Shown: piece after piece, positions 1-64,000 of the stretch
Layout: every line of letters starts with the position of its first letter
Numbering within the stretch: position 1 is the first letter of the stretch
Virus record (IMG/VR): IMGVR_UViG_3300033475_000008
Location: 27,441 to 91,440 of that record
Length of the DNA: 64,000 bases
Source: a virus
Strand: one strand, 5' to 3'
Notes under the pieces: model-generated
What the model was told of the DNA's origin: nothing
What the model saw: only the letters and a program-made list of their open reading frames with translations
The model's database searches: none
Made by a program: the position numbers and the translations under genes

Positions 1-62
1 CAGTTTGGCAGAGCACCCGCCTTGTAAGCGGAAGCGCGTCGGTTCGAAGCCGGCTACCAGCT
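1..62 (+). tRNA. tRNA-Thr(TGT), 5'-truncated by window edge
   Basis: Anticodon arm ccgc-CT TGT AA-gcgg; T-arm gtcgg-TTCGAAG-ccggc. Confidence 0.85.
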
Positions 63-171
63 CGGACCACGCCTTCGCGAGAAGACCTAGGCGCGTGGTG
101 ACAGGGTTCATGGTGAGAGATCGGTGTCACGGACCATGAAAGCTACCAGGGTGGGCAGGGTAGTGCAACAC

Positions 172-244
172 CGGGATGTGGCCTAGTTGGTAAGGCACGT
201 GACTGGGGGTCACGAGAGCGCTGGTTCGAGTCCAGTCATCCCGA
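172..244 (+). tRNA. tRNA-Pro(GGG)
   Basis: Acceptor cgggatg/catcccg; anticodon cgtga-CT GGG GG-tcacg; TTCGA T-loop. Confidence 0.93.
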
Positions 245-342
245 CGGAAGTGCCACCCCTCGAGATTCTGACGCTGGGGGCGCTGAGTTAAGACGCGTCA
301 GGTCTTGGCTGGTTTGCCGGTACCAACCACCACCGGTTCTAG

Positions 343-413
343 GCTCTTGTAGCTCAATGGGAGAGCGCCTCGTTCACACCGAGGATACGGAGGTTCGATT
401 CCTCTCAAGAGTA
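343..413 (+). tRNA. tRNA-Val(CAC)
   Basis: Acceptor gctcttg/caagagt; anticodon cctcg-TT CAC AC-cgagg. Confidence 0.92.
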
Positions 414-414
414 C

Positions 415-486
415 GGTGACCGTGGTGTAGCGGTAACACGCTTGACTGTGGCTCAAGCGTCACGGGTTCGATCCCCGTCGGTCACA
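415..486 (+). tRNA. tRNA-His(GTG)
   Basis: G-1 plus acceptor gtgaccg/cggtcac; anticodon cttga-CT GTG GC-tcaag; discriminator A. Confidence 0.9.
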
Positions 487-632
487 CGCGTAGGGAGTCG
501 CTGGTCCCCATGCACTAGCCGTTCTACTTCGAGTCGCGCACCGGCCAGCTACCGGGAAGAGTCAAAAGTGATGATCCACCGTCCGCTGGTGGAAGTAGAG
601 CCAAGATAGAAGATCATCACAACCAGCACCAC

Positions 633-819
633 GTGTCTGTAGCTCAGGATAGGACAGAGCGGCCCGAACAACGGAGGGCGGCAGGCAAGAGGTTTGCGGA
701 TGCACCGGGTCCGGGCCTGACGGTCACAAGCCGAAGGGTTGGGGTACCTTATCCCCCGGCAGGGAAGCGCGTTTGACCAAACTTGCCCATCAGCGTGGGT
801 TCGAATCCCACCAGACACG
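633..819 (+). ncRNA. tRNA-Arg-like RNA with degenerate anticodon arm and ~105-nt structured insertion
   Basis: Perfect acceptor gtgtctg/cagacac, D-arm gctc/gagc and T-arm gtggg-TTCGAAT-cccac, with ~135 nt between the D- and T-arms. Confidence 0.75.
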
Positions 820-829
820 CGTAGTACGA

Positions 830-889
830 GGGCCTAGTTACCCAAGGTGAGGGTGCGCGCGCAACCGGGTTCGACTCCCGCTAGGTCCA
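830..889 (+). ncRNA. Anticodon-less mini-tRNA (60 nt) with G3·U70 and A73
   Basis: gggcctag/ctaggtcc stem, D-like accc-aaggtga-gggt, 11-nt linker, cggg-TTCGACT-cccg. Confidence 0.7.
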
Positions 890-890
890 C

Positions 891-963
891 GGGTCTGTAG
901 CTCAGAGGACAGAGCCGCCGGCTTCTACCCGGCTGGTCGTGGGTTCGACTCCCACCGGGCCCA
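891..963 (+). tRNA. tRNA-Arg(TCT)
   Basis: Anticodon gccgg-CT TCT AC-ccggc; canonical D and T arms. Confidence 0.92.
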
Positions 964-980
964 CTGGTTGAGATTGGTTG

Positions 981-1009
981 TTTACATCTAGTCGAGATCG
1001 TGGTATAGT
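981..1009 (+). promoter_or_regulatory. sigma70-type promoter (TTTACA-17-TATAGT)
   Basis: Member of a motif family that recurs about 14 times in the window. Confidence 0.75.
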
Positions 1010-1059
1010 GGTTCTAGCAGGACAGCAGGAAGCAAAACTGAAGAGTGACGAGTAACGAT

Positions 1060-1135
1060 GAGTCTGTAGCACAGCGGATAGTGCAGCTGCTTCCGAAGCA
1101 GCAGGTCGGAGGTTCGAATCCTCTCAGGCTCACCA
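1060..1135 (+). tRNA. tRNA-Arg(CCG), CCA encoded
   Basis: gctgc-TT CCG AA-gcagc; acceptor gagtctg/caggctc followed by ACCA. Confidence 0.95.
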
Positions 1136-1302
1136 GCGATGCTGGCACCAGGGCATAAGCGTGACGGTCAACCACGGCTGAGAGTCGGACTGATGAGCAA
1201 CGGTCCACCTGGTGGAGGTGCGGGCACTAACGCGTGGTGGCGAGTGTACCAACAGATCCTCACCCTTCTTGCTCTGAGACTTACCACCTCAGAGCAAGAA
1301 GG
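1136..1302 (+). ncRNA. Unrecognised tRNA-trailer structured RNA, copy A
   Basis: Colinear with 1383-1546, with compensatory changes in at least four helices. Confidence 0.75.
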
Positions 1303-1306
1303 TCAA

Positions 1307-1379
1307 GCCTCTGTAGCACAGCGGATAGTGCGCCTGATTACGGATCAGGAGGCCGGGGGTTCGAATCCCTCCAGGGGTA
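1307..1379 (+). tRNA. tRNA-Arg(ACG)
   Basis: cctga-TT ACG GA-tcagg; acceptor gcctctg/caggggt. Confidence 0.93.
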
Positions 1380-1382
1380 CAA

Positions 1383-1546
1383 GTGGTGCCAGTACCGGGG
1401 CACAAGCGGAGGGCAGCACTCCGGCTGAGAGTCGACTCGATGAGCAACGAGTCACCGGGTAGAGGTGAGTGAAGCTAACGGGTGGTGCCGAGTGGAACGA
1501 CAGATCCTCAACCAGTCAGGCCCAGGGCTCACCACCCTGGGCCTGA
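1383..1546 (+). ncRNA. Unrecognised tRNA-trailer structured RNA, copy B
   Basis: Shares GGCTGAGAGTC, ATGAGCAAC, GTGGTG and ACAGATCCTCA with copy A; stems covary. Confidence 0.75.
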
Positions 1547-1552
1547 GTGGTG

Positions 1553-1580
1553 TTTACACCTCATCAAAGTGTGGTAGGAT
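1553..1580 (+). promoter_or_regulatory. sigma70-type promoter (TTTACA-16-TAGGAT)
   Basis: Recurrent motif upstream of the DUF932 gene. Confidence 0.7.
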
Positions 1581-1624
1581 AGAACCACCAGGGTGAACCT
1601 GGCAGAGTGATTGAGGAGACCACC

Positions 1625-2539
1625 ATGACCACGAGTACCATCGAGAACCGCACACTCCCCTGGTCCGGCTTGAGCACCGGTATCACCAGCGAGATCGTTG
1701 ACAGCCAGAACCTGCTCCAGAGCGCTGGCTTGGATTTCGACGTCGCGATCCGACCCATGTGGCGTCGACTCAGTGACGGCAACTTCGTGCAGGACCTGCG
1801 TGACCGTGAGGTCTACCGCACCGACACGGAGCACAAGCTCGGCACCGTGAAGACTCGCTACGAGATCTTCCAGAACCGAGACGCGTTCACCTTCGGTGAC
1901 GAACTCGTCAAGGGCGGTCACGGTCAGTGGGTGGAGGCTGGCTGCCGCAACGACGGGCGCCACGTCTTCATGACCATGAAACTGGGTGAGGGGTTCACCG
2001 TCGCCGGGCAGGACGCCTACGACCTCTACCTCTTCCTCCGCACCAGCCACGACGGCTCCACCGGCGTGTCCGCCCACGTGGTCCCGTTCCGGGTGTGGTG
2101 CCTCAACCAGACGGGACTGGTGATGAAGGAGCACGTGTCCTCCTGGACCGTGCAGCACACGACCAGTCTGGCTCAGAAGCTGACTGAGGCGAAGGCCGCT
2201 CTCCAGCTCTCCCAGTCCTACGGGGCCGCCCTGCAGACGCGGCTGGAAGACCTGGTGAAGAACCCGGTCTCCAAGATGCACGTCAAGTCCCTGCTGGAGA
2301 AGATCGTCCCGGAGACTCGTCCCAAGCGGGAAGAAATGATCGACGGGATCATGAACAACCTGAAGGACTCCCCGAACCTGGAGGGGTACCGAGACACCGC
2401 CTACGGGGCCCTGAACGCGGTCACGGAGTGGTACGACCACCTGAAGACGCAGCGCACCCCGGTGGCCCGCTTCGACTCGATCATGGCGGGTGAGGGCGCG
2501 AAGATGCGCAACCAGCTGGCCCTCGCCTTGGCCGCCTGA
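1625..2539 (+). CDS. DUF932 / phage-plasmid TIGR03299-like protein
   Basis: LGxVxxRYxIFQNxDAF, SHDGS, RVWCLNQ and TAYGALNAVTEW motifs; GAGGAG RBS. Confidence 0.85.
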   Translation: MTTSTIENRTLPWSGLSTGITSEIVDSQNLLQSAGLDFDVAIRPMWRRLSDGNFVQDLRDREVYRTDTEHKLGTVKTRYEIFQNRDAFTFGDELVKGGHGQWVEAGCRNDGRHVFMTMKLGEGFTVAGQDAYDLYLFLRTSHDGSTGVSAHVVPFRVWCLNQTGLVMKEHVSSWTVQHTTSLAQKLTEAKAALQLSQSYGAALQTRLEDLVKNPVSKMHVKSLLEKIVPETRPKREEMIDGIMNNLKDSPNLEGYRDTAYGALNAVTEWYDHLKTQRTPVARFDSIMAGEGAKMRNQLALALAA

Positions 2540-2546
2540 CGACACA

Positions 2547-2576
2547 GACGCCCCGTGCCGCATGGCACGGGGCGTC
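2547..2576 (+). terminator. Hairpin terminator
   Basis: 13-bp GC-rich inverted repeat right after the stop codon. Confidence 0.65.
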
Positions 2577-2605
2577 GAAGTTAGATTACGACTTAAGGAG
2601 TCACC

Positions 2606-2956
2606 GTGGTAAATCGTCGCACGTCTTGGTCCTACAGCTCAACCTCACCACACGGTGTGCCCGGTTTTGGTGGCTTCAGTAACGTGGCTGAACAGTTGAC
2701 CAGTCTGAACGCTGATCGTCGAGTCACCAAGCAAGGCGTGTACATGTGGTGGCGTCGACGCGAGATCACCGGGTTCCCAGAGAAGCACTGCGTGACCATG
2801 CCCAACGGGACTCAGCAACAGTTGTTCAAGCTGGAGGAAACCGAGGAGTGGTTCGAGCGTTACCAGTCACGCAAGTCTGATCGAGCTCGTCGAGTTGACG
2901 AGTTCATTCAAAAGACGCGAGATGATGAGATGAGTGAACACGATGATCAGATTTAG
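2606..2956 (+). CDS. Putative HTH (excisionase-like) DNA-binding protein
   Basis: AAGGAG RBS; VTKQGVYMWWRRR...FPE...LFKLEETEEWF pattern. Confidence 0.55.
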   Translation: MVNRRTSWSYSSTSPHGVPGFGGFSNVAEQLTSLNADRRVTKQGVYMWWRRREITGFPEKHCVTMPNGTQQQLFKLEETEEWFERYQSRKSDRARRVDEFIQKTRDDEMSEHDDQI

Positions 2957-3149
2957 CACGAGAGTCGGTCGGCACTCTTGGGTGTCTATGCCCCTGTGGG
3001 TAGTCGTGGTCCTGCTGCCACTCTACTGGGCACTGGTGATCCTGGAGATCGAGGTTCGAGTCATGTGGTGGCTGCTGGTTGGTCTCGTCACTGGGATCGC
3101 AGCCCTCCTGAAGACATACCACCGTCGAACCGCAACGCGAGTGCCGTGA
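2934..3149 (+). CDS. Small membrane protein
   Basis: Two hydrophobic segments. Confidence 0.5.
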   Translation: MNTMIRFSTRVGRHSWVSMPLWVVVVLLPLYWALVILEIEVRVMWWLLVGLVTGIAALLKTYHRRTATRVP

Positions 3150-3588
3150 GTTGATCCGTGAGCGCGTCCAATCGCTGGTCCACGTGGTCATCTTGCGCAG
3201 CCAGGTGTTGAGCCAGTTGAGTCAATGAGTCCAAGAGGGCCTCGGTGTCCTTGTAGGTCGCCTCAGCTCGCTTGTCAGCCGCAGCTGACTGCACGTTCTG
3301 TCCTACCATGATGATGGACAACAAGACCAGTTGCAGGAAGAAGCTGGCTAGCCACTGCACGATCCCGAACATGCCGCCCTTGATCGCCTGAGGCAACGCC
3401 AGGCAGTCCAGGGCGGCAAACGCGTAGGCGCACCACATGGTCCCCACTACTCGAGTGGTCCACAAGGCGACGGTGGTATTGAACCGCTGTGTCCGGGTCC
3501 CTGTGGGGTGCTGGTCCCGCACCGTGACGGGTCCCTGCCTGAGGCGCTCGTCGTGCCAGGGATGTCTCAGGTGCTCAAAGACACTCAT
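3088..3588 (-). CDS. DUF1003-like membrane protein
   Basis: VGTMWCAY...LQLVLLSIIMVGQN motif with a coiled tail. Confidence 0.65.
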   Translation of the reverse strand: MSVFEHLRHPWHDERLRQGPVTVRDQHPTGTRTQRFNTTVALWTTRVVGTMWCAYAFAALDCLALPQAIKGGMFGIVQWLASFFLQLVLLSIIMVGQNVQSAAADKRAEATYKDTEALLDSLTQLAQHLAAQDDHVDQRLDALTDQLTALALRFDGGMSSGGLRSQ

Positions 3589-4085
3589 CAGACAGCTCCC
3601 AGGTACATGACGAAGAGTTCACGAGGGAAACCGCCAGAGTTTGGTGAGACCGGGGTGAAGGTGCCTGTCCCTGAAGCGCGTTGAGCGAAGAACGCGAAGG
3701 TGTTGAGACCCGTAGTAGGGGCGATGAATGAACCAGCCAGTGGGACAGCGATGCGGCTGGGACCAGACGAGGTAGTAGAAGTCCACTGCGACTGCGCAAC
3801 CAGGGTGCTGGCCGACGTGGGAGTGGAAGCCGAGCCACTGTTGCGGATGTTGAGCAGGTAGATGTCACCTGCCACCGAGGTAAGACCAGTAAGACCGTTC
3901 ATGGTCGCGAGGTACCGTCGACCCGCGATGAGTTGGCACTGATAGGTTCCCAGGACCGCGTCTTGAGTCTCCGTGGTACCCGAGGTGATAGTACCGTTCA
4001 AGGTGGCGCTGGTCGGGGTCTTATTGACTGGAACCGCAAGCTGCGCCGTGAGAGCCAGCAGCATGAGTTCGATCGTGGATGCCAC
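3588..4085 (-). CDS. Minor tail protein
   Basis: Thr/Gly/Ser-rich beta protein at the end of the tail operon. Confidence 0.6.
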   Translation of the reverse strand: MASTIELMLLALTAQLAVPVNKTPTSATLNGTITSGTTETQDAVLGTYQCQLIAGRRYLATMNGLTGLTSVAGDIYLLNIRNSGSASTPTSASTLVAQSQWTSTTSSGPSRIAVPLAGSFIAPTTGLNTFAFFAQRASGTGTFTPVSPNSGGFPRELFVMYLGAV

Positions 4086-4093
4086 GGGTCCTC

Positions 4094-6409
4094 CTAGGCG
4101 AGTTGGATGAAACTACTGGGTGACCCCACTGGGTCTGGCCACGCTCCGCCATAGATGAGTTGAGTGACTGCGTCGTACGTTTCACCGAGGTTGTCAGTAA
4201 GCGCGACGATGAAGGCGTGAAACACTGCCGTGGCCGGTGGGGTACCGAGTTCCTGCACGGCGACTTGCGCGTAGACTGCGGTGGCGGGGAGTGACCCGGC
4301 TGAGGACACGGTGAGCACGGTGGGGGTGTTGGCCGCGATAGAAGTGGTGGAGCCGGCTGTAGTGCTGAGATAAGCGTGAGTGGCGTCGTACCAGTTGATG
4401 TCTACTGAGCACTGCGTGTATCCGACCGGGGTGTAGAACACGGTAGTCGCGGTGTAAACATACCCCTGCTGCACGGGAACGAAGTCACCACTGAGTGCGT
4501 AGACCTGGCTGGCAGAGCCACTCGGGACCACTCGGGCACTTTGAGTCAGTTGCTCATATGTATACAAGGAAGACTGACTGAGGGTGCCCCCGGTGGCTGT
4601 CCACTGACCGAGGCCCTGCTCAAAGTTCCAGGTCTGGTTGAGTGGAAGACCGGGTTGGATCGTGGACTCGCAGAGTCCCATCACGGTGAGGTCCGGGTTG
4701 GTACTGCGAACGATGGTAGTGGTCCTGGCTCCACTGTCCTCCCAGGTGTGGAGGATGGGTCCAATCGCGGTCTGATCAAAGATCTGCAAGGGGAGTGAGA
4801 ATCCACCAGGCGAGAACGGTGTCCACACGTTGACGCCACGCGGGCTTTGCAACACGGTAGGGTTACCCGGGAACACGGCAAAGTCGTAGAGAGTGCGTAG
4901 ATAGTCACTGATGGTACCACCAAGTTGCCGCATGAGCACGTGGTAAGTGGCTCCGTTGGTGAGTCCCGTGACTGGGAGTGGCACCGAGATCCGCGGTGTG
5001 ACCGTGACTTGCATGGTGCTGTAAGATTGGCCGGTGATACCGTAGAACTGCCAGTTGCCACCACCAGCGTCGTTGAGACCAAGAAGGACACCGAGACCGA
5101 CGTAACTGGCGGTCTGCCAACTTGTGTCCGGTCCGCTGTCACTGACTCCGAGTGTGAAAAAGGTGCTGCCCGTGAGTGCCATCAACCCGTAGTCGGTGGC
5201 CTGCAGGGCGGGTATGCCGTCAGCGACGTAAGCGCCGGTTGGGAGAGTAGGACCGTTGAGCCAGGGTCCCAGACTGCCGTTCTCATTGATGACCGCGTAG
5301 TAGCACTCGGTCTGGGCGACACCGTTGTAGCCACCGAAAAGGAAGAGGTAGCCGTTGACTGCGCCGACCCACGTGAACACCGGGACGGTAATCGTGGACG
5401 GGATCGGGGTAGTCAAGTTCCACGCGGTGATCTGCCCGTTTTGAACCTGCGCGTAGTGCACGGCAGTGGTAGTGGTAGCCCCGGTGCTGGTGTAGCCACC
5501 CAACGCGTAGACGTACCCGTTGTACGCTGCCATAGAGTGGTTTTGTATCGCGGTAGGCAGTGCGGTCTGCAATGACCAAGACGCGATGTTTCCGGTGACC
5601 GTGTTAAGTGACGCCGTGTACACCGCACTGATCGGTGACCCTCCCACGGTAGTGGCACCACCGGTGAACACGACAGTAGCGTCTCCGCTGCTGGGATCTG
5701 TGGACACGGTCATGACCGCGCTACCGTCAGTGGGTGCTGGGAGTGACTGTTGTGGGATGGCTTGCTCGAGGTTGCCCACTGAGTCATAGGTGATCGTGTA
5801 GACTGAGCTGGTCGCGGCTCCACCCGCCGCGCCACCGGCCATGAGAATGTAGGGGTCGTAGTACGTGGACACGGTGGAGGTGTTGGCACCACCAGTGCCC
5901 GTGGTGGGGAAGGGCCACGCGTTGGTACTGACCGCGCCGATGTGGAAGCCGTTGAACTGGGCCAGAGCCAGAGGGTTGTTGGTATACGTCAACGCCGGGT
6001 TGGCCGTGCTACTGGGAGTAGGAAGACACGCCGTCGCTGAGAGTTGGTTGATCCAGCTGGCAGGGACTCGAGTCTGTTGCAACACGGTACCCGGGACACC
6101 GGCGTTGTCCGCACACAGGGACACGAGTAGGTCAGCTCCCTGACCCACTGAGTAGAGTGGGATCTGCACGCGACCGATGTTGGTGCCTACCATGGTGAAC
6201 GGTTGATCAAGGTCCAGTGTGCTGAACTGTCGCCTGGCAGCACCACCACCAGTGCCGTTTGGCGTGAGGATAGAGGCCCCTCGGTAGATCTCTGAACTGC
6301 CGTGTGCTCCCAAGAGTTGATTGATCCCCGTGGCATAGAGGGTCGCTCCCGGGTCCTGGCTGAGACCGTTTCGAACCGAGGACCAAGTGGGAGTGGAAGT
6401 GGTAGGCAT
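4094..6409 (-). CDS. Minor tail protein with Kelch-type beta-propeller and C-terminal carbohydrate-binding-like domain
   Basis: YVYALGG and YLFLFGG Kelch repeats; NWNFEQGLGQW CBM-like start. Confidence 0.7.
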   Translation of the reverse strand: MPTTSTPTWSSVRNGLSQDPGATLYATGINQLLGAHGSSEIYRGASILTPNGTGGGAARRQFSTLDLDQPFTMVGTNIGRVQIPLYSVGQGADLLVSLCADNAGVPGTVLQQTRVPASWINQLSATACLPTPSSTANPALTYTNNPLALAQFNGFHIGAVSTNAWPFPTTGTGGANTSTVSTYYDPYILMAGGAAGGAATSSVYTITYDSVGNLEQAIPQQSLPAPTDGSAVMTVSTDPSSGDATVVFTGGATTVGGSPISAVYTASLNTVTGNIASWSLQTALPTAIQNHSMAAYNGYVYALGGYTSTGATTTTAVHYAQVQNGQITAWNLTTPIPSTITVPVFTWVGAVNGYLFLFGGYNGVAQTECYYAVINENGSLGPWLNGPTLPTGAYVADGIPALQATDYGLMALTGSTFFTLGVSDSGPDTSWQTASYVGLGVLLGLNDAGGGNWQFYGITGQSYSTMQVTVTPRISVPLPVTGLTNGATYHVLMRQLGGTISDYLRTLYDFAVFPGNPTVLQSPRGVNVWTPFSPGGFSLPLQIFDQTAIGPILHTWEDSGARTTTIVRSTNPDLTVMGLCESTIQPGLPLNQTWNFEQGLGQWTATGGTLSQSSLYTYEQLTQSARVVPSGSASQVYALSGDFVPVQQGYVYTATTVFYTPVGYTQCSVDINWYDATHAYLSTTAGSTTSIAANTPTVLTVSSAGSLPATAVYAQVAVQELGTPPATAVFHAFIVALTDNLGETYDAVTQLIYGGAWPDPVGSPSSFIQLA

Positions 6410-6416
6410 CAGGTCC

Positions 6417-7157
6417 TCACGTGACAGAGATCAAGTTGAGACCACTGGAGTCATAGGTCAAGGTACGAGAAGAGTACACGTAGTCGTTGGCGGCTTGCGC
6501 AACGGTGTATTCAGTGAGAGCGGTGGGAACGTTAGCCGCGGTACTGACGAGGTCGAGCCAGCGCGCACCACTGTCCTCCCACGTGTGTGCCAAGCTGCCG
6601 CTTCCCAACGTGAGATCGAACACGTTGTAGATGAACCCGTAGGCTTGCGGGGTCCACGTGACACCGTCTGGTGAGGTAGAGGCACCACTAACCTGGTTGT
6701 TCCGGTTCCACGTGTAGAAGTTTGACGGGTCGCCCACCGCAGGGACGACGAGCCAGTACTGCGTGGAAGGTGTCAACATGTTGACCGGGACCGGGATGCT
6801 GACCGTGGCGCCACCTGCGGTAAGGTAAGACGTGGGCACCGTCGTGCTCACCAGCGCTGACCCCGTAGGTGCTGTACCAGTACTCGCGTACACGCTGAGA
6901 GTCATCGGAGTGGGAGCACCCGTGTACCCCAGCGTGATCCTGGCCCGTCCCAGTGACGTGGTGCTGGCAGCGGTGGTGAAAGACTCCGCGAGCCACGTTC
7001 CATTGGTGCTCGTGTTACCAGCGCCCGCGGTTCCCTGTGACGCGAAACTAGTCCCACCGTAGACATAGGTGATCGCGTGACTGCCCAGGAACTGGTTGAC
7101 TTGCGCGGCTAGAGGTTGTGAGCCCGCGGACGCGCCAACCCAGTTGGGAGTGGTCAC
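6417..7157 (-). CDS. Minor tail protein (paralog of 9653-10411)
   Basis: NQFLGSH, LTPSTQYW and HTWEDSGAR motifs shared with paralogs. Confidence 0.7.
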   Translation of the reverse strand: MTTPNWVGASAGSQPLAAQVNQFLGSHAITYVYGGTSFASQGTAGAGNTSTNGTWLAESFTTAASTTSLGRARITLGYTGAPTPMTLSVYASTGTAPTGSALVSTTVPTSYLTAGGATVSIPVPVNMLTPSTQYWLVVPAVGDPSNFYTWNRNNQVSGASTSPDGVTWTPQAYGFIYNVFDLTLGSGSLAHTWEDSGARWLDLVSTAANVPTALTEYTVAQAANDYVYSSRTLTYDSSGLNLISVT

Positions 7158-7175
7158 TTCATCACCCGATCATTG

Positions 7176-7583
7176 TCAGGAAGGGTAAATCATCTGATCT
7201 GTAGTCGTGCTGCTCAAGACGACAGGTGCGTATGAGCTGCTCAATGTTGCGTCTATTTCGAAGATCCATTGACGATGAATTTCAATCGCAGCTTGCGCTG
7301 CAGTTGTCGTTACTCCTAGGTTAGACACAGCAAGCGTGCACAATGAGTTCAACCATGTAGTCAGGTTAGCCTCATAGGTGTCTTGATCGAACCACGAGTA
7401 GTCGTACGTGATGTTGCCAGACTCATCGATCCCGGTATCGAACCCAACGCTCATGATCTGAGCATCTGCAAAACCACCGACATTTTGTCGCCCAGCAATA
7501 TCAGAGACAGGGGTCATTGTCACCGAATAGATGATCGTTGCGACATGCGTGCCATCCGGCAATGTGGGGAAGTGATTAGCCAT
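7176..7583 (-). CDS. Hypothetical protein, lower GC
   Basis: AAGGA RBS; lies in the operon after the tailspike. Confidence 0.6.
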   Translation of the reverse strand: MANHFPTLPDGTHVATIIYSVTMTPVSDIAGRQNVGGFADAQIMSVGFDTGIDESGNITYDYSWFDQDTYEANLTTWLNSLCTLAVSNLGVTTTAAQAAIEIHRQWIFEIDATLSSSYAPVVLSSTTTDQMIYPS

Positions 7584-7613
7584 GATCGTATCCTTATCTA
7601 GATCGATTGCTTG

Positions 7614-9653
7614 TCATGCTGTACGTTCTACCTTGCCACCGACCAACGAGATCGTGTTACTAGCTGAACCAGGGTTCCACGTGACAGCCATAGTCAACGC
7701 GTTTGCACCGGTAGTCGTTATCGTCGTCACTGTCGCCGGGACGGTGATGTAGGTGGCTGCCGTGTCCAACGAAGTAGACGTGTCGATGGAAAGGTTCATC
7801 GTAGTCCACGCGGTTGTCGTGGATCGGAAGTTCACGATGACCTCGTAGAAGAACGGTGAGTTTGTCAAGCTGTTAGGCAACGTGATCGCTGTTGGGATCG
7901 TCGTCAACACCGTACCAGCGACGCCACCCCACAGCATCGTGAAGTTCAACGTGGGGGTACCGTTGTTGGAAAAGATGCCGAATCCGGTCATCTCATAGAT
8001 GGTTCCAGCTGCCACGTCGTTAGCCGGGACCGTGAAAGACTGCAGTGATGTGAGAACGTTAGTGGTAGCGTTCGCGACAGTCACCGTAGTGATCTGTGAC
8101 TGAACCAGGCCACCGATCGTCTGCACGAGACCCTGGGGGTTGCGGGTGTTGACCACACCGGCACTCGCGTAGGCAAGTGCCCCACCGGTGGGGTTGGTAG
8201 TCGGTACCGTGGTCGCGTTGGCGATCTTCAACTCGCCCACACCGTTGTCACCGAGGTCAGTTCCAGACCCGACCAGTAGTGACTTGGTGAAACCATGTAC
8301 CCCAGGAGCGGCACGCAGTGACGTGTAGTCAGCGGTGGTGCCACCACTGTAGAGACCGTCACCCTTGGCGTTGAGGAGGTACCGGTGAAGAGTGTCACCA
8401 GTTACTCGCAGGCCGAGAGCATTGCTTGCCGTCGTGGCTTCTACGAGTACTACGTCAGCGTTCGTGTTACCGGAGACCGCCGTTGAATTGTTGATCCCGA
8501 AGGTACCCGCGGCAGTGCCACTGGTGAGGTTGACCTCGGTGGCGTTTGTCTGTTCACCACTGAACTGCGTACCATTGTCTGCTTGGCAGTCCATGACTCG
8601 GAACTCACCAGTGGAGGTACCGAAGGCGACGTGTGCCCCAGTAGGTGTGGCACCACCGGTGTAGGAACCACGGACAGACTCTGCGATCACGTAACTGTTA
8701 GCCAGTGGTGCGTTCAAGGTCACGCCGTTGGCGATACATGCCACCGCCGTCGAGTTGAAGATCAAAGTGTTCTTGATGGATCCAAACTGTGGACCGAACG
8801 TGAACACGTCCTGCGCCGTCGAGTATCCAGAGTAGAAGCCGCCTTGATAGGCGTGGAAGTTGTCAAAGTGAACATCACGGGCAGTCGTGTCCACGAACAC
8901 GGCTGAGCCACCGTTAACCAGTGACGTCTCGATCTTACCGGAGACAAAGTACAGTGAGTAGGGTTGACCGACGTTGCTGCCGAGTCCTCGTTCTACTCGA
9001 ATCGCGCCTGTCGTGAACTGCTCCCAGCGACAACCAAAGAAGTAGACGTTGTTCACGGTGCTAGAACTGTAGCCGAACCCACTCGTCGCTGCCGAGTTGC
9101 GCAACCAGAGGTTGGGTGCCGTGGTGTTCGCGGTCGTTGAACCAGAGGAATCCCACAGGCAGTTGTAGTAGCGTGAGTCCCAGAACTCAGCACAGTCTTG
9201 ACCGACGTCTAGTGAGTTCGTGAAATGGCAGTCGTGGAAGGCGAGGTTGTCCGCGTAGTAGGTTTGGAACAACGTACCAGTGAGGTTGTTGCCGTGTAAC
9301 TCGAGGCTCTCGAGGGTGCAGTATCGACAGTGCGTGACACCGGTGGTGTCTGTGGCGGGTCCGGACATGGAGATGATGGGACCGGCGGCGGTTCGCCTGA
9401 GGATGGCCGCGTTCTCTCCCGTGCCCATGAGTCGTACCCCGTAGTAGCCGGTGGAACCGTTGTTGAGCACAAGTGCCGCGGTCGTGCTACTGGTCGGTGT
9501 GACTTGGTAGGTACCCGCTGGAAAGAAAAGGATGCCACCACCGCTCGCGGCCACAGCCTGGATAGCCAGGTTGATGGCTGCCGTGTCGTCAGTGACCCCG
9601 TCACCTTGAGCGCCGTAGTCTTGTGGGGTAACTACACCGGCAAGGAAAGGCAT
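7614..9653 (-). CDS. Tailspike / receptor-binding protein with pectate-lyase-like beta-helix
   Basis: DYGAQGDGVTDDTAAI...FFPAGTY N-terminal motif. Confidence 0.8.
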   Translation of the reverse strand: MPFLAGVVTPQDYGAQGDGVTDDTAAINLAIQAVAASGGGILFFPAGTYQVTPTSSTTAALVLNNGSTGYYGVRLMGTGENAAILRRTAAGPIISMSGPATDTTGVTHCRYCTLESLELHGNNLTGTLFQTYYADNLAFHDCHFTNSLDVGQDCAEFWDSRYYNCLWDSSGSTTANTTAPNLWLRNSAATSGFGYSSSTVNNVYFFGCRWEQFTTGAIRVERGLGSNVGQPYSLYFVSGKIETSLVNGGSAVFVDTTARDVHFDNFHAYQGGFYSGYSTAQDVFTFGPQFGSIKNTLIFNSTAVACIANGVTLNAPLANSYVIAESVRGSYTGGATPTGAHVAFGTSTGEFRVMDCQADNGTQFSGEQTNATEVNLTSGTAAGTFGINNSTAVSGNTNADVVLVEATTASNALGLRVTGDTLHRYLLNAKGDGLYSGGTTADYTSLRAAPGVHGFTKSLLVGSGTDLGDNGVGELKIANATTVPTTNPTGGALAYASAGVVNTRNPQGLVQTIGGLVQSQITTVTVANATTNVLTSLQSFTVPANDVAAGTIYEMTGFGIFSNNGTPTLNFTMLWGGVAGTVLTTIPTAITLPNSLTNSPFFYEVIVNFRSTTTAWTTMNLSIDTSTSLDTAATYITVPATVTTITTTGANALTMAVTWNPGSASNTISLVGGKVERTA

Positions 9654-10411
9654 CAGGCTACTCCTGTCAGGTAGTTGTTCGTGTAAGTGAGGTCGCGGGT
9701 CGAGACCACGTCATTACCGCTCTGAGCTTGCGTGGTCTCAGTGATCGAGACGAGTTGGCTTGAGGCGTTGTAGGTGAACTGAGTGATCTTAGCGCCGCCG
9801 TCTTCGATGATGAACTGAACGGGAAGGATCGCGGCAGAGAAGTCAAAGACCTGGTACATGAACCCGTATCCCTGAGGGACCCACGTGGACCCGTCTGTGG
9901 AGGTCAACGCTCCTGAAGCCTGGTTAGATTGTTGCCACACGTAGTATGTACTGCTGTCACCGGCGGGTTGCACGACGATCCAGTACGTGGTGGAGGGTGT
10001 CAACCCGACGAGGATGAGCGGGATCAGGAGGAAGAAGCTACCTGAGTAGACATAGGTCTCCAGCAGTGAGACTGTGGCCAGTGGGTCACCGACAGGTTGT
10101 CCAGCGTTGGACTCGTAGATCGAGACCACCAGGGGAGCGATAGTAGGGGTGAGTGGTGAGCCGCTCACTACCGACATCTGCAAGGTGATGGTGCCGACCT
10201 GGGTCTGTGTGGACGTGGTCACGAGTTGCTGCGCGAGGTAGAGGTTTTCGGTTGACGTGTAGACGGCACTACCGATGATCTGACCCGATTGAAAGACCGT
10301 GTTGTCATAGAGGAAAGTGGCTGAGTGTGCGGCGAGGAACTGGTTGACCGCGCCAGCGTTGGCAGGTTGTCCAATGGTGGCACCCTGGATCACGGGAACC
10401 GTGGTCGCCAC
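9653..10411 (-). CDS. Minor tail protein
   Basis: GTG start right after the upstream stop; paralog of 6417-7157. Confidence 0.7.
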   Translation of the reverse strand: MATTVPVIQGATIGQPANAGAVNQFLAAHSATFLYDNTVFQSGQIIGSAVYTSTENLYLAQQLVTTSTQTQVGTITLQMSVVSGSPLTPTIAPLVVSIYESNAGQPVGDPLATVSLLETYVYSGSFFLLIPLILVGLTPSTTYWIVVQPAGDSSTYYVWQQSNQASGALTSTDGSTWVPQGYGFMYQVFDFSAAILPVQFIIEDGGAKITQFTYNASSQLVSITETTQAQSGNDVVSTRDLTYTNNYLTGVA

Positions 10412-10412
10412 G

Positions 10413-10943
10413 TCAGGGTCCAAACGCGAAGTTGACTTGCAGGACCAAGGTGTCTGCCGCGGGGACTGGGATAGTGGCCGGGAACACCCAGTGGTTGAGC
10501 AGGGACCCGGAGTTGGTGGCACTGGTGGCTTGAGCGAAGACCCCGGCTTCGTTCACAGACCACATGCTCACCGGGTTAGGGAAGTAGAAGAGCCACGTGG
10601 CGAGTGCCGAGACCGTGGGACTAGCCGGAGTGCTGCCGCCGGCACCGACGGTGACTCGACCGAGTTCAGCGCCGAGTTGCGTGTCTGCCTTAGTGGCCGG
10701 GGTGACACTAGACCCGACGGCCCCGTAGAGAGGAGTGAGGTAGGTGGGTGAGGTGACACCGAGGTTGGCTGCCTGGTCCTGGATACCTGACCAGACGAGT
10801 GACTGAGCGACCTGCGTGAACCCCGTAGTGCAGATCACGTTTTGCCCAGTATGGTGGTCATGAACCTCACCATCTGGTCCCAACACCCACAGTTCGAGGA
10901 AGCCGCGGAGGAGAACGCTCTCGGTGGTCTCAGCCCCAGACAC
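10413..10943 (-). CDS. Minor tail / baseplate protein
   Basis: NVICTTG...AVGS...DTQLGAELGR...EAGVF motif typical of tail-fibre attachment proteins. Confidence 0.7.
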   Translation of the reverse strand: MSGAETTESVLLRGFLELWVLGPDGEVHDHHTGQNVICTTGFTQVAQSLVWSGIQDQAANLGVTSPTYLTPLYGAVGSSVTPATKADTQLGAELGRVTVGAGGSTPASPTVSALATWLFYFPNPVSMWSVNEAGVFAQATSATNSGSLLNHWVFPATIPVPAADTLVLQVNFAFGP

Positions 10944-11169
10944 TGGACCCCCAGGTACTGAGACCGTTGGTAGTGGCCCACACTGGTGCCGGGGTGACCG
11001 GAACTGCGGTGACCGCGTCTGACGTGGTCATGGATGACTCATCGTCTTCCGCGACCACGCTGATCCCGGTGACAGAGCCGGTAACAGCTTGCTGGACCTG
11101 GTTGACCTGGTCGTTGATGGTCATGAGCACGTCAGTCAACGTGTAAGGACGAACGACACCAGTTGGCAT
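10930..11169 (-). CDS. Small tail protein
   Basis: Translationally coupled within the tail operon. Confidence 0.6.
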   Translation of the reverse strand: MPTGVVRPYTLTDVLMTINDQVNQVQQAVTGSVTGISVVAEDDESSMTTSDAVTAVPVTPAPVWATTNGLSTWGSSVWG

Positions 11170-12557
11170 CAGGCTCTCACCCCCGTGACACTCATGCTTC
11201 GATAGGGACTGTTGCTGGTGCTACCCCAGCTGATGGTGTTGCCAGTGCAGAGGAACGTGTCTGTGAGACCCCAACTGTAGCTGCTCTCACTGTCAGGGAC
11301 GAACTGGTTGTGATACGTAAAAGTGTACCCGGCTCGGACCCAACCGAGGAACTCTTCGGTGACCGTGAAGGTGGTGCGTTCTACGGCGTAGGCATACTCG
11401 GTGCGTTCTCGGAGAGCTCGGGCCAAAGCCATCTGCACGGTGATGAGAGAGGAGTCGTTGATGTATTCACTGTAGACTCCACGGTTAGGTCCCGTATAGG
11501 TGGCTTGGGAGTTGAGGTCTTGAGCCGTAGCGATGACCGGGACCTGGTAGTCATACCACAACTTGAGAGTAGTGCCGAGGTTGGGTGGGGTGAGCGCGAC
11601 CAGGAACCACTGACCAAACGCGTTTTGTTGGATGGCCCAGGGATCAGTGCTGGCTACACCGGTAGAGTTGAACGTGACCGCGGTGTTGCGTCCGTTCAAT
11701 GTGAGCGTGCAGTCACCCGTGGCGGTGTATCGAAGTGGCCACGCGGTCTGCGTGCCATCTGCTCGCCACACGTCAGTGGGGTTACCCGTGATAGGTTGGT
11801 AGATGGTCTGATTAGCACCCTGAATGATGATCTTATTGTGGATGGTGGTGCCGTCCCACTCGTACTGGAAGTTACTGTCCAGCGCGATGTGACCCTGCGT
11901 AGTGGAACCGGCGACGGTGGGTGTAGTGGTGAAAGTTACGTTGGAGTTGATAGCCGTGGACGCGTCGTAGAAATGCAACTCCAAGTTCTCATCCACGTAC
12001 CACCCGTATGGGGTACTGCTGCCTGAGAGCTGAGCCAGTGATCGCCAGGCACTGGACAGGGTGCCCCAACTGAACTGTGCCTGAGTGAGGCGTGGAGCAG
12101 AGGCGACGAACCCACCGTTGATGATCTGCTTGGCGGTGATACCGCAGTTGGCTTGCTCAGTGAGGAGGACGACCATCTCGTCAGCACCGAGGTCGTTGAA
12201 GAGTCCCTGCACGTCAGCGTTGTCCGCGTAGAACGTGTAGTCAGTGCAGTTGAGAGTCCACTCGTTGCGGTTGGGTCCCGTGGGGAGGAGGATGGGGTCG
12301 TTGACGACTCCCGCGAAGAGCGTGGTGCTGATGCTGTTGTCGATGAGAGCGATCTGCGAGAGCACCGGGATGTAGAAATGTGGACTAGTACTGTACTCGT
12401 CGACCAGTGAGAACGTGGCCGTGTCACCCTGGCGGCCAAAGTTCTGCGTGATGGTGATGTTTTGGTTGTTGCCGTACCAGGCGAGGTAGTGCGCGTAGTT
12501 CGTGGTGGATCCACCGGGTGGGGTGATGTTGAGAGTAAGGTTGGGGGTGGCGACCAC
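11169..12557 (-). CDS. Tail hub / minor tail protein
   Basis: First gene after the tape measure; WYVDENLELHFY motif. Confidence 0.7.
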   Translation of the reverse strand: MVATPNLTLNITPPGGSTTNYAHYLAWYGNNQNITITQNFGRQGDTATFSLVDEYSTSPHFYIPVLSQIALIDNSISTTLFAGVVNDPILLPTGPNRNEWTLNCTDYTFYADNADVQGLFNDLGADEMVVLLTEQANCGITAKQIINGGFVASAPRLTQAQFSWGTLSSAWRSLAQLSGSSTPYGWYVDENLELHFYDASTAINSNVTFTTTPTVAGSTTQGHIALDSNFQYEWDGTTIHNKIIIQGANQTIYQPITGNPTDVWRADGTQTAWPLRYTATGDCTLTLNGRNTAVTFNSTGVASTDPWAIQQNAFGQWFLVALTPPNLGTTLKLWYDYQVPVIATAQDLNSQATYTGPNRGVYSEYINDSSLITVQMALARALRERTEYAYAVERTTFTVTEEFLGWVRAGYTFTYHNQFVPDSESSYSWGLTDTFLCTGNTISWGSTSNSPYRSMSVTGVRA

Positions 12558-15016
12558 TACATCTTCACCCGCAACCCACCAGAGGGGAATGTGACCGTGG
12601 CGGTGCGCTTGCCGATCTTCTGTACCAACATGTCGATGTCCTTGTCGGACATGTAGGTGCCGCCGCGGAAGTCGAAGATGGTGTCTCCACCAGCTGCTGA
12701 GCCAGCGCTGGCGGCACCGACCGCGAGTGAGGACCCGACACCCTGGAGACCGACGAGACTGGAGGTGACGGTGTGTCGACCTAGTACGTTGGCAGCGGCT
12801 TGGATGGCTCCGACGTTGTCGAGCATGCCCTTGGCGATACCGGCTGGGATGAACTTACCGACCTCGTCTGCCATGACCTGGGAGGGAGAGAAGATGGAGA
12901 GTACGTCCTTGAACGCGCCGACGATGGTGTTGCCAAGGCCACCGATGTTGCTGAGCAGGCCACCGACCGCGTCCTGGATGCCCTTCCAGAGGCCGTTGAT
13001 GATGTCCTTGCCGATGTTGAGCAACCAGGTGTTGGCCTTGATGAAGATGTTGAGGATCTTTCCCGGGACGCCCTTGATCCAGTTGATGGCGTCGTCCCAG
13101 GCCTCTGACACGTAGTGAGTGATCTGTGACCAGTACTTGTAGACCAACGCCGGGATGAGAAGGATGCCGCCCGAGAGGATGCCCAGGATGAGAGGGTACC
13201 ACCCTCGGATGATGTTCTCGACGTCCTTGACGGCGTCATCAAAGATCTTCGTGATGTCGTTCCAGAGACCCTTGAAGAACTTCTCAATGTCACCCCACAC
13301 GTCACGAGCCGTGTTGTTGATCCAGTGCCACGCGTCGAAGAAGTACTGCTTGATCTGGTCCCAGTGTGTGTAGATCAAGATGGCCAGGGCGACGATGGCG
13401 ATGGCGATGGCGATGAACGGGTTGGTGGCCATGATCAGGGTGAGGACCCTGAAGGCGGTGCCGATACCTTGGATGATGGTGATGACCTGCTTGACTGCCA
13501 TGAACGCGAGGATGGCACCGAGGATGTAGGGCAGAATCGGCTTGAGCTTGTCCAGGGGGCCGATGATCCAGTCCACGATGGCCGTGAAGATCTTGGCCGC
13601 GATCACGACGATCGGGGTGAGGGCTCTCACGATGGCTGTGAGAGGGCCGATCAGCGCGACCACACCTGGCAACAACCCGATAAACGCTTGGACCAAGGTA
13701 GGCAGGATCGGCAGCAGCGCGTTGAAGACTTGCACGAGAGCGCCGAGGATGGTGCTGGCGAGCAGCCCCAATGGCGGGATAAGCGGGATCAACGCGGTGG
13801 CCAACTCAGCGAACGCCGTGTTGAGAGAGTTGGCGACCACGTTGGCCACCTGAGCCACGAGCTTGAGGATGGGACCCAGTGCCGTCGCGATGGCAGAGAA
13901 GAGCGGTGAGAGCGCCTCAAGTGTCGTGTCAAAGTTGCTGAACGCGAGGACGATGCTCAACAGGGGGGTGATGAGCGGTGCCGCGGCCGTGAGGACCTTT
14001 CCGAAGGTCTCTGCCAGGGTGACGATGGTGCCAGCCAGGGGGCCGATGATGGGGGTGATGGCCTGCAGTACCGGCATGAGAGCGTTCCCGAAGGTCACGA
14101 TCATCTTGCCGACCGCGGGGACCAGGGTCCCGAGGATCACGTTGCTCAACGGTGCCAGGGCTGAGAGTAGCTTGCCGATGACCGGTAGGATCATGCCTAC
14201 CGTGTTGAACAAGGCGTTGAGTCCCTGGGCTGCCTGAGCGATGTTGAGGTTGGTGAAGAGACCAGCGAGTCCCTTGGCCAGGGTGACCAACCCGTTGCCC
14301 AGTGCGATGACCACGGGTAGCAAGCTCGGCATCATCTGAGACAGTGGTCTCACGAGTTGGTCTACGACGCCACCCAACGCGCCACCCAGGATGCCGACCA
14401 TGGGTGCCATGGCTTGACCGACGAGCGTGAGCTCAGGTGCCAGACTCTTGACGACGTTGAGGATCTCCGTAAACGCGCCCTTGGCTGCCTGGTCCACGGG
14501 GGCGAAGGCAGCGTTGAGTTCTTTCATCACCGGAAGGAGCTGCTTTTGCGTCGCGGTCAGTTGCTGCCCGCTGGCCTGGGCCTCCTTCAGTGACTTACTG
14601 AGAGCGGCGGCACCGATGGCCATGCCACCGAAGATGGCGAGTGGTCCCAGCGCGAGGAGACCAGCGAGAGGGCCAGAGAGGGCACCGGCAGCCAAGGCGA
14701 TGAGTCGGATCTTACCCGCGAGTTCACTGGCCTTCTCGCCAGTGCTGCTCATGGACTTGCCGTTGCTCTCGAGGTGCTTGCTGTTGTCGTCGAGGTTCCG
14801 ACCAAGAGTCTTGGTGGCCTCTGAGAGAGCCTCTGACTCAGCCGCGGTCTTCGCGAAGGACTCGTCGATCTTGTCACTGGCTGCGCTGATCTGAACCGAG
14901 GCCTTCTCCATCTCGGCCGACAGTTCTCTGATCTTTGACTCAAAGAGATCCAGAGACGCACTGGCGTTGTCTCTGGCTTCCATGACGATGAGAAGGGTGC
15001 TCTGCTCAGCAGACAT
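12557..15016 (-). CDS. Tape measure protein
   Basis: Long Ala/Leu helical protein with Trp-spaced repeats, the IFSPS motif, and the expected position. Confidence 0.9.
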   Translation of the reverse strand: MSAEQSTLLIVMEARDNASASLDLFESKIRELSAEMEKASVQISAASDKIDESFAKTAAESEALSEATKTLGRNLDDNSKHLESNGKSMSSTGEKASELAGKIRLIALAAGALSGPLAGLLALGPLAIFGGMAIGAAALSKSLKEAQASGQQLTATQKQLLPVMKELNAAFAPVDQAAKGAFTEILNVVKSLAPELTLVGQAMAPMVGILGGALGGVVDQLVRPLSQMMPSLLPVVIALGNGLVTLAKGLAGLFTNLNIAQAAQGLNALFNTVGMILPVIGKLLSALAPLSNVILGTLVPAVGKMIVTFGNALMPVLQAITPIIGPLAGTIVTLAETFGKVLTAAAPLITPLLSIVLAFSNFDTTLEALSPLFSAIATALGPILKLVAQVANVVANSLNTAFAELATALIPLIPPLGLLASTILGALVQVFNALLPILPTLVQAFIGLLPGVVALIGPLTAIVRALTPIVVIAAKIFTAIVDWIIGPLDKLKPILPYILGAILAFMAVKQVITIIQGIGTAFRVLTLIMATNPFIAIAIAIVALAILIYTHWDQIKQYFFDAWHWINNTARDVWGDIEKFFKGLWNDITKIFDDAVKDVENIIRGWYPLILGILSGGILLIPALVYKYWSQITHYVSEAWDDAINWIKGVPGKILNIFIKANTWLLNIGKDIINGLWKGIQDAVGGLLSNIGGLGNTIVGAFKDVLSIFSPSQVMADEVGKFIPAGIAKGMLDNVGAIQAAANVLGRHTVTSSLVGLQGVGSSLAVGAASAGSAAGGDTIFDFRGGTYMSDKDIDMLVQKIGKRTATVTFPSGGLRVKM

Positions 15017-15027
15017 GGCTCACCTCC

Positions 15028-15243
15028 TCAAGACTGTGACTTCTTGCGATCCAGTTCTTCCTTGCGCAGAAGCAACTCGATGTAAGTCGCGTACTCCTGA
15101 ACCTGCTTCCACGGCATCTCGTCCAGATCGCGAGCGCGCAGTCCGAGTCGCTCCCAGAACTGCATCTCCATGGCCATCTGACCCAGGCTGGGTGGGCCCT
15201 CACCCTTGAAGAAGATGGCTCCGTTAGCCTTGGTCAGTAGAGC
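15028..15243 (-). CDS. Tail assembly chaperone extension (gpT-like), probably read by frameshift
   Basis: FWERLGL...DLDEMPWKQV in the +1 frame, overlapping the chaperone stop. Confidence 0.55.
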   Translation of the reverse strand, partial: ALLTKANGAIFFKGEGPPSLGQMAMEMQFWERLGLRARDLDEMPWKQVQEYATYIELLLRKEELDRKKSQS

Positions 15244-15616
15244 TTTTCTGGGCGGCTGCCGTAGGTGGAGAGTTGAGAGCGTCCACTCGCTCGTAGATGA
15301 GCTTGAAGTCCGCGCCTGAGAGCAGTCCCACGTTGTCCAAGGTGACGGGGATGACCTGGCCACGTTCGTCGTCCAGGTTCCATGACGAGATGGAACCGAG
15401 GACCATGAGGTCCCGATACCCGGCCACGTCAGGGGCCATGGACACGTTCATGCCGTCACTGGCTGCCTGGTCCTGCTGGACCACGGCCTGGGAGAGAGCC
15501 GCCTCAGCCTTCTTGAGAGCCTTGCGTGGGAGACAGGTGAGGATCTCCACCCAGTAGTCTGAGTTGGTGAGAACGATCTTCTCGGTCTCGGCGTAGCTGT
15601 TAGCGTAACCCGGCAT
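15224..15616 (-). CDS. Tail assembly chaperone (gpG-like)
   Basis: Lies between tail tube and tape measure; ISSWNLDDE motif. Confidence 0.8.
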   Translation of the reverse strand: MPGYANSYAETEKIVLTNSDYWVEILTCLPRKALKKAEAALSQAVVQQDQAASDGMNVSMAPDVAGYRDLMVLGSISSWNLDDERGQVIPVTLDNVGLLSGADFKLIYERVDALNSPPTAAAQKSSTDQG

Positions 15617-15637
15617 CAGCGGCTCCTCAGTAGTGGA

Positions 15638-16609
15638 TCAGTAGGCGGTGGAGATGGCGTTGAGCAGCACGGCTTGCACGGTGTAGCCACTGCTCAGGGA
15701 CTTGGTAGCCTCAAAGGTGAGGTTGGACATGATGACGTCAGTCATCTTCACGTCCTCGGTCATCTTGGAGAGAACGACCTGGGGACACGTGATGGTGAGA
15801 CTGGCACCAGTGGCGCCCGGGTGAGTGAGTGAGATAGACAAGGCACCCAGGGTCCCGTTGACCAGGTTCGTGAAGTCACCATAGGTAGAGTCGTTCAAGC
15901 TGGACCAGGTGAGGGTGATACTGCCGGACACGTGCAGGGTGACCGGGGTGATGAAGGAGGGCCCGTGGTTGCCACTGAACGTGTAGGTGGACTTGAGACC
16001 GTTGTCGATGGTGATCGACGCAGACGTGACCTCTGCTCGAGCGTGCGTGAAGAGCGTGAGGCTTCCCTCTGCGAACACGAACGGTGACTCGTTGACAACG
16101 GTGACCGCGGTAGGCGAGGTGAGGATGGCCGCGGACTGGCCGGTGGCGTCATACGAGACGTTGGCTGCCTCGTTGGTAGCCGGCACGTTGAGGGTCATCT
16201 TGCCGACGCGACACCCGGCAAACTGGATGGACTGGTAGTTGCCGAGGTTCTTCTCGATGGTGAAGCTGGGAAGCGTGTTTGCCTGACTGATGGTGTGCGT
16301 CCAGGGGTTGGCAGACCCCGTGACCACGTCAGTGCCGATGGAGCCGGCCAGGAGAGTGGCCGCGTTGCTGGGGAAGAACGGTCCAGCGACGGCACCGGTG
16401 TAGACGGCCTGACCGTAGAGGTTGAACACGTGAAGGTCACGCGTGGCCATCATGAGCTCAGGTGAGAACCAACCCGGGTCCACCTCCATGGTGTTGCTGA
16501 GCATGGGGAGGAACGTGGTGGCCGTGACGGGTGTGCCAAAGGTGACTTCCTTGGCGATGCCGGTGGCGCTGAGGGAGCCGTCACGCTCCGTGATCGTGGG
16601 GTATGCCAT
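15638..16609 (-). CDS. Major tail tube protein
   Basis: GIAKEVTFGT, PSFTIEK and FAGCRV motifs; position. Confidence 0.85.
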   Translation of the reverse strand: MAYPTITERDGSLSATGIAKEVTFGTPVTATTFLPMLSNTMEVDPGWFSPELMMATRDLHVFNLYGQAVYTGAVAGPFFPSNAATLLAGSIGTDVVTGSANPWTHTISQANTLPSFTIEKNLGNYQSIQFAGCRVGKMTLNVPATNEAANVSYDATGQSAAILTSPTAVTVVNESPFVFAEGSLTLFTHARAEVTSASITIDNGLKSTYTFSGNHGPSFITPVTLHVSGSITLTWSSLNDSTYGDFTNLVNGTLGALSISLTHPGATGASLTITCPQVVLSKMTEDVKMTDVIMSNLTFEATKSLSSGYTVQAVLLNAISTAY

Positions 16610-16633
16610 ATGCTCCTGTCAAGCGTCGACGGC

Positions 16634-16918
16634 TCAGGCCGTGACCGGTGGCTCAGGGTCAGCAGCGGGTACGTCAGCGTCAGCTGGTGTCGGGTCTTGT
16701 GAGACCGAGTCTGTCAGTGCCTCATCCGTTGACTCGGGTGTCTCGTCTTTTGACTCTGGTGCCGGGTCTACCTGCTCGATGTCACTTCGACGAGTGTAGC
16801 GTTCTGCCTCACTCGCTGGAACTTGGAACGTGCCTTGCGGTTCCACGGTCTGGGAGATCTCTTGGAAGGTAGTCTCGATCTCACCCAGGTAACGCAGAGT
16901 GTACATCGCCTGTGTCAT
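16634..16918 (-). CDS. Small acidic virion-module protein
   Basis: Coupled gene between neck and tube genes. Confidence 0.6.
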   Translation of the reverse strand: MTQAMYTLRYLGEIETTFQEISQTVEPQGTFQVPASEAERYTRRSDIEQVDPAPESKDETPESTDEALTDSVSQDPTPADADVPAADPEPPVTA

Positions 16919-17367
16919 GCGTGGTCCTCACCGTTCAGTGCCGCTTGGATCTTGTTGGCGAGGTTGGTGATGACCTCGTCCTTGACCTCGTCGAGCACGC
17001 GACGAGGGAAGTCATTGGCCTTGGTACCCGGGTGGTGCACGACCTTCGCGAAGTGAACCCCGCCGGCTCCCACCCACCGCAGTGATCGAGCCGCGACTGG
17101 CCTGATCTCGTGTGGCTTGGTCCCCTTGATAACGAAGGGAGCGTAGAGACGATGCGCGCTCCACTCCAGTCGGGTGGTGAGTCCCGCGGAGGTACGGCTG
17201 TATCGCTCTGAGGCTTGCAGAGCACCGGTTCTGACGGGAGTGGCTTCCTTAAGCTCATCTCGTACCGTATGACCGGTCTCGTCACCCCACTCAGTCACGA
17301 CTTTCTTCAACTTGAAGGCTAGTTCCTCAGGGCGGCCCTGCCAGCTGGAGTGAATGTGAACGCTCAT
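16915..17367 (-). CDS. HK97 gp10-like neck / tail-completion protein
   Basis: TPVRTGAL...YAPFVIKGTKPH...VHHPGTKANDF. Confidence 0.8.
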   Translation of the reverse strand: MSVHIHSSWQGRPEELAFKLKKVVTEWGDETGHTVRDELKEATPVRTGALQASERYSRTSAGLTTRLEWSAHRLYAPFVIKGTKPHEIRPVAARSLRWVGAGGVHFAKVVHHPGTKANDFPRRVLDEVKDEVITNLANKIQAALNGEDHA

Positions 17368-17879
17368 CCCTGCACCACTTCCAAGACCTCGACGCTGATG
17401 GACGCGCTGTACCAGTACATGCGCATCGTGGCCGGGGTGCGCTCCGGTGGATAGTCCAGGGTCCAACGTTCACCGACTCGTTGGATCTGAGTGAGTCCCT
17501 GTCGACTGGTGACTGGGGCTGACACGTCCTGTGGGATCCCATCGTTGTCGATGAACACCGGCATGGTGGTAGTGCGCAGAACCCGCATGATCGTGTCGAG
17601 GATGTCTGGGAACTCGTCGTCGATGGTCGGGTTCTCGTTCTCGTTGGTGAGATACACGACCCAGATGTCGATCATCCACGGCCAGTTCTGGAAGCCAGCA
17701 CCACGCGGCATGGTCTGCCGGGTAACGTTGAGGTGGCTGCCCCAGACGTAGGCGATGGGACCGTCTACGCTTTCCAGAGCCGGTGGGGTGATGTGCACTT
17801 CCAGGGGCAGAAGCTGCCCCGGGACAGCGATCCCATCGAGAAGGTTTTTCACGTACTTCTGTACGCTCTTGAGCGGCAT
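17364..17879 (-). CDS. Putative tail terminator / neck protein
   Basis: Position and size. Confidence 0.55.
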   Translation of the reverse strand: MPLKSVQKYVKNLLDGIAVPGQLLPLEVHITPPALESVDGPIAYVWGSHLNVTRQTMPRGAGFQNWPWMIDIWVVYLTNENENPTIDDEFPDILDTIMRVLRTTTMPVFIDNDGIPQDVSAPVTSRQGLTQIQRVGERWTLDYPPERTPATMRMYWYSASISVEVLEVVQG

Positions 17880-18808
17880 CAGATGACCCGCCGGTAGGGA
17901 CCGAGGATCTGCTGGTATTCCTTCTGCAGAGAGAGGATACCCATGCCACCCGTGGTCTGACTACCTGGGAGGTTTTGCACCGTGACAGCAGTGATACCGG
18001 CTTCCAGGGCTTGCACCGTCGTGGCCAGGATGGTGGCCCACATGATGTCACCTGGAAGAGAGGAGAGGACGACCCCGCTGGCGTGGTCATACTGCAGTGG
18101 CTCAGTCAAGGTGAGAGTACCCGGGCCGGCAGGGGTGGTGCCACCGAAGGGAAGCGGAAACGGTGTGTTCGCTGACACGCTCTGCACGGTCACGGTCTCA
18201 GTCTGAGAGCCGTCGTAGATGAAGGCCATGGCACCGGTGAACGCGGTCACGTCATCTACGGTGACCGTGGTCGCCAGTGCCTCAGCGGGCGTCGTGAGTG
18301 ACGTGTGGGGCCACCCGTTGTTGTAGGTGGTGGAAGTGGTGTACCCTTGCCGACCCAGCCAACGGGTGACGTAGCCAGCACCGAGGAGGACCGGCTGACC
18401 ACCGTCTGCCGCTGAGGACGGAGTGGTGGTACCGTAGATCCCGATGGGTGGGCGTTCCACCTCATACATGTCACTGGGAACGACCTGCCACTGCCGAGGG
18501 AACGTGTTCCCGGCTACGGCCAGTTGAAGGACCTCAGTGACGGGCCAACGGCTGAGCAGCAACCTGGCGTTGCCGGTGCTGTTCTGGATGGTGAGCCGGT
18601 AGTCAGGCCCGTTGAGGACCTCGGTGTCGACCGTGGCCTGGAGGATCTGGTTGCAGTAGGAGTCCACGATCCCGGTGGCTCGGACGCACATGTTCATCTG
18701 TTCCGCGACCTGCTGCGAGGACGTGGCCTTGGGGAACGGGATGATGTTCCAGCTGATGCCAGTGGGAGCGTTGACGATCATGTCAGGAGTCACGTAAGGC
18801 GTAGCCAC
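17879..18808 (-). CDS. Head-tail adaptor with inserted beta domain
   Basis: TPYVT...ATGIVDSYCN...LPGDIMWA...ILGPYRRV. Confidence 0.75.
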   Translation of the reverse strand: MATPYVTPDMIVNAPTGISWNIIPFPKATSSQQVAEQMNMCVRATGIVDSYCNQILQATVDTEVLNGPDYRLTIQNSTGNARLLLSRWPVTEVLQLAVAGNTFPRQWQVVPSDMYEVERPPIGIYGTTTPSSAADGGQPVLLGAGYVTRWLGRQGYTTSTTYNNGWPHTSLTTPAEALATTVTVDDVTAFTGAMAFIYDGSQTETVTVQSVSANTPFPLPFGGTTPAGPGTLTLTEPLQYDHASGVVLSSLPGDIMWATILATTVQALEAGITAVTVQNLPGSQTTGGMGILSLQKEYQQILGPYRRVI

Positions 18809-18814
18809 GTCGTC

Positions 18815-18973
18815 TCACCTCTCCCGCTCACGTTGACGATGACACTTGCTGCACACCATCTTCTCGCCGTCCCAGGCTGCGTGCTTGTGGCAGTACGGCT
18901 TGTGGCACACCGGGCAGTCACCGACGGGTGGTTGGCCACGGCGAGCGCACAAGCCGCACGTGCCTCGTCTCAT
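18815..18973 (-). CDS. 52-aa Cys/His zinc-finger protein (absent from the ORF track)
   Basis: Hand translation MRRGTCGLC...CPVC...CHKH...CSKC. Confidence 0.55.
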   Translation of the reverse strand: MRRGTCGLCARRGQPPVGDCPVCHKPYCHKHAAWDGEKMVCSKCHRQRERER

Positions 18974-18975
18974 GC

Positions 18976-19659
18976 CTAGTCGGCGTCCCGGAGTACTTGG
19001 ATCTGCTCTGCCTTGGATCGGGTGGTGCGGAGTCCGCGGCTGCGCGCGACTTCACGGAGCTCTGGGAGGCTGAGGGCGTCGTAGTCAGGGGTGTCAGTCA
19101 CCTCTGTGGACACCTCGTCTCTCGGTGGCTCGGGTGCCTCCAACCAGGCGTCTGGGATCTGCAGGTCCCTGGCTGCGACGAGGTCGTTGAGGGTGATGGT
19201 CGATGCCATGTTACCAACCATGGGACTACCACACTCACCGCAGAACTTGGCGTTGAGTAGCATCTCGTGCCCGTTGGGGCAGACGCTGGTCTCCAGTTGA
19301 GGGGGCTGGGTCTGTCCTTGACCGGTGAGGAGCTGAGCGAGTTGCGCGAGCACTGCTGGGAGGTCACCCAGTCCAGAGAGCTTCTCCAGGGCTTGAGCGG
19401 TGCCAGTGGCAGCGTCACGCTGGCCACGCTTCTCCTGGTCCTCTCGAGTGATCTTCTCGTCGTGAGTCTCAGGGATCTCTGAGATGGTAGCTGACCAAAG
19501 AGGGTGGTCTCGAAGGTCGACTTCGCAGCTCGGGCAGTCCAGTGCCCAGAGCTTGACAGGTGCGCCGTTCTCAACGGGTCGGGTGTGGGCCTGGCCACAG
19601 CCTCCGTGAGAGACGGGAACGGCCGTACCAGCGAGGTCCGACCGAGCGTAAAGAGTCAC
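18976..19659 (-). CDS. Zinc-ribbon protein with C-terminal HeH/Rho-N-like motif
   Basis: GTG start with GGAGG RBS; CPSC, CPNGH..CGECG, YDALSLPELREVARSRGL. Confidence 0.65.
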   Translation of the reverse strand: MTLYARSDLAGTAVPVSHGGCGQAHTRPVENGAPVKLWALDCPSCEVDLRDHPLWSATISEIPETHDEKITREDQEKRGQRDAATGTAQALEKLSGLGDLPAVLAQLAQLLTGQGQTQPPQLETSVCPNGHEMLLNAKFCGECGSPMVGNMASTITLNDLVAARDLQIPDAWLEAPEPPRDEVSTEVTDTPDYDALSLPELREVARSRGLRTTRSKAEQIQVLRDAD

Positions 19660-20024
19660 ATGTCCTCCAATTGAGGGGTGTCGACCGACACCGTCTCCGG
19701 CGTCGGAGCTTGAGACGCGTGGTGCTGTACTCGACTCAGAGTCATCAATCGCCACAACGTGGTAGCTGCGACGAGAAACAGTGAGACGATGGTGAACCAC
19801 GCGTAGAAGAAGACGTGGTTGTTCACGTGGAACACGAGACGAAGAAACGTGGGAAGCAACGTGGCAAAGAGAGCACCATCCAGAGAGACGATGGCTCGAC
19901 CCACTGAGTAGCGCCACCAGGGTGCCAAGACGGTGTAACCGGTGATGAAGACGATAGTACTGAAGAAAGCCGTGAGCGCTGCAGTGTCGGCTACGTCTGC
20001 GATAACCCGCAAATTGGTGATCAT
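19656..20024 (-). CDS. Putative holin
   Basis: Three TM segments; APWWRYSVGRAIV motif of actinophage holins. Confidence 0.7.
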   Translation of the reverse strand: MITNLRVIADVADTAALTAFFSTIVFITGYTVLAPWWRYSVGRAIVSLDGALFATLLPTFLRLVFHVNNHVFFYAWFTIVSLFLVAATTLWRLMTLSRVQHHASQAPTPETVSVDTPQLEDM

Positions 20025-20272
20025 GACCGATATCCGTCATGCAACATCTGAGCCACTCCCTCACTGAAGTGGTTTCGACGGTGCTTGTCACCGAGTCGTT
20101 CTGCGTTCAATGCTACTTGGTCTCCCAACCGACTCACCTCCGCTTGCTTGCGCTTTCCCTCCCTCAGTGCCGTCTTAGCTTCTTCTACCTTCTCGTCGTG
20201 CGACAGATCATCTTCATCGACGGGCAGCTCTGGAAAGAAGCGGAACCATACTCTACGCCACGTGGGTGGCAT
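20021..20272 (-). CDS. Holin-associated small coiled protein
   Basis: GGAGG RBS; C-terminal RRNHFSE motif. Confidence 0.6.
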   Translation of the reverse strand: MPPTWRRVWFRFFPELPVDEDDLSHDEKVEEAKTALREGKRKQAEVSRLGDQVALNAERLGDKHRRNHFSEGVAQMLHDGYRS

Positions 20273-20606
20273 CGGGACCACCTCCGGCACCGGAAGGTGC
20301 ACTGGAGCTGCTAGAAGAGGGAGTAGGGAGTGCCTGGAGAACACTGTTGGTGGTTCGGCCGATCTCCAGTGACTGGTAGAGCTGCGTGATAAGAGCATCA
20401 TTTGACTTCTTGACCACGTCATGCGCTTCACGCCAGGTGCGAGCCTGCTCATCCTTCTCCTCGAGTCTCTGCTCATACATCTTGATGAGCCGGTCCACGA
20501 GGGCCTTGGTGAGGAGCTTGCCCGTGAAGACAAGGTAGCCACCCGCGACGACGACTCCACCAGCAGTGGTGTTGGCAGCTAGTGTGAACGTGATCGGCAC
20601 GCTCAT
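20253..20606 (-). CDS. Membrane protein (1 TM + coiled coil), lysis cassette
   Basis: TM-GxL...WREA pattern. Confidence 0.6.
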   Translation of the reverse strand: MSVPITFTLAANTTAGGVVVAGGYLVFTGKLLTKALVDRLIKMYEQRLEEKDEQARTWREAHDVVKKSNDALITQLYQSLEIGRTTNSVLQALPTPSSSSSSAPSGAGGGPDATHVA

Positions 20607-20614
20607 GTCGCTGC

Positions 20615-20893
20615 TTACTCCTCCACGGTGGCTTCACCGCAGCGAGGGCACGTGTCGTTCCAGGCGTTCCAGAGACGTCGGCACTTCTGACAGTACCGGC
20701 CTACCTTAGTGCCGAAGGATTGGAGTGACTGAGCGCTGATGAAGTCTTGTTCCTTAAACTGAGACTTGTTCACCGCGTCTGCGTGCCGATCACTGATCAC
20801 GACTGAGCCACCCGGCTTGTCGGCCTTGTACTTGGTGCCGTCCTTGCAGTCAAAGCCTGAGCAGCCGGGTGGAAGGTTGACGCGTTGACTCAT
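20615..20893 (-). CDS. Zinc-ribbon protein
   Basis: CQKC...CPRCG. Confidence 0.65.
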   Translation of the reverse strand: MSQRVNLPPGCSGFDCKDGTKYKADKPGGSVVISDRHADAVNKSQFKEQDFISAQSLQSFGTKVGRYCQKCRRLWNAWNDTCPRCGEATVEE

Positions 20894-20902
20894 CAGCAGC
20901 TC

Positions 20903-21184
20903 CTAACCACCGGTGGAGATGAATACGCCGACAGGAGTGGGACCAGCCACGGAACCGATGGCCCACAGTTGAGTGCCCTTAGAACCGGGGTACGTGGGAA
21001 TCGTGACACTGGATCCACCAACGATCGCGGCACCGTTGGTACTAGTGACAGTGTTGGTAGTACCCACGTAGACAAACGTGGTGTTGGCTGCAGCCACGCT
21101 GATAGTGACTGAGCCGACACCCGGTGGCACGGTGCACAGCAACACGGCAGTGTTAGGCACGCTACCGGGGATCGGATCGATCAT
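20903..21184 (-). CDS. Small beta-sandwich, putative head decoration protein
   Basis: VYVG..VT..NG motif shared with the two upstream genes. Confidence 0.6.
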   Translation of the reverse strand: MIDPIPGSVPNTAVLLCTVPPGVGSVTISVAAANTTFVYVGTTNTVTSTNGAAIVGGSSVTIPTYPGSKGTQLWAIGSVAGPTPVGVFISTGG

Positions 21185-21663
21185 CAGGTAGTTCCAGCCA
21201 CCACGTTGATCTGACCGCCGACTGAAGTGACGACCGTGACGGCCTCACCAGACACGTGATCGTAGAGTGGTGCCGAGGTGGTCAACGTGGTGGTGGTACC
21301 ACCAGAGATGACCGTGAGGACTTCCTGGCCGCCACCGCTACCGATGAGGATCAACGCACCGTTAGCGATGCCGGTACCAGAGGTCACGGCCACCGTACCA
21401 GTGCCTGCGGTCACGTCTGCCGTGGTCGTGGTCGCTGTCGCGGTCTTGGTGTAGCCACTGGCCGCGTAGAGGTTGACCGGCATGGTGGAGAGGTCGAGGT
21501 TCTGGTTGGGGTAGACCGGGAGACCGTTGGCCGCGGTCACGCCTGCCTGCCCGACGTACACCGGGAACCGACCCAGGTTGCTGAGGAAGAGGTGAGAGGT
21601 ACCTGCCGGCGAGGGGCTGTAGACCAGAGAAGCTGTCGCTGTGATGTTCTGGTTGCCTGGCAT
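21184..21663 (-). CDS. Putative head decoration / fibre protein
   Basis: NLGRFPVYVGQAGVTAANG plus a second beta domain. Confidence 0.6.
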   Translation of the reverse strand: MPGNQNITATASLVYSPSPAGTSHLFLSNLGRFPVYVGQAGVTAANGLPVYPNQNLDLSTMPVNLYAASGYTKTATATTTTADVTAGTGTVAVTSGTGIANGALILIGSGGGQEVLTVISGGTTTTLTTSAPLYDHVSGEAVTVVTSVGGQINVVAGTT

Positions 21664-21696
21664 GTGGTCTCCTGTAAGAGTACGGGTGGTGACACC

Positions 21697-21728
21697 CGCA
21701 CCCGGCCAGCGTGAACTGGCCGGGTGCG
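21697..21728 (-). terminator. Hairpin terminator after capsid/decoration genes
   Basis: cgcacccggccag...ctggccgggtgcg inverted repeat. Confidence 0.6.
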
Positions 21729-21735
21729 GAGAGTG

Positions 21736-22077
21736 TCAGACCACCGAGGCGACGGTGGCCAACGAACCGATGACCCGCGCCGTACCGGACGACGTGATCG
21801 CCCAGATGTCGTTGGTCGTGGTGCCGGTGGTGGCGGTCCAGCCCTGGATGGTCACCTGCTGACCGGCCTTGAGAGCGAGGCCGGTGCTAGCAGTGACACT
21901 GGAGGATCCCAAGAACACGGTAGCCGGACCGATGTTGATGATGGTCACGTCGTGCAACGTAGTCGCCGGATTCAGCGCGGCAAACGCGGTCACGTTCGCA
22001 CTGAAGACATCCACCGTGGGAGTCGTAGTGACCGAACTGACCTGCTGTGCTGGGAGAGAGCCGTCAAAAGTAGCCAT
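21736..22077 (-). CDS. Putative capsid decoration protein
   Basis: Immediately after the capsid gene; strong GGAGG RBS; NIGPATVFLG..VT..TG. Confidence 0.65.
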   Translation of the reverse strand: MATFDGSLPAQQVSSVTTTPTVDVFSANVTAFAALNPATTLHDVTIINIGPATVFLGSSSVTASTGLALKAGQQVTIQGWTATTGTTTNDIWAITSSGTARVIGSLATVASVV

Positions 22078-22092
22078 GTCGTCGTCCTCCTA

Positions 22093-23970
22093 TCAGCTGA
22101 ACGGCGTGGTGTCGGAGACCTGAAGGCCCTGGAGGATGCCCGAGTATTGTGGGGCGTGAGCGCACAGAGCGCCGTACAGGAAGATCGAGTAGCGGAAGGT
22201 CGCGTCGATGACCGGCCACGCGATGGACACGTAGTCCTGCACGCAGGTCATCTCCCAGGCGTTGGCCACGTTGGACCAAGTCTGTGGGAGCTGGTAGGTC
22301 ATCGCCATGGCGGTGCCCTGGGTGAGCCAGGGGTGGACCGTCAGGTTCAGGATCGACTTGGTGATCGGGTTCTGGAACTGGGAGACCGCGGCACCGACCC
22401 GGACACCGGCCACGTCGGGCTGGTCCAGGAAGAGTCGGTAGTTGGTCGCCGAGCCCTGAGAGATCACGTCGTTGCTGAGCCGCATGATGTCGCCACCGTT
22501 GCCGATGAGCTCAGCGGGGTCAGCCTTGAACGCGCCGGTGTTGGTACCGTTGGTCTCCCACAGGCCATCCAGCATCTGGTACACGGCGTTGTAGGAGAGG
22601 TGGGTACCGACGGACTGGTTGACGTAGCCGCCCTGCCAGCCGCTCGGGTAGACACCAGCGCTGGCGGAGGCACCGGTGAGTGTCGGGATGACACCCTCCA
22701 TGCGAGTGCCCTTGCCGGTTCCCGTGTCAGTGGTCGGCGGGTGAGCACCGGCACCGGCTGCGGGTCCCTGGATGGTGATGTACTTGCCACCAACCGGGGT
22801 GCTGGACTGGGTGCCCACGGAGGTGACACCGGCCTGAGTGGTGGCGCCAACCTGCAACCAGAGCTGCGAGTTGGTCGGGGTGGCAGAAGCCGTGGCCACG
22901 TAGATGTTGTAGGTCTGAGCACCGGCGACCGGGGCGATGGCCACGTCGACGACGTTGGTGGTACCCACCGTGGTGATGTCCGTGGACACCGCGCTGGCGA
23001 CAGTCTCACCGTAGTAGTTGACGGCCGTGACCGCGACCACGAAGTGAGCGGGGGAGCCACCGATCGGGGTCTCGTTGCTACCCGCGGTACGCAGGGTGGT
23101 GGTGACCGCACCTGGCGTGGCCAGGGGAGCGCTGGTGCCAGCGAGCATCATGTACTCCTCGCCCAGCATCATCTCCTGGAGGAGGATGAGGTTGGCGAGG
23201 GAGCTGATGTCCTCGAAGCCCTGACCCGCGAACTGAGCGAGGAAGGACAACTGCTCAGTGAGGCCGAAGAACCGGTATGGCACGTTGAGTGCCTGCTCGG
23301 TCTGGTTGCCAGACTGTGGCAGGTTGAGTGGCCAGCTGCTGAAGCTGGTGGAACCGGTGAGCTCCGCGGTGGAGATGTCCAGGACACCCTGGCCACCGGT
23401 ACCGGAGCCGCTGATGCCGGTGAGCACCTTCTCCTGCATCGAGGTACCCTGGCCGGCTGGGCGAGGGAGCTTGTTGCGGAGGACAGTGTAGACCGGGTAG
23501 ATCAGACGAGACGGGGCCCGGAGGTCAAAGGGGACCAGGCCGTAGATGCTGCCGATACCGAGGTTGCCCGCGGTGAAGGACTTCTGAACCGCCTCGGGAC
23601 CACCGGGGAGGCTGCTCATCATCTCGGCCATCTGCTCCGCGATGGAGGGAGCGGTGAAAGCCGACTTCATGAGACCGAAGTTGTCCATGAAGCCCTTGTT
23701 GAGGCCGGCGACGACCTTGGACTTGTGGAACACGCTTCGACTGGTGGCCACGCGCAGGTCCATGGTGGCCTGGTGCGACCGGAGAGCGATCTCACCCTCG
23801 TCTTGGAGGGGCTGGTTACCGGTGACGAAACCGGCTCCCTTGACGAGTTCACCCATGCGCTTCTGGATCATCTCGCCAGTGTGGCTGTACTTGGGTGCCT
23901 CCTCGGTGGCTCCGGCGATCACCGAACCCTGAGAGGTAGGCATCTCCATGGTGGACAGGATGTCTGCCAC
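22093..23970 (-). CDS. Major capsid protein (long; N-terminal pro-region and FN3-like insertion)
   Basis: Position after protease/scaffold; FDL.APS..IYP..T.LRNKLPR; strong codon bias. Confidence 0.8.
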   Translation of the reverse strand: MADILSTMEMPTSQGSVIAGATEEAPKYSHTGEMIQKRMGELVKGAGFVTGNQPLQDEGEIALRSHQATMDLRVATSRSVFHKSKVVAGLNKGFMDNFGLMKSAFTAPSIAEQMAEMMSSLPGGPEAVQKSFTAGNLGIGSIYGLVPFDLRAPSRLIYPVYTVLRNKLPRPAGQGTSMQEKVLTGISGSGTGGQGVLDISTAELTGSTSFSSWPLNLPQSGNQTEQALNVPYRFFGLTEQLSFLAQFAGQGFEDISSLANLILLQEMMLGEEYMMLAGTSAPLATPGAVTTTLRTAGSNETPIGGSPAHFVVAVTAVNYYGETVASAVSTDITTVGTTNVVDVAIAPVAGAQTYNIYVATASATPTNSQLWLQVGATTQAGVTSVGTQSSTPVGGKYITIQGPAAGAGAHPPTTDTGTGKGTRMEGVIPTLTGASASAGVYPSGWQGGYVNQSVGTHLSYNAVYQMLDGLWETNGTNTGAFKADPAELIGNGGDIMRLSNDVISQGSATNYRLFLDQPDVAGVRVGAAVSQFQNPITKSILNLTVHPWLTQGTAMAMTYQLPQTWSNVANAWEMTCVQDYVSIAWPVIDATFRYSIFLYGALCAHAPQYSGILQGLQVSDTTPFS

Positions 23971-24031
23971 GGTGTGTCCTTTCAACGGGAAGCTAGTTGC
24001 CCTGTCGCCGGGCCGGCGGTCGAAGTGGTGA

Positions 24032-26953
24032 TTAGTCGATACCGCGCATCTGCAAGATGCCCTTCAAGGCTGCTTCCCGCTGCCGTGGGTCGTCCGAGTT
24101 GAGGTACCGCTCCTGCAGCACCTGCAACTTCCCCAGCTGTGACCGGTCTTGGACCGTGGCCAGGGTAGTCGGGGACGTCTCGTCCCCGAGGCTCTTGGTG
24201 GAACGTGGCTGAGCGAGGCCCCGCCACGGAGCGACGCGAGGGTCGGGCTCGTCAGCGAGCTGCTCGATCTCCTTACGCGCCTTCTTGAGCAACTTCCGCT
24301 GCTCTGCCAGGTCATCCTGGGCCCTGGTCAACTCAGCGACCAGGGGTGCCGTAGCCTCAGCCACCGCGCTCTTGACCAGGTCGGGGACCAGTGACTTGAG
24401 AAGGACCTGCATGTCAGGTGAGGCACCCGCGGCCTTCTGCACGTTCCCAGACTCACCGTCCACGGTGAGTTGCCGGGGAGTGTCGTGACTGGTGGCCTCC
24501 ACCTGCTCAGTGGGAACGTGTTCCATGGCTTCCTCTGAGGTGAGGCTCATGGGGCAGAGTCCACTGTGTGACTTGGCCAGGTGATCGTGAAGGAGAAGCA
24601 TCGCGGACCGGGTGGTCTCTCGGTGTTGCGTGACTCGCATGGTCCGAGTCTCGGCGTCAGCGCCCTTGTTGGCTGGGCTGTCTGCTGCCGCACCACCGTG
24701 GAGGAACCCACGCTGGAACTGGCTCGCCGTGATCTGCCCACCGATGACGGGTGCCGTGTTGGGTCCCGCGTACTGGAAGGAGGGACGAGCGTTGCCGGAC
24801 ACGATGAGGGGGCGCCGGAACTGCTGTGCCGTCACGTGACCAGGGGTGAGAGCGGTTCCCGGTCCCGGGTTGGCGTCTGTGAAGGACTTGTGCAGCTCCT
24901 GGTGAAGCTCCAACAGGACGTCTGGGTCTGCGTTCTTGACCACGGTGGCCGCGTACCAGCGGTCCTGGGCTGCCAGGGCCTCTTCCATGGGAGCGCCGGC
25001 AGCAGTCTTCATGGCCTCACGCTGCCACAGGGTGGTGTCCAACCCGGTGAGGTCCCGGTAAGGGTGTGCCAGGGTCAGGGACTTGTGACTGTAGGCGGGG
25101 CAGAGAAGGTCATGAAGCGCGCCCAGTTCACCGCCGACACCCAGGGTCTCGTGCTTCATGGCAGTCTTCATGGCCACCTGGTCATCTGGCACGGTGTCCA
25201 GGTGAGCGTCTGCCTCAAAGGACTCGATGGCAGTACCGTCTGGCTCGCGGTGAGGGGCGACGGGCTGCGCGGACATGCCGGTGACCCCGTCAGCGGGGGT
25301 GGGCTCACTGCGGTGAATGCTCTTGGTGACCTCAGCCTTGGCACCGCAGTTGGGGCAAAACTTGGCCTTCTTGCCCATGCTGGCACTGCACTTGCTGCAG
25401 CTGGACTTGCCCTTCTTCACCTTGGGTGTCTCAACGGCCTTGTCTGCCTCGTCAGAGTCATCACCGTCGTCATCAGCCTCGTCTGGACCACCGTCACTGC
25501 GGTTGTCCATCTCGTCTTCACCGTCATCGCCCTCGTCGTCAGGGGCCGGCTTCTTGGACTTGTCGACCGCGTCCTCGTCGTCGCCACCGAGCTTCTCACC
25601 GCACTTGCAGGTGTCAGCGTCGGCCTTGTTGAAGTGCTTACAGCTGGGGCACTGCTTGCCCCCTGCCTTCTCGACGGTCTCATCCTCAGTCACGGCATCT
25701 CCCTTGTCGATACCCAGCTCCTTCTTCCAGGCGTCCGGGAGCTGTGCCACGAACGCTGAGCCCTTGCGGCGGGCGATGCTGATGATGCGGTTCTTGACCG
25801 AGCCAGGGTTGTCAGCCTTGCCGACGAGTGACGCGGCGTCTTGCACGTCACCAGGGGTGACGATGGGATAGGTGCGATTGGGTCCCGCGAAGTCCTCAGC
25901 AGGGAGCTTGTCCCGGTCCACGCCGCCACCGACGTTGGGATCAATCTTCTTCTCAAGGTCAATCGTGCCGGCCTTGTGCTTGTCATCCTGCAGTGCTTGA
26001 AGTGCTTGCAGGATCTCAAGGTTCTGGGGTGAAGCCGGCTTGGTCTTCATGTCTTCAAGGATGGAGCTGATTGACTCACTGGTTGTCGGCTTCACACCAG
26101 GTGCCGCGGTGTGCGTCGCGTTATGGTGATTAGCCAGGGTGGCGAGAGCTGCCGCTGGCTTAGCCTTGAACCCGAGGTCAGTGCCGTCCTCATGGGTGAT
26201 CTTACGACCCGCGTACTTGCCGGTACCGTTGGGTGCCGCGATGTGCCCGATCTTCTCACCGGTGGGCTTGTGGACTACGTCACCGTTGGGCTTGCGCTGC
26301 AGATCACCTACGTTGACGGGTCCAACCTTGATCCAACCATGAGAGTAGCCGTGTGGGCCGACTTTCTCTACCACGTCTTCAGTCTGGTGCTTGTTGAGCA
26401 CCCGCGCTAGATCAGTTGGGCTGGGGGCTGGCCGGCCGAAGAGCTTGCCCACCCATTCCGCGTCACCGGTCTTGGCAGCCTTGACGAGCTCGAATCGGCA
26501 GTTCTTGTTGGCCGGGCGGTCTACCAGGGAGATCTCACCCAGTTCACCACCGATGATGCGACCGTTGACCGCGTGCTTGTCAGCGACGATGACCGGGTGC
26601 ATGATCCCCACGGAGTAGGACCGAAGCACGCCCTTCTTCACGAGGTCCTTCGCGACGGGTTCCACAACCAGGGACTTGACCCACTGACCACCGTTGCCGT
26701 CGCTGTCGACCTCGATACCACGCCCCACGGGACGGTACTGGTCGTGCTGGACTCGAACGTTGCCCCCGGTGTCCAGCCAGTCCTTCACGGCCTTGGCGGC
26801 CCACTCAGGGTCTACGATCTGTCGGTCACTGTCAACGATCCCGTCGGTGGCCTTACCGTAGACGATGACGTCACCGTCTGCCGTGGTTTCCATCTTGGCG
26901 ATGGGGAAGGAGACGTAGGTCACCTCACCGTCGGGGGTCAGCGTGGCTGCCAT
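24032..26953 (-). CDS. Prohead protease (XkdF-like) / scaffold polyprotein
   Basis: VYGKATD..VDSDRQIV..VRVQH..EISLVDRPAN protease motifs; double zinc ribbon; C-terminal coiled coil. Confidence 0.8.
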   Translation of the reverse strand: MAATLTPDGEVTYVSFPIAKMETTADGDVIVYGKATDGIVDSDRQIVDPEWAAKAVKDWLDTGGNVRVQHDQYRPVGRGIEVDSDGNGGQWVKSLVVEPVAKDLVKKGVLRSYSVGIMHPVIVADKHAVNGRIIGGELGEISLVDRPANKNCRFELVKAAKTGDAEWVGKLFGRPAPSPTDLARVLNKHQTEDVVEKVGPHGYSHGWIKVGPVNVGDLQRKPNGDVVHKPTGEKIGHIAAPNGTGKYAGRKITHEDGTDLGFKAKPAAALATLANHHNATHTAAPGVKPTTSESISSILEDMKTKPASPQNLEILQALQALQDDKHKAGTIDLEKKIDPNVGGGVDRDKLPAEDFAGPNRTYPIVTPGDVQDAASLVGKADNPGSVKNRIISIARRKGSAFVAQLPDAWKKELGIDKGDAVTEDETVEKAGGKQCPSCKHFNKADADTCKCGEKLGGDDEDAVDKSKKPAPDDEGDDGEDEMDNRSDGGPDEADDDGDDSDEADKAVETPKVKKGKSSCSKCSASMGKKAKFCPNCGAKAEVTKSIHRSEPTPADGVTGMSAQPVAPHREPDGTAIESFEADAHLDTVPDDQVAMKTAMKHETLGVGGELGALHDLLCPAYSHKSLTLAHPYRDLTGLDTTLWQREAMKTAAGAPMEEALAAQDRWYAATVVKNADPDVLLELHQELHKSFTDANPGPGTALTPGHVTAQQFRRPLIVSGNARPSFQYAGPNTAPVIGGQITASQFQRGFLHGGAAADSPANKGADAETRTMRVTQHRETTRSAMLLLHDHLAKSHSGLCPMSLTSEEAMEHVPTEQVEATSHDTPRQLTVDGESGNVQKAAGASPDMQVLLKSLVPDLVKSAVAEATAPLVAELTRAQDDLAEQRKLLKKARKEIEQLADEPDPRVAPWRGLAQPRSTKSLGDETSPTTLATVQDRSQLGKLQVLQERYLNSDDPRQREAALKGILQMRGID

Positions 26954-27021
26954 GCTCCTCCTTTGGCATATGAAAAGACGAGCCGTGCCTCAGGCACGAC
27001 TCGTCTAGTGACCATAGTATA

Positions 27022-27225
27022 TCACGCAGTGTCACTGGAGCCACTGCCGGTTTGAGCATTGTAGCGACGCATGAAGTCATCGGCCTCGTCAGCAGGAAGA
27101 GTAGTGTGGTCACCCTCGTAGACCGCGCTGAGTCGGTCCTTGAAGGCACCCTCAGCTTCCTCTTGCTTGACGTCCTCGTCTGGCTCAAGGTCGTCGTGCT
27201 CGTCTGGGGCCTGCTCGTCGCTCAT
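27022..27225 (-). CDS. Small acidic protein
   Basis: Coupled to the 1302-aa gene. Confidence 0.5.
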   Translation of the reverse strand: MSDEQAPDEHDDLEPDEDVKQEEAEGAFKDRLSAVYEGDHTTLPADEADDFMRRYNAQTGSGSSDTA

Positions 27226-30200
27226 GCCTGTCCGATCTTGTTGTACATGGTGTGGTTGCCATCAGACTTGCTGATACCGACGATGGTGATGTCAGCGCGG
27301 CGACGGCCATCTGACCCGACGACGTCACTGTTCACGTGGTACATGGTGCCTCGTTGCAAGAGGATCTCTGCCTCACTGCTGTAGTAGGAGACACCCTTCA
27401 CGTCCATGCCCTTGGCACCCTTTGGAGCGTGGATGGTGAGGAGGAGTCCCTTGCTGCCCCAGCCACCGAAGTTCTGTCCCACGTGTTCCTTGGTACTGGT
27501 GGACATGAAGGAGTGTTGCACGCCGACCTTGCCGACCTGACTACCGACGGGACCGAGCATGCCCTCACCGTCATTGATGCCACGGTGCAGGGTCATATCC
27601 TGAGTGAGCTCACTCTTGTCCAGGGCTGAGGTGAGGTTGTTGCCAGCCGTGTCACCGGTCTTCTGGTCGTGGTGAAGCTTGGCGAGCGCGACCTTCTTGT
27701 TGATGGTGCCGTACCAGCTACCGGTGTACTTCTTGACCGCGGCGAGTTCACCGGCACTCAGTGTCTCGTTGCCCAAGGTGGTGTGAACTGACTTGGGAAC
27801 GTGAACCGCCGCCGGTGCCACCGGAGTGAGGTTGACTTGTTGAGCGAGTGACGGCTTGGGCTTAGGTGCGCTCTCATCCTTGGCCAACTTGACGGCTTGC
27901 TGGTGAGCGTAGGCCAGTGAACCCTTGGCCTCCCACGAGTTGCTAACAGTCCAGGTGGCACCACTGTGAGCGTGTGTGACCGTGGCTGTGCCATCTGGGT
28001 TGGTCTTGATCGTGCCCAGGTGAGTGACCTGATCGGCTTGAGTGTCCCAGGGGTTGCTGTGATAGTCGACGTTGGCCACACCGGTAGTCGAGTCGACGGG
28101 ACCCACCATGGTCTTGTAGTTGTAACCAGGAGTGCCTGGGTCCAACTTGGCCAGTGCGCTGTCTGGGTCCTTCTTCACCACCTGGTGGATAGCCGTGGTC
28201 TGGTTGTGATAGTTGGCCAACTTGGCGACGGCTTCCTTCTTGGTGCTGGAGTTGGGAAGCTTGGTGCCGTCTTCGTGTTGAACCACCCAGGCGTTGTGCC
28301 AGTTCTTGCTGACCGTGCCGATCTGCTGCTTGCTGACCTTGTCGATGGCGGCGTGGGTGCCGTCTTGCTTGACTGAGACGTCGGTGGGCTTGACCGCGGT
28401 GCCGGCCTTGAGCCAGGCAGGCGGCGGTTCTGGAGCCGGTGCTGAGGGTACCGTTGCCGCGGGTGACGTTGACGGTGGAAGCTTGTCGATCTCATCGTTG
28501 TGATAGTTGATGAGAGCCTTCTTAGCGTGATAGACGTCACTGTAGGCCGGCAACGTCTTGCCACTGGCGTGTGTCGGTACCGCGCCACCGCTCACCGGGA
28601 GGTTGATTTCTCCGATGACGACGTTGTTGTGCGTGACCTTGTCTGACACGGTATTGTAGTGCGCGTCATCGCTGTAACTGATGTGACCGGCGGCGGCCCA
28701 CTCTGGTACTGGACTGACTGGTGTCTCAGCCGGTGCCGTCATTTCGGTGATGCCGGCGTACTTCTTGTTGTGGTACGCGGCCACGGCTTGTGAGGGTGAG
28801 TTGCCTACGCCTACCGGGACAGCAGTACTATCAGCGTGAGTAGCCGTATAGCCACCAGAATCGGGCTTGTAGTGACCCACCACGGTGCCTGTCGGCTTGT
28901 GGACAAGGTCACCGGCACCATCAGGGAAGACGTCCTTGGCGTTGATCGCGCCGAGCTTCTCGTAGTCCTTCTTCTCAGGTGTCGACGGTGGTGTCGGTGA
29001 TGAGGAACTCCCACTCAGTGAGTTGTGATACTCCGAGAGAGTGAGCTTGGCGTGTTGCGCTGCGCCGCCAGGGAGCACGGCACCGCTCGACGTGAAGTGC
29101 TTCACGTCAAGAACAGTCCCGTCCACGTGCTTGACTTGCTTGAAACTCGGCTTACCAGATGTGGGGATGGTCTCACCGATCTTCTTGCCGGTGGCGTCAT
29201 CCACGAAGTCCATGCTACCGGGCTCGTTACCTGGTACCAGTGTCATGCCAGCCGGTGTGACCTTAGCCGGGAGATCCAACTTGGGCTTCGGCTTGGGGAG
29301 TTCCACTGAGACTGCCGGTGCCTCTGGCTGAGCGACGTGTCCCTCCCCACCCTTCATCTTGGAGTTGTGGTGAAGAGCGATGCTGGCCAGGGCGTTGCCC
29401 TTGTAGACACCGGTGTGAGTGTGAGTGCCGTCAGCGTGGGTGGCCGTAAAGGTGCTGGTGCCCTTCTTCGGTGTGTCTGCTTGCTTGGCCAGGTGGCCGA
29501 CCACGGTTCCCGTGGGCTTGTGGACCACGTCGCCGTTCTTCTTGACACTGAGGTCCTGCGTGTTGATCTCACCACCGGCCTTGGCCCAGGGTGCAGTGGG
29601 GTGAGTGGCCGGGGTGGGAGCAGCGACCGTGGCACTCTGAGCGGGAGTGATCGGCTTGGCCATCTCGCCGGGTGCGGTCTTCTTAGCCGGGACCTTGACC
29701 GGTGTTGACGAGTCATGCGTGGTACCACCCACGGGGCTCTGCATGCCGTGAAGCTGCTCGTGGGCCTTGAGTTGTTCGTGGATGCTGTCGTAACCTTGAC
29801 CAGGGGTGGCGAAGTTCCGGGCCTGAGTGAGCTCGGTGTGAGCCTTCATCGCGTCACCACTTGCCAGGGCGTTGGCCGCGGCATGGAGGTGGTTGGCGGC
29901 ACTCGTGTCGCCCTGCTTGGTAGCGTGTTGAGCCAGGAGATGCAGGTTGTGATACTCGGCTACCGAGTCCACGGCCTCTTGGTGGGTCTGGTGCTTGGTC
30001 ATGAGCTTCATCTTGCCAGAGCCGATGACCGCGCCGTTGTGTTGTCCACTGAACGTGCCGTCCGCGTTCTTGCGGATACCACCGATCTGCTGACCACCGA
30101 CGTAGGTCTTGCCCTCCAGGTGCCCACCGTGGTAGATCTTGCCGTTCTTGGGGTCCCGCCAGGCCTTGGTGGTGCCGTGGCCACAGGGTGGCCGGACGCA

Positions 30201-31130
30201 GATGAACCCGTGGATGTATCCCTCTGGCCCGACCTTGAGGATCTGGACCGCGGGGACCTTCATCTTGCCAGTGTTGGTGGGCTTGCCCAGGGGGACGGTG
30301 GAGACGACCTCACCACCGACGTGGATGTTGAGGTGTGTGACCGGCACGTCCACCCAGGGCTGGGGCTCTGGTGCCTCACCACCGTACTTGAGAGTGACGT
30401 GTGGGGTGAAGTCCTGGTGCTCTGAGGCGTGGTACCTCTGCAGCTTCTGGCGCAGCACGTCCAGTGGCTCACCCTGGGTGAGCTCGTCAGTGGTGACGTG
30501 AGCGTAGTGGACGTCATCACCGCCACTGCTGGCTGAGGCCGGGAACCTGCCGAGGCCGCCGACCTGCATGGTGAAGGGCACAGTACCACGGGCTGCCTGC
30601 TGCACCGCCTGCTTGACCTCCTCGAGGAGGTCATCCGTGACGTTCTTACCGAGGTAGACTAGGGTGACATGGTGGTCGTCGACCCCGCCGTCCACGTCTT
30701 GGAGGGTGCCAGGTGTGAGGTCGATGCTGACCATGCCACTGCGCTTGGTGAGGCCAGGAACGGCGGCCTTGCCTCGAAGCTCCTTGGCGTGAGTGACTGG
30801 CCAGATACCCAGGGCATCGTGGTGTCGCTCTGCGCAGTAGCCCTTCGGGTCCTCCATGAACTTGCCGACGTGGCGGACGCAGCGGTCAAAGTCACCGGGC
30901 TCACCCCAGCGGACTTTCAGAGTGCCGCCCTTGCCGTGGGTCCAGTATCGGCGCAGGGTCTCCGCGTCACCGCCGTGCCCCTTGGCCTTGGTCACGTCCC
31001 CCTCTGGTGCCTGAGGGAGGCGTGACTTGCCCATGCCAGGCGACCAGGTGGCGCCGCGAGCCACGTCATAGAGGTCGTGGAGCCAGTCCCGGTTGACTGG
31101 GGACTCGTCCAGGTTGCCGAGGTCGATCAT
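27222..31130 (-). CDS. Multidomain virion effector: 2H phosphoesterase + 7 His-rich repeats + VIP2-like ADP-ribosyltransferase
   Basis: Two HVTL motifs; LHRG / FMSTS / SEAEILL (R-STS-ExE). Confidence 0.85.
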   Translation of the reverse strand: MIDLGNLDESPVNRDWLHDLYDVARGATWSPGMGKSRLPQAPEGDVTKAKGHGGDAETLRRYWTHGKGGTLKVRWGEPGDFDRCVRHVGKFMEDPKGYCAERHHDALGIWPVTHAKELRGKAAVPGLTKRSGMVSIDLTPGTLQDVDGGVDDHHVTLVYLGKNVTDDLLEEVKQAVQQAARGTVPFTMQVGGLGRFPASASSGGDDVHYAHVTTDELTQGEPLDVLRQKLQRYHASEHQDFTPHVTLKYGGEAPEPQPWVDVPVTHLNIHVGGEVVSTVPLGKPTNTGKMKVPAVQILKVGPEGYIHGFICVRPPCGHGTTKAWRDPKNGKIYHGGHLEGKTYVGGQQIGGIRKNADGTFSGQHNGAVIGSGKMKLMTKHQTHQEAVDSVAEYHNLHLLAQHATKQGDTSAANHLHAAANALASGDAMKAHTELTQARNFATPGQGYDSIHEQLKAHEQLHGMQSPVGGTTHDSSTPVKVPAKKTAPGEMAKPITPAQSATVAAPTPATHPTAPWAKAGGEINTQDLSVKKNGDVVHKPTGTVVGHLAKQADTPKKGTSTFTATHADGTHTHTGVYKGNALASIALHHNSKMKGGEGHVAQPEAPAVSVELPKPKPKLDLPAKVTPAGMTLVPGNEPGSMDFVDDATGKKIGETIPTSGKPSFKQVKHVDGTVLDVKHFTSSGAVLPGGAAQHAKLTLSEYHNSLSGSSSSPTPPSTPEKKDYEKLGAINAKDVFPDGAGDLVHKPTGTVVGHYKPDSGGYTATHADSTAVPVGVGNSPSQAVAAYHNKKYAGITEMTAPAETPVSPVPEWAAAGHISYSDDAHYNTVSDKVTHNNVVIGEINLPVSGGAVPTHASGKTLPAYSDVYHAKKALINYHNDEIDKLPPSTSPAATVPSAPAPEPPPAWLKAGTAVKPTDVSVKQDGTHAAIDKVSKQQIGTVSKNWHNAWVVQHEDGTKLPNSSTKKEAVAKLANYHNQTTAIHQVVKKDPDSALAKLDPGTPGYNYKTMVGPVDSTTGVANVDYHSNPWDTQADQVTHLGTIKTNPDGTATVTHAHSGATWTVSNSWEAKGSLAYAHQQAVKLAKDESAPKPKPSLAQQVNLTPVAPAAVHVPKSVHTTLGNETLSAGELAAVKKYTGSWYGTINKKVALAKLHHDQKTGDTAGNNLTSALDKSELTQDMTLHRGINDGEGMLGPVGSQVGKVGVQHSFMSTSTKEHVGQNFGGWGSKGLLLTIHAPKGAKGMDVKGVSYYSSEAEILLQRGTMYHVNSDVVGSDGRRRADITIVGISKSDGNHTMYNKIGQA

Positions 31131-33358
31131 GCCTTCAGTCCAAACTGGATCGTCGTATTGTCACTGCTGGGTTGTGCCTTGATGGCGACGACCTCTCCTA
31201 GGGCGACGACGCTGTTTCGAAGCTCACCCTCACCTCGCCAGTGCATGAACACCTGGTCTGAGGGGTGGGTGGTATTCATCCACGCGACTGGCACGTCGTT
31301 CTTCGTGTACTTGACGCCGTAAGGAGCCCCTATGTTCATGTTGTCGACCTCATGCCCGACTGACTTGTTCATGAGACTGCGGATCGACGCCTTGCCCCTG
31401 GGCTCTGACCAGGAGGAGATGGAATTGGTGGTGGCGGTCCATGGTTCCTTCTCCGCGCCAAACTTGAGAGGGTGCTCAGCGAGTTGAAGCTGCTTGGCCT
31501 GCTTGCCATACACGGCTCGGATCACCGGGAGATCACCAGAGATCTTGGCTTCCTTGAGGACCTGCTGTGTGTAGTGTTGCTGTGCCTTCACGGTCCAGTA
31601 ATCATGGAAGTCTTCTCGACGTTGTCGTGCCTCTGGTGACATGTCGTTGAACCGGAACCCAAGCAGGCCCATGGGACCGCTGAAGGACTGGAAGTCAGAC
31701 TTCGCGTACTTGAACTCACTGATCTCAGTGAGCTTCGCACCGTCAAAGTCACCGGGTTGGATCTTCGGTGGTTCCTTCATGTCGTGGACCTTGTTGAAGA
31801 TCGGCACGATGTCGTCGTTGCCACTGGCACCCCAGACACTGACCAACCGGTCCACGCCAGCCCAGTCCTTGGCCTTCCAGTTGCCCTCGTTCTGCAGGTC
31901 CGTGTCACTGCTGATGAGGCCAGCCGCTGGCTCAGGCACACCGGCCTTGGTGAGCACTGAGTGCAGGTACCGGCTCTTGAGAGTGTCCAGTTCGCCAGCT
32001 TGCTTGTCATCAGCAAACTTGAGCTTCTTGTCACCGATGAGGGCCTTGATCCTGGCGTGGTCCTCTGGTGAGAGGTGATCCTCGAACCCGCCACTGAGTT
32101 CCGCGGTCTCACCGGAGACGACAGCGTGGGTGCGCTCCAGTGGGGCTGGCTCAGTGAGAGTACCGGTCTCTCGCTCTGGTCGCTTGAGCTCCTCTACCTT
32201 GGGAGTCTCTGGCTCGTGAGTCGCCTCAACTGGCTTCTCGACCTCAGCGGGCTTGACCTCTGGTTCTACCGACTTGATCTCACCGTGGGCCTTCACCGAC
32301 ATGTTGTGATGCGTGGCCAGGGTGCCCAGGGCCTCACGCTTGTAGACACCGTGGTAGGTCTGGGTGCCGTCGGCGTGGTGGACCAGGAACGTGGTAGTAC
32401 CCGGCTTGGGACTGTCTGGGGTCCGCTGGATGTGCCCGACGACGGTGCCAGACTCCTTGTGGACGACTGAGCCGTCCTTCTTCAAGCTGAGGTGCGAGGC
32501 GTCGACCTCTGCCCCTACCTTGATCCAGCCGTGGATGTAGCCCTTGGGACCGACCTTGCCGAGGAACTTGTTCTGCGACGAGGCACCCTGGTGCTGTTGG
32601 TAGACGTGTGTCTCGTCCCAGGGGCCACCGTCGTTGTCTACGAACCCGATGTAGGCTCGGACTGGCTTACCCAGGGTGTGGTAGGCCAGGGTACGGTGGT
32701 GCCCGTCGATGACCTTGACCTTGTTCTCACCGGGCTCCTGCACCGCGACCACGGGGTGGGTGTGGCCCTTACCCTTCTTGATCTGCTTGGCGAAGTGCTT
32801 GACCCGGTCTGGCTCGTGACTGGCAGCCCAGGAGCCCACGTCGTCGTAGTCTACCCGGTCCTGGGGTACCTCTACTGGCCCGATCCACCGAGCCTTCTTC
32901 ATCCAGCCCAGGGCTTTCTCTGGGTAGTTCTGCCGCATCTGGTTCATGACGTGCTCAGCCTCAACCGGGTTGGCGTCATGAGGGTCGGCGGCGGCCTTAG
33001 CCAGGGGACGAGAACGAGGAGCGCTGAAGTCACCGGGGTCGTGTTGGATGTCGTTCTCGTCATGTGGCAACAGCACTGGTCCACCCAGACCAGAGGGGTC
33101 ACCGGGAAGGAACGCTGAGTCTGGTCCCGTGGGTGGCTCAAAGACCTGCCCGCTGTTGTCGACGTGTCGACGTCGAGCTCGGACGGCTTCCCGAACCGTG
33201 TCTGCCCGGGACATGCCGGCCTTGAGACAGTCCACCACGGTGCCGACATCGCGGTGAGTGATGTGTCGGGGCTGCCAAGTACCCGGTGACACGCCCTTGA
33301 GGATGACTCGAGTGAGAGCGTCCAACTCTGACTGAACCTGTTGCTCCGTGATGGTCAC
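31127..33358 (-). CDS. Multidomain protein: ParB/Srx-like domain + repeat + ART-like C-terminus
   Basis: PVVAV..VIDGHHR; VIRAV / SISSWS / GEVVAI. Confidence 0.7.
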   Translation of the reverse strand: MTITEQQVQSELDALTRVILKGVSPGTWQPRHITHRDVGTVVDCLKAGMSRADTVREAVRARRRHVDNSGQVFEPPTGPDSAFLPGDPSGLGGPVLLPHDENDIQHDPGDFSAPRSRPLAKAAADPHDANPVEAEHVMNQMRQNYPEKALGWMKKARWIGPVEVPQDRVDYDDVGSWAASHEPDRVKHFAKQIKKGKGHTHPVVAVQEPGENKVKVIDGHHRTLAYHTLGKPVRAYIGFVDNDGGPWDETHVYQQHQGASSQNKFLGKVGPKGYIHGWIKVGAEVDASHLSLKKDGSVVHKESGTVVGHIQRTPDSPKPGTTTFLVHHADGTQTYHGVYKREALGTLATHHNMSVKAHGEIKSVEPEVKPAEVEKPVEATHEPETPKVEELKRPERETGTLTEPAPLERTHAVVSGETAELSGGFEDHLSPEDHARIKALIGDKKLKFADDKQAGELDTLKSRYLHSVLTKAGVPEPAAGLISSDTDLQNEGNWKAKDWAGVDRLVSVWGASGNDDIVPIFNKVHDMKEPPKIQPGDFDGAKLTEISEFKYAKSDFQSFSGPMGLLGFRFNDMSPEARQRREDFHDYWTVKAQQHYTQQVLKEAKISGDLPVIRAVYGKQAKQLQLAEHPLKFGAEKEPWTATTNSISSWSEPRGKASIRSLMNKSVGHEVDNMNIGAPYGVKYTKNDVPVAWMNTTHPSDQVFMHWRGEGELRNSVVALGEVVAIKAQPSSDNTTIQFGLKA

Positions 33359-36345
33359 CGGGCCACCTCCATGACCGCGTCCAGGACCAACATGGTGAAC
33401 CCACGTTTGGTGAGATCCGTGTGAGTGAACTTGCCGGTGAACATGGACTCTACCGCGTTCACCATGGCCTGTAGCGGGAGGTCCGCGACGTTGGGTTGTG
33501 GTCCATACTGGGGCAGCAATGACGCGATAAGGCTGGCTGGGATGTCTTGGGGTTCCACCGAGACACCACCGTAGCCACCCGTGGACTGGATGCGCTGGTT
33601 GGCCAGAGACGCGAGCCGTCGGCGAAGCTCCTCGCGGGCTGCGGCTCGGGACTGCACGCTGGTCCCGTCGCTGCCTGTCTGGTTGGGAAGTGACGCGATA
33701 AACTGGTCCTTCTCATCTGCCATCTGTTGACGACGAGCGGTGATGTCTTGCCGCTGCTGAGCGTAGTAGCCAGGGGCCTCAGGACGCTGCGTGTTGCCCA
33801 AGCTGTCCAAAACCTGGTCACCCTTCACCAGGTCCACATGACACCCACAGTTGGGTCCACCGAGGCACACGGGACCGCCGAACCCGCCGTCACCTGGCCA
33901 ACCAGGGATGGACTTGAACGTGAACTCTTGGCCGTCCCGAGCCAAGCACAGGGGGCAGTGCTCAGTCTCACCAAGGCGCCACACGAGCTTGAGACCCGGG
34001 TCACTGGACTTGCCGGTGTTGCCATACCCGTCGTGCCAGGCACCGTTGAGACCCTCACCGTAGAGCTTGGTCCGAGGTGGCAGCCAGGTGTGAGGGTCAG
34101 TACCATCTTGGTCCGCGTCCTTCACCGCCGTGGCTAGACCCGTGAGGTAGGGTCGCTGGGTCTCAGCCCGCTGAGCCGCGAGTCCCTGCAGGACCTCTTC
34201 ACCCAGGGGTGGGAGGTGCAGTTGGTGAGCCGCGGTCTGCGCCCCGTGGTGCAGGGCCTTGTAGTAGGCACTCTCCATGGCAGCCACACCTTGCGTGACT
34301 GCCTCAAGGAAGTTGATGCCACCACCGTAGTAGCTGAGCATCGTGCTGGTGAGTTGCTTGGCGACCAGGGCCGCGGTGCTGGCCAAGAGCACGTCCTGGG
34401 CCACGTTCGGTGGTGACGTGGTCTGCTGGGGCGGTGGCGTGGTCGCGGTGGGGGTGGCGGCCTTTTGACTGCTGGCCGTGGTGTCGTGGCCACCCTTGCT
34501 GTCCGCGTCTCGCTCTGCGGCGTCGTGAGTGGCCTCTGCCGCGGTGTGTCCCGGGGACTCCTTCTCGTCGCTTGGCTTCGCGGCCGGCTTGGAAGTGGGC
34601 TTGGAAACTGGTGTCTTGGCCTCTGTGCCAGCGTCCGGGTCCTGGCCATCTTGGTCGTCTTGGCCGGTGTCTGGGCCGTTCTGCTGTTGAGCGTTGGCAG
34701 CTGCCTGTTGCTGAGCGAGTTGAGCGCCCTGGGTGAGGGTCATGAACCCGGTGGGAGTGAACACGCCAGGGTCACTGGTCTCTGGGAGGCCGAAGGGCTG
34801 CAGGCCGAGCTTGTCACGTCCCTCGTCGATGGTGCGCAGGGAGTGACCGACCTGGTTGACCAGGAGGTTGGTGAGGGTCTCCTCGTCCTCCTCTTCCTGC
34901 ATGCCCTCGAAGATGAAGCGCATGTCAGGTTGACCACACACCACGTGGAGGATGTGTTCCGCGATGCTGGTCAGGAAGAGCAAGGTGGGAAGCAAGGTGG
35001 ACTGGTCCTGCTGCTGTCCAGACATCTTGGCCATCTGGTTGGCCGCACCGGGTGACTGCGTGGTGCTGACCTTGGGACTGATGCCGATCTGCATGGGTTG
35101 TACCCCGAAGGCCATGCAGGTCTGGGCCATGATGATCTCGTCGAACTGATCAGCGAGCTCAGTAGGCCGCTGAGGGTCGACCTTGCTGCCAGACGGCAGA
35201 ACAATGATCTTGTGGTGGTAGGCAGGGTCACCAGCGATGGCGTTGAGAGCGTCCTGCAGTTCCCGGATCTGGTTCGGGGAGAGGTCGTTGCCCGGGGAGA
35301 TGTAGACCGCGGGAACCGTGCCCTCTTGGAAGTAGTCTCGCTGGTAGCCCTGCTTGGCCAGACCCGTGGTGATGGGGATGAGACCGCGCTCGATGGGTGG
35401 GAACCCGTAGGGTGTCCACCGTCGTGGCACCATCCGCAGGTACATGAGCTGACTGCCCGTGAACTGCTGGACCTGTGAGCCCTTGAGGTCGTTGTCCTCG
35501 AGGTCCCAGTCCATGATCGTGGACATGAGATCGACTCGTGGGACCCCGTAGAGATACTGCTGGTAGCCTACGGCTGGTGGTCGAGGAGTGCCACCACGGA
35601 GGTCGTAGAGTGGTCGGATGGTGGGACCGTTGACCAGAGCCAGGGAGTCCAGGTTGGAGCCGAGAAGTCCCTTCTTGCCGCCTCGTCCTCGCTTGGGCCG
35701 CATGACGATGGACAGGGCGTCGTAGACCAGGATCTCTTCCATCACGTTGGAGATCCAGGACTGCCAACTGAAGTAGTCGTGGTCTGGGTGCTTGAAGAAC
35801 TTGATGGCCTCAGCGCGTCGCTCACCGAAGTCCTTCATGGCAGCTTGGTCGTTGCGCATGGCCTTGGCGGCGTCTCGAGTGGGAGTGATGTCCCACTCGA
35901 GTGACACGATCTGGGACTTGATGAACTCGATGCAGGCCCGGGCCACCGAGTAGAGGTCTGCCAGGGTCTGGAGCTGCTGGAAACTGGCGAGCTTGAGACC
36001 CTCGTCACCGGGGGTGCCAGTGGGGAGGTTCCAACCAACGCGGTACTGCTCGAGGCGGGCCTCGACTTGTCCGTACTCGTTGGACTCGTCAACGGGGATG
36101 GAGAGGATGGGACTGAAGGGTCCAAACGCACCTTCGGTGAAGTCCTGAGGTGGTCGTGGGAGACCCAGGGTGCCGTATGTGCTGCCCCAGCCGCCACTGG
36201 GGTTGACCAGCCGCCCGCTGTGTTCAGCAGTCCCGGCCAACCCGGCACCGAAGAGACCACTGGGAGTGGCTGGTGGCAGGGTCTGTCGGTTGACGCCACT
36301 CTGGATGGCACTGTTGGCCGCGATGACTGAGCCACGTCGTGCCAC
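33355..36345 (-). CDS. Portal protein fused to MuF/gp7-like head morphogenesis domain
   Basis: YGFPPIE, YFQEGTVP, TIDEGRDKLGL; C-terminal WRLG..EHCPLC...GPNCGC. Confidence 0.85.
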   Translation of the reverse strand: MARRGSVIAANSAIQSGVNRQTLPPATPSGLFGAGLAGTAEHSGRLVNPSGGWGSTYGTLGLPRPPQDFTEGAFGPFSPILSIPVDESNEYGQVEARLEQYRVGWNLPTGTPGDEGLKLASFQQLQTLADLYSVARACIEFIKSQIVSLEWDITPTRDAAKAMRNDQAAMKDFGERRAEAIKFFKHPDHDYFSWQSWISNVMEEILVYDALSIVMRPKRGRGGKKGLLGSNLDSLALVNGPTIRPLYDLRGGTPRPPAVGYQQYLYGVPRVDLMSTIMDWDLEDNDLKGSQVQQFTGSQLMYLRMVPRRWTPYGFPPIERGLIPITTGLAKQGYQRDYFQEGTVPAVYISPGNDLSPNQIRELQDALNAIAGDPAYHHKIIVLPSGSKVDPQRPTELADQFDEIIMAQTCMAFGVQPMQIGISPKVSTTQSPGAANQMAKMSGQQQDQSTLLPTLLFLTSIAEHILHVVCGQPDMRFIFEGMQEEEDEETLTNLLVNQVGHSLRTIDEGRDKLGLQPFGLPETSDPGVFTPTGFMTLTQGAQLAQQQAAANAQQQNGPDTGQDDQDGQDPDAGTEAKTPVSKPTSKPAAKPSDEKESPGHTAAEATHDAAERDADSKGGHDTTASSQKAATPTATTPPPQQTTSPPNVAQDVLLASTAALVAKQLTSTMLSYYGGGINFLEAVTQGVAAMESAYYKALHHGAQTAAHQLHLPPLGEEVLQGLAAQRAETQRPYLTGLATAVKDADQDGTDPHTWLPPRTKLYGEGLNGAWHDGYGNTGKSSDPGLKLVWRLGETEHCPLCLARDGQEFTFKSIPGWPGDGGFGGPVCLGGPNCGCHVDLVKGDQVLDSLGNTQRPEAPGYYAQQRQDITARRQQMADEKDQFIASLPNQTGSDGTSVQSRAAAREELRRRLASLANQRIQSTGGYGGVSVEPQDIPASLIASLLPQYGPQPNVADLPLQAMVNAVESMFTGKFTHTDLTKRGFTMLVLDAVMEVAR

Positions 36346-36362
36346 GTCAGGTCCCTCTCAGG

Positions 36363-36656
36363 TCACTCGTTGTCATGGTCCTCGTCTGCTACTTCGATGT
36401 CGATCACGTCGGCAGGGTAGATGACGTCTCGGTCGTTCCACTCACCTTCAGGCCAGTACTCCACCTCGAGAAGGGTACCGTCAGCGTGCCACACGGCTCG
36501 CTTGACTCGGGGACACGGCTGCCGATCCCGGCCGAGGCCGTAGACCACGTCATGAAGGCCAGCGCAGTGCACACACCCGGACTTACCAGCGACCTCACCG
36601 CGGAAGATCCGCTGCGCGGCCTTGACCTCTTCATCTGTCAAGCTGGTGCTAGGCAC
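36363..36656 (-). CDS. Small Cys-containing protein
   Basis: CVHCAGLH..CPRV; lies between terL and portal. Confidence 0.55.
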   Translation of the reverse strand: MPSTSLTDEEVKAAQRIFRGEVAGKSGCVHCAGLHDVVYGLGRDRQPCPRVKRAVWHADGTLLEVEYWPEGEWNDRDVIYPADVIDIEVADEDHDNE

Positions 36657-36951
36657 GCCTTTCGCCTCTCTCGAAGAGCCACCGGAGGACGTGTCCCACG
36701 GAGGTGAGGCACTCACTACTGACGTAGCTGTTGCCGCTGAGCAGAGCTACCGTGAGATAGGCACCGGCAAACGCGGCTCGAGCACTCGCCTCGTCAGTGA
36801 GTGGGGCGTCAAGTTCCCGGAACACGTCTCGGACACCGGCACCCCACTGGTCGGTGAGGTGCACGGGAAGGTCCCGGAGTGGTGAACCGGTAAGGCTTTC
36901 CAGGTCCAGGAGGTCCTGCTCAGCTTGGTGACGACGCTCAGGCACTGACAC
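36649..36951 (-). CDS. Hypothetical protein
   Basis: GAGGAGG RBS; overlaps the end of terL. Confidence 0.5.
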   Translation of the reverse strand: MSVPERRHQAEQDLLDLESLTGSPLRDLPVHLTDQWGAGVRDVFRELDAPLTDEASARAAFAGAYLTVALLSGNSYVSSECLTSVGHVLRWLFERGERRA

Positions 36952-38566
36952 TCTCGTCCTCCTCACTCGGGGTGCGTTCCAACAGGTCCGGGGCGTCAAC
37001 CCCACAGTAGGGGCACTTGTCTCGAGCCACACCGGCTACCTCGGCCAGGTAGCTGCGGGTGCAGCCTGGGCAGTTCACCGCGCCGTAGGCGTTCATCCAG
37101 GTGCCACGTGTGGTCCAAAAGGCTTGCACGACGGCGTCACCCCGGTCAGTGGAGCGGCCGATCCGCTTCTTGATCTGGTCCTTGGACTCGACCTTGAGCT
37201 TGCCCCCGGATAGTGACTCCTCGGACCGAGGCGCGGTAAGGTCACCGAGGAGCTCGTCGTCGTCAGGGAGGCACACGATGGAACCAGCTGAGGGGTCCAG
37301 TAGTTCTCGCAGGTTGTACCAAGCCGCAGCTCGAACGTTGAGGAAGTGCATCTCGCCGGTGCTGTCTCGACGGTTGGTCTTGCCGGAGGCGACGAAGGGC
37401 TGAGCCTTGTGACCCTGCTCCTTGAGCCGGTCATACACGCCGGCGCCGATCCCGATGACGTCGACGATGGCAGTGGCCTTCTCATCATGGTTGAGGATGC
37501 CAGCCACGCGACCCGTGGTCTGCATGGTGTCTGCCAGAGCGTGGGTGCGCAACTCAGTGATGACGTGGTCCTGGCGGATCGCGAACACGGTCTTGTCTGC
37601 GCCGGAACGAGCCACGTCCACCCCGACGGTGTGAGGGAGACCCGGGTCCTTGCGACCGGCGGCCACCCACTCGTGCCAGCGCTCCACGGCGGCCTCGGCC
37701 CAGGACAGTGGGATGATCGAGTCTTCCTCGCCAGCGTGGAACTCACCGAGAACTCGGTTTTGGAAGAGAGCGCTGGTCTCACCCCACTGCCGCTTGCGGT
37801 CCTCCAACCACTTGAGAGAGATCCGATCCGCGGCGATGGCCTCATCTACGGTGACGTGCCGGACGTACCAGTCCTCGTAGCCTGGCTTCCGGGCCTGGAT
37901 GTCATAGAACCGGCCAGCAGGTGGACCAGGGGTGGACAGAGCCATAGCGTAGGTCTCACCGGTACCTGAGAAGGCACCCTCACAGGCGTCAAACGTACCA
38001 GCTGGGATGGACTTGGACTCGTCGTAGATGAAGAGCAGGGAGTCAGCGTGAGCACCCTCGATGAGTGCTGGGTTGCTGCAAGCCGCGGCAAAGGCACTGC
38101 CGTGAGTGAGTCTCAGGTTGAGGTTGAGAAGCTCGTTGCCCTTGAACGGGGTGTCACGGACCTTCTCCCACTTGATCCTAGCTGCCCACTTGCGGATCTC
38201 TGGGGCCAGGTAGTTGATGAGCTGTCGCCAGGCACCAGCCGTGTAGACGCATTTCCAGTCCACACCGGCCGCGTCTCGAGTCAACGCGAACCAGAGGATG
38301 GTGACCGCGCTGGTGGTGGACTTACCGAGACCGTGGGGACCGCGCACCGAGACTCGATGCTTCTCGGAGAGAAGTCCCAGGATGTCCTGCTGGTACGCGG
38401 TGAGACCGTCACTGGTCCAGTTGATGCAGTCCTGCGCGAACCCGACCGGGTCGTGGTAGTACTGCGCGACCGAGGCCTTGAGCTTGGCAGCTTCGCGCTG
38501 AAGCTGCTGGAGGTGGCGGAGACGTTCCAACTTGACCACGTCAAGTGAGTCGATGGTGTCAGTCAT
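36938..38566 (-). CDS. terL: Terminase large subunit
   Basis: Walker A GPHGLGKST, Walker B FIYDE, nuclease VGVDVARSGADKT and STDRGDA; C-terminal zinc ribbon. Confidence 0.95.
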   Translation of the reverse strand: MTDTIDSLDVVKLERLRHLQQLQREAAKLKASVAQYYHDPVGFAQDCINWTSDGLTAYQQDILGLLSEKHRVSVRGPHGLGKSTTSAVTILWFALTRDAAGVDWKCVYTAGAWRQLINYLAPEIRKWAARIKWEKVRDTPFKGNELLNLNLRLTHGSAFAAACSNPALIEGAHADSLLFIYDESKSIPAGTFDACEGAFSGTGETYAMALSTPGPPAGRFYDIQARKPGYEDWYVRHVTVDEAIAADRISLKWLEDRKRQWGETSALFQNRVLGEFHAGEEDSIIPLSWAEAAVERWHEWVAAGRKDPGLPHTVGVDVARSGADKTVFAIRQDHVITELRTHALADTMQTTGRVAGILNHDEKATAIVDVIGIGAGVYDRLKEQGHKAQPFVASGKTNRRDSTGEMHFLNVRAAAWYNLRELLDPSAGSIVCLPDDDELLGDLTAPRSEESLSGGKLKVESKDQIKKRIGRSTDRGDAVVQAFWTTRGTWMNAYGAVNCPGCTRSYLAEVAGVARDKCPYCGVDAPDLLERTPSEEDESVSA

Positions 38567-38578
38567 GCCACCTCCTTG

Positions 38579-38607
38579 TTTACATTGACGCCACGTCGTG
38601 GTAGGGT
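38579..38607 (+). promoter_or_regulatory. Promoter (TTTACA-17-TAGGGT)
   Basis: Motif family member. Confidence 0.7.
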
Positions 38608-38645
38608 GTACCTAGCATCGACTGAGATGAGACTGAGGAGAGACG

Positions 38646-38903
38646 ATGAGCTTCATCGTGATCAATGATCAGACCGCGGACCACTCGAACACCGTCGAGC
38701 GAGGTGAGCACCTGATGAAGGTGATCGCGGTGATGGCGGGTGAGCACGTCCCCGGTTCTGACACTCAAGAGATGCAGAACGCGATCCAGGCCTACCTGCC
38801 GGACGCGATCGCGGACCTCTTGGCAGTGACTTACGAGATGGGCCTCAACAAGGACTGGATCCTGCAGAAGGCACTGCAGTTGTTCAACGACAACTACTCG
38901 TGA
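38646..38903 (+). CDS. Hypothetical protein inserted between terS and terL
   Basis: Own promoter, GAGGAG RBS and terminator. Confidence 0.75.
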   Translation: MSFIVINDQTADHSNTVERGEHLMKVIAVMAGEHVPGSDTQEMQNAIQAYLPDAIADLLAVTYEMGLNKDWILQKALQLFNDNYS

Positions 38904-38916
38904 CAAGCACGACAAC

Positions 38917-38944
38917 GAGGGCCCTACCGTCAGGTAGGGCCCTC
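38917..38944. terminator. Bidirectional hairpin
   Basis: 12-bp inverted repeat between convergent genes. Confidence 0.65.
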
Positions 38945-38949
38945 TGTCG

Positions 38950-39501
38950 TCAGTTGACGTCTGTACCGGGCTGGGTCGTGCCGCGGTTGAGCTCTGCCTC
39001 AAGCCGCTTGATCTCCGACTCGACGCTGTCCACGGAGATGATCTCAGAGCGAGTGGGTGCCTGGTAGCCCAGGAGCTTGGCCTTCTGCTCCTTGACTCGC
39101 ATGATCCGGTCCATGACTTCCATGACCAAGCGATTGTCATCCAGGGGCTCACCGGTCTCGCCGTGGATGACCCGCCCCTGGTTGACCAGGATGTGCTTCT
39201 GGTCCAGGAGCTTCCACAGGCGGTACTCGAGCTCGTCCAGTCCCTGGAAGTCCAGGTAGCGGTACTCGTCATGAGCGAACCGAACCGCGGTGGCCATGGC
39301 TCGTTTGATGGCCGCGGAAGCTCGTCGGGGGTCGTCACCCAGGTTGAGTCGCTGGCAAATGTCCTCCAGTGACCAACCCAGGGCCTTCAAGCGAGCAGCC
39401 TCAGAGTCTCGCTCCGTGCCCTTCTTGGTCACCGTGGCGCCATGGCGAGGGAACGAGAGAAGATAGCGGTCGATCTCCAGGTCCGGGTCAGCGTCTGTCA
39501 C
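38950..39501 (-). CDS. terS: Terminase small subunit
   Basis: HTH (LKALGWSLEDICQRL) and IMRVKEQKAKLLG motif; upstream of terL. Confidence 0.75.
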   Translation of the reverse strand: MTDADPDLEIDRYLLSFPRHGATVTKKGTERDSEAARLKALGWSLEDICQRLNLGDDPRRASAAIKRAMATAVRFAHDEYRYLDFQGLDELEYRLWKLLDQKHILVNQGRVIHGETGEPLDDNRLVMEVMDRIMRVKEQKAKLLGYQAPTRSEIISVDSVESEIKRLEAELNRGTTQPGTDVN

Positions 39502-39620
39502 GTCACACCTCCACCACCGTGAGACACCTCTGATACTGATCTCACTATATCCCAGCGGCGGTGTGGGGTACAGTGACCACCACCCTGACCTACTACGTGT
39601 CGTTGTAGTATGATACACCC

Positions 39621-40265
39621 ATGCCTGATCACCGCGACGCGTCCCTGGTACAGCGAATGCGAGACAGCTCGATGACCGCGCAGCGCCTCATGGCCTGCCT
39701 AGAAGATCTAGTGACAGAGCCAGTGCAGCGTCGAGAAGACGTGGTGAGGCGGACTACTCGTACCGGGTCATCTCCCTCCTGGCACTCTCAAGCCGCGTAT
39801 CTCGTGTTGGAGCTCAGTAAGATGTCTCGAGGGATCGAGCTCAGGTTGAGGCTCATGACTGGTGGCAGCGTCAGCGTCAGAGGTGGCAGCGACCTCAACA
39901 CCGCTCTGGCCCTGCAGACTCTTCCCTCTCTGGCGGCGGGTGTCCAGGGTGACCTGGACCTTGAGGGGGCGTGGCAGTGCTGGGCGATCCTGGACCGGTG
40001 GTGCAACCGGGCTCAGTTGGTGCTGGGTGAAGTGGAACCCTTGACTCGCGTCCCTCGGTTACCAGGACAGAAGGAAGCCAGGTGCCCGTGGTGCCACTGT
40101 CAGACCCTGCGCTACCAGCGACAAGCTGGCTTGGTACGATGCGTGAACCCGGCTTGCCTGGACGGGACTGGGCAGCGCCCGCTGGCCCAGGTGGAGTTGG
40201 GTCGACTGAGCGGTGAACCGCTCCTGGTGTGGAGAGACGGAGCTGTCGGAGTGGTGGCCGCGTGA
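39621..40265 (+). CDS. Actinophage zinc-ribbon regulator-like protein
   Basis: CPWC...CVNPAC; followed by an HTH gene. Confidence 0.65.
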   Translation: MPDHRDASLVQRMRDSSMTAQRLMACLEDLVTEPVQRREDVVRRTTRTGSSPSWHSQAAYLVLELSKMSRGIELRLRLMTGGSVSVRGGSDLNTALALQTLPSLAAGVQGDLDLEGAWQCWAILDRWCNRAQLVLGEVEPLTRVPRLPGQKEARCPWCHCQTLRYQRQAGLVRCVNPACLDGTGQRPLAQVELGRLSGEPLLVWRDGAVGVVAA

Positions 40266-40516
40266 ACCGAGGTTGGTCCAGTGAGGGTCTACCCGTGGTA
40301 GGTGAAGATCCCACGTTGTGGACGGTGACTGACGCGACTCGCCTACTGGGTCCGCCTCAGCTCACCCCGGCTCAGCTGCGGACTCGACTGCGAGTAGCAG
40401 GACTGGCACCAGTAGGGAAGAGACGAGTGACTGAGGCTGGCCACAGTGGTCGCCACGCCAGGGTGTACCCAGCCTCAGAGTTGATCGCCCTCTACGAGTC
40501 CTGGTCAGCGGACTGA
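40262..40516 (+). CDS. Small HTH DNA-binding protein
   Basis: WTVTDATRLL...GRHARVY. Confidence 0.6.
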   Translation: MNRGWSSEGLPVVGEDPTLWTVTDATRLLGPPQLTPAQLRTRLRVAGLAPVGKRRVTEAGHSGRHARVYPASELIALYESWSAD

Positions 40517-40710
40517 CCGTCTAGGAACCGCTGAAGCTCCTCGTCAGTGAGCCAGTGACTGGTCCGACGGAACCGGCGCAGGGTGCGTACCGCGTAGCGG
40601 TAAAACCCGCAAGAGGCCTCGTAGCCGAGGTTGGTGGTGAACACGACCATCCCGCAGAAGAAGGCAGCGAGGATGATCCCGATGATGACCCACTCTACAG
40701 CAGTGATCAT
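40492..40710 (-). CDS. Small membrane protein
   Basis: N-terminal TM segment. Confidence 0.5.
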   Translation of the reverse strand: MITAVEWVIIGIILAAFFCGMVVFTTNLGYEASCGFYRYAVRTLRRFRRTSHWLTDEELQRFLDGQSADQDS

Positions 40711-41324
40711 GAGTCCGGCTCCTCGTCCATCGTGGTGCCGGCGGTGGTCACGGGGATGAGACCCGTGGGTGCCTCGGTGTCACTGGCGTGTCTGGCCCGG
40801 TTGAGGATGGCACCGACCAGGGCGGGGACCACGGTCTCCTCGGCGTCAAGATCGTCACCGTCACGCCAGAGGTGCTGGACGTCGACCATGGCCGCGTGCT
40901 GGTTGCGACTGCTGCGCCGAGCGAGCATGGTCTCTCGCCACTGCCCCTGTTGACGCTTCTCCGCGAGGAGCTCTCGGAAGGTGCGGTCCAGGTCCTCCAG
41001 GAGCTCAGTCGCGATGGGGCCGAGCTCTCGAGTGTAGGGCCGCTCCAGGTGAGTGACCGGTCCCGGTTCATCAAACTGCTGCTGGAGTTCCTCCGCGGTC
41101 TCCAGGGTGGACTTGAGCTCTCGCAGAGCCAGTGACGTGGTGCGGTGACGAGACGCGAGGTCCACGTCACTGGGCTGCTGAGGTGCCGCGGGTCCCCAGT
41201 CAGGCTCGTCGTCGAAGAACGCGCTGTGCTCCGCGGAACTGAGGAGCGGTTTGTGTTCCTCGAACACCGGTCTGGTGGTACCATCGAGCCACGTCTGGTA
41301 CCACTTCTTCAATCGCTTCACCAT
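40707..41324 (-). CDS. Hypothetical protein
   Basis: GAGGAG RBS. Confidence 0.6.
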   Translation of the reverse strand: MVKRLKKWYQTWLDGTTRPVFEEHKPLLSSAEHSAFFDDEPDWGPAAPQQPSDVDLASRHRTTSLALRELKSTLETAEELQQQFDEPGPVTHLERPYTRELGPIATELLEDLDRTFRELLAEKRQQGQWRETMLARRSSRNQHAAMVDVQHLWRDGDDLDAEETVVPALVGAILNRARHASDTEAPTGLIPVTTAGTTMDEEPDS

Positions 41325-41357
41325 CGGGATCTCCTCACTCGGGTAGAACGGTGTGAC

Positions 41358-42158
41358 TTACACGGCGGTCGCGTCGAAGATGATCGACGTCGTCCCGGGA
41401 ACGAGTTGCAGGATCGCTCCACGACAACCGGCGATGAGGTCTGCCGGGATCTGAAGGGTCCCTGAACCGTCGGCAGGCAACCAATTGGTCTCCAGAACCT
41501 TTTGCGGTCCCTTGGCCATCGGAAGGGTGACCTTCAGGTGCGGCTGTCCCAGGCTGGAGTCGTAGTTGCATTGGATCACGTGACAGGACCCAGCGGGCCA
41601 CGTCAACCCAGCGCGACCGTTGATAGAGGTAGCTTGCATGTCGTTGTCCTTCTTGCTTGACGTTGGTGTCGACGCTGGTGGAGTGGGTGTCGGGTCCACG
41701 CCTGGCCAGTAGTCAGCGACGCTGGAGAGGTCCCAGTAGGTACTGGACTGGTACTGCTTGGCGACTGCCCCGGCAGGGATGGCGGTCTCACCGTCGTACT
41801 TGGCGACCCAGTAGTGGGGCTGGGGCACGTCGTGAGTGTCAAACGCGGCCTGGATAGCGGGCCACCCGGTCTGCGCGTTGGTCTGGTTGCAGTAGACCGT
41901 GGGGTCCATCCCAGCGTGACGCCGCAGCAGCACCCAGTTGACGGCGTCCTCTGGGCCGCAGTTGCCGGGCTCGCAGTCGAGGACGTGGCCGTCGTTGGTA
42001 GTGGGGTGCACCGCGATGCGCACCTTCACGCTGTGGGGGAAACGGGCCCAGTCCGCGGCAGACCAGGCGTAGTTGCCGTCCACGTAGCCAGCGACGAGTT
42101 GAGCGGTTACCGGGATGCGAGAGGCGTCTGAGTCGATGCCGTCATACATGGTCCTCAT
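41358..42158 (-). CDS. Endolysin, GH25-like muramidase fold plus C-terminal domain
   Basis: MYDG, AGYVDG, VLDCEPG, PTVYCN, YWVAKY, AKQY, WDLSSV; Pro/Thr linker. Confidence 0.75.
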   Translation of the reverse strand: MRTMYDGIDSDASRIPVTAQLVAGYVDGNYAWSAADWARFPHSVKVRIAVHPTTNDGHVLDCEPGNCGPEDAVNWVLLRRHAGMDPTVYCNQTNAQTGWPAIQAAFDTHDVPQPHYWVAKYDGETAIPAGAVAKQYQSSTYWDLSSVADYWPGVDPTPTPPASTPTSSKKDNDMQATSINGRAGLTWPAGSCHVIQCNYDSSLGQPHLKVTLPMAKGPQKVLETNWLPADGSGTLQIPADLIAGCRGAILQLVPGTTSIIFDATAV

Positions 42159-42260
42159 GGACGCTCTCCTCACGTGGATGCTGGCCCTACCGCGGGAAGA
42201 AAACGGTAGGGCCAGCGGTCTATGTGGACATCCTATCACGGAAGGATGCCTGGTGACAGG

Positions 42261-42662
42261 TCAGCAGTCGTCCTCGTCGTTGACGTCACCGGAGATGTCT
42301 TCGCAGTCCGCGCAGGTCGTGACCTGCTTGCCGTCTGCGTCGAACTCGTTGTCTGCCTCGAACTCGATGCCGCACTCGTCACACTCGATCATGGAGGGAC
42401 TGGCCTTACCGTAGACCGGCTTCTGGGACTTACCGACCCAGCCGTTCTCGTAGTGGGCCTGGGTCTCGGCGGCGTACGCCTTGCGGGCCTCGTCGATGTA
42501 GGGCTGCAGGAACTCGCGGAACGCCTGGTTCGCCGCGTCGTAAGCCGCGAACCCGAAGTAGTGGGCCCGAGTGGCATACATCTCCAAGAACTCCTCGCGC
42601 TGGGCCCGGAGGGCCAGCTGCTCGGCCCGGAACTTGATCCACTGTGCGCGGTTGAGCTTCAT
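42261..42662 (-). CDS. Zinc-ribbon hypothetical protein
   Basis: Promoter and leader identical to the DUF932 leader; CDEC..CADC. Confidence 0.7.
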   Translation of the reverse strand: MKLNRAQWIKFRAEQLALRAQREEFLEMYATRAHYFGFAAYDAANQAFREFLQPYIDEARKAYAAETQAHYENGWVGKSQKPVYGKASPSMIECDECGIEFEADNEFDADGKQVTTCADCEDISGDVNDEDDC

Positions 42663-42710
42663 GGTGGTCTCCTCAATCACTCGGCGCCAGCTCCCTGGCC
42701 TGTTGGGTAT

Positions 42711-42784
42711 AACCTATCACGGCGTGGCGTAGATGTAAACAGTCTCGTGGCTTTGTTTACACGAGTACGCACCCTATATAAGGT
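42711..42784. promoter_or_regulatory. Divergent promoter pair
   Basis: Minus strand TTTACA-17-TAGGTT (42739-42711); plus strand TTTACA-17-TAAGGT (42756-42784). Confidence 0.7.
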
Positions 42785-42815
42785 AGCCCCAGGAGTTGAG
42801 AGTGAGGAGAGAGTG

Positions 42816-43436
42816 ATGACCCTACAGATGAAGAGCGTGGAGCAGCTCCGAGCGCAGAGCTCTGTGACCGAGGAGGGACTGAGTCGCGGTCACCAGCTCG
42901 GTTTGACCACGGTGCAGGTGGAACTGCTGTCCCTCCTGACCGAGGGGATGAGCAACGTCGAGGCCGCGGAGCGCCTCGGCACCACCGTGGACAGCGTGAA
43001 GCACCGCCTCAAGGAGGTGTGCAAGCTCCTGGGGGTGCAGGGTGCCTCAGCAGGTGAGAGGCGAGCTCGAGCCGTGCTCACCAGTTGGCTGTTCGCGGCA
43101 GGGGTACTGCCTCGCCTCTCCCCGGGCAAGGACCCCATGTGGCGCCGCTACCTGACCAAGCGTGAGGCTGAGACCCTGCTGGGCCTGGCCGTGGGGAAGA
43201 GCAACGACGAGCTCTCTGAGTGGCTGAACATCACGGTGGGCACGGCGAAGACCCACGTCCAGTGGCTGATCAGAGTACTGGTGGCCCAGGAAAGAGTGCA
43301 CGCCGTACGCCGCGGCTTTGAGCTGGGTATGCTGGACGTGATCCGTCCAGAGGAATCTGGTGGTGAGTGGCTCGTGCGAGTCCGACGTCGTCGCGACGAG
43401 GGGTGGCTCGCTGAGTTGCCCCTGCCCGTGGCCTGA
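42816..43436 (+). CDS. Tandem LuxR-type HTH regulator
   Basis: Two LT..E...L..G.SN...A..L.....TVK.H motifs. Confidence 0.85.
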   Translation: MTLQMKSVEQLRAQSSVTEEGLSRGHQLGLTTVQVELLSLLTEGMSNVEAAERLGTTVDSVKHRLKEVCKLLGVQGASAGERRARAVLTSWLFAAGVLPRLSPGKDPMWRRYLTKREAETLLGLAVGKSNDELSEWLNITVGTAKTHVQWLIRVLVAQERVHAVRRGFELGMLDVIRPEESGGEWLVRVRRRRDEGWLAELPLPVA

Positions 43437-43441
43437 CGTTG

Positions 43442-43470
43442 TTTACATTGCTACACCACGGTGGTATGCT
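43442..43470 (+). promoter_or_regulatory. Promoter (TTTACA-17-TATGCT)
   Basis: Motif family member. Confidence 0.7.
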
Positions 43471-43524
43471 GTTACCAGTATAGAGTGAGATGAGTGAGTG
43501 ATGAGACTGAGATGAGGAGATCAC

Positions 43525-44532
43525 ATGTCAGCGCGAGGAGCGATGCTCGGTCTGGCCTACGGTGACTGCCTGGGTGGCCCCGTGGAGTTCAGCACGGAGA
43601 AGAAGGCCAGGAAGGTGTATGGCCGCAAGTTGAACCGGTGGTCCCTGCCCCGGAACGGGCGAGTCACCGACGACACGCAGATGGCTCTGGCCGTGGGTGA
43701 GGCCGTGGGTGAGGCACTGTACGTCAAGGACACCTCAGTTCACTACGTGATGGACCAGCTCGTGAACGAGCTCATCACGTGGTACCTGTCCCCGGACAAC
43801 ACCTATGACCGGGCACCCGGCGGGACCTGCATGACCGCGTGCCGGAAGCTCACGGAGGGTCACCACTGGCTCGCCTCCACGGACCCACATTCCAAGGGCT
43901 GCGGGGCCAACATGCGAGTCGCCCCGGTGGGTCTCGTGGACAGTCTCTCTGTGGAGCACCGCAGTGGGATCGCGCAGTTGCAGGCCGCGATGACCCACGG
44001 TCACCCCACGGCGTTGATCGCGTCTGACGTGACCCAGCAGGCCGTGTGGCTGCTCAACCACGGCACGGCACCGAGGCAGCTCCTCGTGGAGCTGATGGAC
44101 TACTGTCACAGCCGGTTGGGCCAGTACCACGAGGCGTGGCTCGGCCCCCTGTGGCGAGCAGGCAACCACTTCAGCAACCCGAACGGCTACGTCAACGCCG
44201 GTTGGTACGAGGTGCACAACGCCCTGGTGAAGGTGAACCGGGCACTGAAGAAGCCGCACCTGATGAAGCTGGACCCGAGCCTGGTCACCGGTGAGGGTTG
44301 GGTCGCCGAAGAGTGCCTGGCCACGGCGCTGTACTGCTTCCTGCAGTACCCGGATGACCCGATGAAGGCTCTGCACCGGTCACTGCTCACCAAGGGTGAC
44401 ACGGACAGCCTGGCCGCGATGACCGGCACGTTCGTCGGTGCCTACCACGGTGAGGGAGCGTTCCCGAAGGCGTGGCAGGAGCGGATCGAGTACCAGCGGC
44501 GGCTTCTCCGAGTCGCTGACCAGCTGAGTTGA
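43525..44532 (+). CDS. ADP-ribosylglycohydrolase (DraG/ARH family)
   Basis: GLAYGDCLG.PVE, TDDTQM, GCGANMR.APVG, THGHP and GDTDS motifs. Confidence 0.93.
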   Translation: MSARGAMLGLAYGDCLGGPVEFSTEKKARKVYGRKLNRWSLPRNGRVTDDTQMALAVGEAVGEALYVKDTSVHYVMDQLVNELITWYLSPDNTYDRAPGGTCMTACRKLTEGHHWLASTDPHSKGCGANMRVAPVGLVDSLSVEHRSGIAQLQAAMTHGHPTALIASDVTQQAVWLLNHGTAPRQLLVELMDYCHSRLGQYHEAWLGPLWRAGNHFSNPNGYVNAGWYEVHNALVKVNRALKKPHLMKLDPSLVTGEGWVAEECLATALYCFLQYPDDPMKALHRSLLTKGDTDSLAAMTGTFVGAYHGEGAFPKAWQERIEYQRRLLRVADQLS

Positions 44533-44566
44533 GGAAAGACCGTGACACGACGCAGCGCTCACAGTG

Positions 44567-44595
44567 TTTACATTGTGAGCGCTGCGTGATATATT
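44567..44595 (+). promoter_or_regulatory. Promoter (TTTACA-17-TATATT)
   Basis: Motif family member. Confidence 0.7.
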
Positions 44596-44638
44596 GGTTC
44601 TACCAGCACAGTGGTGGTGGAGAGACGAGGAGACTGAG

Positions 44639-45112
44639 ATGACTGACGAAGAGACGCTCAAGAAGCTCATCGAGGACGAGATGATCGCCGTCGTGGTTGA
44701 CTCGCTCTCTCACGAGCTGACGGTCTACATCCTCACTGACGTCCTGCACGGCGACTGCGTGGTTGCCGCCAAGGTCGCCTCATGGCACCCGATGCACCGC
44801 CTGATCGTGAACCAGGTCAACAGCGGCGTGCTCGAGATCACCGAGGGTGACGGTACCAAGGTCGCCGCTGACGGTGAGGTCGACTACGCGGACTCCCTGC
44901 GTTACGTCCAGAGTGAGAACACGACGTGTGAGAAGATCATCCTCAAGTGCGAGATGGAGGGTCTCTCCAACTGCACCGGCGTGAACGTCCGACTCCGCGT
45001 GAACGAGTACAACCGCGTCTTCCACGGTGACGAGGACGAGCGCCTCATCTGCGACGGCTGTGACGAGGAGCTCAAGCACCTGGTCAAGACTGACGGTGAG
45101 ATCGGAGAGTAA
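44639..45112 (+). CDS. Hypothetical acidic Cys-containing protein
   Basis: GAGGAG RBS after the promoter. Confidence 0.65.
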   Translation: MTDEETLKKLIEDEMIAVVVDSLSHELTVYILTDVLHGDCVVAAKVASWHPMHRLIVNQVNSGVLEITEGDGTKVAADGEVDYADSLRYVQSENTTCEKIILKCEMEGLSNCTGVNVRLRVNEYNRVFHGDEDERLICDGCDEELKHLVKTDGEIGE

Positions 45113-45117
45113 CTGAC

Positions 45118-45273
45118 ATGCTGCAGCGACGAGCCACGTGGATCAACGGCGTGCACCGCGCCGGCAAGCGCAAGGTCTGCCGCTGTGGTGACCACCGCCA
45201 CGGCACCGGCGCCCAAGAGCGCCGGCGGGCCCGGCGTCGCGAGGACCGCACCTGGCGCCGAGAGGGAGAGTGA
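45118..45273 (+). CDS. 51-aa Arg-rich peptide (absent from the ORF track)
   Basis: Hand translation MLQRRATWING...CRCGDH...RRRARRREDRTWRR; fills the operon gap. Confidence 0.5.
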   Translation: MLQRRATWINGVHRAGKRKVCRCGDHRHGTGAQERRRARRREDRTWRREGE

Positions 45274-45686
45274 GCGAGATGACGTGGAAGGACGAGTACG
45301 TCAAGGCGATGACAGCGTTCATGCTGCGACACGGTGAGGTCATGGGTACCTATGTTCGAGACGAACACAGTGAGTCCATGCGGGACCACGTCAACGACGT
45401 GAAGATCCGTAAGCACCTGTCTCACGACAACGCCACGGTGCATGAGATGAAGGAATCCAGGTGGGAACAGGGTGGTGACACCTTCACCGAGGGCACCGAC
45501 ATGAACGGGATCGACCTGATCGTCTCATGTGACTGCGGTGAGGTGGACCACCGGCGCATCCGGTACGAGGGCTCCGTGGGAGAGATCCTGATTGGGATCT
45601 TCATGGAGGAGATGGATACCACGACCTGCAAGGGGTGCACTGGAACGTGCTGCACCGGGGTGGGAAGCGACCCCTGCACCTGCTGA
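45270..45686 (+). CDS. Hypothetical Cys-rich protein
   Basis: Coupled gene followed by a hairpin at 45694-45728. Confidence 0.6.
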   Translation: MSEMTWKDEYVKAMTAFMLRHGEVMGTYVRDEHSESMRDHVNDVKIRKHLSHDNATVHEMKESRWEQGGDTFTEGTDMNGIDLIVSCDCGEVDHRRIRYEGSVGEILIGIFMEEMDTTTCKGCTGTCCTGVGSDPCTC

Positions 45687-45740
45687 GATCACAACGAGAG
45701 CCGGCACCGTTTAGGCGCCGGCTCTCGTCATGTGTGAAGC

Positions 45741-46034
45741 TCAGGCCTGCTGCTCGTCCTCGGCTGGGGTCTCCTCGGCCGGAGCAACCGGTGCCTCGGT
45801 CTCTTCAGCTGGTGCCTCTTCAGCTGGCGGGGCGGTCTCAGTGGTAGCCGAGGGGGACACGCTCACCGGGGTGTCTGCCAGGGCCACGACGGCCTGACCG
45901 GCCAGCTCCTGCACGGCCTGGACGACGGTCTCCCCGGCCTCTCGAACGATGGGCTCCTCGTGCTGAAGCAGGGACCGAGCCGCGGTCTCGATGCGCTGCA
46001 GCAGGGCGTCAAAGTACTCGCCAGTTCGTGACAT
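45741..46034 (-). CDS. Hypothetical protein with acidic tail
   Basis: GGAGG RBS; promoter TGGACA-16-TATATT at 46100-46073. Confidence 0.6.
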   Translation of the reverse strand: MSRTGEYFDALLQRIETAARSLLQHEEPIVREAGETVVQAVQELAGQAVVALADTPVSVSPSATTETAPPAEEAPAEETEAPVAPAEETPAEDEQQA

Positions 46035-46240
46035 GGATCCTCCGGGACGTCGTATCGTGGTGTCTGGTAACCAATATATCCCACCGTTAAACGGTGTCCA
46101 CGCTGGCTGCCAGGGTCAGTTGGCAGGGCACCTGACCGTGGCGACCCGGGTCGGTACTGAGACGGTGGCCGCGGTAGCGGGAATCGTGACCGGGGTGAGC
46201 GGCGACAAGGTGGGAACCGTGACCACGGCCTGGAGGTAAC

Positions 46241-46606
46241 TCACGGTTGAGCGACCTGGTTGACCACGAACCCACCGTACACCCAGCACGTGGCCAGTGC
46301 CGGGTCAGTGGGATCTGCCCAGAGAGCGTGAGCGTAGACAGCTCGCTGAGTCAGCGTCGCCGTGGCTGCCGGGTAGAGGGTGACCGTGACCGTAGACGCG
46401 TTGAGGTCCACGGTCACGACGCCCTGAGCGTTGGGGGTCTCGTTGACGGTGATGACCGCGGCACTGCTGAGGTCACTGGCATCTCGTCGGACCACGTACT
46501 CCCAGGTCAAGCCGGTGAGCGGGTAGAGCGACCCGTCCGTGTCCTCCAAGGTGAAGACGGCGGTGTTGCTACTCCCGCTCTGGATCGTCCAGTTGACCTG
46601 ACCCAC
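46241..46606 (-). CDS. Ig-like / BppU-N-like protein
   Basis: IQSG...FTL.D.DG...LTG...GVVTV...L.P..TA.L pattern. Confidence 0.55.
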   Translation of the reverse strand: MGQVNWTIQSGSSNTAVFTLEDTDGSLYPLTGLTWEYVVRRDASDLSSAAVITVNETPNAQGVVTVDLNASTVTVTLYPAATATLTQRAVYAHALWADPTDPALATCWVYGGFVVNQVAQP

Positions 46607-46614
46607 TGACTCCC

Positions 46615-46776
46615 CTAGATGCTGGCGTTGAACTGAGCGACGACGACTCGTTGAGTCTCGTCGACAGGGAGCACGTGCTGCAGCTGCCCCGTGATGACCT
46701 CGACGCCCTGGCTGGCCACGAGGGCCAGGTCCAGGGAGCGGTTGTCGGTGACGCCCTTGACGACGGTGTCCTTCAC
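46615..46776 (-). CDS. FxSxx-COOH (FxsA-like) RiPP-precursor-like peptide 2
   Basis: MKDTVVKGVTDNRSLDLALVASQG...LQHVLPV...VAQFNASI*. Confidence 0.6.
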   Translation of the reverse strand: MKDTVVKGVTDNRSLDLALVASQGVEVITGQLQHVLPVDETQRVVVAQFNASI

Positions 46777-46800
46777 TCTTCTCTTCTTTCTCTCAGTCAC

Positions 46801-46965
46801 TCAGATGCTGGACCCGAAGGCGCACACTGGAAGGTGCACGTCCTCGACGGGAAGAACACGCCGTAGTGAGGTCCAGTCACCGCGCTGAGCGAGCTCAGTG
46901 AGGGTAAGCGGAGCGGTGTCAGTGACACCCTTCACGACGACTGGTGTCGGCAGTTGCGAGTCCAT
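46801..46965 (-). CDS. FxSxx-COOH (FxsA-like) RiPP-precursor-like peptide 1 (absent from the ORF track)
   Basis: MDSQLPTPVVVKGVTDTAPLTLTELAQRGDWTSLRRVLPVEDVHLPVCAFGSSI*. Confidence 0.65.
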   Translation of the reverse strand: MDSQLPTPVVVKGVTDTAPLTLTELAQRGDWTSLRRVLPVEDVHLPVCAFGSSI

Positions 46966-46968
46966 GAG

Positions 46969-47181
46969 TCAGTCTACCTCTTTGCCAGTAGGGTTGGCAG
47001 GTGCCCCAACCAGGGCTGCCTCAGCGGCAGTTACGCTGGTCCGAGTGACCTCAGCCAGCTGGTTGACGGCCTGGCTGAGTCGCTGGTAGGCCAAGCGCTG
47101 TTGTTCAAACGTGGGAGCGATGCTGTGCCGGTGAAACGCCCACACCACCTCTACAGCACGACGCCTCTCTTCATCATTCAC
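46969..47181 (-). CDS. Hypothetical protein
   Basis: Coupled in operon. Confidence 0.5.
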   Translation of the reverse strand: MNDEERRRAVEVVWAFHRHSIAPTFEQQRLAYQRLSQAVNQLAEVTRTSVTAAEAALVGAPANPTGKEVD

Positions 47182-47330
47182 GGCTTTCGCATCCCGAAAC
47201 CGAAGGGCTTGGGTGCCGCACCGGGTTCTGGCTTCCGAGTCACGATGGTGGTCGTGACCTCTTGCACCAGGTTGCCGTGGTCGTCGTACTCTCGGTACGT
47301 GGTCTCGGTCTTGGTGATCTCGTCAGGCAT
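47178..47330 (-). CDS. 50-aa peptide (absent from the ORF track)
   Basis: GGAGG RBS; MPDEITKTETTYREYDDHGNL...PKPFGFGMRKP*. Confidence 0.55.
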   Translation of the reverse strand: MPDEITKTETTYREYDDHGNLVQEVTTTIVTRKPEPGAAPKPFGFGMRKP

Positions 47331-48039
47331 CGATGCCTCCTCTCGTGATCAAATTGCGGAGTCGCTGACCCGTGCTGGGTGGGTCCTCGTCTGGTGACGT
47401 GTAGTCAGGGTCATCTCGTGGCGAGACACTCAGCTCTCGACATCGTGAGTCAGCTTGTGCTGCCACGTGATCGTGTTGGAGTCGAGTGATCTCACCTTGG
47501 GCGAAGGCGATGTGGCAGTCAGAGAGGATCTTTGTCACGTCATTCAGCTTGGTGGCTCTCTCCAGTTGGTTTGTCAGTGACGTGTACCACCCTGTCGGGT
47601 CAAAGTGAAGTGGTGGGTTACCGTCAGCGTCATAGCCCAGTTTGAAGAGCTCCCGGTGAAGTTCTCTCGCTGCCTCTGCTCGGTTGCCACCGTGGATCAC
47701 GATCCCAGTGGGGTGGTGTCTTACCGAGTAGGTGGCTTGTCGGGTGAGTGAACTGGTCTCCATGGACCAGGTGACGTGTTCCGCAGGCAGCCTCAATCGA
47801 GGCAGTTGATCCTCCACTGGCTTCGGTGGGGGTGGCACGTAGGGAGCCACGTGGAACCACGTGACCCGCTCTCGAGGGATCGCCAGTTGAGTGTCGTCAC
47901 TTCCTGTGACCACCAACCACGCGGCACCCAACTCATGCCGGACACCCTGCACGACGGTCTGCGTGATGCGACCGTTGCTCTCGTGTTTGATCGTGTACTC
48001 GTAGACTTTAGACAGTGGGCCCAGGTACATCAAACTCAC
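47323..48039 (-). CDS. Hypothetical protein
   Basis: Coupled in operon. Confidence 0.55.
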   Translation of the reverse strand: MSLMYLGPLSKVYEYTIKHESNGRITQTVVQGVRHELGAAWLVVTGSDDTQLAIPRERVTWFHVAPYVPPPPKPVEDQLPRLRLPAEHVTWSMETSSLTRQATYSVRHHPTGIVIHGGNRAEAARELHRELFKLGYDADGNPPLHFDPTGWYTSLTNQLERATKLNDVTKILSDCHIAFAQGEITRLQHDHVAAQADSRCRELSVSPRDDPDYTSPDEDPPSTGQRLRNLITRGGIDA

Positions 48040-48229
48040 CTGCCTTCACGCCCTGCAGAAAAGTCTCCCACTCTGCCGAGGTGAACTCCAACACGGGACC
48101 GTGGTGTGTACCACCGGGGCTCGTGTACTTACCGTCACGGACCTGCACACCCAGTTGAGTCACGCGGACCTCCACACAAGTCGCAGCGTTTGGGCAGGTG
48201 CTGGCAGCGCGCCACTCCTCAGTCGTCAT
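48008..48229 (-). CDS. DUF397 (BldB-like) protein
   Basis: WRAAS.C...CVEV...VRDGK...PVLEF...EW..FL.GVKAGEFD. Confidence 0.85.
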   Translation of the reverse strand: MTTEEWRAASTCPNAATCVEVRVTQLGVQVRDGKYTSPGGTHHGPVLEFTSAEWETFLQGVKAGEFDVPGPTV

Positions 48230-48629
48230 CCTCGTCCTCGTCTTGAAGGTCACCGCTGTGGTAGAGAGGCGGTTCCTCTTCTGTGACACAGAGTCGCTGA
48301 CGCAGCCGATCAATGATCTTGTCGACCTCGGCGTCAGGGAGCACGGCGTTGCCGTGGAACTCAAAGGTGACCACGTCACCCTGCTCGATCCGCAGTCGAG
48401 TACGCAGCTCTTCCACCAAGTCACCCAGGCGTTGAACCTCAGTCTCCAACCAGCGGTTGTTGTCTAAGGCGCGACTGAGCTCAGCGACTGAGTTCTCGTG
48501 CTCAGCGACCGCGCCCTTGAGGTCGCTCTGCCGAATGATGGTCATGGGCTGCCCAAAGCCGTGACCCATCTGCGTCTCGTCGTTAGCCAGGTTCCGGAGT
48601 CGTTGGTGGTAGTCGACCGGGTCAGTCAC
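48219..48629 (-). CDS. Coiled-coil hypothetical protein
   Basis: GGAGG RBS. Confidence 0.55.
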   Translation of the reverse strand: MTDPVDYHQRLRNLANDETQMGHGFGQPMTIIRQSDLKGAVAEHENSVAELSRALDNNRWLETEVQRLGDLVEELRTRLRIEQGDVVTFEFHGNAVLPDAEVDKIIDRLRQRLCVTEEEPPLYHSGDLQDEDEDDD

Positions 48630-48812
48630 GTCTTGTCCTCCAGGAGGTAGGTTCCCATGGCGGTGCGCTTGACACCTAGTTGCTCCTTGAGGTCACTGAG
48701 CTCACCCTCATGACTGATGATCAAAGCTGCCTGCTCGTCGGTGAGTTCCTTGAGGAACCACAGGAACATGAGCTCCTCGTAGAGCCAAACGAGGCGCAAC
48801 CACGCCTCCTGG

Positions 48813-49064
48813 TCACTGGGCACGGTACACGTTCTCCGCCCACTGGTAGCCGCAGTTGACACAGGTGCGCTCCTGGAACTCCGTGACGTTCTCGTCGAGG
48901 CCGTAGCTCTCCCTGAGGAGCAACAGGTAGTGGTTGCCCCACTTGTCGATCTCGTCCTCGTTCTCACGAGGGGTGAGGTCCCGATACGTGGTCTTCTGTC
49001 GATCCAGGACCCCGCACTTCACGCAGCGACACGCCACACCGCTGTATGCCTTCAGTTCATTCAC
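48813..49064 (-). CDS. Zinc-ribbon protein
   Basis: CVKCG...CVNCGYQW. Confidence 0.6.
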   Translation of the reverse strand: MNELKAYSGVACRCVKCGVLDRQKTTYRDLTPRENEDEIDKWGNHYLLLLRESYGLDENVTEFQERTCVNCGYQWAENVYRAQ

Positions 49065-49429
49065 TGTTCATCCTCCACGTCGTCATCTCTTCTTCTCCAC
49101 GTCACGTCAAGCGGTGGCACGTCAGGGTCCACGTTCTCTCGGGCCAGTGACACACTGACCACGTTGCCGTGGTCGAGTGGATGAGTGACCCCCAGTGCCG
49201 CGTAGCGATGATCCTTCAACCACGTGGCACTCACCTCCACGGAGTCGATCAACATCCCCGTGACCAGGATCGCACCACCTTCACCCCGACTCAATGTGGC
49301 TCGGCCCACGACTTGTCCAAAGTTCACCGTGAGAGGGACCGCACCTTCTGGCAGTGTCCACTCCTGGTCACCAGGGTGTGATCCTGGGAGGTGCGCCACC
49401 CCCTGGAAGGTGACCTCGTCCTCGTTCAC
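49061..49429 (-). CDS. Hypothetical protein
   Basis: Coupled in operon. Confidence 0.5.
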   Translation of the reverse strand: MNEDEVTFQGVAHLPGSHPGDQEWTLPEGAVPLTVNFGQVVGRATLSRGEGGAILVTGMLIDSVEVSATWLKDHRYAALGVTHPLDHGNVVSVSLARENVDPDVPPLDVTWRRRDDDVEDEQ

Positions 49430-49935
49430 TCGTCTTCCTCTGGGTCACCGAACGTCTCAGCAAGCTGAGCTGCTGCCTCACCCCAGTAGCAGAGGGCGTG
49501 GAATCGCAGACCGTGTGACGCGGCGATCTCGTCTAGCTCCGTCAGCGAGTCAACGTCAACCGTCAACTCGTCAAGTGGGTCCATGTTGACCAGGAACGGT
49601 TGAAGCTCCTCATAGATGTGACAACACACCAGCTCACCGCGGATCTGAGCTGCGATGCCCTGCCGTTGCTCGTCGAGAAGCTGCTTTTTACTGGGACCAT
49701 TGGGCAAGATCTGAATCCGATGCTTCCACGCCGGGTCACTGACGATCGCGTTCAACTCCTCCTGAGCAACTTGGAGCTCCTCAGCGCTGACGTTGCCGAC
49801 GTAGTTGAACTCCGTGAGTCGGCCCTCAGCGTTGAAGCCAGGTTCCAGCCTGCCGGTACCGATGACGTTGCCGTCCTTGTCTGTGATCTGCGCTGAGCCG
49901 CCCCAGTTGACTGGAGCGTCTCTGTCACTCGCCAT
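49426..49935 (-). CDS. Hypothetical protein
   Basis: GAGGAGG RBS. Confidence 0.55.
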   Translation of the reverse strand: MASDRDAPVNWGGSAQITDKDGNVIGTGRLEPGFNAEGRLTEFNYVGNVSAEELQVAQEELNAIVSDPAWKHRIQILPNGPSKKQLLDEQRQGIAAQIRGELVCCHIYEELQPFLVNMDPLDELTVDVDSLTELDEIAASHGLRFHALCYWGEAAAQLAETFGDPEEDE

Positions 49936-50141
49936 ACTGGCTTCCTCCTCTTCCGATGTTGCGCAGCCCGGTCAGATACAGCGCCATCTCACGAGTATGG
50001 CAGGTGGCGATGTCCACCACCTCGTTGTCAACCACGGCCACCACGTCCCAACCAGCAACACTGCGCTGGATGCGCCAGGGCTCAGAGCTGACTACCGCGT
50101 CTCGCGAGTTCTCGTTCAAGTGCTCCAGATACTCCGTGTAA

Positions 50142-50387
50142 TCACTCGCCATGGTGACTCGCTTTCTCGATAGCTTGGAACACGCCGCAGGGCCAGGTGT
50201 CCCAGCACGGTACACATGTCAGCCCACTGGAACGTGACTCATCCAGGTCAGGCTGGTGCTCCTGCAGCAGGTCTCGGACCGCGACCAGGGCAAACGCCTC
50301 CACGGAGGCAGGGTCTCCCTCAAGCAGTTGGGTCTTCACCAGGTTGAGCAGCATCTGGTGATCTGCCTGTGCCTCTGACAGATGCAC
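50142..50387 (-). CDS. Hypothetical protein with H..C..C...WPC motif
   Basis: Motif common in actinophage small genes. Confidence 0.55.
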   Translation of the reverse strand: MHLSEAQADHQMLLNLVKTQLLEGDPASVEAFALVAVRDLLQEHQPDLDESRSSGLTCVPCWDTWPCGVFQAIEKASHHGE

Positions 50388-50552
50388 ACGTGCCTCCGAA
50401 ACGAGTCAGGACTGACGCATACTGCCTTGCCCAGAGGCAGACCGGTGATGGGTGAGAACGGACCGTGACCGCAGGTGTCATCGACCACGACGTCTGCCAA
50501 GAGCTCCTTGTCACGAGGCATCACACCAAAATGACAGTTCATCTCCTCTCGC

Positions 50553-51005
50553 TCAACAGAGGAGGTCATCAACCACAGCGTCTTGAGTCGAGAACTCACC
50601 TGGTCCACTCGTCACCCTGCCCTGCTGGTAGTAGGCTGCCTGGTACTCGGCGTGGTTGACCCGACACTTGAGGCACCGGCAACTGTAGTAGTTGTAGCCG
50701 TTGAGAGTGCCGTGGACCCGCTCCGGGACCGGCTCACTCTGAAGCGTCTCACGGCGCTCCCGCTGCTGCTTGGCGTGTGCCGCCTTGCACACCTCACAGC
50801 GACACAGGTAGTTGGTGTAGCCATTGAGACCGTGCTCGATCCTCTCACCGGCTCGCAGTCGGGCAGCCCGTCGCTCTGTCGCGTCCCTCTTCGCGGTAGT
50901 GGCGGCACCAGTGCAGGCAGCGCAACGGCACCCATGGTTCGTGTAGCCACCATGGGTGCCGTGGAACGCGCCATCCAGGGGGAGGGCGACGTACCGGTCT
51001 GTCAC
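50553..51005 (-). CDS. Protein with three HG(T/L)xxGYxxxxCRCxxC repeats
   Basis: Repeats visible in the translation. Confidence 0.7.
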   Translation of the reverse strand: MTDRYVALPLDGAFHGTHGGYTNHGCRCAACTGAATTAKRDATERRAARLRAGERIEHGLNGYTNYLCRCEVCKAAHAKQQRERRETLQSEPVPERVHGTLNGYNYYSCRCLKCRVNHAEYQAAYYQQGRVTSGPGEFSTQDAVVDDLLC

Positions 51006-51466
51006 GTTGGTTGCCTCTCTGGCCACCATCCCGGGACCAGGGTGACGTGGGCCCCAGTGGGCCGCCACACCTGGTCAGCCAACGTAGGTTGGTCCTCCCA
51101 GACCGTGACCACGTCGTAAGCTCGCTGGATCTCGGTGAGGATCTCTTGCTTGACCACCACGTCGGGACGGTAGTCGTCGTCTCGTCGCATCCACAGGGCG
51201 GTCCAGGGGACAGCGAAGCGCTCCAGCCACTGACTGGTCAACCCGCGCCACCGGTCCATCCGAGCCGTGACCACGAGAACGACTCGACCCCGCCTGGCCT
51301 GCTCGTGAGCTGCCTCTACCACCCAGCGGTGACAGGGACAACCCGCGGAGAGGCGGTGGAACTCGTCAAACTGCCGTGGCTTGACCGTCCCGTCTACCAG
51401 GTAGCGGATGGTGGACACGTCACACAGGGTGCCGTCCACGTCAAAGATCGCGGCTTGTGGTCTCAC
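51002..51466 (-). CDS. HAD phosphatase (T4 Pnk 3'-phosphatase-like)
   Basis: AIFDVDGTL, VTAR, LWMR..DDYRPD..VK, WED. Confidence 0.85.
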   Translation of the reverse strand: MRPQAAIFDVDGTLCDVSTIRYLVDGTVKPRQFDEFHRLSAGCPCHRWVVEAAHEQARRGRVVLVVTARMDRWRGLTSQWLERFAVPWTALWMRRDDDYRPDVVVKQEILTEIQRAYDVVTVWEDQPTLADQVWRPTGAHVTLVPGWWPERQPT

Positions 51467-51801
51467 GAGTTCACCGCGATCAGGACCAGCGTCACCACGA
51501 GGATGACCAGGAGGAAACCGAGCATGGTCATCGTGCTGCGCAGCTCGCGCTTCTCGTCTTGACTGAGGGTGCGCTTCTTCACCTGCTGCTCACCACCACG
51601 ATGATGATGAGTACGCACCAGGCCATCAGTGCCACGTGGTCCCGGACCCTCATCACTTGTTCACCGCCCACAGCAGCCACAGCAGGGCGAGCAGCGGCAG
51701 CCCCAGCTTGATGAACAACGCGAAGCTGGAGGCGTTCGCCTCCCGCTTGAGCCGCCGGATCGTCTCAGTCTGCTCTCGGGCCGCGACTCTCTCCCACGCC
51801 T

Positions 51802-52032
51802 TCACTCTGACCACCGCCGAGCCGCGTTCTCCAGAGCGGAGACCACGACCACGTCACCGCTGAACCGCTCCTGAGACTCGTCCCACGTGTCCCAGTCCTC
51901 GCTCATCAGGTTCGCGGCCAGGGTCTCCAGGATGGAGACCGCCGCCTGGTGGGTCATCCACTTCCCAGCCACCTCGGCGACGACCTTCTCCGCTACCGGG
52001 TCGAAGATCTCGTTGGCACTGTTCCAACCCAT
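51802..52032 (-). CDS. Hypothetical protein
   Basis: Promoter at 52096-52068 and GAGGAG RBS; MGW start, EDWDT motif. Confidence 0.7.
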   Translation of the reverse strand: MGWNSANEIFDPVAEKVVAEVAGKWMTHQAAVSILETLAANLMSEDWDTWDESQERFSGDVVVVSALENAARRWSE

Positions 52033-52099
52033 CTCACTCACTCTCCTCTCACTCAACTTCTATCGCTAACCTACCACTCACCGGTCACGGTGTAAACGG

Positions 52100-52567
52100 T
52101 CACAGAGTCGCGACTGCCGGCTTGCGCTTCTTCTCTCGCATCGCGCGGTTGCAGCAGTCTCGGCACCGGGACCGGCGACCGTCTATCCGGGACCGGTCCA
52201 CGTGGAACTCAGGCCAGGGCTTCCACACCTCGCACTCCCGGCACACCTTCCCGTCCTCTGCCCGGCCGGCGCTTGCCTCAGGCCAGGGAGAGGGCTCGGT
52301 GCTGGCTACCCTGTCAGAAATCATCGGCGGTCGCACGGTGTCACTCTCAGCCTCCTTCACCCGCTCCTGAGCCGCGGCAGGGGCTGCCTTCTTCACCGGT
52401 GCCGGCTGTCGCCTCTCCACCCTCAGCGCTGCCGCTGAGACCGCCGTCGCGTACTGGTCCGCGGCTGTCAGGAGCTGGTCCACGAGCTGCGCGCTGCCGC
52501 GCCACTCGGTCAGCTCCCAGATCTGCTGCTCCAGTCGCTCCCGGGCTGAGTCACTGGCTGTCGTCAT
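52100..52567 (-). CDS. Protein with C-terminal zinc finger
   Basis: CREC..WKP..EF....DG..SRCRDC. Confidence 0.65.
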   Translation of the reverse strand: MTTASDSARERLEQQIWELTEWRGSAQLVDQLLTAADQYATAVSAAALRVERRQPAPVKKAAPAAAQERVKEAESDTVRPPMISDRVASTEPSPWPEASAGRAEDGKVCRECEVWKPWPEFHVDRSRIDGRRSRCRDCCNRAMREKKRKPAVATL

Positions 52568-53154
52568 CTCACTCTCCTCGATGAGGCGCGGCGACTGGAC
52601 GGGGACCCACTCACCCGCCAGCCGCCGCTGAGTGCCAGAGGGGGGACACTGGCACCTGTGTACATTCTACCAGATCAACGACTACCTGGTCAGTGCCGGT
52701 AGGTGTAGTTCCAGATCTCCTCCAGGCACTCACCCCAGCCGTTGACCGGTCCGCCGCAGTGCGGGCAGTGCCGGGAGACCGCCAGGGCCTCTGCTTCTCG
52801 AGCCGCCTCGATCCGCTGTCTCGTCTCCCACGCCGCCTCGAGGATCGACTCCCGGATCGCCTCACGGACCGTCTCTGGCGTCTCCATCGCTCTGACGGTG
52901 GTTTCTTGGTTGATCAAAGCGAGGTAGTCCACGGTCACCGCCTCAAGCGGCACCGCCTCCGTCCTCACCGGCTGAACCTCACTCAGCATCTCTCTCCACC
53001 TCTTCCGCCTCTCCCGCCACTCTCGCCACCGTCGGCTCTCGTCACCCACCGCTCTCTCCTCTCACTCGTCTCACTTCTCGTGGACACTCTACCACCCCTC
53101 ACCACCGCTGCCAGCGACGACGCGCCAGCGCGCAAGTGGAACCGGTTCCAGTGT

Positions 53155-53490
53155 TGTTGACCATGATCTCTCTGCCTAAGAAACCATGGTCAACTACTGA
53201 CTGAGTTACATGGGTTACGTTAGCTTACCATCCGTGCTACTAGACTACACTTGATCTTCCTTTCTAGGACAAACTAGGACATCCTCCTCTCTCTCTACCG
53301 TATAGAGTCTTTGTGCCTGTTTTGATGTAACCTCATGTAACATGTAACACCACCTCACAAAACTAATGGTAGACTATAGCAAACCATGATCAACTTTCCG
53401 TTACATCGTCATCGTTGAGATGTAACGAGAGACGTAACTTTGCTGTCCACATCGTGGACAGCACGAGAGCGGTTACATCTGACGTAACTG
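53155..53490. repeat. Iteron-like repeat region, putative replication origin
   Basis: About 10 GTTAC/GTAAC copies; AAACCATGRTCAACT at 53181 and 53381; AT-rich and non-coding. Confidence 0.6.
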
Positions 53491-53492
53491 CC

Positions 53493-55013
53493 TCACGGGG
53501 CCTCACTCGGCGGGTTCACCGGGACCCACGGCGAGGCCGGAAGAAACCCACCCAACTGCTCGATGTCCAGCCTCGCCCCCAGCCAACCCCGCTGGACTCG
53601 AGACTCAGACGTCCCGTCAGCGGTGGTCCTTCTGGCTCGCAGCGGCTTGGCTCTCACGTAGCCCAGGGACCGCAGCGCCTTCCCTACCACCCGGCCGTCA
53701 TCTGGCTTGTGGCCGTTCGACTTACACCACGCCTCGTAGGCCTGGATCACTGCCTCGTTCGCCAACCAGTCACCCTGGTCACCAGTCTTCACCAGACACA
53801 GCGACGTGAACTGCTGCAGCACGTCCTCGTCGTCCCGGTAGTCGGCCACGGAGTCAGCCACGACCTGCGGGTCTACCAGACCCTCCAACTTCAGGTACTC
53901 TGCCAACCCCAGCAGGCACCAGTTCAAGATCCCCGGTCCCTCCTTCTCCACCAGCAGTCGAGCGTAGTCCTTCACTCGTTGGTCAGCTGGCACGGCCACC
54001 TTGAAGTCCAGCATCTTCATGCGTCGCCACACCCCGTCTGCCCCTGACCCGCCGATCCGGGGCAACAGGTTGCTGGTCAAGACAAACTTGCAGTTCAACG
54101 GCACGTTCACGAAGTCCTGCCGCATCCGTCGCCCCTGGATCGACGACGAGCCAGTGAACTGGTTCAACCGAGCCGCGTCGATCTGTCGAGTCCGAGACAA
54201 CTCATCGTGCACCACCAATCGCTTCCCCAGCAGGTCCACCACGTTGGTGGGGTGCCCCGACTTGTACAGCAGGTCGTCATCAGCGACGTGGCCGTACTCA
54301 CCCAGCAGCCGCAGCAGCACCTCACACAGCGTGGACTTGCTGGCACCTGGCACCCCGAACAGGAAGAAGAACGCCTGCTCTGCTGTGGAACCGGTGAGAC
54401 AGTACCCGAACACCCGACGAAGGTAACCAGCTACCGTCGGGTCAGGCAAGGCAGACGCTACCACTTCCTGGAACTCCGGGCACTGAGCCCCGGGCTCAAA
54501 CCGGACCGCGGCCTCTCTGGTGTGTCCGTCTTCTCGTCGTGACTCCCGCAACTCACCGGTTCGCAGGTCCACGGTCCCGTTCTTGACCCGGAGAGCCCAG
54601 TGGTCCTGGTCCAGTTGAGTCGTGACCCGGGACACGCTGGGGTGAGTACTGCTGAGAGCCAGCATCTCTTGTCGACCCCGCAGAGAGGCAGTTCGACCGT
54701 GGTGGTTTCCCAGGGCAGTGATGACTCGCTGTGGGGTGTTCTCGTCGGCTGCCGCGGCCTGCCATGCCGCGTAGGTCTGGTAACCCACGGCCTCAGTGAG
54801 GTGCAAGACCTCGTCTCGCTCATCCAGTCGCCACACTCCGTCCCGCCACAGGTACCAACCGACCCCGGCGACATGTCTGACCTGGTCTCGGTAGAGGTTG
54901 AGGAAGCGGTGAGCGTTTCCAGTGCCGGTGAGCTCATGAGAGAGGTCTACCGGTGCCGGGTCACCCAGTGCTGCTGCTGCATCTTGCAGGTCATCGTGTG
55001 TCTGGTCACTCAC
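53493..55013 (-). CDS. P4/D5-family SF3 helicase (primase-associated)
   Basis: D5_N region, GVPGASKST Walker A-like, RLVVHDE, GVWRR. Confidence 0.9.
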   Translation of the reverse strand: MSDQTHDDLQDAAAALGDPAPVDLSHELTGTGNAHRFLNLYRDQVRHVAGVGWYLWRDGVWRLDERDEVLHLTEAVGYQTYAAWQAAAADENTPQRVITALGNHHGRTASLRGRQEMLALSSTHPSVSRVTTQLDQDHWALRVKNGTVDLRTGELRESRREDGHTREAAVRFEPGAQCPEFQEVVASALPDPTVAGYLRRVFGYCLTGSTAEQAFFFLFGVPGASKSTLCEVLLRLLGEYGHVADDDLLYKSGHPTNVVDLLGKRLVVHDELSRTRQIDAARLNQFTGSSSIQGRRMRQDFVNVPLNCKFVLTSNLLPRIGGSGADGVWRRMKMLDFKVAVPADQRVKDYARLLVEKEGPGILNWCLLGLAEYLKLEGLVDPQVVADSVADYRDDEDVLQQFTSLCLVKTGDQGDWLANEAVIQAYEAWCKSNGHKPDDGRVVGKALRSLGYVRAKPLRARRTTADGTSESRVQRGWLGARLDIEQLGGFLPASPWVPVNPPSEAP

Positions 55014-56038
55014 CAGCCACCGACCAGGCCCTGGCCACGACCGTGCTTGCGCTCTGCTGACCGGATCGTGTCATACGCCTTCTTTCGCTCAATCTCGTCG
55101 ACGGGAGAGGCGACCCTCAAGACGACCTCCTCTACCCTGTCTGGCTCAAAGCCGACATCGAGGAGGTTCAGGGTGACCTGGTAGATGGTACTGTTCCAGC
55201 CACCGTACTGGTTGGCCAGGGCCACGAGGTCCAGTTGAGACGTGACCCACGCTTGCTGCAACTCAGCCAGACTCGTCGGGTTCACACCAAGCAACTGAGA
55301 ACCTCGCCACGACAGGAGTTGTGACGCGGCTCTCTGCTCCACAGTTTGCCGCTGAGTCCCGCCCAGAGGTCGAAGGTGCGAGTGGAGACCAGTCAGCCAC
55401 TCAGCCAGCCAGGGCGGCAACTCGACACACGGCGCGTCCACCACCACCCGGTAACCCGGGGTCGGCGGGGCGGCCACCCAGTTCCGGCCAGACGCGATCA
55501 CGTCCACCCGCCAGTCCTCGCGGTGGTGCAGGGTGGTCAGCCACGGGACACTCACTGGCCGCTTGAAGTAGAGGTGCCGACCCCCGGACTTGGTCTCCAC
55601 GGTGTAGGTGTACAGCTCACCCATGGAGTGACCAAGCTTCTCGACCTCTCGGGCCAGGTCCTCGACCCCCCGCTTGACCACGCCGTCCTGCCAGGTGGCC
55701 GTGCCGTCCTGGACCACCCAGCCGGTGCCCTGGTCGTAGCGCTTCACGTCACAGTCCAGCACCACCAACTGGCTGGGCTCCACCAGGATGCCGACGTCAC
55801 TGCCACCGAGCACGGCAGCCTGCAGCTGCTCCCAGTTCGCTGACACGCCCTCCCAGTACATGGCAGCGTGGGCCCGCCTCTTCTCGTCCTGGTAGAACCC
55901 AGGCAACCGGACCTGCGGCCGGCGAGGCTGGTCCTCGGTGGCTCTCACCAGGGGCAGGTGCCGCCAGGCAGAGTCGTGGTGCCGGGGAGTGGTCGCCTCC
56001 CCGTGGCTGGCAGGGTGTGGACGTGGTACGATAGTCAC
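55010..56038 (-). CDS. Bifunctional primase-polymerase (prim-pol)
   Basis: VVLDCDVK, TKSGGRHLYF, VAAPPT. Confidence 0.85.
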   Translation of the reverse strand: MTIVPRPHPASHGEATTPRHHDSAWRHLPLVRATEDQPRRPQVRLPGFYQDEKRRAHAAMYWEGVSANWEQLQAAVLGGSDVGILVEPSQLVVLDCDVKRYDQGTGWVVQDGTATWQDGVVKRGVEDLAREVEKLGHSMGELYTYTVETKSGGRHLYFKRPVSVPWLTTLHHREDWRVDVIASGRNWVAAPPTPGYRVVVDAPCVELPPWLAEWLTGLHSHLRPLGGTQRQTVEQRAASQLLSWRGSQLLGVNPTSLAELQQAWVTSQLDLVALANQYGGWNSTIYQVTLNLLDVGFEPDRVEEVVLRVASPVDEIERKKAYDTIRSAERKHGRGQGLVGGW

Positions 56039-56268
56039 AGTGCTTCTCCTGTCGTGGCAAGGCAGAGAGCGGCGGTGGTGAGCGGGGATGCGGGTCCCCA
56101 GAAAAGACGTCAGGCACCCAGCCCAAGAGCTGGGTGCCTGTGTCATATCCTACCACCGTGACCAGTGAGATCCATTGTCAACAGGCTCCTCACGGGGTCA
56201 GTTGTGGCCCCTGGACATGGCAGTGGGAGGCAGTGTCAACTGCCTCCCACCAGGTCGCTCAGGTCGTG

Positions 56269-56499
56269 CTAGGCGATGAACCGGACCCGGCCCTCGCTGC
56301 CGTCGGCCAGCTTCGCGACGACCTCGTCGGCCCCGTCCAGCCACGCCTTCGCGACCCCGGCGCCGTGGTTCTCGGCCCCGTGCCGCGCCGCCAGCTGAAG
56401 GATCACGGGGAACGCCGCGTCGCGGTCCTCGACCGGGATGTCCTCGTAGTGCTGCCAGTCCGAGTCGTTGTACCGGTTCTCCACGATGAGCTTGCTCAT
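56269..56499 (-). CDS. Hypothetical protein
   Basis: Own promoter (56567-56539), RBS and downstream hairpin. Confidence 0.7.
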   Translation of the reverse strand: MSKLIVENRYNDSDWQHYEDIPVEDRDAAFPVILQLAARHGAENHGAGVAKAWLDGADEVVAKLADGSEGRVRFIA

Positions 56500-56538
56500 G
56501 TCACTCTCCTCTGTGCAGCCTCCCTGGCTGCTGTGGCC

Positions 56539-56614
56539 AACCTACCATCACCCGTCAACGTTGTAAACAACCTTCAGCGAGAGTGTTTACATCACCCTGA
56601 CGCGGTGGTATGGT
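56539..56614. promoter_or_regulatory. Divergent promoter pair
   Basis: TTTACA-17-TAGGTT (minus) and TTTACA-17-TATGGT (plus). Confidence 0.7.
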
Positions 56615-56659
56615 CTTCACAGCGGCACTGAGAGGGTGCCCGAAGTGAGGAGAGAAGAG

Positions 56660-56965
56660 ATGAGCGACCTGACCCCGACCGAGGTCCCCCAGGAGTCCCT
56701 GGCGGCCCTGCCGGCCGGCCTGGAGTGGACCACCCGGCTTGACTGGGTCGGCGGTGAGCTGGAAGACCAGCTCGCGGACCGCTACCCGGAGCTCCACTTC
56801 CTGCTGGAGCCGACCCGCCGCGGCAACGAGAACTGCCTGGTCCTGACTGGCCCGCTTCCCGTGATCTTCCGGTTCCTGCTCAACGAGTACGACGCCGCCG
56901 AGGCCGAGCAGCTCTGGAACGAGCTGGCCCGCCGTGACTGGCTTCAGGCTGAGGGGAGTGAGTGA
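56660..56965 (+). CDS. Hypothetical protein
   Basis: Promoter plus GAGGAG RBS. Confidence 0.65.
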   Translation: MSDLTPTEVPQESLAALPAGLEWTTRLDWVGGELEDQLADRYPELHFLLEPTRRGNENCLVLTGPLPVIFRFLLNEYDAAEAEQLWNELARRDWLQAEGSE

Positions 56966-57377
56966 CGTGCAGACCCGCCCCCTCGGCACCTCAGCGCTGC
57001 TCACGCCTCACCGGCACCGCCTCCACGTCCACCTCTCGGCCAGCGTCTACGAGGGCCTCATTCTCTCGACGGGGATCCTACTGGCCCTGGTGATCGTGCT
57101 CGTCATCGTGGCCACCGGCCCGGCTGGGGCCCTGGCGGTGATCCCGGCTGTCTCCCTGTTCACCCGGCTGTTCCGAAAGTAGTCTCAACGCCTGTTCGAG
57201 GTCCACACGTCCACCGTGTGGGCCTCGAGGTGCGTAGCCACCTGGTTATCCACCAGGCTCGAGTGCCTGCCTGAGTCTGCCTCACGTTTTTGTGGACATT
57301 AGCGCCACTGTGGCATAGGTTGGTCTCAGCAGCCCAGGAGAGCCTGGGAGGCGATTGACAAGAGAAGAGTGATCACC

Positions 57378-57677
57378 ATGGAGATGACCATCCAGTTGGA
57401 CGTGTGTGACAGCGAGGACCTGCTCATGGCCCCCGTCGCCACCCCCTTCGGAGAGGTCGAGGTCAAGCTCATCGAGGAGCACGGCCCCGCCGGTGGCAAC
57501 CCCATCTACAGCTTCACCGGTGAGGCCGGCGCGGTCTTCTTCTGGGTCCTCACCCACTACACGGACCCGGCGGCGATCCCCGGTCGGGCAGACACGGAGC
57601 GCATCGAGCGGGTCTTCAAGGGCGCCGTCAACGACGCCCTGTACTACCTCTTCGGTGAGGACACCTACAAGATCTGA
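57378..57677 (+). CDS. Hypothetical protein
   Basis: Promoter TGGACA-17-TAGGTT (57293-57321); GPAGGNP motif; hairpin after the stop. Confidence 0.7.
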   Translation: MEMTIQLDVCDSEDLLMAPVATPFGEVEVKLIEEHGPAGGNPIYSFTGEAGAVFFWVLTHYTDPAAIPGRADTERIERVFKGAVNDALYYLFGEDTYKI

Positions 57678-57799
57678 CCACCGAGGCCACGAGCCCGCAG
57701 CCAGCGCTGCGGGCTCGTCGTCGTTTGTGGACAATACACCCACCGGGGTGTAGGTTGATACCATCAGGTCGGAGGACCTGAAGAGAAGAGGAGACCACG

Positions 57800-57919
57800 A
57801 TGGAAGAGAAGCTGTACGCCTGGGTCCGAGAAAACCCCGCGGTCCGGCTGCACGTCATCACCACCCTGCCCGTCGCGGTCATCATGGTGATCGCGCTGAC
57901 GATCGGCGGCGCCTGGTGA
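57800..57919 (+). CDS. 39-aa membrane peptide (absent from the ORF track)
   Basis: Promoter 57728-57756 and GAGGAG RBS. Confidence 0.55.
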   Translation: MEEKLYAWVRENPAVRLHVITTLPVAVIMVIALTIGGAW

Positions 57920-58197
57920 GGATGAGCCTGGCCTACGCCCTGGCGCAGCACTGCCGGGACCTGCACGACCTGGCGGCCCTCGTGGCCTGCCGGCCCGTAA
58001 CCCTGCGCCGCGACAGCGTGCTGATGCAGGAAGTCAAGCACAGCACTGACACCGATTGGGTGTGGACCGGAGTCGTGTTCCCGGCCGGCTTCCTGGTAGA
58101 GGTGAGAGGCTACGTCGACGACATGTCCTACGTCGTGGCCGGCGGTGCCTCCGGCAACGTGAACCTGGATGACCTGTGGCTGGAGGGGTCCTGGTGA
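57916..58197 (+). CDS. Hypothetical protein
   Basis: Coupled in operon. Confidence 0.5.
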   Translation: MRMSLAYALAQHCRDLHDLAALVACRPVTLRRDSVLMQEVKHSTDTDWVWTGVVFPAGFLVEVRGYVDDMSYVVAGGASGNVNLDDLWLEGSW

Positions 58198-58413
58198 GCC
58201 GACTCCGCTCCATCTTGGAGCTTCTCTGGGCCTGTGCCTTGGGTGTCACCGCGGAACGTGGTGTCAGTGAGCTCTTTAAGATCACGCTCCACGACTTCCT
58301 TCAGGTGCTCCTGTGGTCCACGGTGGGAGCGATGGTGACCTACCTCCCGTGGCAGTACGTCCGCCGGTCTCTGTCAGGTCCACCGAAAGACGAGGACTGA
58401 CCACTGCTATCAG

Positions 58414-58446
58414 AGAAGCCCCAGACCAAGCGGTCTGGGGCTTCTG
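58414..58446. terminator. Bidirectional hairpin
   Basis: agaagccccagacc/ggtctggggcttct between convergent units. Confidence 0.65.
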
Positions 58447-59118
58447 CGTGTGCCTCTCTCAGCCAGCGTGTGAGCCTGACTCTTCCTCGACAGGTGGTTC
58501 AGTACCGGCCTCGTCGTCGTCGTCCCACTCAAACGGTCCCGGCGGGTCGATCACAGGGTCACCCAAGCGCAGTCTACGTGTGTTCTCAGCACCGAGGCGT
58601 CGTCGGTCCCCGAGGAGGAGTCCCCGGAGGTAGCGTTCAGCGTCGTGGAGGTCCTCCTCGTCGCAGTACAGCTGCTCTGCCAGGGACACCTCCACGTCCC
58701 CCTGGTCGTGCCGCCTCACCCACCGCAGCAGGGCCTCTGCCAGGAAGCTGATCCTCAGCGGCGGGGTCAAGTCATCTCGTCCACTGGTGGTCGTCAACCT
58801 CTGGTCACTCACCGTCGTCTCACTCACTCTCATTTGGTCTCTCACGCTCTCCCAGCACCGTCACGCCTGGCCACGAGGTGAACAGGTGGTCATTCCTCTG
58901 CTGCTCACGGTACAGCCACACCTGAAAAGTCAACCATGGCCATCCCTCCGCGACGCGGTCTAGAGCGTACGCCAGCCAGTCCTCTAGTTGACACTCCCAC
59001 CTGAGGTGACTCATCACCGCCTTGAGCTTGACCACGTCAAGGGTGAACGTCTGTCGCTTCTCTGCGTCCATCTTCCGGTAGAGCTCCTCCTTGACTTCCT
59101 GCCAGGAGTGGTGACCAC

Positions 59119-59466
59119 TCACCGCGATCTCCACACCCGCTTGAGGCGTTGCCGCCACGGCAGGTCACTCGGCCGCAGAGCCCGCATCCGCCTGGTGTCA
59201 GGCAGGTCTACCTCACGCAGCGTCTCCTGACCCTGCCAGGTGATCCTCCACCAGTTGGTGTCGTCGCTGCCCCAGTCGTTCTCAGTGAAGTAGTACTTGA
59301 TCTCCACCAGGTGCTCGTAGCGCAGCTCGTTGAGGCAGTGCCGCAGGTCCTCCGGGTCACTCGTCCTGCCCAGGTTCTCCCACAGTTCCTGCAGCTTCGC
59401 TGCCCGGTCCAGGCCAGCCAACTCCACGAGCACCCGATACGCTCGACTGTCCTTCTCGACTCTCAT
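59119..59466 (-). CDS. Winged-helix-like protein
   Basis: L..L...HLVE...WRITWQGQETL. Confidence 0.5.
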   Translation of the reverse strand: MRVEKDSRAYRVLVELAGLDRAAKLQELWENLGRTSDPEDLRHCLNELRYEHLVEIKYYFTENDWGSDDTNWWRITWQGQETLREVDLPDTRRMRALRPSDLPWRQRLKRVWRSR

Positions 59467-59840
59467 CTCATCACTCCTCACTCGTCTCTCCCTCGCTTGA
59501 CCGACCTGCAGAACCAGAGGCACCGGCACTTACCGAACATCGCCCGAGACGGTGAGTGTGCCAACCTCAACCACACCAGGAACCAGTGAAACCAGTGAGA
59601 CCGCTGACACACCGTGCACCTTCTCATGTGTACCTCATCACGGCCCATCGAGCCGCGGCATCCTCGTCCTCCAGGTCGATGACCGCGGCCACGGTGACCC
59701 AGCCCTCCACGCGACCACGCTCACACAGCACTAGCTCCGGGTCGTCACCTCTGGAACCAAGCCGGAATTTGAGCTCGTAGACCTCGTCGATGGCGTTCAA
59801 CACGTCCGCTAGCTGCTGCGCGAGTCGGTACTTGAGCTCC

Positions 59841-60062
59841 TCAACCACGGTTGCGCCGCCTCTCAAACCACTGGTACACGGCTTGAGCGGTGACCCCGCG
59901 GGACCGGGCGATCTGTCGGTCCGTGGCCCCGGCCTTCTTGGCTTTGATCATAAGGTCCTCGAGTTCATTCTCGAGGTACCGCATCGCGTCGCTGACGCCT
60001 TCGATCCCGCTCAACAGTTCTACTCGAAGCTTCACGTCATCTTCACTCGTGACTCGTCTCAC
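59841..60062 (-). CDS. Small HTH protein
   Basis: AKKAGATDRQIARSRGVTAQAVYQWF. Confidence 0.7.
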   Translation of the reverse strand: MRRVTSEDDVKLRVELLSGIEGVSDAMRYLENELEDLMIKAKKAGATDRQIARSRGVTAQAVYQWFERRRNRG

Positions 60063-60410
60063 GTCGCCTCCTCAGCGTGTTCCGTGATGTCATGCCGACC
60101 CGTTGCCTGGTTGAGCTCCTGCAGCGTCACCTGGTCACCGTGGAACGTGGCTACGGGAACCGCGTCCTCACCTCGCGTTGAGTCGTCGTCACACCAGTCA
60201 CACCACAGGTACAAGGCGTAGCGGCCAGTGATGACGGTGAAGTGTGAGTCCTCAAAGGTGAGGGGTCGACTCACCGCTCCACCTGTCGCAGCTCCCGGTC
60301 ATGACACTTGGAGTGCTCCACGTACTTGACCCCACCGTCAAAGGCCCGCTTGACCACGCGAAGTTGCCACCACCGGATCGGTCTCTCACACAGGTCACAC
60401 GTGTCTCTCA

Positions 60411-61355
60411 TCAGGACCCCAGTTCTGGTCGGTGGTAGCCACCCACGTTTGACCCACCCAGGTCCGCGCTGGACCCGGCGGCGTTGCCTGCCCGGTACCC
60501 TGCCAGGTCATGGTCGATAGACCTGCCTCTCCCAGTTTGTGGGAAGGCCGCGAACATGGCTGTCTTGGCTCGAGCCGCGTCATCCAGGTGCACCAGAGCG
60601 GCGCCTGCCACCTCGTCTTGGATCTCTTGCCGAGTGTTCTTCAACCGCTCGTTGACTCGGTGTGAGTACCCGAGGATGTAGCTGTTGGCGAACTTGGCTC
60701 TCTTCACCGCCAAGGGCACGTCTGGTTGCTGGCTCTGTGCTGGGCCACGGCCGTAGACGGCGTTCCACGTGCTCTCGCTGACTCCGGCGTCGCGAAGCAT
60801 GCCTCGCAGGTAGTCGTTGACGGGTGAAGCGGTGAACCGGTAGCTCAGTGGGTCATTCCACTGACCCAGTGGACTCTTCATCCCGTATCCAGGGACTGGC
60901 TCTGGGAACGTCGCTTCTGCCGCCTTGGTGGCTGCTGCCTCCCACTGCAGGGACAGTGACGCGATCAGGAGTTGAGAGTGCTCGATGGCACTGCCGGTAC
61001 CGAAGAGGTGCAAGGTGGACTCCCCCTGCACGGTGTCTCCACGCAGGTAGCGGTCCATGAGGTTTCCGCGATCTCGAACGATGACACCGTCGCAACCCAG
61101 GGCGCTGGCCACGTTGTAGGCCGCGGTGATCCGAGCCAGGCAGTGGTCCTCATCTCCCTGGACCACCCACTGCCAGTTGATGATCTCTGCCGGTGCCTGG
61201 CCAGCACCCGCCCGGACCATGGCCTCGTCCAGGGCGTGGCGTTCCATCATCTTCAACGCCGCGTTGAGGAAGGTGGCGGCTTCTTCCTCGTTGTCCGTGC
61301 CCTCTGCCTTGGCCAGGAGCTTCCGCACCCGGTCGATGATCTTCTCGTCTGCCAC
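60411..61355 (-). CDS. DUF2786-domain protein
   Basis: KIIDRVRKLLAKAE...EEA..F...A..MM.RH; GYRAG..AG..ADLG. Confidence 0.85.
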   Translation of the reverse strand: MADEKIIDRVRKLLAKAEGTDNEEEAATFLNAALKMMERHALDEAMVRAGAGQAPAEIINWQWVVQGDEDHCLARITAAYNVASALGCDGVIVRDRGNLMDRYLRGDTVQGESTLHLFGTGSAIEHSQLLIASLSLQWEAAATKAAEATFPEPVPGYGMKSPLGQWNDPLSYRFTASPVNDYLRGMLRDAGVSESTWNAVYGRGPAQSQQPDVPLAVKRAKFANSYILGYSHRVNERLKNTRQEIQDEVAGAALVHLDDAARAKTAMFAAFPQTGRGRSIDHDLAGYRAGNAAGSSADLGGSNVGGYHRPELGS

Positions 61356-61784
61356 TCTCTACCCCTCACTCAAACCTGACAGGTGCCACTATATCTCTCT
61401 AGCCGTGTGCCACGTGGCTAGCTGTGAGAGCCACGGGGACTGCCCACGCCAGGAGACCCAGGGCCACAAAGGCAGCCCAACGCATCCGTCCACTGTCGCC
61501 GGTGAGGGCGAGGATGAGAGCGATGAAGAAACTGATCACAGCGACCCAGTCGCAGAAGGCAGTCATGTCTTTATCCTCTCACTCAGTGGCGACACGAGCC
61601 ACCCCCGGTGCGCGCAGGGGTGGCTTTCGGTGGGTCGGGTGTCCTGGCTTCACCCTTCTTCACCACTCAGGCAGCGTGCCCTGCCTCGTCTTCTACCGCC
61701 AGGTGCTTCCCAGCCAACCGCCGAGGAGGACCATCACGGCGCACCAAAAGAGGACCGCGATGAACCCCATCCAACGATTCATGG

Positions 61785-62393
61785 CTACTTCTTGGCTGGG
61801 GCGTCCAGCTGAGGGACGCTGGCGTAGATACTGATCGGCGCGGAGGAGACCAGGACCGGCTGGTCGGTCTCGACCAGGATACCGGTGCTGGTGAAGAAGA
61901 ACACCCCGAAGTCCCCGCCTTCCTCCGGGCCGTAGGAGCCGTCGTCACCGATGGCCTCAGAGACCGCGCAGCCGGCACCGTCACCGTTGTTCTGGGTACC
62001 GCAGTTGGTGATCTGCGTGGTACTGGTCATCTGGGAACTGGTGGAACTGACCTTGCCAGAGATCACGTAGTACCCGATGACCGCACCGCTGAAGGTCATG
62101 ACGTAGACGTAGTTGGTGTCGCCCTTGCTGTTGTACTGCACCAGGCGCTTAGCCAGGTTCTTCCGCTCCAACGGGTCAGAGGGAAGCGTGTTCGCGAACG
62201 GGTACGGGACCGCGGTCGTGAACTCGGTGTACTCCTTCTGCGCCGTGCTGTTGCTGGCATTGACGGCCTGCTGGGAGCCACCAGTGCTGGAACCAGTGCA
62301 CGCTGCCGCGGTGCTGCCAACGACCGCGACCACGACACCGAGTCCGACGATGCTGACGAGGCGACGCCGCCTCTTCACTCGAAGGTCACTCAT
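61785..62393 (-). CDS. Lipoprotein
   Basis: Basic N-terminus, hydrophobic core and AAAC lipobox; DDGSYG..GVFFFT. Confidence 0.75.
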   Translation of the reverse strand: MSDLRVKRRRRLVSIVGLGVVVAVVGSTAAACTGSSTGGSQQAVNASNSTAQKEYTEFTTAVPYPFANTLPSDPLERKNLAKRLVQYNSKGDTNYVYVMTFSGAVIGYYVISGKVSSTSSQMTSTTQITNCGTQNNGDGAGCAVSEAIGDDGSYGPEEGGDFGVFFFTSTGILVETDQPVLVSSAPISIYASVPQLDAPAKK

Positions 62394-62407
62394 CTTCTCA
62401 TTCTTCT

Positions 62408-62857
62408 CTAGGAGACCTGACACAACGTGGCGCTGTACGAGGTAGGGAGACTCGAGGGCAGGTAGCTCTGAGCCAGGGTGCTCTTCACGTCAGCGTCGTA
62501 GGTGTTCACGTCGTTGACGCAGTTCTGACGCAGCCCCTGCAGGTCCAAGCGGTCCTGCTCAGTGACCACGTTGGCTGCCAGGACCTGGATCTGCTGCAGG
62601 TCAGTGGTCACGGTCGCGTTGTCTGTGAGGAGCTTCGCGTTCTGCGCGAGCTGGTTCTGACCCGAGTTGTGTTGTCGAGTCACGTCAGCGTCACCTCTGG
62701 TCTTACTGCTGGCCGTGGTCAACCAGAGGATGAACCAGATGAGTAACGCGATCACGATGATCCCACTGACCAGTACGGGCACGCCCAGGGCGAACCCGTG
62801 GGCCACGTCGTCATACTCACGCCGCAACTGTCGGCGAGTCTTTCTCTTCAGGATCAC
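62408..62857 (-). CDS. Membrane-anchored protein paired with the lipoprotein
   Basis: One TM; C...VN.Y.AD motif. Confidence 0.65.
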   Translation of the reverse strand: MILKRKTRRQLRREYDDVAHGFALGVPVLVSGIIVIALLIWFILWLTTASSKTRGDADVTRQHNSGQNQLAQNAKLLTDNATVTTDLQQIQVLAANVVTEQDRLDLQGLRQNCVNDVNTYDADVKSTLAQSYLPSSLPTSYSATLCQVS

Positions 62858-62858
62858 G

Positions 62859-63566
62859 TCACTTCTCTCTCAGTGAGGGGTCGTCAACACCGTTTACGAT
62901 CCCGCGGAAGTTGGTGAGCTTCTCGTTGATGAGTTGACGCACGCTCATCGCTCGATCTGCTGCCTCGACCCTCAGGTTCTCTACCACGTGGTCCATGTTG
63001 GGACCCACGCTCTTCGGGTGACGACCCAGCAGGATGTCACCCAGTTCATCGAACTGCTCACGGATCCGAGCAGATGACACCTCGATGTCCCGGGCCGTCT
63101 GCTCTGCCAGCTGTGTCAGGGCCGCCTCCAGGCACTCCGCGATCAGCCCGTCCACGTGAGACAGGGCCATCTCTTGGAACGTAGCCACCAGCGCGTTCCC
63201 GGTCTCCAGGGCCTCGTCTGCTCGTTTCTGCGTGGCCTTGACCGCGGTCTCGAGGTCCTTCAACATGCCCCGGGCTTCTCGAGTCGCAGCCTCGAGTCGC
63301 TCTGCTGCCTGGTTGGCCGCGTCCACTCGCTTGTCACTCACCGGGTCCGGTATCACCGGTGACAACGTCACCGGCGCTGTCTCCCAGGGAGGTACGGGCG
63401 TCTGCTTCCCTCGTCTCACCTTGCTCACTCTCCTCACTCTCCTCGCTGTCTCGTTGATCCCAGGGGCAGACCCAGCCCCCGCAACTCTCACACCGAACGA
63501 TCTCTCGGTTCTCGTGCTCACAGGTGGTGTGATCCAGGGCCCAGTGGTCCCAGTGATCTGGGTCAT
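62859..63566 (-). CDS. Coiled-coil hypothetical protein (start uncertain)
   Basis: Helical heptad-rich translation. Confidence 0.5.
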   Translation of the reverse strand: MTQITGTTGPWITPPVSTRTERSFGVRVAGAGSAPGINETARRVRRVSKVRRGKQTPVPPWETAPVTLSPVIPDPVSDKRVDAANQAAERLEAATREARGMLKDLETAVKATQKRADEALETGNALVATFQEMALSHVDGLIAECLEAALTQLAEQTARDIEVSSARIREQFDELGDILLGRHPKSVGPNMDHVVENLRVEAADRAMSVRQLINEKLTNFRGIVNGVDDPSLREK

Positions 63567-63780
63567 GGTGACTGGACCACAGCATGAGGTTCGTGGACCA
63601 CTGGCATTGGAACCAGCGCCGCCCAGCGTCGCGTGGTTCCGGGAGCACGTAGGTCCCGTCCTCGTTCTCGTTCTCGAGAAAGCCCTCGAACTCGTAGAAC
63701 CGCTGGTAGGTCTTGACTCGACTCAGTTGACCCGCCAGCCAATACGCGGCCTTGGCAGTCACGGTACGTCGGTTCATCAC
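63334..63780 (-). CDS. Hypothetical protein
   Basis: Promoter TTTACA-16-TAAGCT (63829-63802) plus RBS. Confidence 0.55.
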   Translation of the reverse strand: MMNRRTVTAKAAYWLAGQLSRVKTYQRFYEFEGFLENENEDGTYVLPEPRDAGRRWFQCQWSTNLMLWSSHHDPDHWDHWALDHTTCEHENREIVRCESCGGWVCPWDQRDSEESEESEQGETREADARTSLGDSAGDVVTGDTGPGE

Positions 63781-64000
63781 TCACTCTCCTCGGTCTGTGA
63801 CAGCTTACCACAGCTGTCATGATTGTAAACAGCTACCGTCAAGTTCGTCGAGCTGCCTCGACCTCTCGCTTCCTTGCCGGTCGCCACCCTCGGACTCGCC
63901 ACAACGTCGTGCCTCGCAGGATCCAGTGCGTGTCACACTCGACGCAACGCACCACCGTGTCAGCGCTCACGTCAAAGATCCCAGGCAACCGGCAGACGTG

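Follow-up and report, generated by a model that had tools for sequence, protein, structure and literature searches.

Candidate non-decoding RNA genes scattered through the tRNA array of a likely actinophage

Organization of the tRNA array

The locus lies in a 91-kb phage genome assembled from a metagenome (IMG/VR record IMGVR_UViG_3300033475_000008; 61.5% GC, estimated completeness 89%), most likely that of an actinophage. ARAGORN, applied to the whole genome, identifies a 5-kb array of 40 tRNAs; the window, by which we mean the entire 64,000-nucleotide stretch analysed here (positions 27,441 to 91,440 of the record), starts on the final 1.5 kb of this array. Close relatives of the phage were not found by megablast with 20 kb, and its best protein match has only 34% identity. 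A search for related loci with three phage proteins returned only one locus (L018), which has a methyltransferase fragment in common with the phage and a different tRNA array, and one match of 27% identity. The features at the start of the window are, in window coordinates:

1-63, + strand: 3' part of tRNA-Thr(tgt), called by ARAGORN; its 5' end lies outside, 12 nt upstream of the window, and the Rfam tRNA match is clipped at the 5' end
64-171, + strand: spacer with three predicted hairpins (z = -0.08), unsupported as an RNA gene
172-245, + strand: tRNA-Pro(ggg), found by ARAGORN and Rfam
246-342, + strand: spacer with three predicted hairpins and a predicted 7-nt loop-loop complementarity (z = -0.39)
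343-414, + strand: tRNA-Val(cac)
416-487, + strand: tRNA-His(gtg), one base from tRNA-Val(cac)
488-632, + strand: spacer (z = -0.33), no evidence of a conserved RNA
633-820, + strand: tRNA-shaped non-decoding RNA (17 distinct homologues, covariation)
830-889, + strand: anticodon-less mini-tRNA of 60 nt (two homologues)
891-964, + strand: tRNA-Arg(tct)
965-1059, + strand: predicted sigma-70-type promoter P2 and leader of a putative second RNA operon (10/12 promoter-scan matches)
1060-1135, + strand: tRNA-Arg(ccg), the sole gene among the array's 40 tRNAs with an encoded CCA
1136-1306, + strand: RNA A, a multi-hairpin core (1136-1262) followed by a 3' hairpin of 14 bp (1265-1301; z = -2.45 for the element)
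1307-1380, + strand: tRNA-Arg(acg)
1381-1546, + strand: RNA B, paralogous to A and ending in a 12-bp hairpin (1516-1546) at a terminator-like site
1553-1580, + strand: predicted promoter P3, preceding the first protein gene
1625-2539: first protein gene after the array, DUF945-like

This layout agrees with the first-pass annotation, which had described seven tRNAs, long gaps and no credible open reading frame in 1-1546. The long gaps are 64-171, 246-342, 488-890, 965-1059, 1136-1306 and 1381-1546, and all open reading frames of at least 30 aa, on either strand, overlap a tRNA or a conserved RNA. Over the whole 40-tRNA array gap lengths are bimodal (0-12 nt versus 32-171 nt), with a single additional gap of 403 nt. 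The 18 long gaps of the array fold more stably than coding controls (mean z -1.50 versus -0.17, Mann-Whitney p = 1e-4); the six window gaps taken alone are not more stable than these controls (p = 0.23).

The array contains at least seven extra non-tRNA elements that tRNA finders miss, at least four of them in the window and three upstream. All are on the + strand between tRNAs, downstream of P2 and of the promoter that precedes the whole array (P1), and upstream of the terminal hairpin. These elements have conserved or covarying structures and lie flush against tRNA ends. In the window, 633-820, 830-889, A and B are untouched by any Rfam tRNA match (E up to 1) and by every tRNA that ARAGORN calls by default.

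Promoters and unsupported gaps

The gap at 965-1059 carries TTTACA-17-TATAGT at 981-1009 (-35 at 981-986, -10 at 1004-1009); the hexamers and the leader, AGCAGGACAGCAGGAA, match P1, and the fold-energy z of the gap is -0.04. These sequence features suggest that the array comprises two RNA operons, one read from the promoter before the first tRNA and the other from P2, with the hairpin at 1516-1546 closing the array.

Homologues of the spacers 63-171, 246-342 and 488-632 are absent from 50,697 phage records, in which 488-632 gave chance-level matches only, and three upstream spacers likewise lack homologues. The fetched arrays contain no match to 63-171 either, and 488-632 is missing from the other loci that bear the 633-820 RNA. 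Weak local alignments between window spacers and gaps of L018 were unconvincing on inspection and were discarded. The earlier proposal of a structured element in nearly every gap, amounting to seven non-canonical RNAs, is accordingly reduced. It holds for 633-820, 830-889, 1136-1306 and 1381-1546, at least four real RNAs, but not for the four gaps with z near 0, of which three have neither conservation nor excess structure and one, 965-1059, is the promoter and leader.

Such gaps are what would be expected if this were an ordinary tRNA operon and not a dedicated site for noncoding RNAs, its gaps mostly filled with promoters, terminators, processing signals and what is left of decayed or rearranged tRNA genes, and a few independent RNA genes lodged at a recombination hot spot. 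The arrays that have elements in common also differ in gene order, as mosaic shuffling predicts. We nevertheless regard this explanation as somewhat unlikely, given the excess stability of the long spacers across the array and the conservation or covariation of at least six elements.

A tRNA-shaped RNA and a mini-tRNA

The element at 633-820 is built like a tRNA, with an acceptor, a D and a T arm. Its anticodon position is taken by a 4-bp stem bearing a 10-nt loop, and its variable-arm position by a near-invariant domain of about 110 nt. Its homologues occur in Gilsonvirus, in the Streptomyces phages Quantum and Satis, in IMG/VR and in metagenome contigs, mostly within tRNA arrays, and in these relatives the RNA begins within about 25 nt after a tRNA. 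Alignment of the homologues reveals a near-invariant core, GCGGAUGCACCGGGNCCGGGCC ... CCCCCGGNAGGGAAGCG. Covariation is strong: across 17 sequences, 90% of the cells in the structural alignment are paired, compared with 31-53% in slid controls, and 24 pairs have changed on both sides. The loop at the anticodon position has 9-12 nt throughout the family, not the canonical 7 nt, and its pairing with the insert (the extra arm) covaries as a pseudoknot, being ACACG/CGTGT in two homologues (L044 and L069) and AAAGC/GCTTT in two others (L065 and L067). This covarying pairing replaced a TGCG/CGCG helix that we had considered. Several further candidates (L009, L014, L015, L017 and about half of L039-L070) were rejected as chance pattern matches in coding DNA.

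No Rfam 15 model matches 633-820, and ARAGORN needs relaxed settings to call it, then reporting a tRNA interrupted by a 94-nt intron. We rejected a tRNA interrupted by a group I intron, as the insert of about 110 nt is at the variable-arm position and has no Rfam intron match. In phage Moab, the corresponding RNA is overlain by a spurious "hypothetical protein" call (gp140).

The 60-nt element at 830-889 has a 7-bp acceptor stem and a T arm, together with a short hairpin and a GCGCGCG block. Its acceptor has G3:U70 (832:886) and A73 (889), which are kept in all three available sequences (with L018 and L079), and there are compensatory changes among these sequences in the acceptor stem and the hairpin. 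The tRNA-like domain of tmRNA is similar to it in acceptor identity, including G3:U70, and in the T arm; a tmRNA gene whose tRNA-like domain has G3:U70 and A73 is found inside an actinophage tRNA array in Gordonia phage Boopy. The mini-tRNA differs from tmRNA in its length and in having neither a tag-peptide reading frame nor pseudoknots. ARAGORN finds no tmRNA in the phage genome by default, and at relaxed settings its tmRNA calls are all spurious.

RNAs A and B

RNAs A and B, each about 165 nt long, are joined to the 3' end of a tRNA-Arg. In A, the loop of the 3' hairpin, UACCAC, is complementary to a GUGGUG loop at 1234-1239. All 30 core pairs are kept in both copies, with seven changed on both sides compared with 0-1 in slid controls, a comparison of two sequences only, from which the tested structure was itself derived. 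The terminal hairpin of B (1516-1546) probably ends the operon.

The pair appears to be lineage-specific: blastn against phages and a three-block pattern search of a metagenome collection found no homologue, a pattern scan of IMG/VR gave one chance match inside a coding region, and a covariance model run over 355 kb of fetched arrays recovered only its own two copies. Two known RNA classes, the hammerhead (CUGAUGAG) and the TPP riboswitch (CUGAGA), were tried and set aside, since CUGA is missing from copy B, a partner motif is absent and Rfam gives no match.

Elements upstream of the window

The first-pass annotation had proposed inspecting the upstream part of the array, and this part contains three more elements. 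One is a trailer cloverleaf, another a tRNA-like RNA in circularly permuted form, and the third an odd, non-canonical tRNA-Cys-like gene. The trailer cloverleaf, of about 120 nt, belongs to a widespread family carried by 16 true IMG/VR loci, by Streptomyces and Gordonia phages, and by an array on one Streptomyces chromosome. In the alignment of this family, pairing is kept in 94.6% of cells, compared with 42-49% in slid controls, and 19 pairs covary. Divergent copies of the cloverleaf were not found within the window. In phage Kradal, a spurious "hypothetical protein" (gp206) has been called over the cloverleaf.

In 16 of the 18 loci with available upstream sequence, the called tRNA gene ends 11-12 nt before the conserved hairpin of the cloverleaf, so that the cloverleaf starts within about one base of the tRNA end. 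Random lodging at a recombination hot spot would not be expected to produce this regularity, which speaks further against an ordinary operon with filler. The permuted tRNA-like element points the other way, since its blastn matches in other phages are tRNA-tRNA junctions only.

Position also bears on a different possibility, that the structured spacers act in cis, guiding or timing tRNA processing, protecting the precursor from exonucleases or terminating transcription, and are then degraded. The cloverleaf is always joined to a tRNA 3' end, whichever the tRNA, and the last part of both A and B is a strong hairpin, followed at once by the next tRNA or by P3, as might be expected of a cis-acting signal. 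On the other hand, the preceding tRNA varies by locus (Lys, Tyr, Arg, Leu, Ile, Asp, Pro, Thr), so no particular tRNA requires the cloverleaf; the array's tRNAs mostly manage with spacers of 0-12 nt; and the near-invariant loops and cores suggest a partner in trans. We therefore consider a purely cis-acting role very unlikely.

Proposed processing and function

The explanation that we favour, and think probable, is a two-operon tRNA array with scattered genes for non-decoding stable RNAs that are excised by tRNA processing. RNase P would cut a polycistronic precursor at the 5' end of each tRNA, and RNase Z would cut behind each discriminator base, the latter because CCA is not encoded (39 of the 40 tRNA genes lack it). 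An RNA bounded by an RNase Z cut and the following RNase P cut would come free with defined ends, and would persist because these ends are paired or capped by hairpins. As judged from the gene sequences, release of spacers as discrete RNAs by this route is plausible. The earlier suggestion that the array thereby provides a repertoire of noncoding RNAs is borne out insofar as there are RNA genes beyond the reach of tRNA finders, with boundaries at tRNA ends. It requires amendment for 633-820 and 830-889, which have tRNA-like ends of their own and so would be processed as tRNAs, not as spacers.

Phage tRNA arrays are usually read only as codon supply or as a means of replacing tRNAs that host defences have destroyed. 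The first-pass annotation had made conservation of the spacers in related phages a test of its proposal; three window spacers lack homologues, but two RNA families recur in unrelated actinophage arrays, which favours the proposal and indicates that the arrays carry a second, unrecognised cargo. Most of the extra RNAs imitate parts of tRNAs, and we speculate that most probably they bind, or act as decoys for, tRNA-recognising proteins, for instance host tRNA-targeting nucleases, synthetases, and modification or repair enzymes. A broader proposal, which we put forward as an unlikely one, is that actinophage arrays are a shared, horizontally shuffled site for expressing tRNA mimics, all of them excised by the tRNA-processing machinery. 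Such mimics would be decoys or adaptors directed at host tRNA-targeting or tRNA-sensing systems, and the arrays would be a counter-defence locus as well as a codon supply. The proposed set of tRNA mimics comprises the anticodon-locked tRNA-shaped RNAs, the alanine-identity mini-tRNAs, the trailer cloverleaves, the permuted tRNAs, and the lineage-specific A and B. If such RNAs accumulate and bind tRNA-recognising proteins, they would constitute a new layer of phage-host interaction, and would also be natural counterparts of the tRNA scaffold used for recombinant RNA expression.

Relation to known RNAs

RNAs from phage tRNA regions are already known, and the idea of a tRNA array doubling as an expression platform for noncoding RNAs is preceded by RNAC and RNAD (species 1 and 2) of phage T4. 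These are stable small RNAs of unknown function, co-transcribed with the phage tRNA cluster (PMC3014915) and confirmed by Northern blot (PMC9697503). As in T4, the extra RNAs here share their strand and predicted transcription unit with phage tRNAs; the T4 cluster, however, has eight tRNAs and two extra RNAs, whereas this array has 40 tRNAs and at least seven extra elements, several of them tRNA mimics. We saw no similarity in sequence or structure between the T4 RNAs, which are expressed, and the array elements, which are described here as genes alone.

YrlA-type Y RNAs (RF02553) are tRNA-mimicking noncoding RNAs that occur in phage genomes, and their describers caution that adjacent tRNAs can produce false YrlA matches (PMC4201824; bioRxiv 10.1101/312249). 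The upstream permuted element has the topology of YrlA, with a loop capping its acceptor stem and its open end at the anticodon stem, but it has no room for a Ro60-binding stem. Its score against RF02553, 36.2 bits, is below the gathering threshold of 69 bits, and so is that of a match at 838-949 of the window (27.8 bits), which overlaps a real tRNA. The 91-kb genome, estimated to be 89% complete, contains no Ro60/TROVE gene for a Y-RNA-like element.

In two other systems, tRNA-processing enzymes liberate functional RNAs from tRNA precursors: 3'ETS-leuZ of E. coli is an sRNA sponge cut out of a tRNA precursor (PMC8166272), and the TMERs of MHV68 are tRNA-linked pre-miRNA hairpins processed by tRNase Z (PMC4838037). 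Beyond this common route the systems diverge, as 3'ETS-leuZ depends on Hfq and the TMERs on Dicer, the hosts are unlike, and the elements described here are larger, more structured and mostly tRNA-like.

Gaps in such arrays have been left unannotated or given spurious "hypothetical protein" calls. The RNA families are defined well enough for submission to Rfam and for tests in culturable phages (Gilson, Quantum, Boopy). A small, local all-against-all clustering of inter-tRNA spacers yielded further recurrent spacer families.

The tRNA array and its gaps

The window covers bases 27441-91440 of an IMG/VR virus record (91,440 bp, 61.5% GC, estimated 89% complete) that has no close relative in the accessible collections. 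Because its nearest proteins and RNA elements come from Streptomyces, Gordonia, Arthrobacter, Microbacterium, and Mycobacterium phages, it is most likely an actinophage. ARAGORN places 39 of the 40 tRNA genes of the genome in a single plus-strand array (genome 23805-28820), whose final 1.5 kb is window 1-1546:

1-63 (+), tRNA-Thr(tgt), truncated
172-245 (+), tRNA-Pro(ggg)
343-414 (+), tRNA-Val(cac)
416-487 (+), tRNA-His(gtg)
891-964 (+), tRNA-Arg(tct)
1060-1135 (+), tRNA-Arg(ccg)
1307-1380 (+), tRNA-Arg(acg)

Gap lengths across the array are bimodal (0-12 nt versus 32-171 nt, plus a single 403-nt gap), and all ORFs of at least 30 aa within 1-1546 overlap a tRNA or a conserved RNA. The tRNA positions and ORF overlaps agree with the layout described in the first-pass annotation, namely seven tRNAs and long gaps without a credible ORF. 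Its statement that nearly every long gap is structured fails in the window: folding energies (z, relative to dinucleotide shuffles) are close to zero for 63-171 (-0.08), 246-342 (-0.39), 488-632 (-0.33), and 965-1059 (-0.04), and the six window gaps, pooled, show no difference from coding-region controls (p = 0.23). Array-wide, mean z for the 18 long gaps is -1.50, versus -0.17 in coding-region controls (p = 1e-4). Among the seven ncRNA elements claimed, 633-820, 830-889, and the paralogous elements A (1136-1306) and B (1381-1546) are real RNAs, 965-1059 is a promoter, and 63-171, 246-342, and 488-632 are unproven.

A tRNA-shaped RNA and a mini-tRNA

The element at 633-820 has a 7-bp acceptor stem and normal D and T arms, with a 4-bp stem and 10-nt loop in the anticodon position and a domain of ~110 nt in that of the variable arm; it is a tRNA-shaped, non-decoding RNA. 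No Rfam model matches it. By blastn, homologues lie immediately 3' of tRNA-Leu(gag) in Gilsonvirus phages, where they are unannotated or, in Moab, under a "hypothetical protein", and within the tRNA arrays of Quantum and Satis; pattern scans found further copies in IMG/VR and metagenomes, one (contig L068) 87% identical to that described here. Among 17 distinct sequences, 90% of cells are paired (31-53% in slid controls, in which pairing partners are shifted), both sides have changed in 24 pairs, and the acceptor, anticodon-position, and T stems pair in every case. The core is near-invariant, and a 30-nt hairpin inserted in one loop of the Quantum copy fits a real helix. Immediately 3' of the invariant GGGAAGCG, CGUUU forms pairs with the loop in the anticodon position (AAACG), and this loop-to-arm pairing covaries across independent lineages (ACACG/CGUGU, AAAGC/GCUUU).

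In the neighboring mini-tRNA (830-889), the 7-bp acceptor stem contains G3:U70 and the discriminator is A73; a 5-bp hairpin, a GCGCGCG block, and a T arm make up the rest. It has the design of a tmRNA's tRNA-like domain, with the tmRNA body absent. Two further viral contigs, L018 and L079, carry homologues, each within a tRNA cluster; G3:U70 and A73 are kept in both, and compensatory changes fall at acceptor positions 5-7 and in the hairpin. Since G3:U70 and A73 are the established alanine identity set, we predict that the mini-tRNA would be charged by AlaRS, which can be tested. In another viral tRNA cluster, L081 2400-2426 and its flanks closely resemble a tmRNA 3' end (GCGGGTTCGAATCCCGCCAGCTCCACC); ARAGORN with tmRNA detection on did not call it.

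Promoters and the tandem paralogues

Three sigma-70-like promoters were located:

directly before the array's first tRNA, TTTACA-18-TATAGT
981-1009, TTTACA-17-TATAGT
1553-1580, TTTACA-16-TAGGAT, before the first protein gene

The array-leading promoter and that at 981-1009 have flanks and the leader AGCAGGACAGCAGGAA in common, so 965-1059 is a promoter plus leader, not an ncRNA. The second operon consists of the last two tRNA-Arg genes with A and B and is closed by the hairpin at 1516-1546. Elsewhere in the window, 42222-43436 (+) encodes a 404-aa protein matching GerE (LuxR-type HTH) and sigma-70 region 4, which may be a phage transcription factor.

A and B, each 3' of a tRNA-Arg, belong to a tandem duplication (247 nt) in which the unit is tRNA-Arg plus element. 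Their folds exceed shuffles in stability (z -2.45 and -2.79, respectively). Both copies retain the full set of 30 core pairs, and seven of these are altered on both sides, versus 0-1 in slid controls, in a comparison of two sequences from which the structure itself was derived; evidence is limited to this pair because no homologues were found elsewhere. A long 3' hairpin ends each copy. By direct reading of the sequence, its loop, UACCAC in A and CACCA in B, is complementary to a conserved GUGGUG loop (A, 1282-1287 with 1234-1239; B, 1530-1534 with 1483-1487). Such a kissing interaction would make the 3' hairpin part of the RNA.

Elements upstream of the window

Inspection of the upstream array, which the first-pass annotation had proposed, yielded three elements; three other gaps there have no homologues.

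genome 25047-25167 (L003 2548-2668), trailer cloverleaf, between tRNA-Lys and tRNA-Leu, 2.3 kb before the window
genome 26477-26551 (L003 3978-4052), circularly permuted tRNA-like fold
genome 23886-23961 (L003 1387-1462), tRNA-Cys(GCA)-like gene

The trailer cloverleaf family is widespread and unannotated. Its members fold as a four-way junction, in a long (~120 nt) or a short (~74 nt) form, and carry an invariant hairpin, GCGGAAACCCUUACUCCGC, with loop UAGUAGG. An IMG/VR pattern scan returned 18 loci, 16 of them true members (one a duplicate sequence); L021 was rejected, as it shares the hairpin alone. The family is also found in Streptomyces phages Frankenweenie, Quantum, Kradal, Satis, JustBecause, and Kela and Gordonia phages Boopy and Forza. 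On a Streptomyces chromosome contig, a short-form copy occupies the exact length of one gap in an array of 17 tRNAs. Pairing holds in 94.6% of cells, versus 42-49% in slid controls, with 19 covarying pairs. Where upstream sequence was available, 16 of 18 loci place the hairpin 11-12 nt beyond the point at which the called tRNA gene stops, whatever the tRNA, so the cloverleaf begins at that point, give or take about a base.

Deposited "hypothetical protein" CDSs overlap the cloverleaf (Kradal gp206, EhyElimayoE gp207) and the tRNA-shaped RNA (Moab gp140, L006 391-723); these are probably mis-annotations.

In the permuted element (z -2.69), an 8-nt loop closes the 7-bp acceptor stem and the two ends are joined by a 6-bp open stem; the element is a copy of neither neighboring tRNA. 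It has the topology of YrlA but scores well under the Rfam threshold, and no Ro60 gene was found in the genome (estimated 89% complete). The tRNA-Cys(GCA)-like gene, in which a 7-bp hairpin replaces the D arm, went undetected by ARAGORN and Rfam; it is conserved in L068, and the array has no other tRNA-Cys.

Proposed processing and role

RNase Z cuts CCA-less tRNA precursors after the discriminator, CCA then being added, and RNase P cleaves at tRNA 5' ends. Because these enzymes cut at tRNA ends and CCA is encoded in one of the 40 tRNA genes and absent from 39, a spacer between two tRNAs would be freed with defined ends. A conserved trailer motif, C-GCA or C-GTA, follows the discriminator in most of these 39 genes. 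Several traits are consistent with RNAs built to survive excision: the 5' and 3' ends pair with each other in the cloverleaf and in the permuted element, A and B carry a 3' hairpin, and 633-820 and 830-889 possess their own tRNA ends. The earlier reading of the array as a source of processed ncRNAs is partly supported, and the observation behind it partly confirmed. Most elements mimic parts of tRNAs yet cannot decode; most likely, though we hold this loosely, they would bind or decoy tRNA-recognizing proteins.

The concept of RNAs from tRNA arrays or precursors is already known: T4 transcribes RNAC and RNAD, whose roles are still unknown, from its tRNA region (PMC3014915, PMC9697503), tmRNA is present in phage tRNA arrays, and functional RNAs are cut from tRNA precursors in E. 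coli (3'ETS-leuZ; PMC8166272) and MHV68 (TMERs; PMC4838037). Phage tRNA arrays also adjoin Ro-like genes (PMC4201824). The novelty here lies in how many elements there are and of what kinds, with two families that are widespread and missing from Rfam.

The spacer clustering suggested by the first-pass annotation, done all-against-all at small scale on 285 gaps between tRNAs, taken from the fetched loci, recovered further recurrent families between unrelated contigs. Some spacers are conserved in pairs of unrelated contigs, viral or metagenomic (L011 5634-5773 and L046 6663-6937; L049 4477-4593, minus strand, and L081 4150-4266), and may represent additional RNA families.

What the first reader, a model, noticed from the sequence alone, without database searches (positions are those of the whole stretch)
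633..819. tRNA-Arg scaffold carrying a ~105-nt structured domain in its variable arm
Seen: acceptor, D and T arms closely match the neighbouring tRNA-Arg(TCT) (gtctgtagctcag..ggacagagc; gtgggttcga.tcccac). The anticodon arm is degenerate (gccc-gaacaacgga-gggc). Bases 684-787 form an inserted domain closed by ggcaag..tttg/caaacttgcc, with internal hairpins (cgga/tccg, gggg/cccc, gccg/cggc) and a possible ggtca/tgacc pseudoknot. Excising the insert does not rebuild an anticodon stem, so it is not a simple intron. It also lacks tmRNA hallmarks (G3·U70, absent D-stem). Inference: a natural tRNA-scaffolded ncRNA that uses host tRNA processing for stability, or a decoy.
Basis: partly seen in the sequence, partly recalled or inferred. 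Interest (0 to 1): 0.75.

Follow-up and report, generated by a model that had tools for sequence, protein, structure and literature searches.

The report
Anticodon-locked tRNA-shaped phage RNA
This is a real, unannotated 187-base phage gene for an RNA with a complete tRNA body, no usable anticodon and a nearly invariant 100-base extra arm; it belongs to a widespread, undescribed RNA family of phages and plasmids whose job is unknown.

Summary
Window 633-819 (+) encodes a tRNA-shaped RNA with acceptor, D and T arms, a 4-bp stem with a 10-nt loop at the anticodon position, and a 104-nt domain (684-787) where the variable loop should be. ARAGORN and Rfam do not call it. I collected 59 distinct relatives from Streptomyces phages, uncultivated phages (30-72% G+C, including jumbo phages), giant linear Streptomyces plasmids and a few actinobacterial genomes. 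On 24 members the fold has 93.7% of cells paired against 32-45% in slid controls. The tRNA Levitt pair 15-48 covaries (G-C 34, A-U 21). The 3' trailer behaves as in true tRNA genes. The extra arm has an invariant core, and a short stretch of it (CGUU) pairs with the anticodon-position loop (AACG). This is not an intron-bearing tRNA, a tmRNA or a YrlA Y RNA. No protein partner is conserved nearby. I read it as a non-decoding tRNA mimic matured by tRNA enzymes; its target is unknown. This scan met the same family earlier on three other genomes.

The parts
633..639 (+). acceptor stem, 5' strand (pairs with 812-818)
   Evidence: 7/7 pairs in all 24 aligned members; 6 of 7 pairs show changes on both sides
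640..661 (+). U8, A9, D arm (stem 642-645/657-660, loop with G15 and GG) and nt 26
   Evidence: U8 in 59/59 and A14 in 58/59; residue 15 covaries with residue 48; D stem 100% paired
662..679 (+). stem at the anticodon position (662-665/676-679) with 10-nt loop GAACAACGGA; no U33 and no 7-nt anticodon loop
   Evidence: all 4 stem pairs covary; the loop holds AAACG(G/A)A across the family and is 7-16 nt long
670..673 (+). loop bases AACG that pair with CGTT at 770-773 (pseudoknot locking the loop)
   Evidence: 94.5% of cells paired in A3; compensations in L213, L292 and L299 and G.U in L271 and L284; weak in the Gilson clade
684..692 (+). P1a 5' strand GGCAAG (684-689), A690, P1b GG (691-692)
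   Evidence: P1a has 5 of 6 pairs with double changes; P1b GG/CC becomes GAG/CTC in the Actinoplanes-type members
694..710 (+). invariant core, 5' half: TTGC-GGAT-GCA (hairpin P2 695-697/702-704), then CCGGGT
   Evidence: invariant in 24/24 aligned members; single-base insertions in Quantum and Moab fall in the GGAT loop
711..759 (+). peripheral module closed by P3 (CCGGG 711-715 with CCCGG 755-759), holding P4 (CC 716-717/GG 736-737 plus variable hairpin 718-735) and GTTGGGGTACCTTATCC
   Evidence: P3 compensations: L272, L275 and L278 (C-G to U-A), L274 (two U-A), L273 and Embleya (A-U); different sequences in L276, L279 and L281; a single hairpin replaces the module in short-form relatives
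760..778 (+). invariant core, 3' half: C-AGGGAAGCGCG-TTTGA, then P1b CC (777-778)
   Evidence: AGGGAAGCGCG is identical in every member found, partly because the searches required it
782..787 (+). P1a 3' strand CTTGCC
788..811 (+). linker CATCAGC (C794 = residue 48) and T arm GTGGG-TTCGAAT-CCCAC
   Evidence: T stem 100% paired, 4 of 5 pairs covary; 15-48 is G-C in 34 and A-U in 21 of 59
812..819 (+). acceptor 3' strand and discriminator G819; trailer starts with C820
   Evidence: C at +1 in 55/59 members, as in the window's own tRNA genes; encoded CCA in 8/59

Best explanation
Window 633-819 is a gene for a non-decoding, tRNA-shaped RNA of a widespread family carried by mobile elements. It is transcribed inside the phage's tRNA array. 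It folds into a genuine tRNA L-shape, and I infer that it is cut out by RNase P and 3' trimming and receives CCA like its neighbours. Where the variable loop should be it carries a ~100-nt arm. The near-invariant core of that arm (UUGC-GGAU-GCACCG ... AGGGAAGCGCG-UU) sits at the base of the arm and pairs through CGUU with the A-rich loop at the anticodon position. As a result the RNA has no free anticodon and cannot read codons. Most likely it acts as a tRNA look-alike. Its free acceptor/T-arm half and CCA end would be offered to a host or defence factor that handles tRNAs, as a competitor, decoy or carrier, while the locked lower half keeps it out of translation. Shown here: the fold, conservation, distribution and gene-end rules. 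Inferred: maturation, the lack of decoding and the decoy or carrier role.
For: 59 distinct homologues share the architecture. On 24 members 93.7% of cells are paired against 32-45% when partners are slid; 24 pairs change on both sides; 0 of 500 shuffles reach any measure. The tRNA core signatures are kept: U8 59/59, A14 58/59, and Levitt pair 15-48 G-C in 34 and A-U in 21 of 59. The gene ends follow tRNA rules: C at +1 in 55/59, and encoded CCA in 8/59 (about 1 expected by chance), including L274, L284 and L285, whose neighbouring tRNAs nearly all encode CCA. The Rfam tRNA model reaches 37.7 bits on a plasmid copy only by skipping 98+31 nt. The loop-to-core pairing is kept through compensations in L213 (A-U to C-G), L299 (inserted G with inserted C) and L292. 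The loops are 7-16 nt, A-rich on the 5' side and lack U33. The family is sporadic in cells (5 of 167 genomes including G001, which the pattern missed; 1 of 151) but common in phage tRNA arrays and giant linear plasmids. No promoter lies between the upstream tRNAs and the element. A 151-nt soil metatranscriptome contig lies wholly inside a homologue.
Against: No experiment shows the RNA, its ends, CCA or charging; the RNA-library contigs may derive from DNA. The loop-to-core helix is only 3-4 bp in some clades (window 4 bp, Gilson clade 3 bp). Its length barely exceeds that of shuffled A-rich loops (mean 4.9 versus 4.2). A mere decoy would not need a core that is invariant across hosts of 30-72% G+C, which points instead to a specific ligand, partner or chemistry. 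No target is known and no partner gene is conserved nearby. The invariance of the GCACCG and AGGGAAGCGCG blocks is partly imposed by my search patterns.
Confidence: 0.45

Rival explanations
1. The tRNA body is only a scaffold. It supplies processing signals and stability inside a polycistronic tRNA transcript. The working part is the invariant core, acting as an aptamer, ribozyme or protein-binding site unrelated to tRNA mimicry.
For: The core is far more conserved than the tRNA arms, whose stems vary freely. The peripheral module is swapped between long and short forms in near-identical bodies (Moab L003 versus L289 and L293), as in riboswitch-like architectures. No acceptor-stem identity element is conserved.
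Against: Tertiary tRNA signatures (15-48, U8-A14) and the CCA rules at the 3' end are maintained beyond what processing alone needs. No Rfam ribozyme or riboswitch matches. No ligand or reaction is suggested by context.
Confidence: 0.3
2. It is a working tRNA that is aminoacylated and used on the ribosome. Examples would be reading a four-base or special codon with its enlarged ACG-containing loop, or entering stalled ribosomes.
For: The loop ends in ACGGA, as does the loop of the neighbouring tRNA-Arg(ACG) (TTACGGA). The tRNA core is intact and a CCA end is likely. The phage's 40 tRNAs lack only Cys.
Against: There is no U33. Loop length varies from 7 to 16 nt. ACG is replaced by CUG, AUG or GCG in L292, L284, L271 and L299, each time in step with the core or as G.U. 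Acceptor and discriminator identity are not conserved. A domain folded back onto the anticodon tip should clash with the 30S decoding site (inference).
Confidence: 0.07
3. It is a tRNA gene interrupted by an intron that is removed to give a normal tRNA. ARAGORN with introns allowed proposes tRNA-Ser(cga) with a 94-nt intron.
For: ARAGORN -i returns that model.
Against: The proposed 3' half of the anticodon stem lies in the invariant GCGCG. The 5' half varies and covaries with its own adjacent partner (4 of 4 pairs). Excision does not restore a stem in relatives. At 94-105 nt the insert is far below group I size, and no Rfam intron hit was found.
Confidence: 0.02
4. It is a Y RNA of the YrlA type that tethers a Ro60 (Rsr) protein.
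For: YrlA RNAs mimic tRNA and occur in phages (PMC4201824). There is a weak Rfam YrlA hit next door at 838-949 (27.8 bits against a cut-off of 69).
Against: YrlA is circularly permuted: its acceptor-equivalent stem is closed by a loop, it has no free CCA end, and it has a 5' GNCGAA Ro motif. Here the ends form an open acceptor stem. No TROVE domain was found in this phage or in 5 other carrier records, one of them a complete 437-kb genome.
Confidence: 0.03
5. It is a decayed tRNA pseudogene or a chance resemblance.
For: tRNA finders do not call it.
Against: The core is near-invariant, with compensatory changes, across unrelated phages, plasmids and genomes.
Confidence: 0.01

Closest known systems
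YrlA / bacterial and phage Y RNAs (Rfam RF02553; Chen et al. 2014, PMC4201824; Wang et al. 2018, bioRxiv 10.1101/312249)
   Same: A non-coding RNA that copies the tRNA core (D and T arms, tertiary pairs including a covarying 15-48 pair). It is found in bacteria and phages, often near tRNA genes, and does not decode.
   Different: YrlA is permuted: T arm before D arm, a closed acceptor-like stem, no free CCA end, and ends that form the Ro60-binding stem with GNCGAA. This RNA has an open acceptor stem, an extra-arm domain with a different invariant core, and no Ro60 gene in the carriers tested.
tmRNA (SsrA)
   Same: A tRNA-like acceptor/T-arm half joined to a large structured body with pseudoknots. 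It does not decode through an anticodon and is processed like tRNA.
   Different: tmRNA lacks a D stem, needs G3.U70 for alanine charging and carries a tag reading frame. Here a full D arm is present, G3.U70 occurs in only a few members and no frame is conserved: single-base indels fall in the core.
Class II tRNAs with long variable arms (Ser, Leu, Tyr, Sec) and allo-tRNAs (PMC5389517)
   Same: The extra arm leaves the body between the anticodon stem and residue 48, and the core tertiary pairs are kept.
   Different: Their arms are simple 3-7-bp hairpins and their anticodon loops are canonical. Here the arm is a ~70-190-nt branched domain with an invariant core that pairs with the anticodon-position loop.
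Engineered tRNA scaffolds and natural tRNA-like processing handles (e.g. mascRNA, RF01684)
   Same: A tRNA shape used so that RNase P and 3' enzymes release a stable RNA.
   Different: In those cases the cargo replaces the anticodon arm or lies outside the tRNA-like part. Here the anticodon arm is retained and is itself part of the cargo's fold.
T-box Stem I / specifier-anticodon pairing
   Same: A structured RNA pairs with the anticodon loop of a tRNA body.
   Different: T-boxes act in trans on cellular tRNAs and control a downstream gene. Here the pairing is in cis within one molecule. No T-box features were found by Rfam.

Membership tests
canonical tRNA (Rfam RF00005 / ARAGORN) | cloverleaf with 7-bp acceptor stem, D arm, T arm and conserved tertiary residues | tested here: met
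   all three arms present; U8, A14 and covarying 15-48
canonical tRNA (Rfam RF00005 / ARAGORN) | 5-bp anticodon stem with 7-nt loop, U33 and a readable anticodon | tested here: not met
   4-bp stem with 10-nt loop GAACAACGGA; family loops are 7-16 nt without U33; not called by ARAGORN or Rfam
canonical tRNA (Rfam RF00005 / ARAGORN) | aminoacylation and use in translation | not testable with these tools
   needs acid-gel or periodate assays
tmRNA | no D stem, G3.U70, tag reading frame with resume codon, detection by ARAGORN -m or the Rfam tmRNA models | tested here: not met
   no tmRNA call; D stem present; position 3-70 is G-C here; indels of one base in the core
YrlA Y RNA (RF02553) | permuted tRNA-like domain with closed acceptor-equivalent stem, and ends forming the Ro60-binding stem with GNCGAA | tested here: not met
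   open acceptor stem at the ends; features as described in PMC4201824; no Rfam hit on 633-819
YrlA Y RNA (RF02553) | encoded near a Ro60/TROVE gene | tested here: not met
   no PF05731 match in G000 or in 5 other carrier records
intron-containing tRNA (group I in the anticodon loop) | excision restores a canonical anticodon stem-loop; group I core present | tested here: not met
   the ARAGORN -i model conflicts with covariation; no intron model hit; the insert lies 3' of a complete stem-loop
anticodon-locked tRNA-shaped RNA family (unnamed; this scan) | tRNA body, loop with AAACG(G/A)A, extra arm with UUGC-GRAN-GCACCG ... AGGGAAGCGCG-UU core | tested here: met
   window 633-819 carries every element

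The most novel reading that the evidence does not exclude
The invariant core may be an active site rather than a clamp. It could be a ligand-binding or catalytic RNA module that reads its own anticodon-position loop. The family would then be a gated or chemically active tRNA of mobile elements, for example a charged, non-decoding amino-acid carrier or an RNA-only anti-defence device acting on a universal host factor. That would be a new functional class of RNA on the scale of tmRNA or Y RNAs.
Probability: 0.2. Interest if true: 0.9.

Novelty: new variant of a known kind. Interest (0 to 1): 0.78.

Why it matters
Phage tRNA arrays are usually read as codon-supply devices. This family shows that they also carry a conserved RNA that keeps every hallmark of a tRNA body yet cannot decode. 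It recurs in unrelated phages (including jumbo phages), in giant linear plasmids and in sporadic genomic islands. A core invariant across hosts of 30-72% G+C implies a strong and still unknown selective function. Naming it would close an annotation gap: some records call hypothetical proteins over it. It would also give structural biologists a compact natural example of a tRNA fused to a domain that binds its own anticodon loop. It could point to a new way for mobile elements to interfere with tRNA-handling machinery or defences.

Tried and rejected
1. Rfam at gathering and at E<=10 gave nothing on 633-819. The only weak neighbour hit is YrlA at 838-949, 27.8 bits against a cut-off of 69.

2. 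A single-sequence MFE fold is not informative (z = -0.8).

3. The pattern TGCGGAT..GCACCGG..CCGG alone gave mostly chance hits in genomes and metagenomes (231 of 257 places).

4. A conserved neighbouring protein was sought and not found. All-against-all BLASTP of flanks gave only lineage-specific neighbours, spurious ORFs across the RNA itself, HNH endonucleases and, in three loci, a serine recombinase.

5. Ro60/TROVE, CCA-adding enzyme, RtcB and RNA ligase were not found in this phage record, which is 89% complete.

6. A tag-like reading frame through the core was rejected, because one-base indels occur in Quantum and Moab.

7. An SRP-like or local CCC-GGCA-GGG hairpin was rejected, because its 'loop' bases covary with 711-712.

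8. Arg identity (A20, ACG) was rejected: position 20 varies, and ACG changes in step with the core.

9. The loop-shuffle statistic for the pseudoknot has little power.

10. Sequencing runs gave only assembled contigs, so ends, strand and CCA cannot be read. Runs X1 and X4 are of uncertain kind.

11. Literature searches by topic and by core sequence found no description. The supplements of PMC10690425 are not held.

12. mafft-qinsi was not available.

Full report
**What is at 633-819**

The window is the right-hand 64 kb of a 91.4-kb virus record. The record carries 40 tRNA genes covering every amino acid except Cys. The stretch lies between tRNA-His (416-487) and tRNA-Arg(TCT) (891-964).

It reads as follows:
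- a 7-bp acceptor stem (633-639/812-818) with discriminator G819;
- U8 and A9, and a D arm (642-660);
- a 4-bp stem GCCC/GGGC with the 10-nt loop GAACAACGGA (662-679);
- a 4-nt linker, then a 104-nt domain closed by GGCAAG/CTTGCC (684-787);
- a 7-nt linker and a standard T arm (795-811).

ARAGORN calls six ordinary tRNAs in the window but not this one, and finds no tmRNA. Rfam finds nothing here even at E<=10. The fold of the single sequence is no better than that of shuffles, so the evidence has to come from comparison.

**Relatives**

blastn found the element in 14 Streptomyces phage records, among them Gilson, MeganTheeKilla, Moab, Quantum and Satis. There it sits in unannotated gaps beside tRNA genes, or under a 'hypothetical protein' call. 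Pattern scans and further BLAST searches added more members:
- uncultivated phage contigs, including records of 250-450 kb and loci of 30-36% G+C;
- giant linear Streptomyces plasmids;
- a few actinobacterial genomes: Streptomyces, Embleya, Kitasatospora, Actinoplanes and Streptosporangium.

After removing duplicates I hold 59 distinct sequences. In cellular genomes the element is rare. A pattern search hit 4 of 167 genomes around Streptomyces; the centre genome G001 also carries it but escapes that pattern. Only 1 of 151 genomes in the Actinoplanes family has it. It therefore travels with mobile DNA. This scan had already met the family on three other genomes and reached a similar description. 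I had written down the loop-to-core pairing before reading those notes.

**The fold**

I gave an explicit structure for 24 long-form members (alignment A3):
- 93.7% of cells form standard pairs, against 32-45% when the 3' partners are slid by 1-3 columns.
- 24 pairs change on both sides.
- None of 500 shuffles reaches any of the five measures.
- The acceptor stem, the stem at the anticodon position, the T stem, the closing stem P1a and the variable hairpin all covary.

Three further observations show that the tRNA body is real and not just a cloverleaf drawing:
- U8 is present in 59/59 and A14 in 58/59.
- The Levitt pair 15-48 is G-C in 34 members and A-U in 21, with 4 exceptions.
- Residues that could form the 9-[12-23] and 46-[13-22] triples are in place (read directly from the sequence).

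**The extra arm**

From the outside in, the arm is built as follows:
- P1a, 5-7 bp, which varies freely.
- An A-rich internal loop.
- P1b, which is GG/CC. It becomes GAG/CUC in the Actinoplanes-type members, a compensatory change.
- The invariant 5' core UUGC-GGAU-GCACCG. UGC/GCA can close a tetraloop, and the only indels, in Quantum and Moab, fall in that loop.
- A peripheral module.
- The invariant 3' core AGGGAAGCGCG-UU.

In the window and other long forms the module is closed by helix P3 (711-715 with 755-759). This helix is proven by compensation:
- C-G to U-A in L272, L275 and L278.
- Two U-A pairs in L274.
- A-U in L273 and in Embleya.
- Entirely different complementary sequences in L276, L279 and L281.

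That result rules out a local CCC-GGCA-GGG hairpin.

In short forms (Alone3, pSt2308 and many contigs, ~150 nt) the whole module is a single covarying hairpin. Near-identical tRNA bodies carry either form (Moab versus L289 and L293). The module is therefore peripheral and the shared core is what matters.

**The lock**

The loop at the anticodon position always contains AAACG(G/A)A. Its AACG can pair with the CGUU that ends the invariant core (window 670-673 with 770-773).

Support:
- The pairing survives an A-U to C-G change in L213.
- In L299 an inserted G is matched by an inserted C.
- In L292, CUG faces CGG.
- L271 and L284 show G.U.

Limits:
- The helix is only 3 bp in the Gilson clade and 4 bp in the window.
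- Because an A-rich loop faces a U-rich strand, its length is only slightly above that of shuffled loops (4.9 versus 4.2).

I rate the lock as probable rather than proven. Either way the loop cannot decode. It is 7-16 nt long and has no U33. Its 'ACG' changes whenever the core changes.

**Gene ends**

The base after the discriminator is C in 55 of 59 members, as it is after the tRNA genes of this window. CCA is encoded in 8 of 59, where about one would be expected by chance. These include L274, L284 and L285, whose neighbouring tRNA genes nearly all encode CCA.

No promoter-like site lies between the upstream tRNAs and the element; the next one is at 981-1009. The RNA is therefore most likely made and matured as part of the tRNA array, with a tRNA-type 3' end.

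Direct RNA evidence is thin. One 151-nt contig of a soil metatranscriptome lies wholly inside a homologue. The match of another begins exactly at its first base, though that contig continues upstream. Contigs cannot show ends, and such libraries may contain DNA.

**What it is not**

- Not an intron-bearing tRNA. ARAGORN with introns allowed forces a tRNA-Ser(cga) with a 94-nt intron. That model pairs a variable strand with the invariant GCGCG and ignores the covarying local stem.
- Not a tmRNA. It has a full D arm, no conserved G3.U70 and no frame.
- Not a YrlA Y RNA. YrlA is permuted, with a closed acceptor-like stem, no free CCA end and a Ro60-binding end. No TROVE gene is found in this phage or in five other carriers.
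- No protein gene is consistently adjacent.
- The phage record shows no CCA-adding enzyme, RtcB or RNA ligase.
- No paper in the library contains the core sequence.

**How it most likely works**

Shown: a conserved, structured RNA gene with a true tRNA body, tRNA-like gene ends and an extra arm whose invariant core contacts the anticodon-position loop.

Inferred: it is released by RNase P and 3' processing and gains CCA. It is excluded from decoding. It acts through its exposed acceptor/T-arm half and CCA end as a tRNA mimic toward some tRNA-handling factor, with the invariant core either enforcing the lock or providing the specific binding site. I give this 0.45.

The main rival (0.30) is that the tRNA body is only a processing and stability scaffold, and that the core is an aptamer, ribozyme or protein site in its own right. 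The extreme conservation of the core across very different hosts favours a specific partner or chemistry over a passive decoy, which is why the two readings remain close.

The idea of a tRNA-scaffolded, non-intron, non-tmRNA RNA is supported. Whether the RNA is a decoy or a scaffold remains open.

Noticed in passing
window 830-889: A ~60-nt mini tRNA-like element: an 8-bp acceptor-type stem GGGCCTAG/CTAGGTCC, a T arm with TTCGACT and no anticodon arm. Rfam gives a weak YrlA hit at 838-949 (27.8 bits against a cut-off of 69). The first stage also noted it (e1-6056537).
   Followed up: no
window 1136-1302 and 1383-1546: Two similar ~165-nt non-coding stretches, each directly behind a tRNA-Arg gene (CCG, ACG). 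They share blocks such as GGCTGAGAGTCG..CTGATGAGCAACG and end in long GC hairpins. There is no Rfam match.
   Followed up: no
window 981-1009 and 1553-1580; 1516-1546: Two strong sigma-70-like promoters (TTTACA-17-TATAGT and TTTACA-16-TAGGAT, both with TG) split the tRNA array into operons. A 12-bp terminator-like hairpin precedes the second.
   Followed up: partly
G000 whole record (window = 27441-91440): The record has 40 tRNA genes covering 19 amino acids, and only Cys is missing. The first ORF after the array (window 1607-2539) is unannotated here.
   Followed up: no
L003:1491-1823 (Moab gene 140), L271:229-378 (LuckySocke gene 22): GenBank records annotate 'hypothetical protein' CDSs across this RNA gene. 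These are probably spurious calls.
   Followed up: partly
L274, L276, L279, L281, L282, L284, L285, L290, L292, L298, L299 (coordinates): Family members of 217-278 nt carry a further 40-90-nt structured insert between the anticodon-position arm and P1. Some share blocks such as CAGGGTGATGCTCGGG. This may be a second module.
   Followed up: no
window 820-832; L002 after 1728; L243 after 12325: The trailers after the element share CG(Y)A(A)GTACRA (CGTAGTACGA, CGCAGTACAA, CGCAAGTACGA) in three otherwise different phages. The meaning is unknown.
   Followed up: no
L016:2429-4186, L078:6076-7635, L275:2861-4390: A large serine recombinase lies within ~1-2 kb of the element in three temperate-phage or prophage loci, so the RNA gene sits near the integration module there.
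   Followed up: no
L264, L269 (plasmid positions 13-24 kb from one end); L268 (~1.5 kb from the end of pFRL4): In several giant linear Streptomyces plasmids the element lies close to a replicon end.
   Followed up: no

Follow-up and report, generated by a model that had tools for sequence, protein, structure and literature searches.

A 64,000-nucleotide stretch of a high-G+C virus (here called the window; bases 27441 to 91440 of the 91,440-base IMG/VR virus record IMGVR_UViG_3300033475_000008, estimated to be 89% complete) contains two copies of a compact, previously undescribed non-coding RNA of ~167 nt on the + strand. The copies lie directly 3' of the final two genes, both tRNA-Arg, of a cluster of ~40 tRNA genes. 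The fold of this RNA is retained with compensatory substitutions in orthologues on contigs of other soil phages, which indicates that it is real and under selection, and the RNA forms a new structural class of a known phenomenon, the RNAs at phage tRNA clusters, such as T4 rnaC/rnaD, GOLLD, and ROOL. In our preferred reading, which we hold at a probability of roughly 0.5, it would be a stable RNA that is cut by tRNA-processing enzymes from a tRNA-Arg transcript driven by a phage promoter and that acts in trans. Those proteins of the virus that were searched match isolated actinophages only distantly, with an identity of no more than 34% for the DUF932 protein encoded next to the element.

The tRNA cluster lies on the + strand and ends inside the window. 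Its 3' part consists of a promoter, a 50-nt leader, tRNA-Arg(CCG), copy A, tRNA-Arg(ACG) (the 5' end of which is 4 nt past the last hairpin of copy A), copy B, a second promoter, and the DUF932 gene (Table 1). The first promoter is sigma-70-like, heads the unit formed by the two tRNA-Arg genes and the two copies, and is conserved in an orthologous metagenome locus, L073. The second is of the same class, and seven copies of the motif GTTTACA-N12-16-GTGGTA are present in the window and one more upstream, compared with zero occurrences expected from shuffled sequences. The enrichment of this motif and its placement at 980 and 1552 point to the two tRNA-Arg genes and the element being a unit of their own, driven by a phage promoter. 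Written as GTTTACA-N12-13-GTGGTA(nnnT), the sites begin at 980, 1552, 38578, 43441, 52097 (- strand), 56585, and 63830 (- strand) of the window and at 2453 of L005; such a phage-specific promoter class could serve to map the transcription units of this phage.

TABLE 1 Features at the tRNA cluster's 3' end, in window coordinates
Feature	Positions	Strand	Evidence or detail
Phage promoter, GTTTACA-N13-GTGGTATAGT	980-1009	+	Scan, 10/12 with TG; -35 TTTACA, extended -10 TG-TATAGT
tRNA-Arg(CCG)	1060-1135	+	ARAGORN; Rfam tRNA 67.4 bits; discriminator A1132, CCA encoded at 1133-1135
Copy A, lineage-specific paralogue	1136-1302	+	Model R1, 192 bits; first base G1136
Copy A H1	1139-1143/1152-1156	+	
Copy A H2	1160-1163/1173-1176	+	
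Copy A H3	1179-1182/1259-1262 plus 1184-1186/1255-1257	+	
Copy A H4	1187-1192/1201-1206	+	Loop AUGAGCAA at 1193-1200
Copy A H5	1207-1209/1217-1219	+	
Copy A H6b	1225-1227/1244-1246	+	
Copy A H6	1231-1233/1240-1242	+	
Copy A H7	1264-1278/1288-1302	+	
Copy A pairing 1	1146-1150/1210-1214	+	CACCA (H1 loop) with UGGUG (H5 loop)
Copy A pairing 2	1234-1239/1282-1287	+	GUGGUG (H6 loop) with UACCAC (H7 loop)
tRNA-Arg(ACG)	1307-1382 (tRNA 1307-1379)	+	ARAGORN, Rfam; discriminator A1379, then CAA
Copy B, conserved orthologous slot	1383-1550	+	Model R1, 200 bits; first base G1383
Copy B H1	1386-1390/1399-1403	+	
Copy B H2	1407-1411/1419-1423	+	
Copy B H3	1426-1429/1507-1510 plus 1431-1433/1503-1505	+	
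Copy B H4	1434-1439/1448-1453	+	
Copy B H5	1454-1456/1464-1466	+	
Copy B H6b	1473-1475/1492-1494	+	
Copy B H6	1479-1481/1488-1490	+	
Copy B H7	1512-1527/1535-1550	+	
Copy B pairing 1	1393-1396/1458-1461	+	
Copy B pairing 2	1482-1487/1530-1535	+	
Copy B H7 and tail GUGGUGUUUA, terminator-like end of the tRNA-Arg unit	1516-1556	+	Scan: 12 pairs, 9 G-C
Second promoter, for DUF932 gene, GTTTACA-N12-GTGGTAGGAT	1552-1580	+	Promoter scan
DUF932 gene	ATG 1625 to 2539	+	Pfam DUF932, E 1.6e-42

Copies A and B are 65% identical overall, 72% identical in the core, and 44% identical in the terminal hairpin, and they share a common fold of seven helices and two loop-loop pairings. On the 5' side are the hairpins H1 and H2, followed by the long-range helix H3, which includes an invariant A-C mismatch and closes a junction bearing H4 (loop A-Y-R-AGCAA), a short H5, and a two-part H6. 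The terminal hairpin H7, of 15 to 16 bp, lies 3' of this junction. An extra 3-bp helix, H6b (alignment columns 91 to 93 with 110 to 112; CAC/GUG, AGC/GUG, and CGC/GCG), was recognized because of the paired changes 1473 A>C and 1493 T>C in the orthologue from metagenome run X3, together with the L073 sequence. The first three bases of the element (GCG, GUG, or GGC) are variable and unpaired, and H1 begins at base 4. Compared with copy B, the H7 stem of copy A is wholly replaced at equal length, with the loop motif and all other helices kept. A coding reading of the region was rejected: the open reading frame at 1139 to 1462 crosses a tRNA, and substitutions within the stems compensate one another.

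Several details of an initial annotation, made from the sequence of this phage, needed correction. It had each copy begin 4 nt after the tRNA discriminator base, which holds for the window and for two relatives with a CCA tail (V3 and X7), in which tRNA-Arg(ACG) has the change 1381 A>C, but not for L073, where the tail is CA and the spacing is 3 nt. Its start of copy B stands, but the base of the terminal hairpin reaches position 1550 rather than 1546. The segment ggc-TGAGA-gtc, described as invariant, is present in both copies, but L073 reads GAC...GCG, and the local hairpin (ggc-UGAGA-gtc) was dropped on the L073 sequence for a long-range stem; the suggested pairing of UGAG with CUCA is this stem, kept in L073 with a change from G-C to G-U. 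The inner three pairs of H3 (GUC/GAU) are broken in L073 and are treated as uncertain, the third pair of H5 is not conserved, and H1 of L073 could close to a 4-nt loop that would compete with the first loop-loop pairing.

Pairing 1, between the loops of H1 and H5, occurs as CACCA/UGGUG in copy A and UACC/GGUA in copy B, a covariation that the initial annotation had correctly pointed out, and as UACCA/UGGUA in the orthologues from X3 and X7 and CACAC/GUGUG in L073. It covaries at three positions, and its X3 and X7 form results from the changes 1397 G>A and 1457 G>T. Pairing 2, between the loops of H6 and H7, had likewise been noticed as a complementarity of GUGGUG to (U/C)ACCAC in the terminal hairpin loop, and it is invariant (GUGGUG with YACCAC) in all of the sequences except for one G-U versus G-C. 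It is kept despite the replaced H7 stem of copy A, which argues that the loop sequence itself matters.

The compensating stems first noted between the two copies (atgc/gcat versus gtgc/gcac, gtg/cac versus ggag/ctcc, ggactg/cggtcc versus gactcg/cgagtc, and cgc/gcg versus cgg/ccg) are all present, as are the fixed loops ATGAGCAA and GTGGTG. RNAalifold applied to copies A and B gave 44 pairs, 16 of them changed on both sides, and both copies form more stable folds than their own shuffles (z scores of -2.5 and -3.1). Copies A and B and L073 were then aligned to the model with both pseudoknots written in. In this alignment, which contains few, related sequences and which leans towards the structure through being fitted to the model, there are 53 pairs and 157 pair cells, 96.8% of which are standard pairs; 20 of the 53 pairs are doubly changed, compared with 1 to 3 when the 3' partners are slid by 1 to 3 columns, and none of 500 shuffles attains the observed value on any of five measures. 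Six G-U cells would be A-C if read on the opposite strand, which places the RNA on the + strand. Compensatory changes are also found in the contig from runs X1 and X3: in H1, 1386 G>A is paired with 1403 C>T, and in the X3 H4, three substitutions in the 5' arm are matched in the 3' arm, which has lost one base and gained another, so that the helix reads GGACCG/CGGUCU.

The covariance model that the initial annotation had proposed building from both copies (R1) has only these two matches in the whole 91-kb virus record, with a next score of 12 bits, and it identified an orthologue in L073. Close metagenome homologues of the DUF932 protein are 79% and 75% identical, followed by others at 54% or less. 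Among 80 metagenome loci from a DUF932 alignment scan, only L073, with the protein identity of 75%, contains the RNA (positions 9745 to 9905; R1 92.6 bits, E 1.7e-21). It occupies the slot of copy B, with tRNA-Arg(ACG) immediately on its 5' side and, immediately on its 3' side, a TTTACA...TATGAT promoter and the DUF932 gene; in the slot of copy A is an 80-nt spacer of unrelated sequence. Logan contigs from four soil metagenomes were compared with positions 1020 to 1620 at 80% likeness, with uncovered parts left unused as evidence. A 22,078-nt contig (runs X3 and X1), which encodes P0002, has 9 letters between the two tRNAs, followed by an uninterrupted copy-B orthologue in which there are 42 differences from the window and 2 indels; the V3 sequence is a partial reconstruction of this orthologue from those differences. 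A 5,853-nt contig (X4) has 80 letters where copy A would be, and a 397-nt contig (X7) has 84 letters in that place and a copy-B orthologue with 27 differences.

In three related soil phage contigs, the copy-B slot is kept, after tRNA-Arg(ACG) and before the promoter and the DUF932 gene, and copy A is missing. The initial description of two copies behind tRNA-Arg genes thus applies to this phage but not to these three relatives, which have only the tRNA-Arg(ACG) copy. The absence of copy A from the relatives makes it a lineage-specific duplicate in this phage in which the fold has still been kept; its core is nearest to that of the X3 orthologue (77%). Among the orthologues, H7 is 92 to 95% identical and the core is 65 to 80% identical. 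The known members are five sequences from one narrow clade, one of them partly reconstructed and one partly seen, and the fold is present in at least four phage lineages plus one paralogue.

Wider searches returned no additional member. A blastn search of positions 1136 to 1560 against 50,697 phage records matched the tRNA alone, a megablast search of positions 1600 to 9000 found nothing, and the DUF932 protein used as a query in IMG/VR yielded no relatives. Among the sequencing runs listed as containing the stretch, none was an RNA run, which has no bearing on whether it is expressed. Pattern scans of IMG/VR gave 1, 66, 6, and 0 loci; the single locus of the first scan lies within coding sequence away from any tRNA, and the covariance model upheld not one of the 72 loci from the second and third scans. 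In a pattern scan of GTDB genomes, 80 of 106 loci were searched and none was confirmed. Model R2 found nothing besides L073 in 79 metagenome loci of DUF932 relatives and, with filters off, no member in L076, L083, or L080, which bear tRNA arrays. The more distant L076 has the tRNA-then-DUF932 order and contains neither a hairpin nor the element. All members so far belong to one narrow clade of uncultured soil phages.

No family in Rfam 15 matched the element in searches of positions 1 to 1700, copy A alone, or L073 alone, either at the gathering score or at an E value of up to 10, and the low-scoring output was generic hairpin noise, such as miRNA precursors. With its conserved fold and no Rfam 15 counterpart, the element bears out the proposal of a new compact class of non-coding RNA. 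ARAGORN and the Rfam tRNA clan called the flanking tRNAs and not the element, in which there is no cloverleaf with a T arm. The initial annotation had been unable to fit an HDV, hammerhead, or TPP consensus, and the searches and core features agree. The hammerhead core is CUGAUGA...GAAA around three stems; CUGAUGA is found only in copy A, the same columns read CGAUGA in copy B and GCGACAA in L073, and there is no Rfam hammerhead match. The CUGAGA of the TPP riboswitch is present, yet no Rfam TPP match was obtained at an E value of up to 10, and the element lies behind tRNAs rather than in a 5' untranslated region.

A striking parallel in position is in phage T4, where the annotation places rnaD (71053 to 71171; species 2, 119 nt) and rnaC (70908 to 71046; species 1, 139 nt) beside tRNA-Arg (71173 to 71247). 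There, too, a phage tRNA cluster has at its distal end a tRNA-Arg that is directly followed, on the strand of the tRNAs, by two tandem small structured RNAs of similar size. T4 rnaC possesses paired ends and a T arm of the tRNA type (GGUUCGAAUCC), both of which the RNA described here lacks. On T4 positions 69800 to 73200, model R2, run with filters off, scored no more than 3.3 bits, giving no homology to rnaC or rnaD. A 12-base identity (GUCGGACUGAUG) between copy A (1184 to 1195) and T4 rnaD (L265 ~1331 to 1342, minus strand) was dismissed as chance, as the stem covaries in the other copies.

GOLLD and ROOL, structured RNAs of phages or prophages, likewise often lie close to phage tRNA islands and are joined by kissing loops that covariation had first revealed; these contacts proved to be intermolecular (PMC12286853). 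They are much larger, however, at 500 to more than 800 nt in cages of 8 to 14 molecules, compared with ~167 nt here, and their Rfam models gave no match at the gathering score or at an E value of up to 10. The phi29-type pRNA is a phage RNA of 120 to 174 nt with two complementary loops that covary. It differs from the element in fold and genome position, is not linked to tRNAs, is known only from phi29-like phages, and had no Rfam match here.

The gene order, with a tRNA 3' end before copy A and an RNase P site 4 nt after it, makes excision by tRNA processing the simplest route, and release by tRNA maturation, one of two options raised by the initial annotation, is plausible. Transcription from the phage-specific promoter would produce tRNA-Arg(CCG), copy A where present, tRNA-Arg(ACG), and copy B as a short unit. 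Each copy would then gain its 5' end when the upstream tRNA is matured at its 3' side, copy A would gain its 3' end when RNase P cuts at the next tRNA, and copy B would gain its own by termination at H7. Once freed, the RNA may be a stable protein- or RNA-binding particle that acts in trans, with the two loop-loop contacts either locking the monomer or joining molecules. The element would be the counterpart in high-G+C soil phages of T4 rnaC/rnaD and of GOLLD and ROOL, and not a tRNA-cleaving ribozyme.

The far greater conservation of H7 than of the core, together with the adjoining promoter, also fits a role in cis as a terminator or insulator. The element, and H7 above all, could be a 3'-end module that ends transcription of the tRNA-Arg unit, shields this unit from the DUF932 promoter, and provides an exonuclease-resistant cap that stabilizes the tRNA precursor, with no function once detached. 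The copy B H7 was flagged as terminator-like (tail GTGGTGTTTA) and the -35 box of the next promoter follows immediately; the unit always ends with the conserved slot, and it is H7 that is nearly identical among orthologues. Copy A, however, has the full fold between two tRNAs and no T-rich tail (UCAAGCC), and a terminator there would block tRNA-Arg(ACG). A conserved pseudoknotted core of ~125 nt also exceeds the needs of a terminator or a 3' cap, and L076, with the same tRNA-then-DUF932 order, does without both hairpin and element. We therefore consider a purely cis-acting module rather unlikely, and a role in trans is favored because copy A keeps its fold between tRNAs without a T tail.

The GUGGUG loop of H6 could pair with either the H7 loop or the CACCA end of tRNA-Arg(CCG), and the RNA would then be a sensor or decoy that reports or buffers the processing or charging state of the tRNA, much as NCCA ends are recognized by T-box bulges and the L15 loop of RNase P. 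The sequence GGCUCACCA occurs both at the 3' end of tRNA-Arg(CCG), including its CCA (1127 to 1135), and at the H7 apex of copy B (1526 to 1534); the corresponding identity in L073 extends over 11 bases (9581 to 9591 and 9881 to 9891), and no copy departs from GUGGUG/YACCAC, including copy A, with its wholly replaced H7 stem. This 9-mer, found post hoc, is nevertheless only weakly significant, with 6 occurrences in the window versus 1.2 expected. The mimic lies in a hairpin loop rather than at a free 3' end, the loop of copy A differs (CUUACCA), and a switch between alternative pairings is not evident, making a sensor improbable.

The other option raised by the initial annotation, a ribozyme that processes the tRNA, fared worse. 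Theta ribozymes are short HDV-type nested double pseudoknots (P1, P2, P3, and P1.1) with G1 in P1 and are found mostly in gut phages. They lie immediately 3' of phage tRNAs with G1 at the tRNA 3' end, within ~1 nt of tRNA ends that mostly have no CCA (PMC10879173). The element resembles them in lying directly behind phage tRNA genes and starting with G, and its compact pseudoknotted fold has the size and complexity of a small ribozyme, so that one could imagine a new self-cleaving fold that releases the tRNA 3' end, as theta ribozymes do, through a cut close to or at its own 5' terminus. Here, however, CCA, CAA, or CA intervenes, the spacing from the discriminator varies (3 or 4 nt), and a cut at G1 would yield no mature 3' end in two of the four arrangements. 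The variable and unpaired first three bases place the putative cleavage site outside the fold, no Rfam ribozyme model matched at an E value of 10, and the other ~38 tRNAs of the array manage without such an element. An HDV or theta fold in particular was rejected, as neither copy nor L073 had an HDV-family match at an E value of up to 10, the H1 loop is 6 to 8 nt, and there is no P3 hairpin and no room for P2 and P3. Self-cleavage is accordingly judged very improbable. A decaying duplication or neutral spacer without function, to which the narrowness of the family and the lack of conservation of other long array spacers in L073 might point, is hardly credible given the doubly changed pairs, the near-complete pairing, the invariant loops, and the occurrence of the fold across lineages and in a paralogue, so that the covariation near-refutes it.

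Covariation alone cannot separate loop-loop contacts that lock a monomer from those that join molecules. By analogy, both loop pairs may be intermolecular as in ROOL and GOLLD, or the GUGGUG loop may instead capture tRNA CCA ends, but we regard either as doubtful. Were the contacts intermolecular, this ~167-nt RNA would be the smallest tRNA-island RNA to form an RNA-only dimer or ring, and copies A and B could coassemble through GUGGUG/YACCAC, with private specificities at the other pair. Knowledge of T4 rnaC and rnaD goes back ~50 years, and cryo-EM structures are now available for GOLLD and ROOL; to our knowledge, none of them has a known function. Structured RNAs beside phage tRNA clusters are thus a recurring puzzle, to which the element adds a small unrelated fold from high-G+C soil phages. 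It is well defined, with two testable loop-loop contacts and a natural pair of paralogues, and at ~167 nt it is easily synthesized, probed, and imaged. It could be a tractable model for the roles of tRNA-cluster RNAs and for intra- versus intermolecular kissing loops, and its value is limited by the narrow distribution.

Other parts of the tRNA array also contain unusual sequences. The spacers between tRNAs at 63 to 171, 246 to 342, and 488 to 632 of the window and at 9590 to 9669 of L073 are 80 to 150 nt long, rich in G+C, and contain hairpins; the R1 search of the virus record found the long array spacers to be unrelated to the element, and several are not conserved in L073. Positions 633 to 808 have tRNA-like acceptor, D, and T arms (GUGUCUG...CAGACAC and GUGGGUUCGAAUCCCAC) with ~125 nt in place of the anticodon arm. 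This stretch was called by neither ARAGORN nor Rfam and could be a tRNA bearing an intron or insertion or a tRNA-like non-coding RNA. The interval from 488 to 890 is missing from L073, where tRNA-His directly precedes tRNA-Arg(TCT). Positions 838 to 949 match the Rfam model of YrlA (Y RNA-like) weakly, at 27.8 bits versus a gathering score of 69; the match shares sequence with tRNA-Arg(TCT), and the tRNA-like portion of the model is its probable cause. Among ten large open reading frames upstream of the array, Pfam identified replication, recombination, and methylase genes and no RNA ligase, CCA-adding enzyme, or Ro60-type protein. Just upstream of the array (L005 10462 to 13698; G000 20461 to 23697) are a UDP-galactopyranose mutase-like gene and a gene for a 705-amino-acid protein in which a C-5 cytosine DNA methylase domain is fused to an FkbM-type methyltransferase domain.

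Follow-up and report, generated by a model that had tools for sequence, protein, structure and literature searches.

The peptide genes and the phage that carries them

Two short genes, which we call pepA and pepB, lie side by side on the minus strand at positions 46615–46965 of the window, that is, of the whole 64,000-nucleotide stretch of DNA that was analysed. The window covers bases 27441–91440 of a linear, 91,440-bp IMG/VR record. A reading of the sequence alone had picked out two adjacent, paralogous open reading frames of 53–54 aa at this place, ending in VCAFGSSI and VAQFNASI. Both frames are intact, the two endings are those of pepA and pepB respectively, and the motifs that the two were said to share are present in each. 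The features of the region, in window coordinates, are as follows.

46801–46965, minus strand: pepA, 54 aa, ATG start, stop TGA; Cys-type core ..LPVCAFGSSI-COOH, in which Phe50-Gly-Ser52 forms the FxS motif
46615–46776, minus strand: pepB, 53 aa, GTG start, stop TAG; Ala-type core ..RVVVAQFNASI-COOH
46969–47181, minus strand: 70-aa open reading frame without a known family, directly upstream of pepA
46241–46606, minus strand: 121-aa gene, phrog_1084 (function unknown), directly downstream of pepB
47323–48424, minus strand: a 238-aa gene of unknown family and the gene for a 138-aa DUF397 protein (48008–48424), upstream in the same leftward block
40400–50000: variable accessory region upstream of the terminase gene, which houses the peptide genes; compared with 36 related viral loci

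The two peptides are 43% identical (BLASTP E 2e-7), with VVKGVTD, L.L, A..G, L..VLPV and F..SI as the positions common to both, and pepB carries an alanine where the cross-linked serine sits in the family described below. The genes are embedded in an operon and closely packed against their neighbours. The ATG of pepA follows 3 nt after the stop of the 70-aa frame, its stop adjoins the pepB region, and between the stop of pepB and the GTG of the next gene there are 8 nt containing GGGAG. An alternative GTG at 46800 would lengthen pepB to 61 aa; the GTG given above has a purine-rich stretch 5′ of it, and the public gene call (P0003) is the 53-aa form. In composition the genes resemble the rest of the phage. 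Their overall GC is 62–65%, equal to the phage mean, their GC3 values are 0.69 and 0.85 against a phage mean of 0.76, and the GC at the three codon positions fits that of coding sequence.

The record comes from soil, has a GC content of 61.5% and is estimated by CheckV to be 89% complete. Its description as a phage is well founded, as it encodes a portal, a large terminase, a head-protease/ART polyprotein, a primase-helicase and a polynucleotide kinase, which make it a tailed phage. The nearest relatives of the terminase are those of Streptomyces phage TurkishDelight (53% identity) and Actinoplanes phage phiAsp2 (49.5%). The DUF397 gene (PF04149, E 1.7e-12), which has no adjoining XRE-type partner, belongs to a family known from filamentous actinomycetes. 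From the terminase neighbours and the DUF397 gene together we infer that the host range lies amongst the filamentous actinobacteria. The phage looks lytic, as searches of its record for tyrosine and large serine recombinases found none. Of the genes in the accessory region, at approximately 40.4–50 kb, all but two lack a homologue in the 36 related viral loci, which were compared up to 10 kb from the terminase; the exceptions are the 121-aa gene and a gene of 169 aa.

Two genes of the window are connected with ADP-ribosylation. An ADP-ribosylglycohydrolase gene (43525–44532, plus strand) lies 2 kb from the peptide genes, and the 1302-aa head-module protein (27222–31130, minus strand) ends in an ART domain. 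The triceptide minviopeptin is ADP-ribosylated by an ART of its own cluster (PMC12912966).

Relationship to the FxsA precursors

FxsA precursors (TIGR04268, NF040585, PF27839) are the substrates of FxsB-type radical SAM/SPASM cyclophane synthases. In the characterised FxsB-type enzyme MscB, C4 of a phenylalanine at position i is joined to the C-beta of a serine at i+2 (PMC11002830). The phage peptides are like these precursors in length (approximately 50–60 aa), in their leader motifs and in the V-x-x-F-x-S-x-I-COOH core, and can be aligned with them from end to end. They differ in being encoded by a phage, in having no FxsB, HExxH hydroxylase, FxsC or recognisable FxsT gene next to them and in scoring below the curated cut-off; in addition, pepB has alanine at the serine position and pepA belongs to a cysteine-containing subtype, VCAF.

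Scoring of both peptides with the FxSxx-COOH model, proposed earlier as a check on the resemblance, gave a divided answer. The curated NCBIfam cut-off for TIGR04268 is 28 bits. pepA falls below this with 15.6 bits (E 0.015), yet TIGR04268 is still its best match amongst 18,950 families, the second best in NCBIfam being the SjiA model NF040585 (SjiA_fam_FXSXX). pepB has no NCBIfam match, and a search of the phage's own record with the TIGR04268 profile returned nothing at E ≤ 10.

Other profile searches connect both peptides with the family. A profile made from pepA and pepB only retrieved 28 small proteins of 53–77 aa at E ≤ 1e-3 from 1.84 billion representative proteins. Apart from the truncated P0018, the alignment of each of these extends through its C-terminal residue, with an ending that is F-x-S-S-I or close to it, and TIGR04268 is matched by 20 of the 29 aligned sequences, with a best E of 1.4e-8. 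A wider profile brought in 177 proteins, most of them with a precomputed Pfam label PF27839 and many named by NCBI as ‘FxSxx-COOH cyclophane-containing RiPP peptide’, from Kitasatospora, Streptosporangium, Microbispora, Actinocrinis and others. When 91 of the PF27839-labelled proteins were made into a profile, pepB reached 47.8 bits with it (E 8e-14) and pepA 36.3 bits (E 3e-10), whereas of the 1024 ORFs in the six frames of the phage the next best had 6.1 bits; no phage peptide is inside this profile, but its members were retrieved with one that included pepA and pepB, so that it leans towards this sub-branch. Both alignments span the peptides from leader to C-terminus. The proposed resemblance to the FxsA precursors is well beyond chance, and pepA and pepB are very probably FxsA-family homologues, that is, precursors of the FxSxx-COOH cyclophane RiPP type. 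Three large repeat proteins of 1593–5253 aa (P0002, P0008 and P0009), which also came up in the search with the two-peptide profile, were judged to be spurious; through a repeated ..QQGNWM.RGSLPNSLPAEVSQLDVC.. unit they match positions 25–51 of the profile, a part of the leader, many times over.

The C-terminus of pepA, F-G-S-S-I, has the FxSxx-COOH form, and in that of pepB, F-N-A-S-I, the serine is shifted by one. FNASI is also the ending of P0203, a metagenomic ‘FXSXX-COOH protein’ labelled PF27839, which makes the pepB ending a natural variant of the family and no invention of the phage. The earlier suggestion of two variants, FxS and FxA, agrees with the two subtypes that can be told apart in a tree; the FxA form is not peculiar to the phage.

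The best relatives of pepA are of the Cys type and end in VCAF[GA]SSI (P0006, 67% identity; P0004, 66%), and those of pepB form the Ala-type P0007 cluster, named ‘FXSXX-COOH protein’ by JGI, with 49–51% identity. Since each peptide is closer to these outside relatives than the 43% by which pepA and pepB agree with one another, the pair did not arise by a recent duplication. In a maximum-likelihood tree, which is based on few columns and leaves most other forks open, pepA groups with P0004, P0006 and P0031 in a Cys-type clade with support of 95/86, and pepB falls outside it. Judged by the identities and the tree, pepA and pepB represent two old subtypes. The Cys subtype of pepA turned up in metagenomic and viral data only: as a DNA pattern, VCAF[GA]SSI followed by a stop produced nothing beyond chance matches in 185,579 species genomes, and of its 19 matches in metagenomes two were real.

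Tandem arrangement of such genes is known from bacteria as well as from the phage. In an Actinospica MAG, P0017 and P0028 stand under neighbouring locus tags. Viral tandem pairs of FxsA-like genes occur in two further records, G028 and G031, and P0004 and P0030, both listed with one 74,374-bp Logan contig, are probably another pair, though the evidence for this is circumstantial.

Many relatives share with the phage peptides a low score on the curated model. JGI-named FXSXX-COOH relatives, many of them metagenomic, also score only 19–26 bits on TIGR04268, and P0004, P0006 and P0019, the nearest relatives of pepA, do not match it. By these scores the sub-branch is only marginally covered by the curated models. 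The nearest relative whose surroundings can be read is P0019, a Cys-type peptide encoded on the metagenome contig L053 (Ga0335072_10002699) at 11629–11829, minus strand, where its gene is the first in a series of small unknown genes. No radical SAM gene was found in the 14 kb of this contig that were examined. Also on the contig are an O-like replication initiator (2385–3644) and a TROVE/Ro60-like protein (12461–14173), a second contig, L050, is a rearranged variant of it, and L053 looks like a prophage or other mobile element.

The scores below the cut-off, together with the nearest relatives that do not match TIGR04268, mean that the sub-branch might not be a substrate of FxsB. The peptides could then be descendants of FxsA that now act unmodified on a target outside the Fxs system, as small early phage proteins that keep an ancestral frame. 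The lack of a maturase near P0019 and the loss of the cross-linked serine from pepB would fit this. However, the leader motifs and the F-x-S/A-S-I-COOH core are in register with those of the labelled members, and likewise so in unrelated phage lineages, which is what selection for recognition by an enzyme of the family would preserve, and the FNASI ending of pepB is found in the labelled P0203. We consider such an unmodified function quite unlikely.

Maturase genes and the occurrence of FxsA-like genes in other phages

In the window no radical SAM gene had been seen, and this holds for the whole of the 91,440-bp record, where neither TIGR04269 (FxsB) nor PF04055 (radical SAM) has a match. The same models matched 13 of 14 (TIGR04269) and 14 of 14 (PF04055) control genomes. 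The HExxH hydroxylase (TIGR04267) and TIR_2 are also without a match in the whole record, their controls being matched as expected. When the record was assessed as a possible Fxs locus, there was therefore neither an FxsB adjacent to the precursors nor a companion gene (HExxH hydroxylase, TIR). Within a record that is 89% complete, pepA and pepB are orphan precursors.

The record being linear and 89% complete, an FxsB-type maturase could be imagined in the ~11% of the genome that it does not cover, in which case the phage would own a self-contained RiPP cassette. In such a cassette the precursor would adjoin its enzyme, yet on both flanks of the peptide genes there are small unrelated genes. 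Moreover, three other FxsA-bearing viral records, described below, are 96–100% complete, one of them a relative of the phage with terminal repeats, and have no radical SAM gene. A cassette of this kind is highly improbable.

These records were found by searching IMG/VR with DNA patterns for the C-terminus plus the stop codon. FxsA-like ORFs are present in eight further records (loci and records L091/G023, L127/G024, L139/G026, L141/G027, L142/G028, L143/G029, L144/G030 and L145/G031), and a ninth, L138/G025, is borderline at 12.3 bits. The search of other phages for orphan fxsA genes, proposed earlier as a check, thus found them in IMG/VR; in 50,697 records of cultured phages there was no match to pepA, pepB or a canonical FxsA of Kitasatospora. 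Plasmids likewise gave no match. No radical SAM gene was found in the FxsA-bearing IMG/VR records, the most complete of which are G027 (100%, 113 kb, with direct terminal repeats), G026 (100%) and G029 (96%).

Some of the carriers are related to the phage and others are not. By terminase identity the relatives are G030 (62%) and G027 (56%). In G030, a record of 108,000 bp, the FxsA-like gene has the same orientation as the terminase and lies 7.7 kb upstream of it, in a place equivalent to that in the phage, though its neighbours are unrelated to those in the phage and its subtype is different. The region at 40400–50000 is almost entirely peculiar to the phage amongst 36 relatives, and its equivalent in G030 also has an FxsA-like gene, which suggests a hot spot of gene turnover. 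The terminase of G023 is only 28% identical to that of the phage and G024 has no matching terminase, so at least three phage lineages carry FxsA-like genes. The flanks in L091 and L127 hold genes of phage type (tRNA-His guanylyltransferase, RNase H, polynucleotide kinase). In G031 the tandem pair (L147, ~7030–7406) is placed between tRNA-Val and tRNA-Arg, within a cluster of 36 tRNA genes. This cluster spans ~4500–13450 of L147 (G031:24000–38000) and includes most anticodon families.

The 121-aa gene downstream of pepB was considered as a specific partner of the peptides and rejected, as its homologues also occur in relatives that have no FxsA; it is probably no specific partner. One homologue, 52% identical (E 1e-40), is encoded in the unrelated, FxsA-bearing G031 (L147:60–422, plus strand), 6.4 kb from the FxsA pair and directly before a 1104-aa gene, and this link between the gene and FxsA is probably coincidental. 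Another lies 4 kb downstream of the terminase in L004, which has no FxsA.

A further group of pattern matches was rejected as FxsA. A stretch shared by a dozen unrelated IMG/VR contigs (L070, L071, L073, L075, L080, L087, L088, L111, L113, L122, L126 and L134) scores at most 7 bits with the HMM. It is near-identical at the DNA level, happens to translate as ..RAETRRSLPSVIKK.YFLR.AFNSSI-stop and represents a conserved DNA element outside the FxsA family.

Not every relative of the phage has such genes. Amongst 22 related IMG/VR records reached through their terminases, none has an FxsA-like ORF; as a positive control, the same search of the phage's own record returned exactly pepA and pepB. This patchiness, and the position of the genes in a hypervariable region that has no counterpart in 36 relatives, would be expected if host fxsA genes had been captured in the variable region and were carried as passengers without function. 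Against this, both frames are uninterrupted, with the composition of the phage and not that of FxsA-bearing contigs, which have 67–70% GC. In addition, two old subtypes have both been maintained, and genes of this kind have been acquired and kept by several unrelated phage lineages. Carriage as mere passenger DNA therefore seems very unlikely to us. From the intact, tightly packed frames, the phage-like GC and the two old subtypes, a long residence in the phage and a function are likely.

Possible roles of the phage peptides

By their profile matches, pepA and pepB extend a known family by two new and divergent peptides, and their setting, that of orphan precursors kept by phages, is new as well. 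In the literature searched, no paper describing phage-borne FxsA genes was found. For the bacterial loci, a computational study describes FxsC as an active, NAD-degrading TIR protein and FxsT as a ParA NTPase with an inactive TIR domain, and predicts that the two make up a TIR-ParA suicide-type antiviral system of multicellular actinobacteria (bioRxiv 10.64898/2026.10.19.760177). FxsT had been taken in the sequence-only reading to be an NTPase-TPR protein; beside the description in that study this is too simple. The peptide produced by FxsAB is suggested in the same work to be an antiviral molecule or a diffusible alarm signal (bioRxiv 10.64898/2026.10.19.760177). The system occurs in Actinomycetota of multicellular habit, which matches the host range inferred for the phage. 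Its antiviral role is a prediction, and the phage encodes only the peptide component.

We tentatively favour, at somewhat short of an even chance, a reading in which pepA and pepB depend on the FxsB of the host and interfere with its Fxs-linked TIR-ParA loci. The peptides would need host FxsB, in a host that owns an Fxs locus, and the conserved leader GVTD..L..LA...L+xVLP would dock them on this radical SAM/SPASM enzyme. With its F-G-S sequence pepA could be cross-linked like a native substrate. Because alanine takes the place of the cross-linked serine, pepB may bind and be left unprocessed, as a poor or dead-end substrate. If overproduced, such look-alike precursors might flood, starve, jam, counterfeit or redirect the FxsAB peptide pathway of the host, and the predicted suicide or alarm response of the linked FxsC and FxsT (TIR-ParA) might be blunted or steered as a result.

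Interference with the host is supported by the recurrence of orphan copies in related and unrelated phages, all of them without a radical SAM gene. It is weakened in that P0019, a near relative on the mobile-element-like contig L053, also has no radical SAM gene in 14 kb, in that the phage record is 89% complete and in that the antiviral role of Fxs is itself a prediction. The more specific proposal goes further, namely that the orphan FxsA of actinophages is a counter-defence in which host FxsB would turn one modifiable and one unmodifiable look-alike into antagonists or competitors of the Fxs TIR-ParA peptide. This we regard as possible though rather doubtful. The context that speaks to it consists of the variable early region in which the genes lie, the recurrence in unrelated phages and the immune role predicted for the host system.

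Host FxsB might also mature the peptides for some other use by the phage, with the product serving as an arbitrium-like signal, an exclusion factor or a weapon against other phages or neighbouring bacteria. The same evidence of identity, orphan state and recurrence applies here, and the alternative view offered in the preprint, that the peptide is a diffusible signal, would suit such a use (bioRxiv 10.64898/2026.10.19.760177). The tandem pair of G031, within its array of 36 tRNA genes, stands amongst genes of host takeover and not beside known anti-defence genes. However, genes for a receptor, an exporter or a protease are absent beside the peptides of the phage, whose neighbours are small and, DUF397 apart, without known families. 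A signal for the choice between lysis and lysogeny would have no obvious use, since no integrase was found. Another use of a matured product appears fairly unlikely.

Phages are known to counter host defences by sequestering or degrading immune signals, as do Tad1 and Tad2 or Acb1 and Acb2, and the arbitrium system is a case of signalling by phage peptides. The likeness of pepA and pepB to these is conceptual only, in that a small product would meddle in the small-molecule or peptide language of the host. There is no relation in sequence or structure, and the phage peptides would differ in being a substrate or mimic for a host enzyme.

Fxs loci are widespread in filamentous actinobacteria, and the sole proposal for their biological role, that of a TIR-ParA suicide system with a modified peptide, is computational. 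That several unrelated phage lineages, including ones represented by complete genomes, have kept the precursor and never the enzyme is the pattern expected if a phage exploits or sabotages a pathway of its host. This pattern offers a simple genetic handle, in which the presence or absence of the peptide genes can be set against that of the fxs locus in the host. If the counter-defence reading were true, phages would here be seen for the first time to use mimicry of a RiPP precursor against host immunity, which would also provide genetic evidence that Fxs loci are antiviral.
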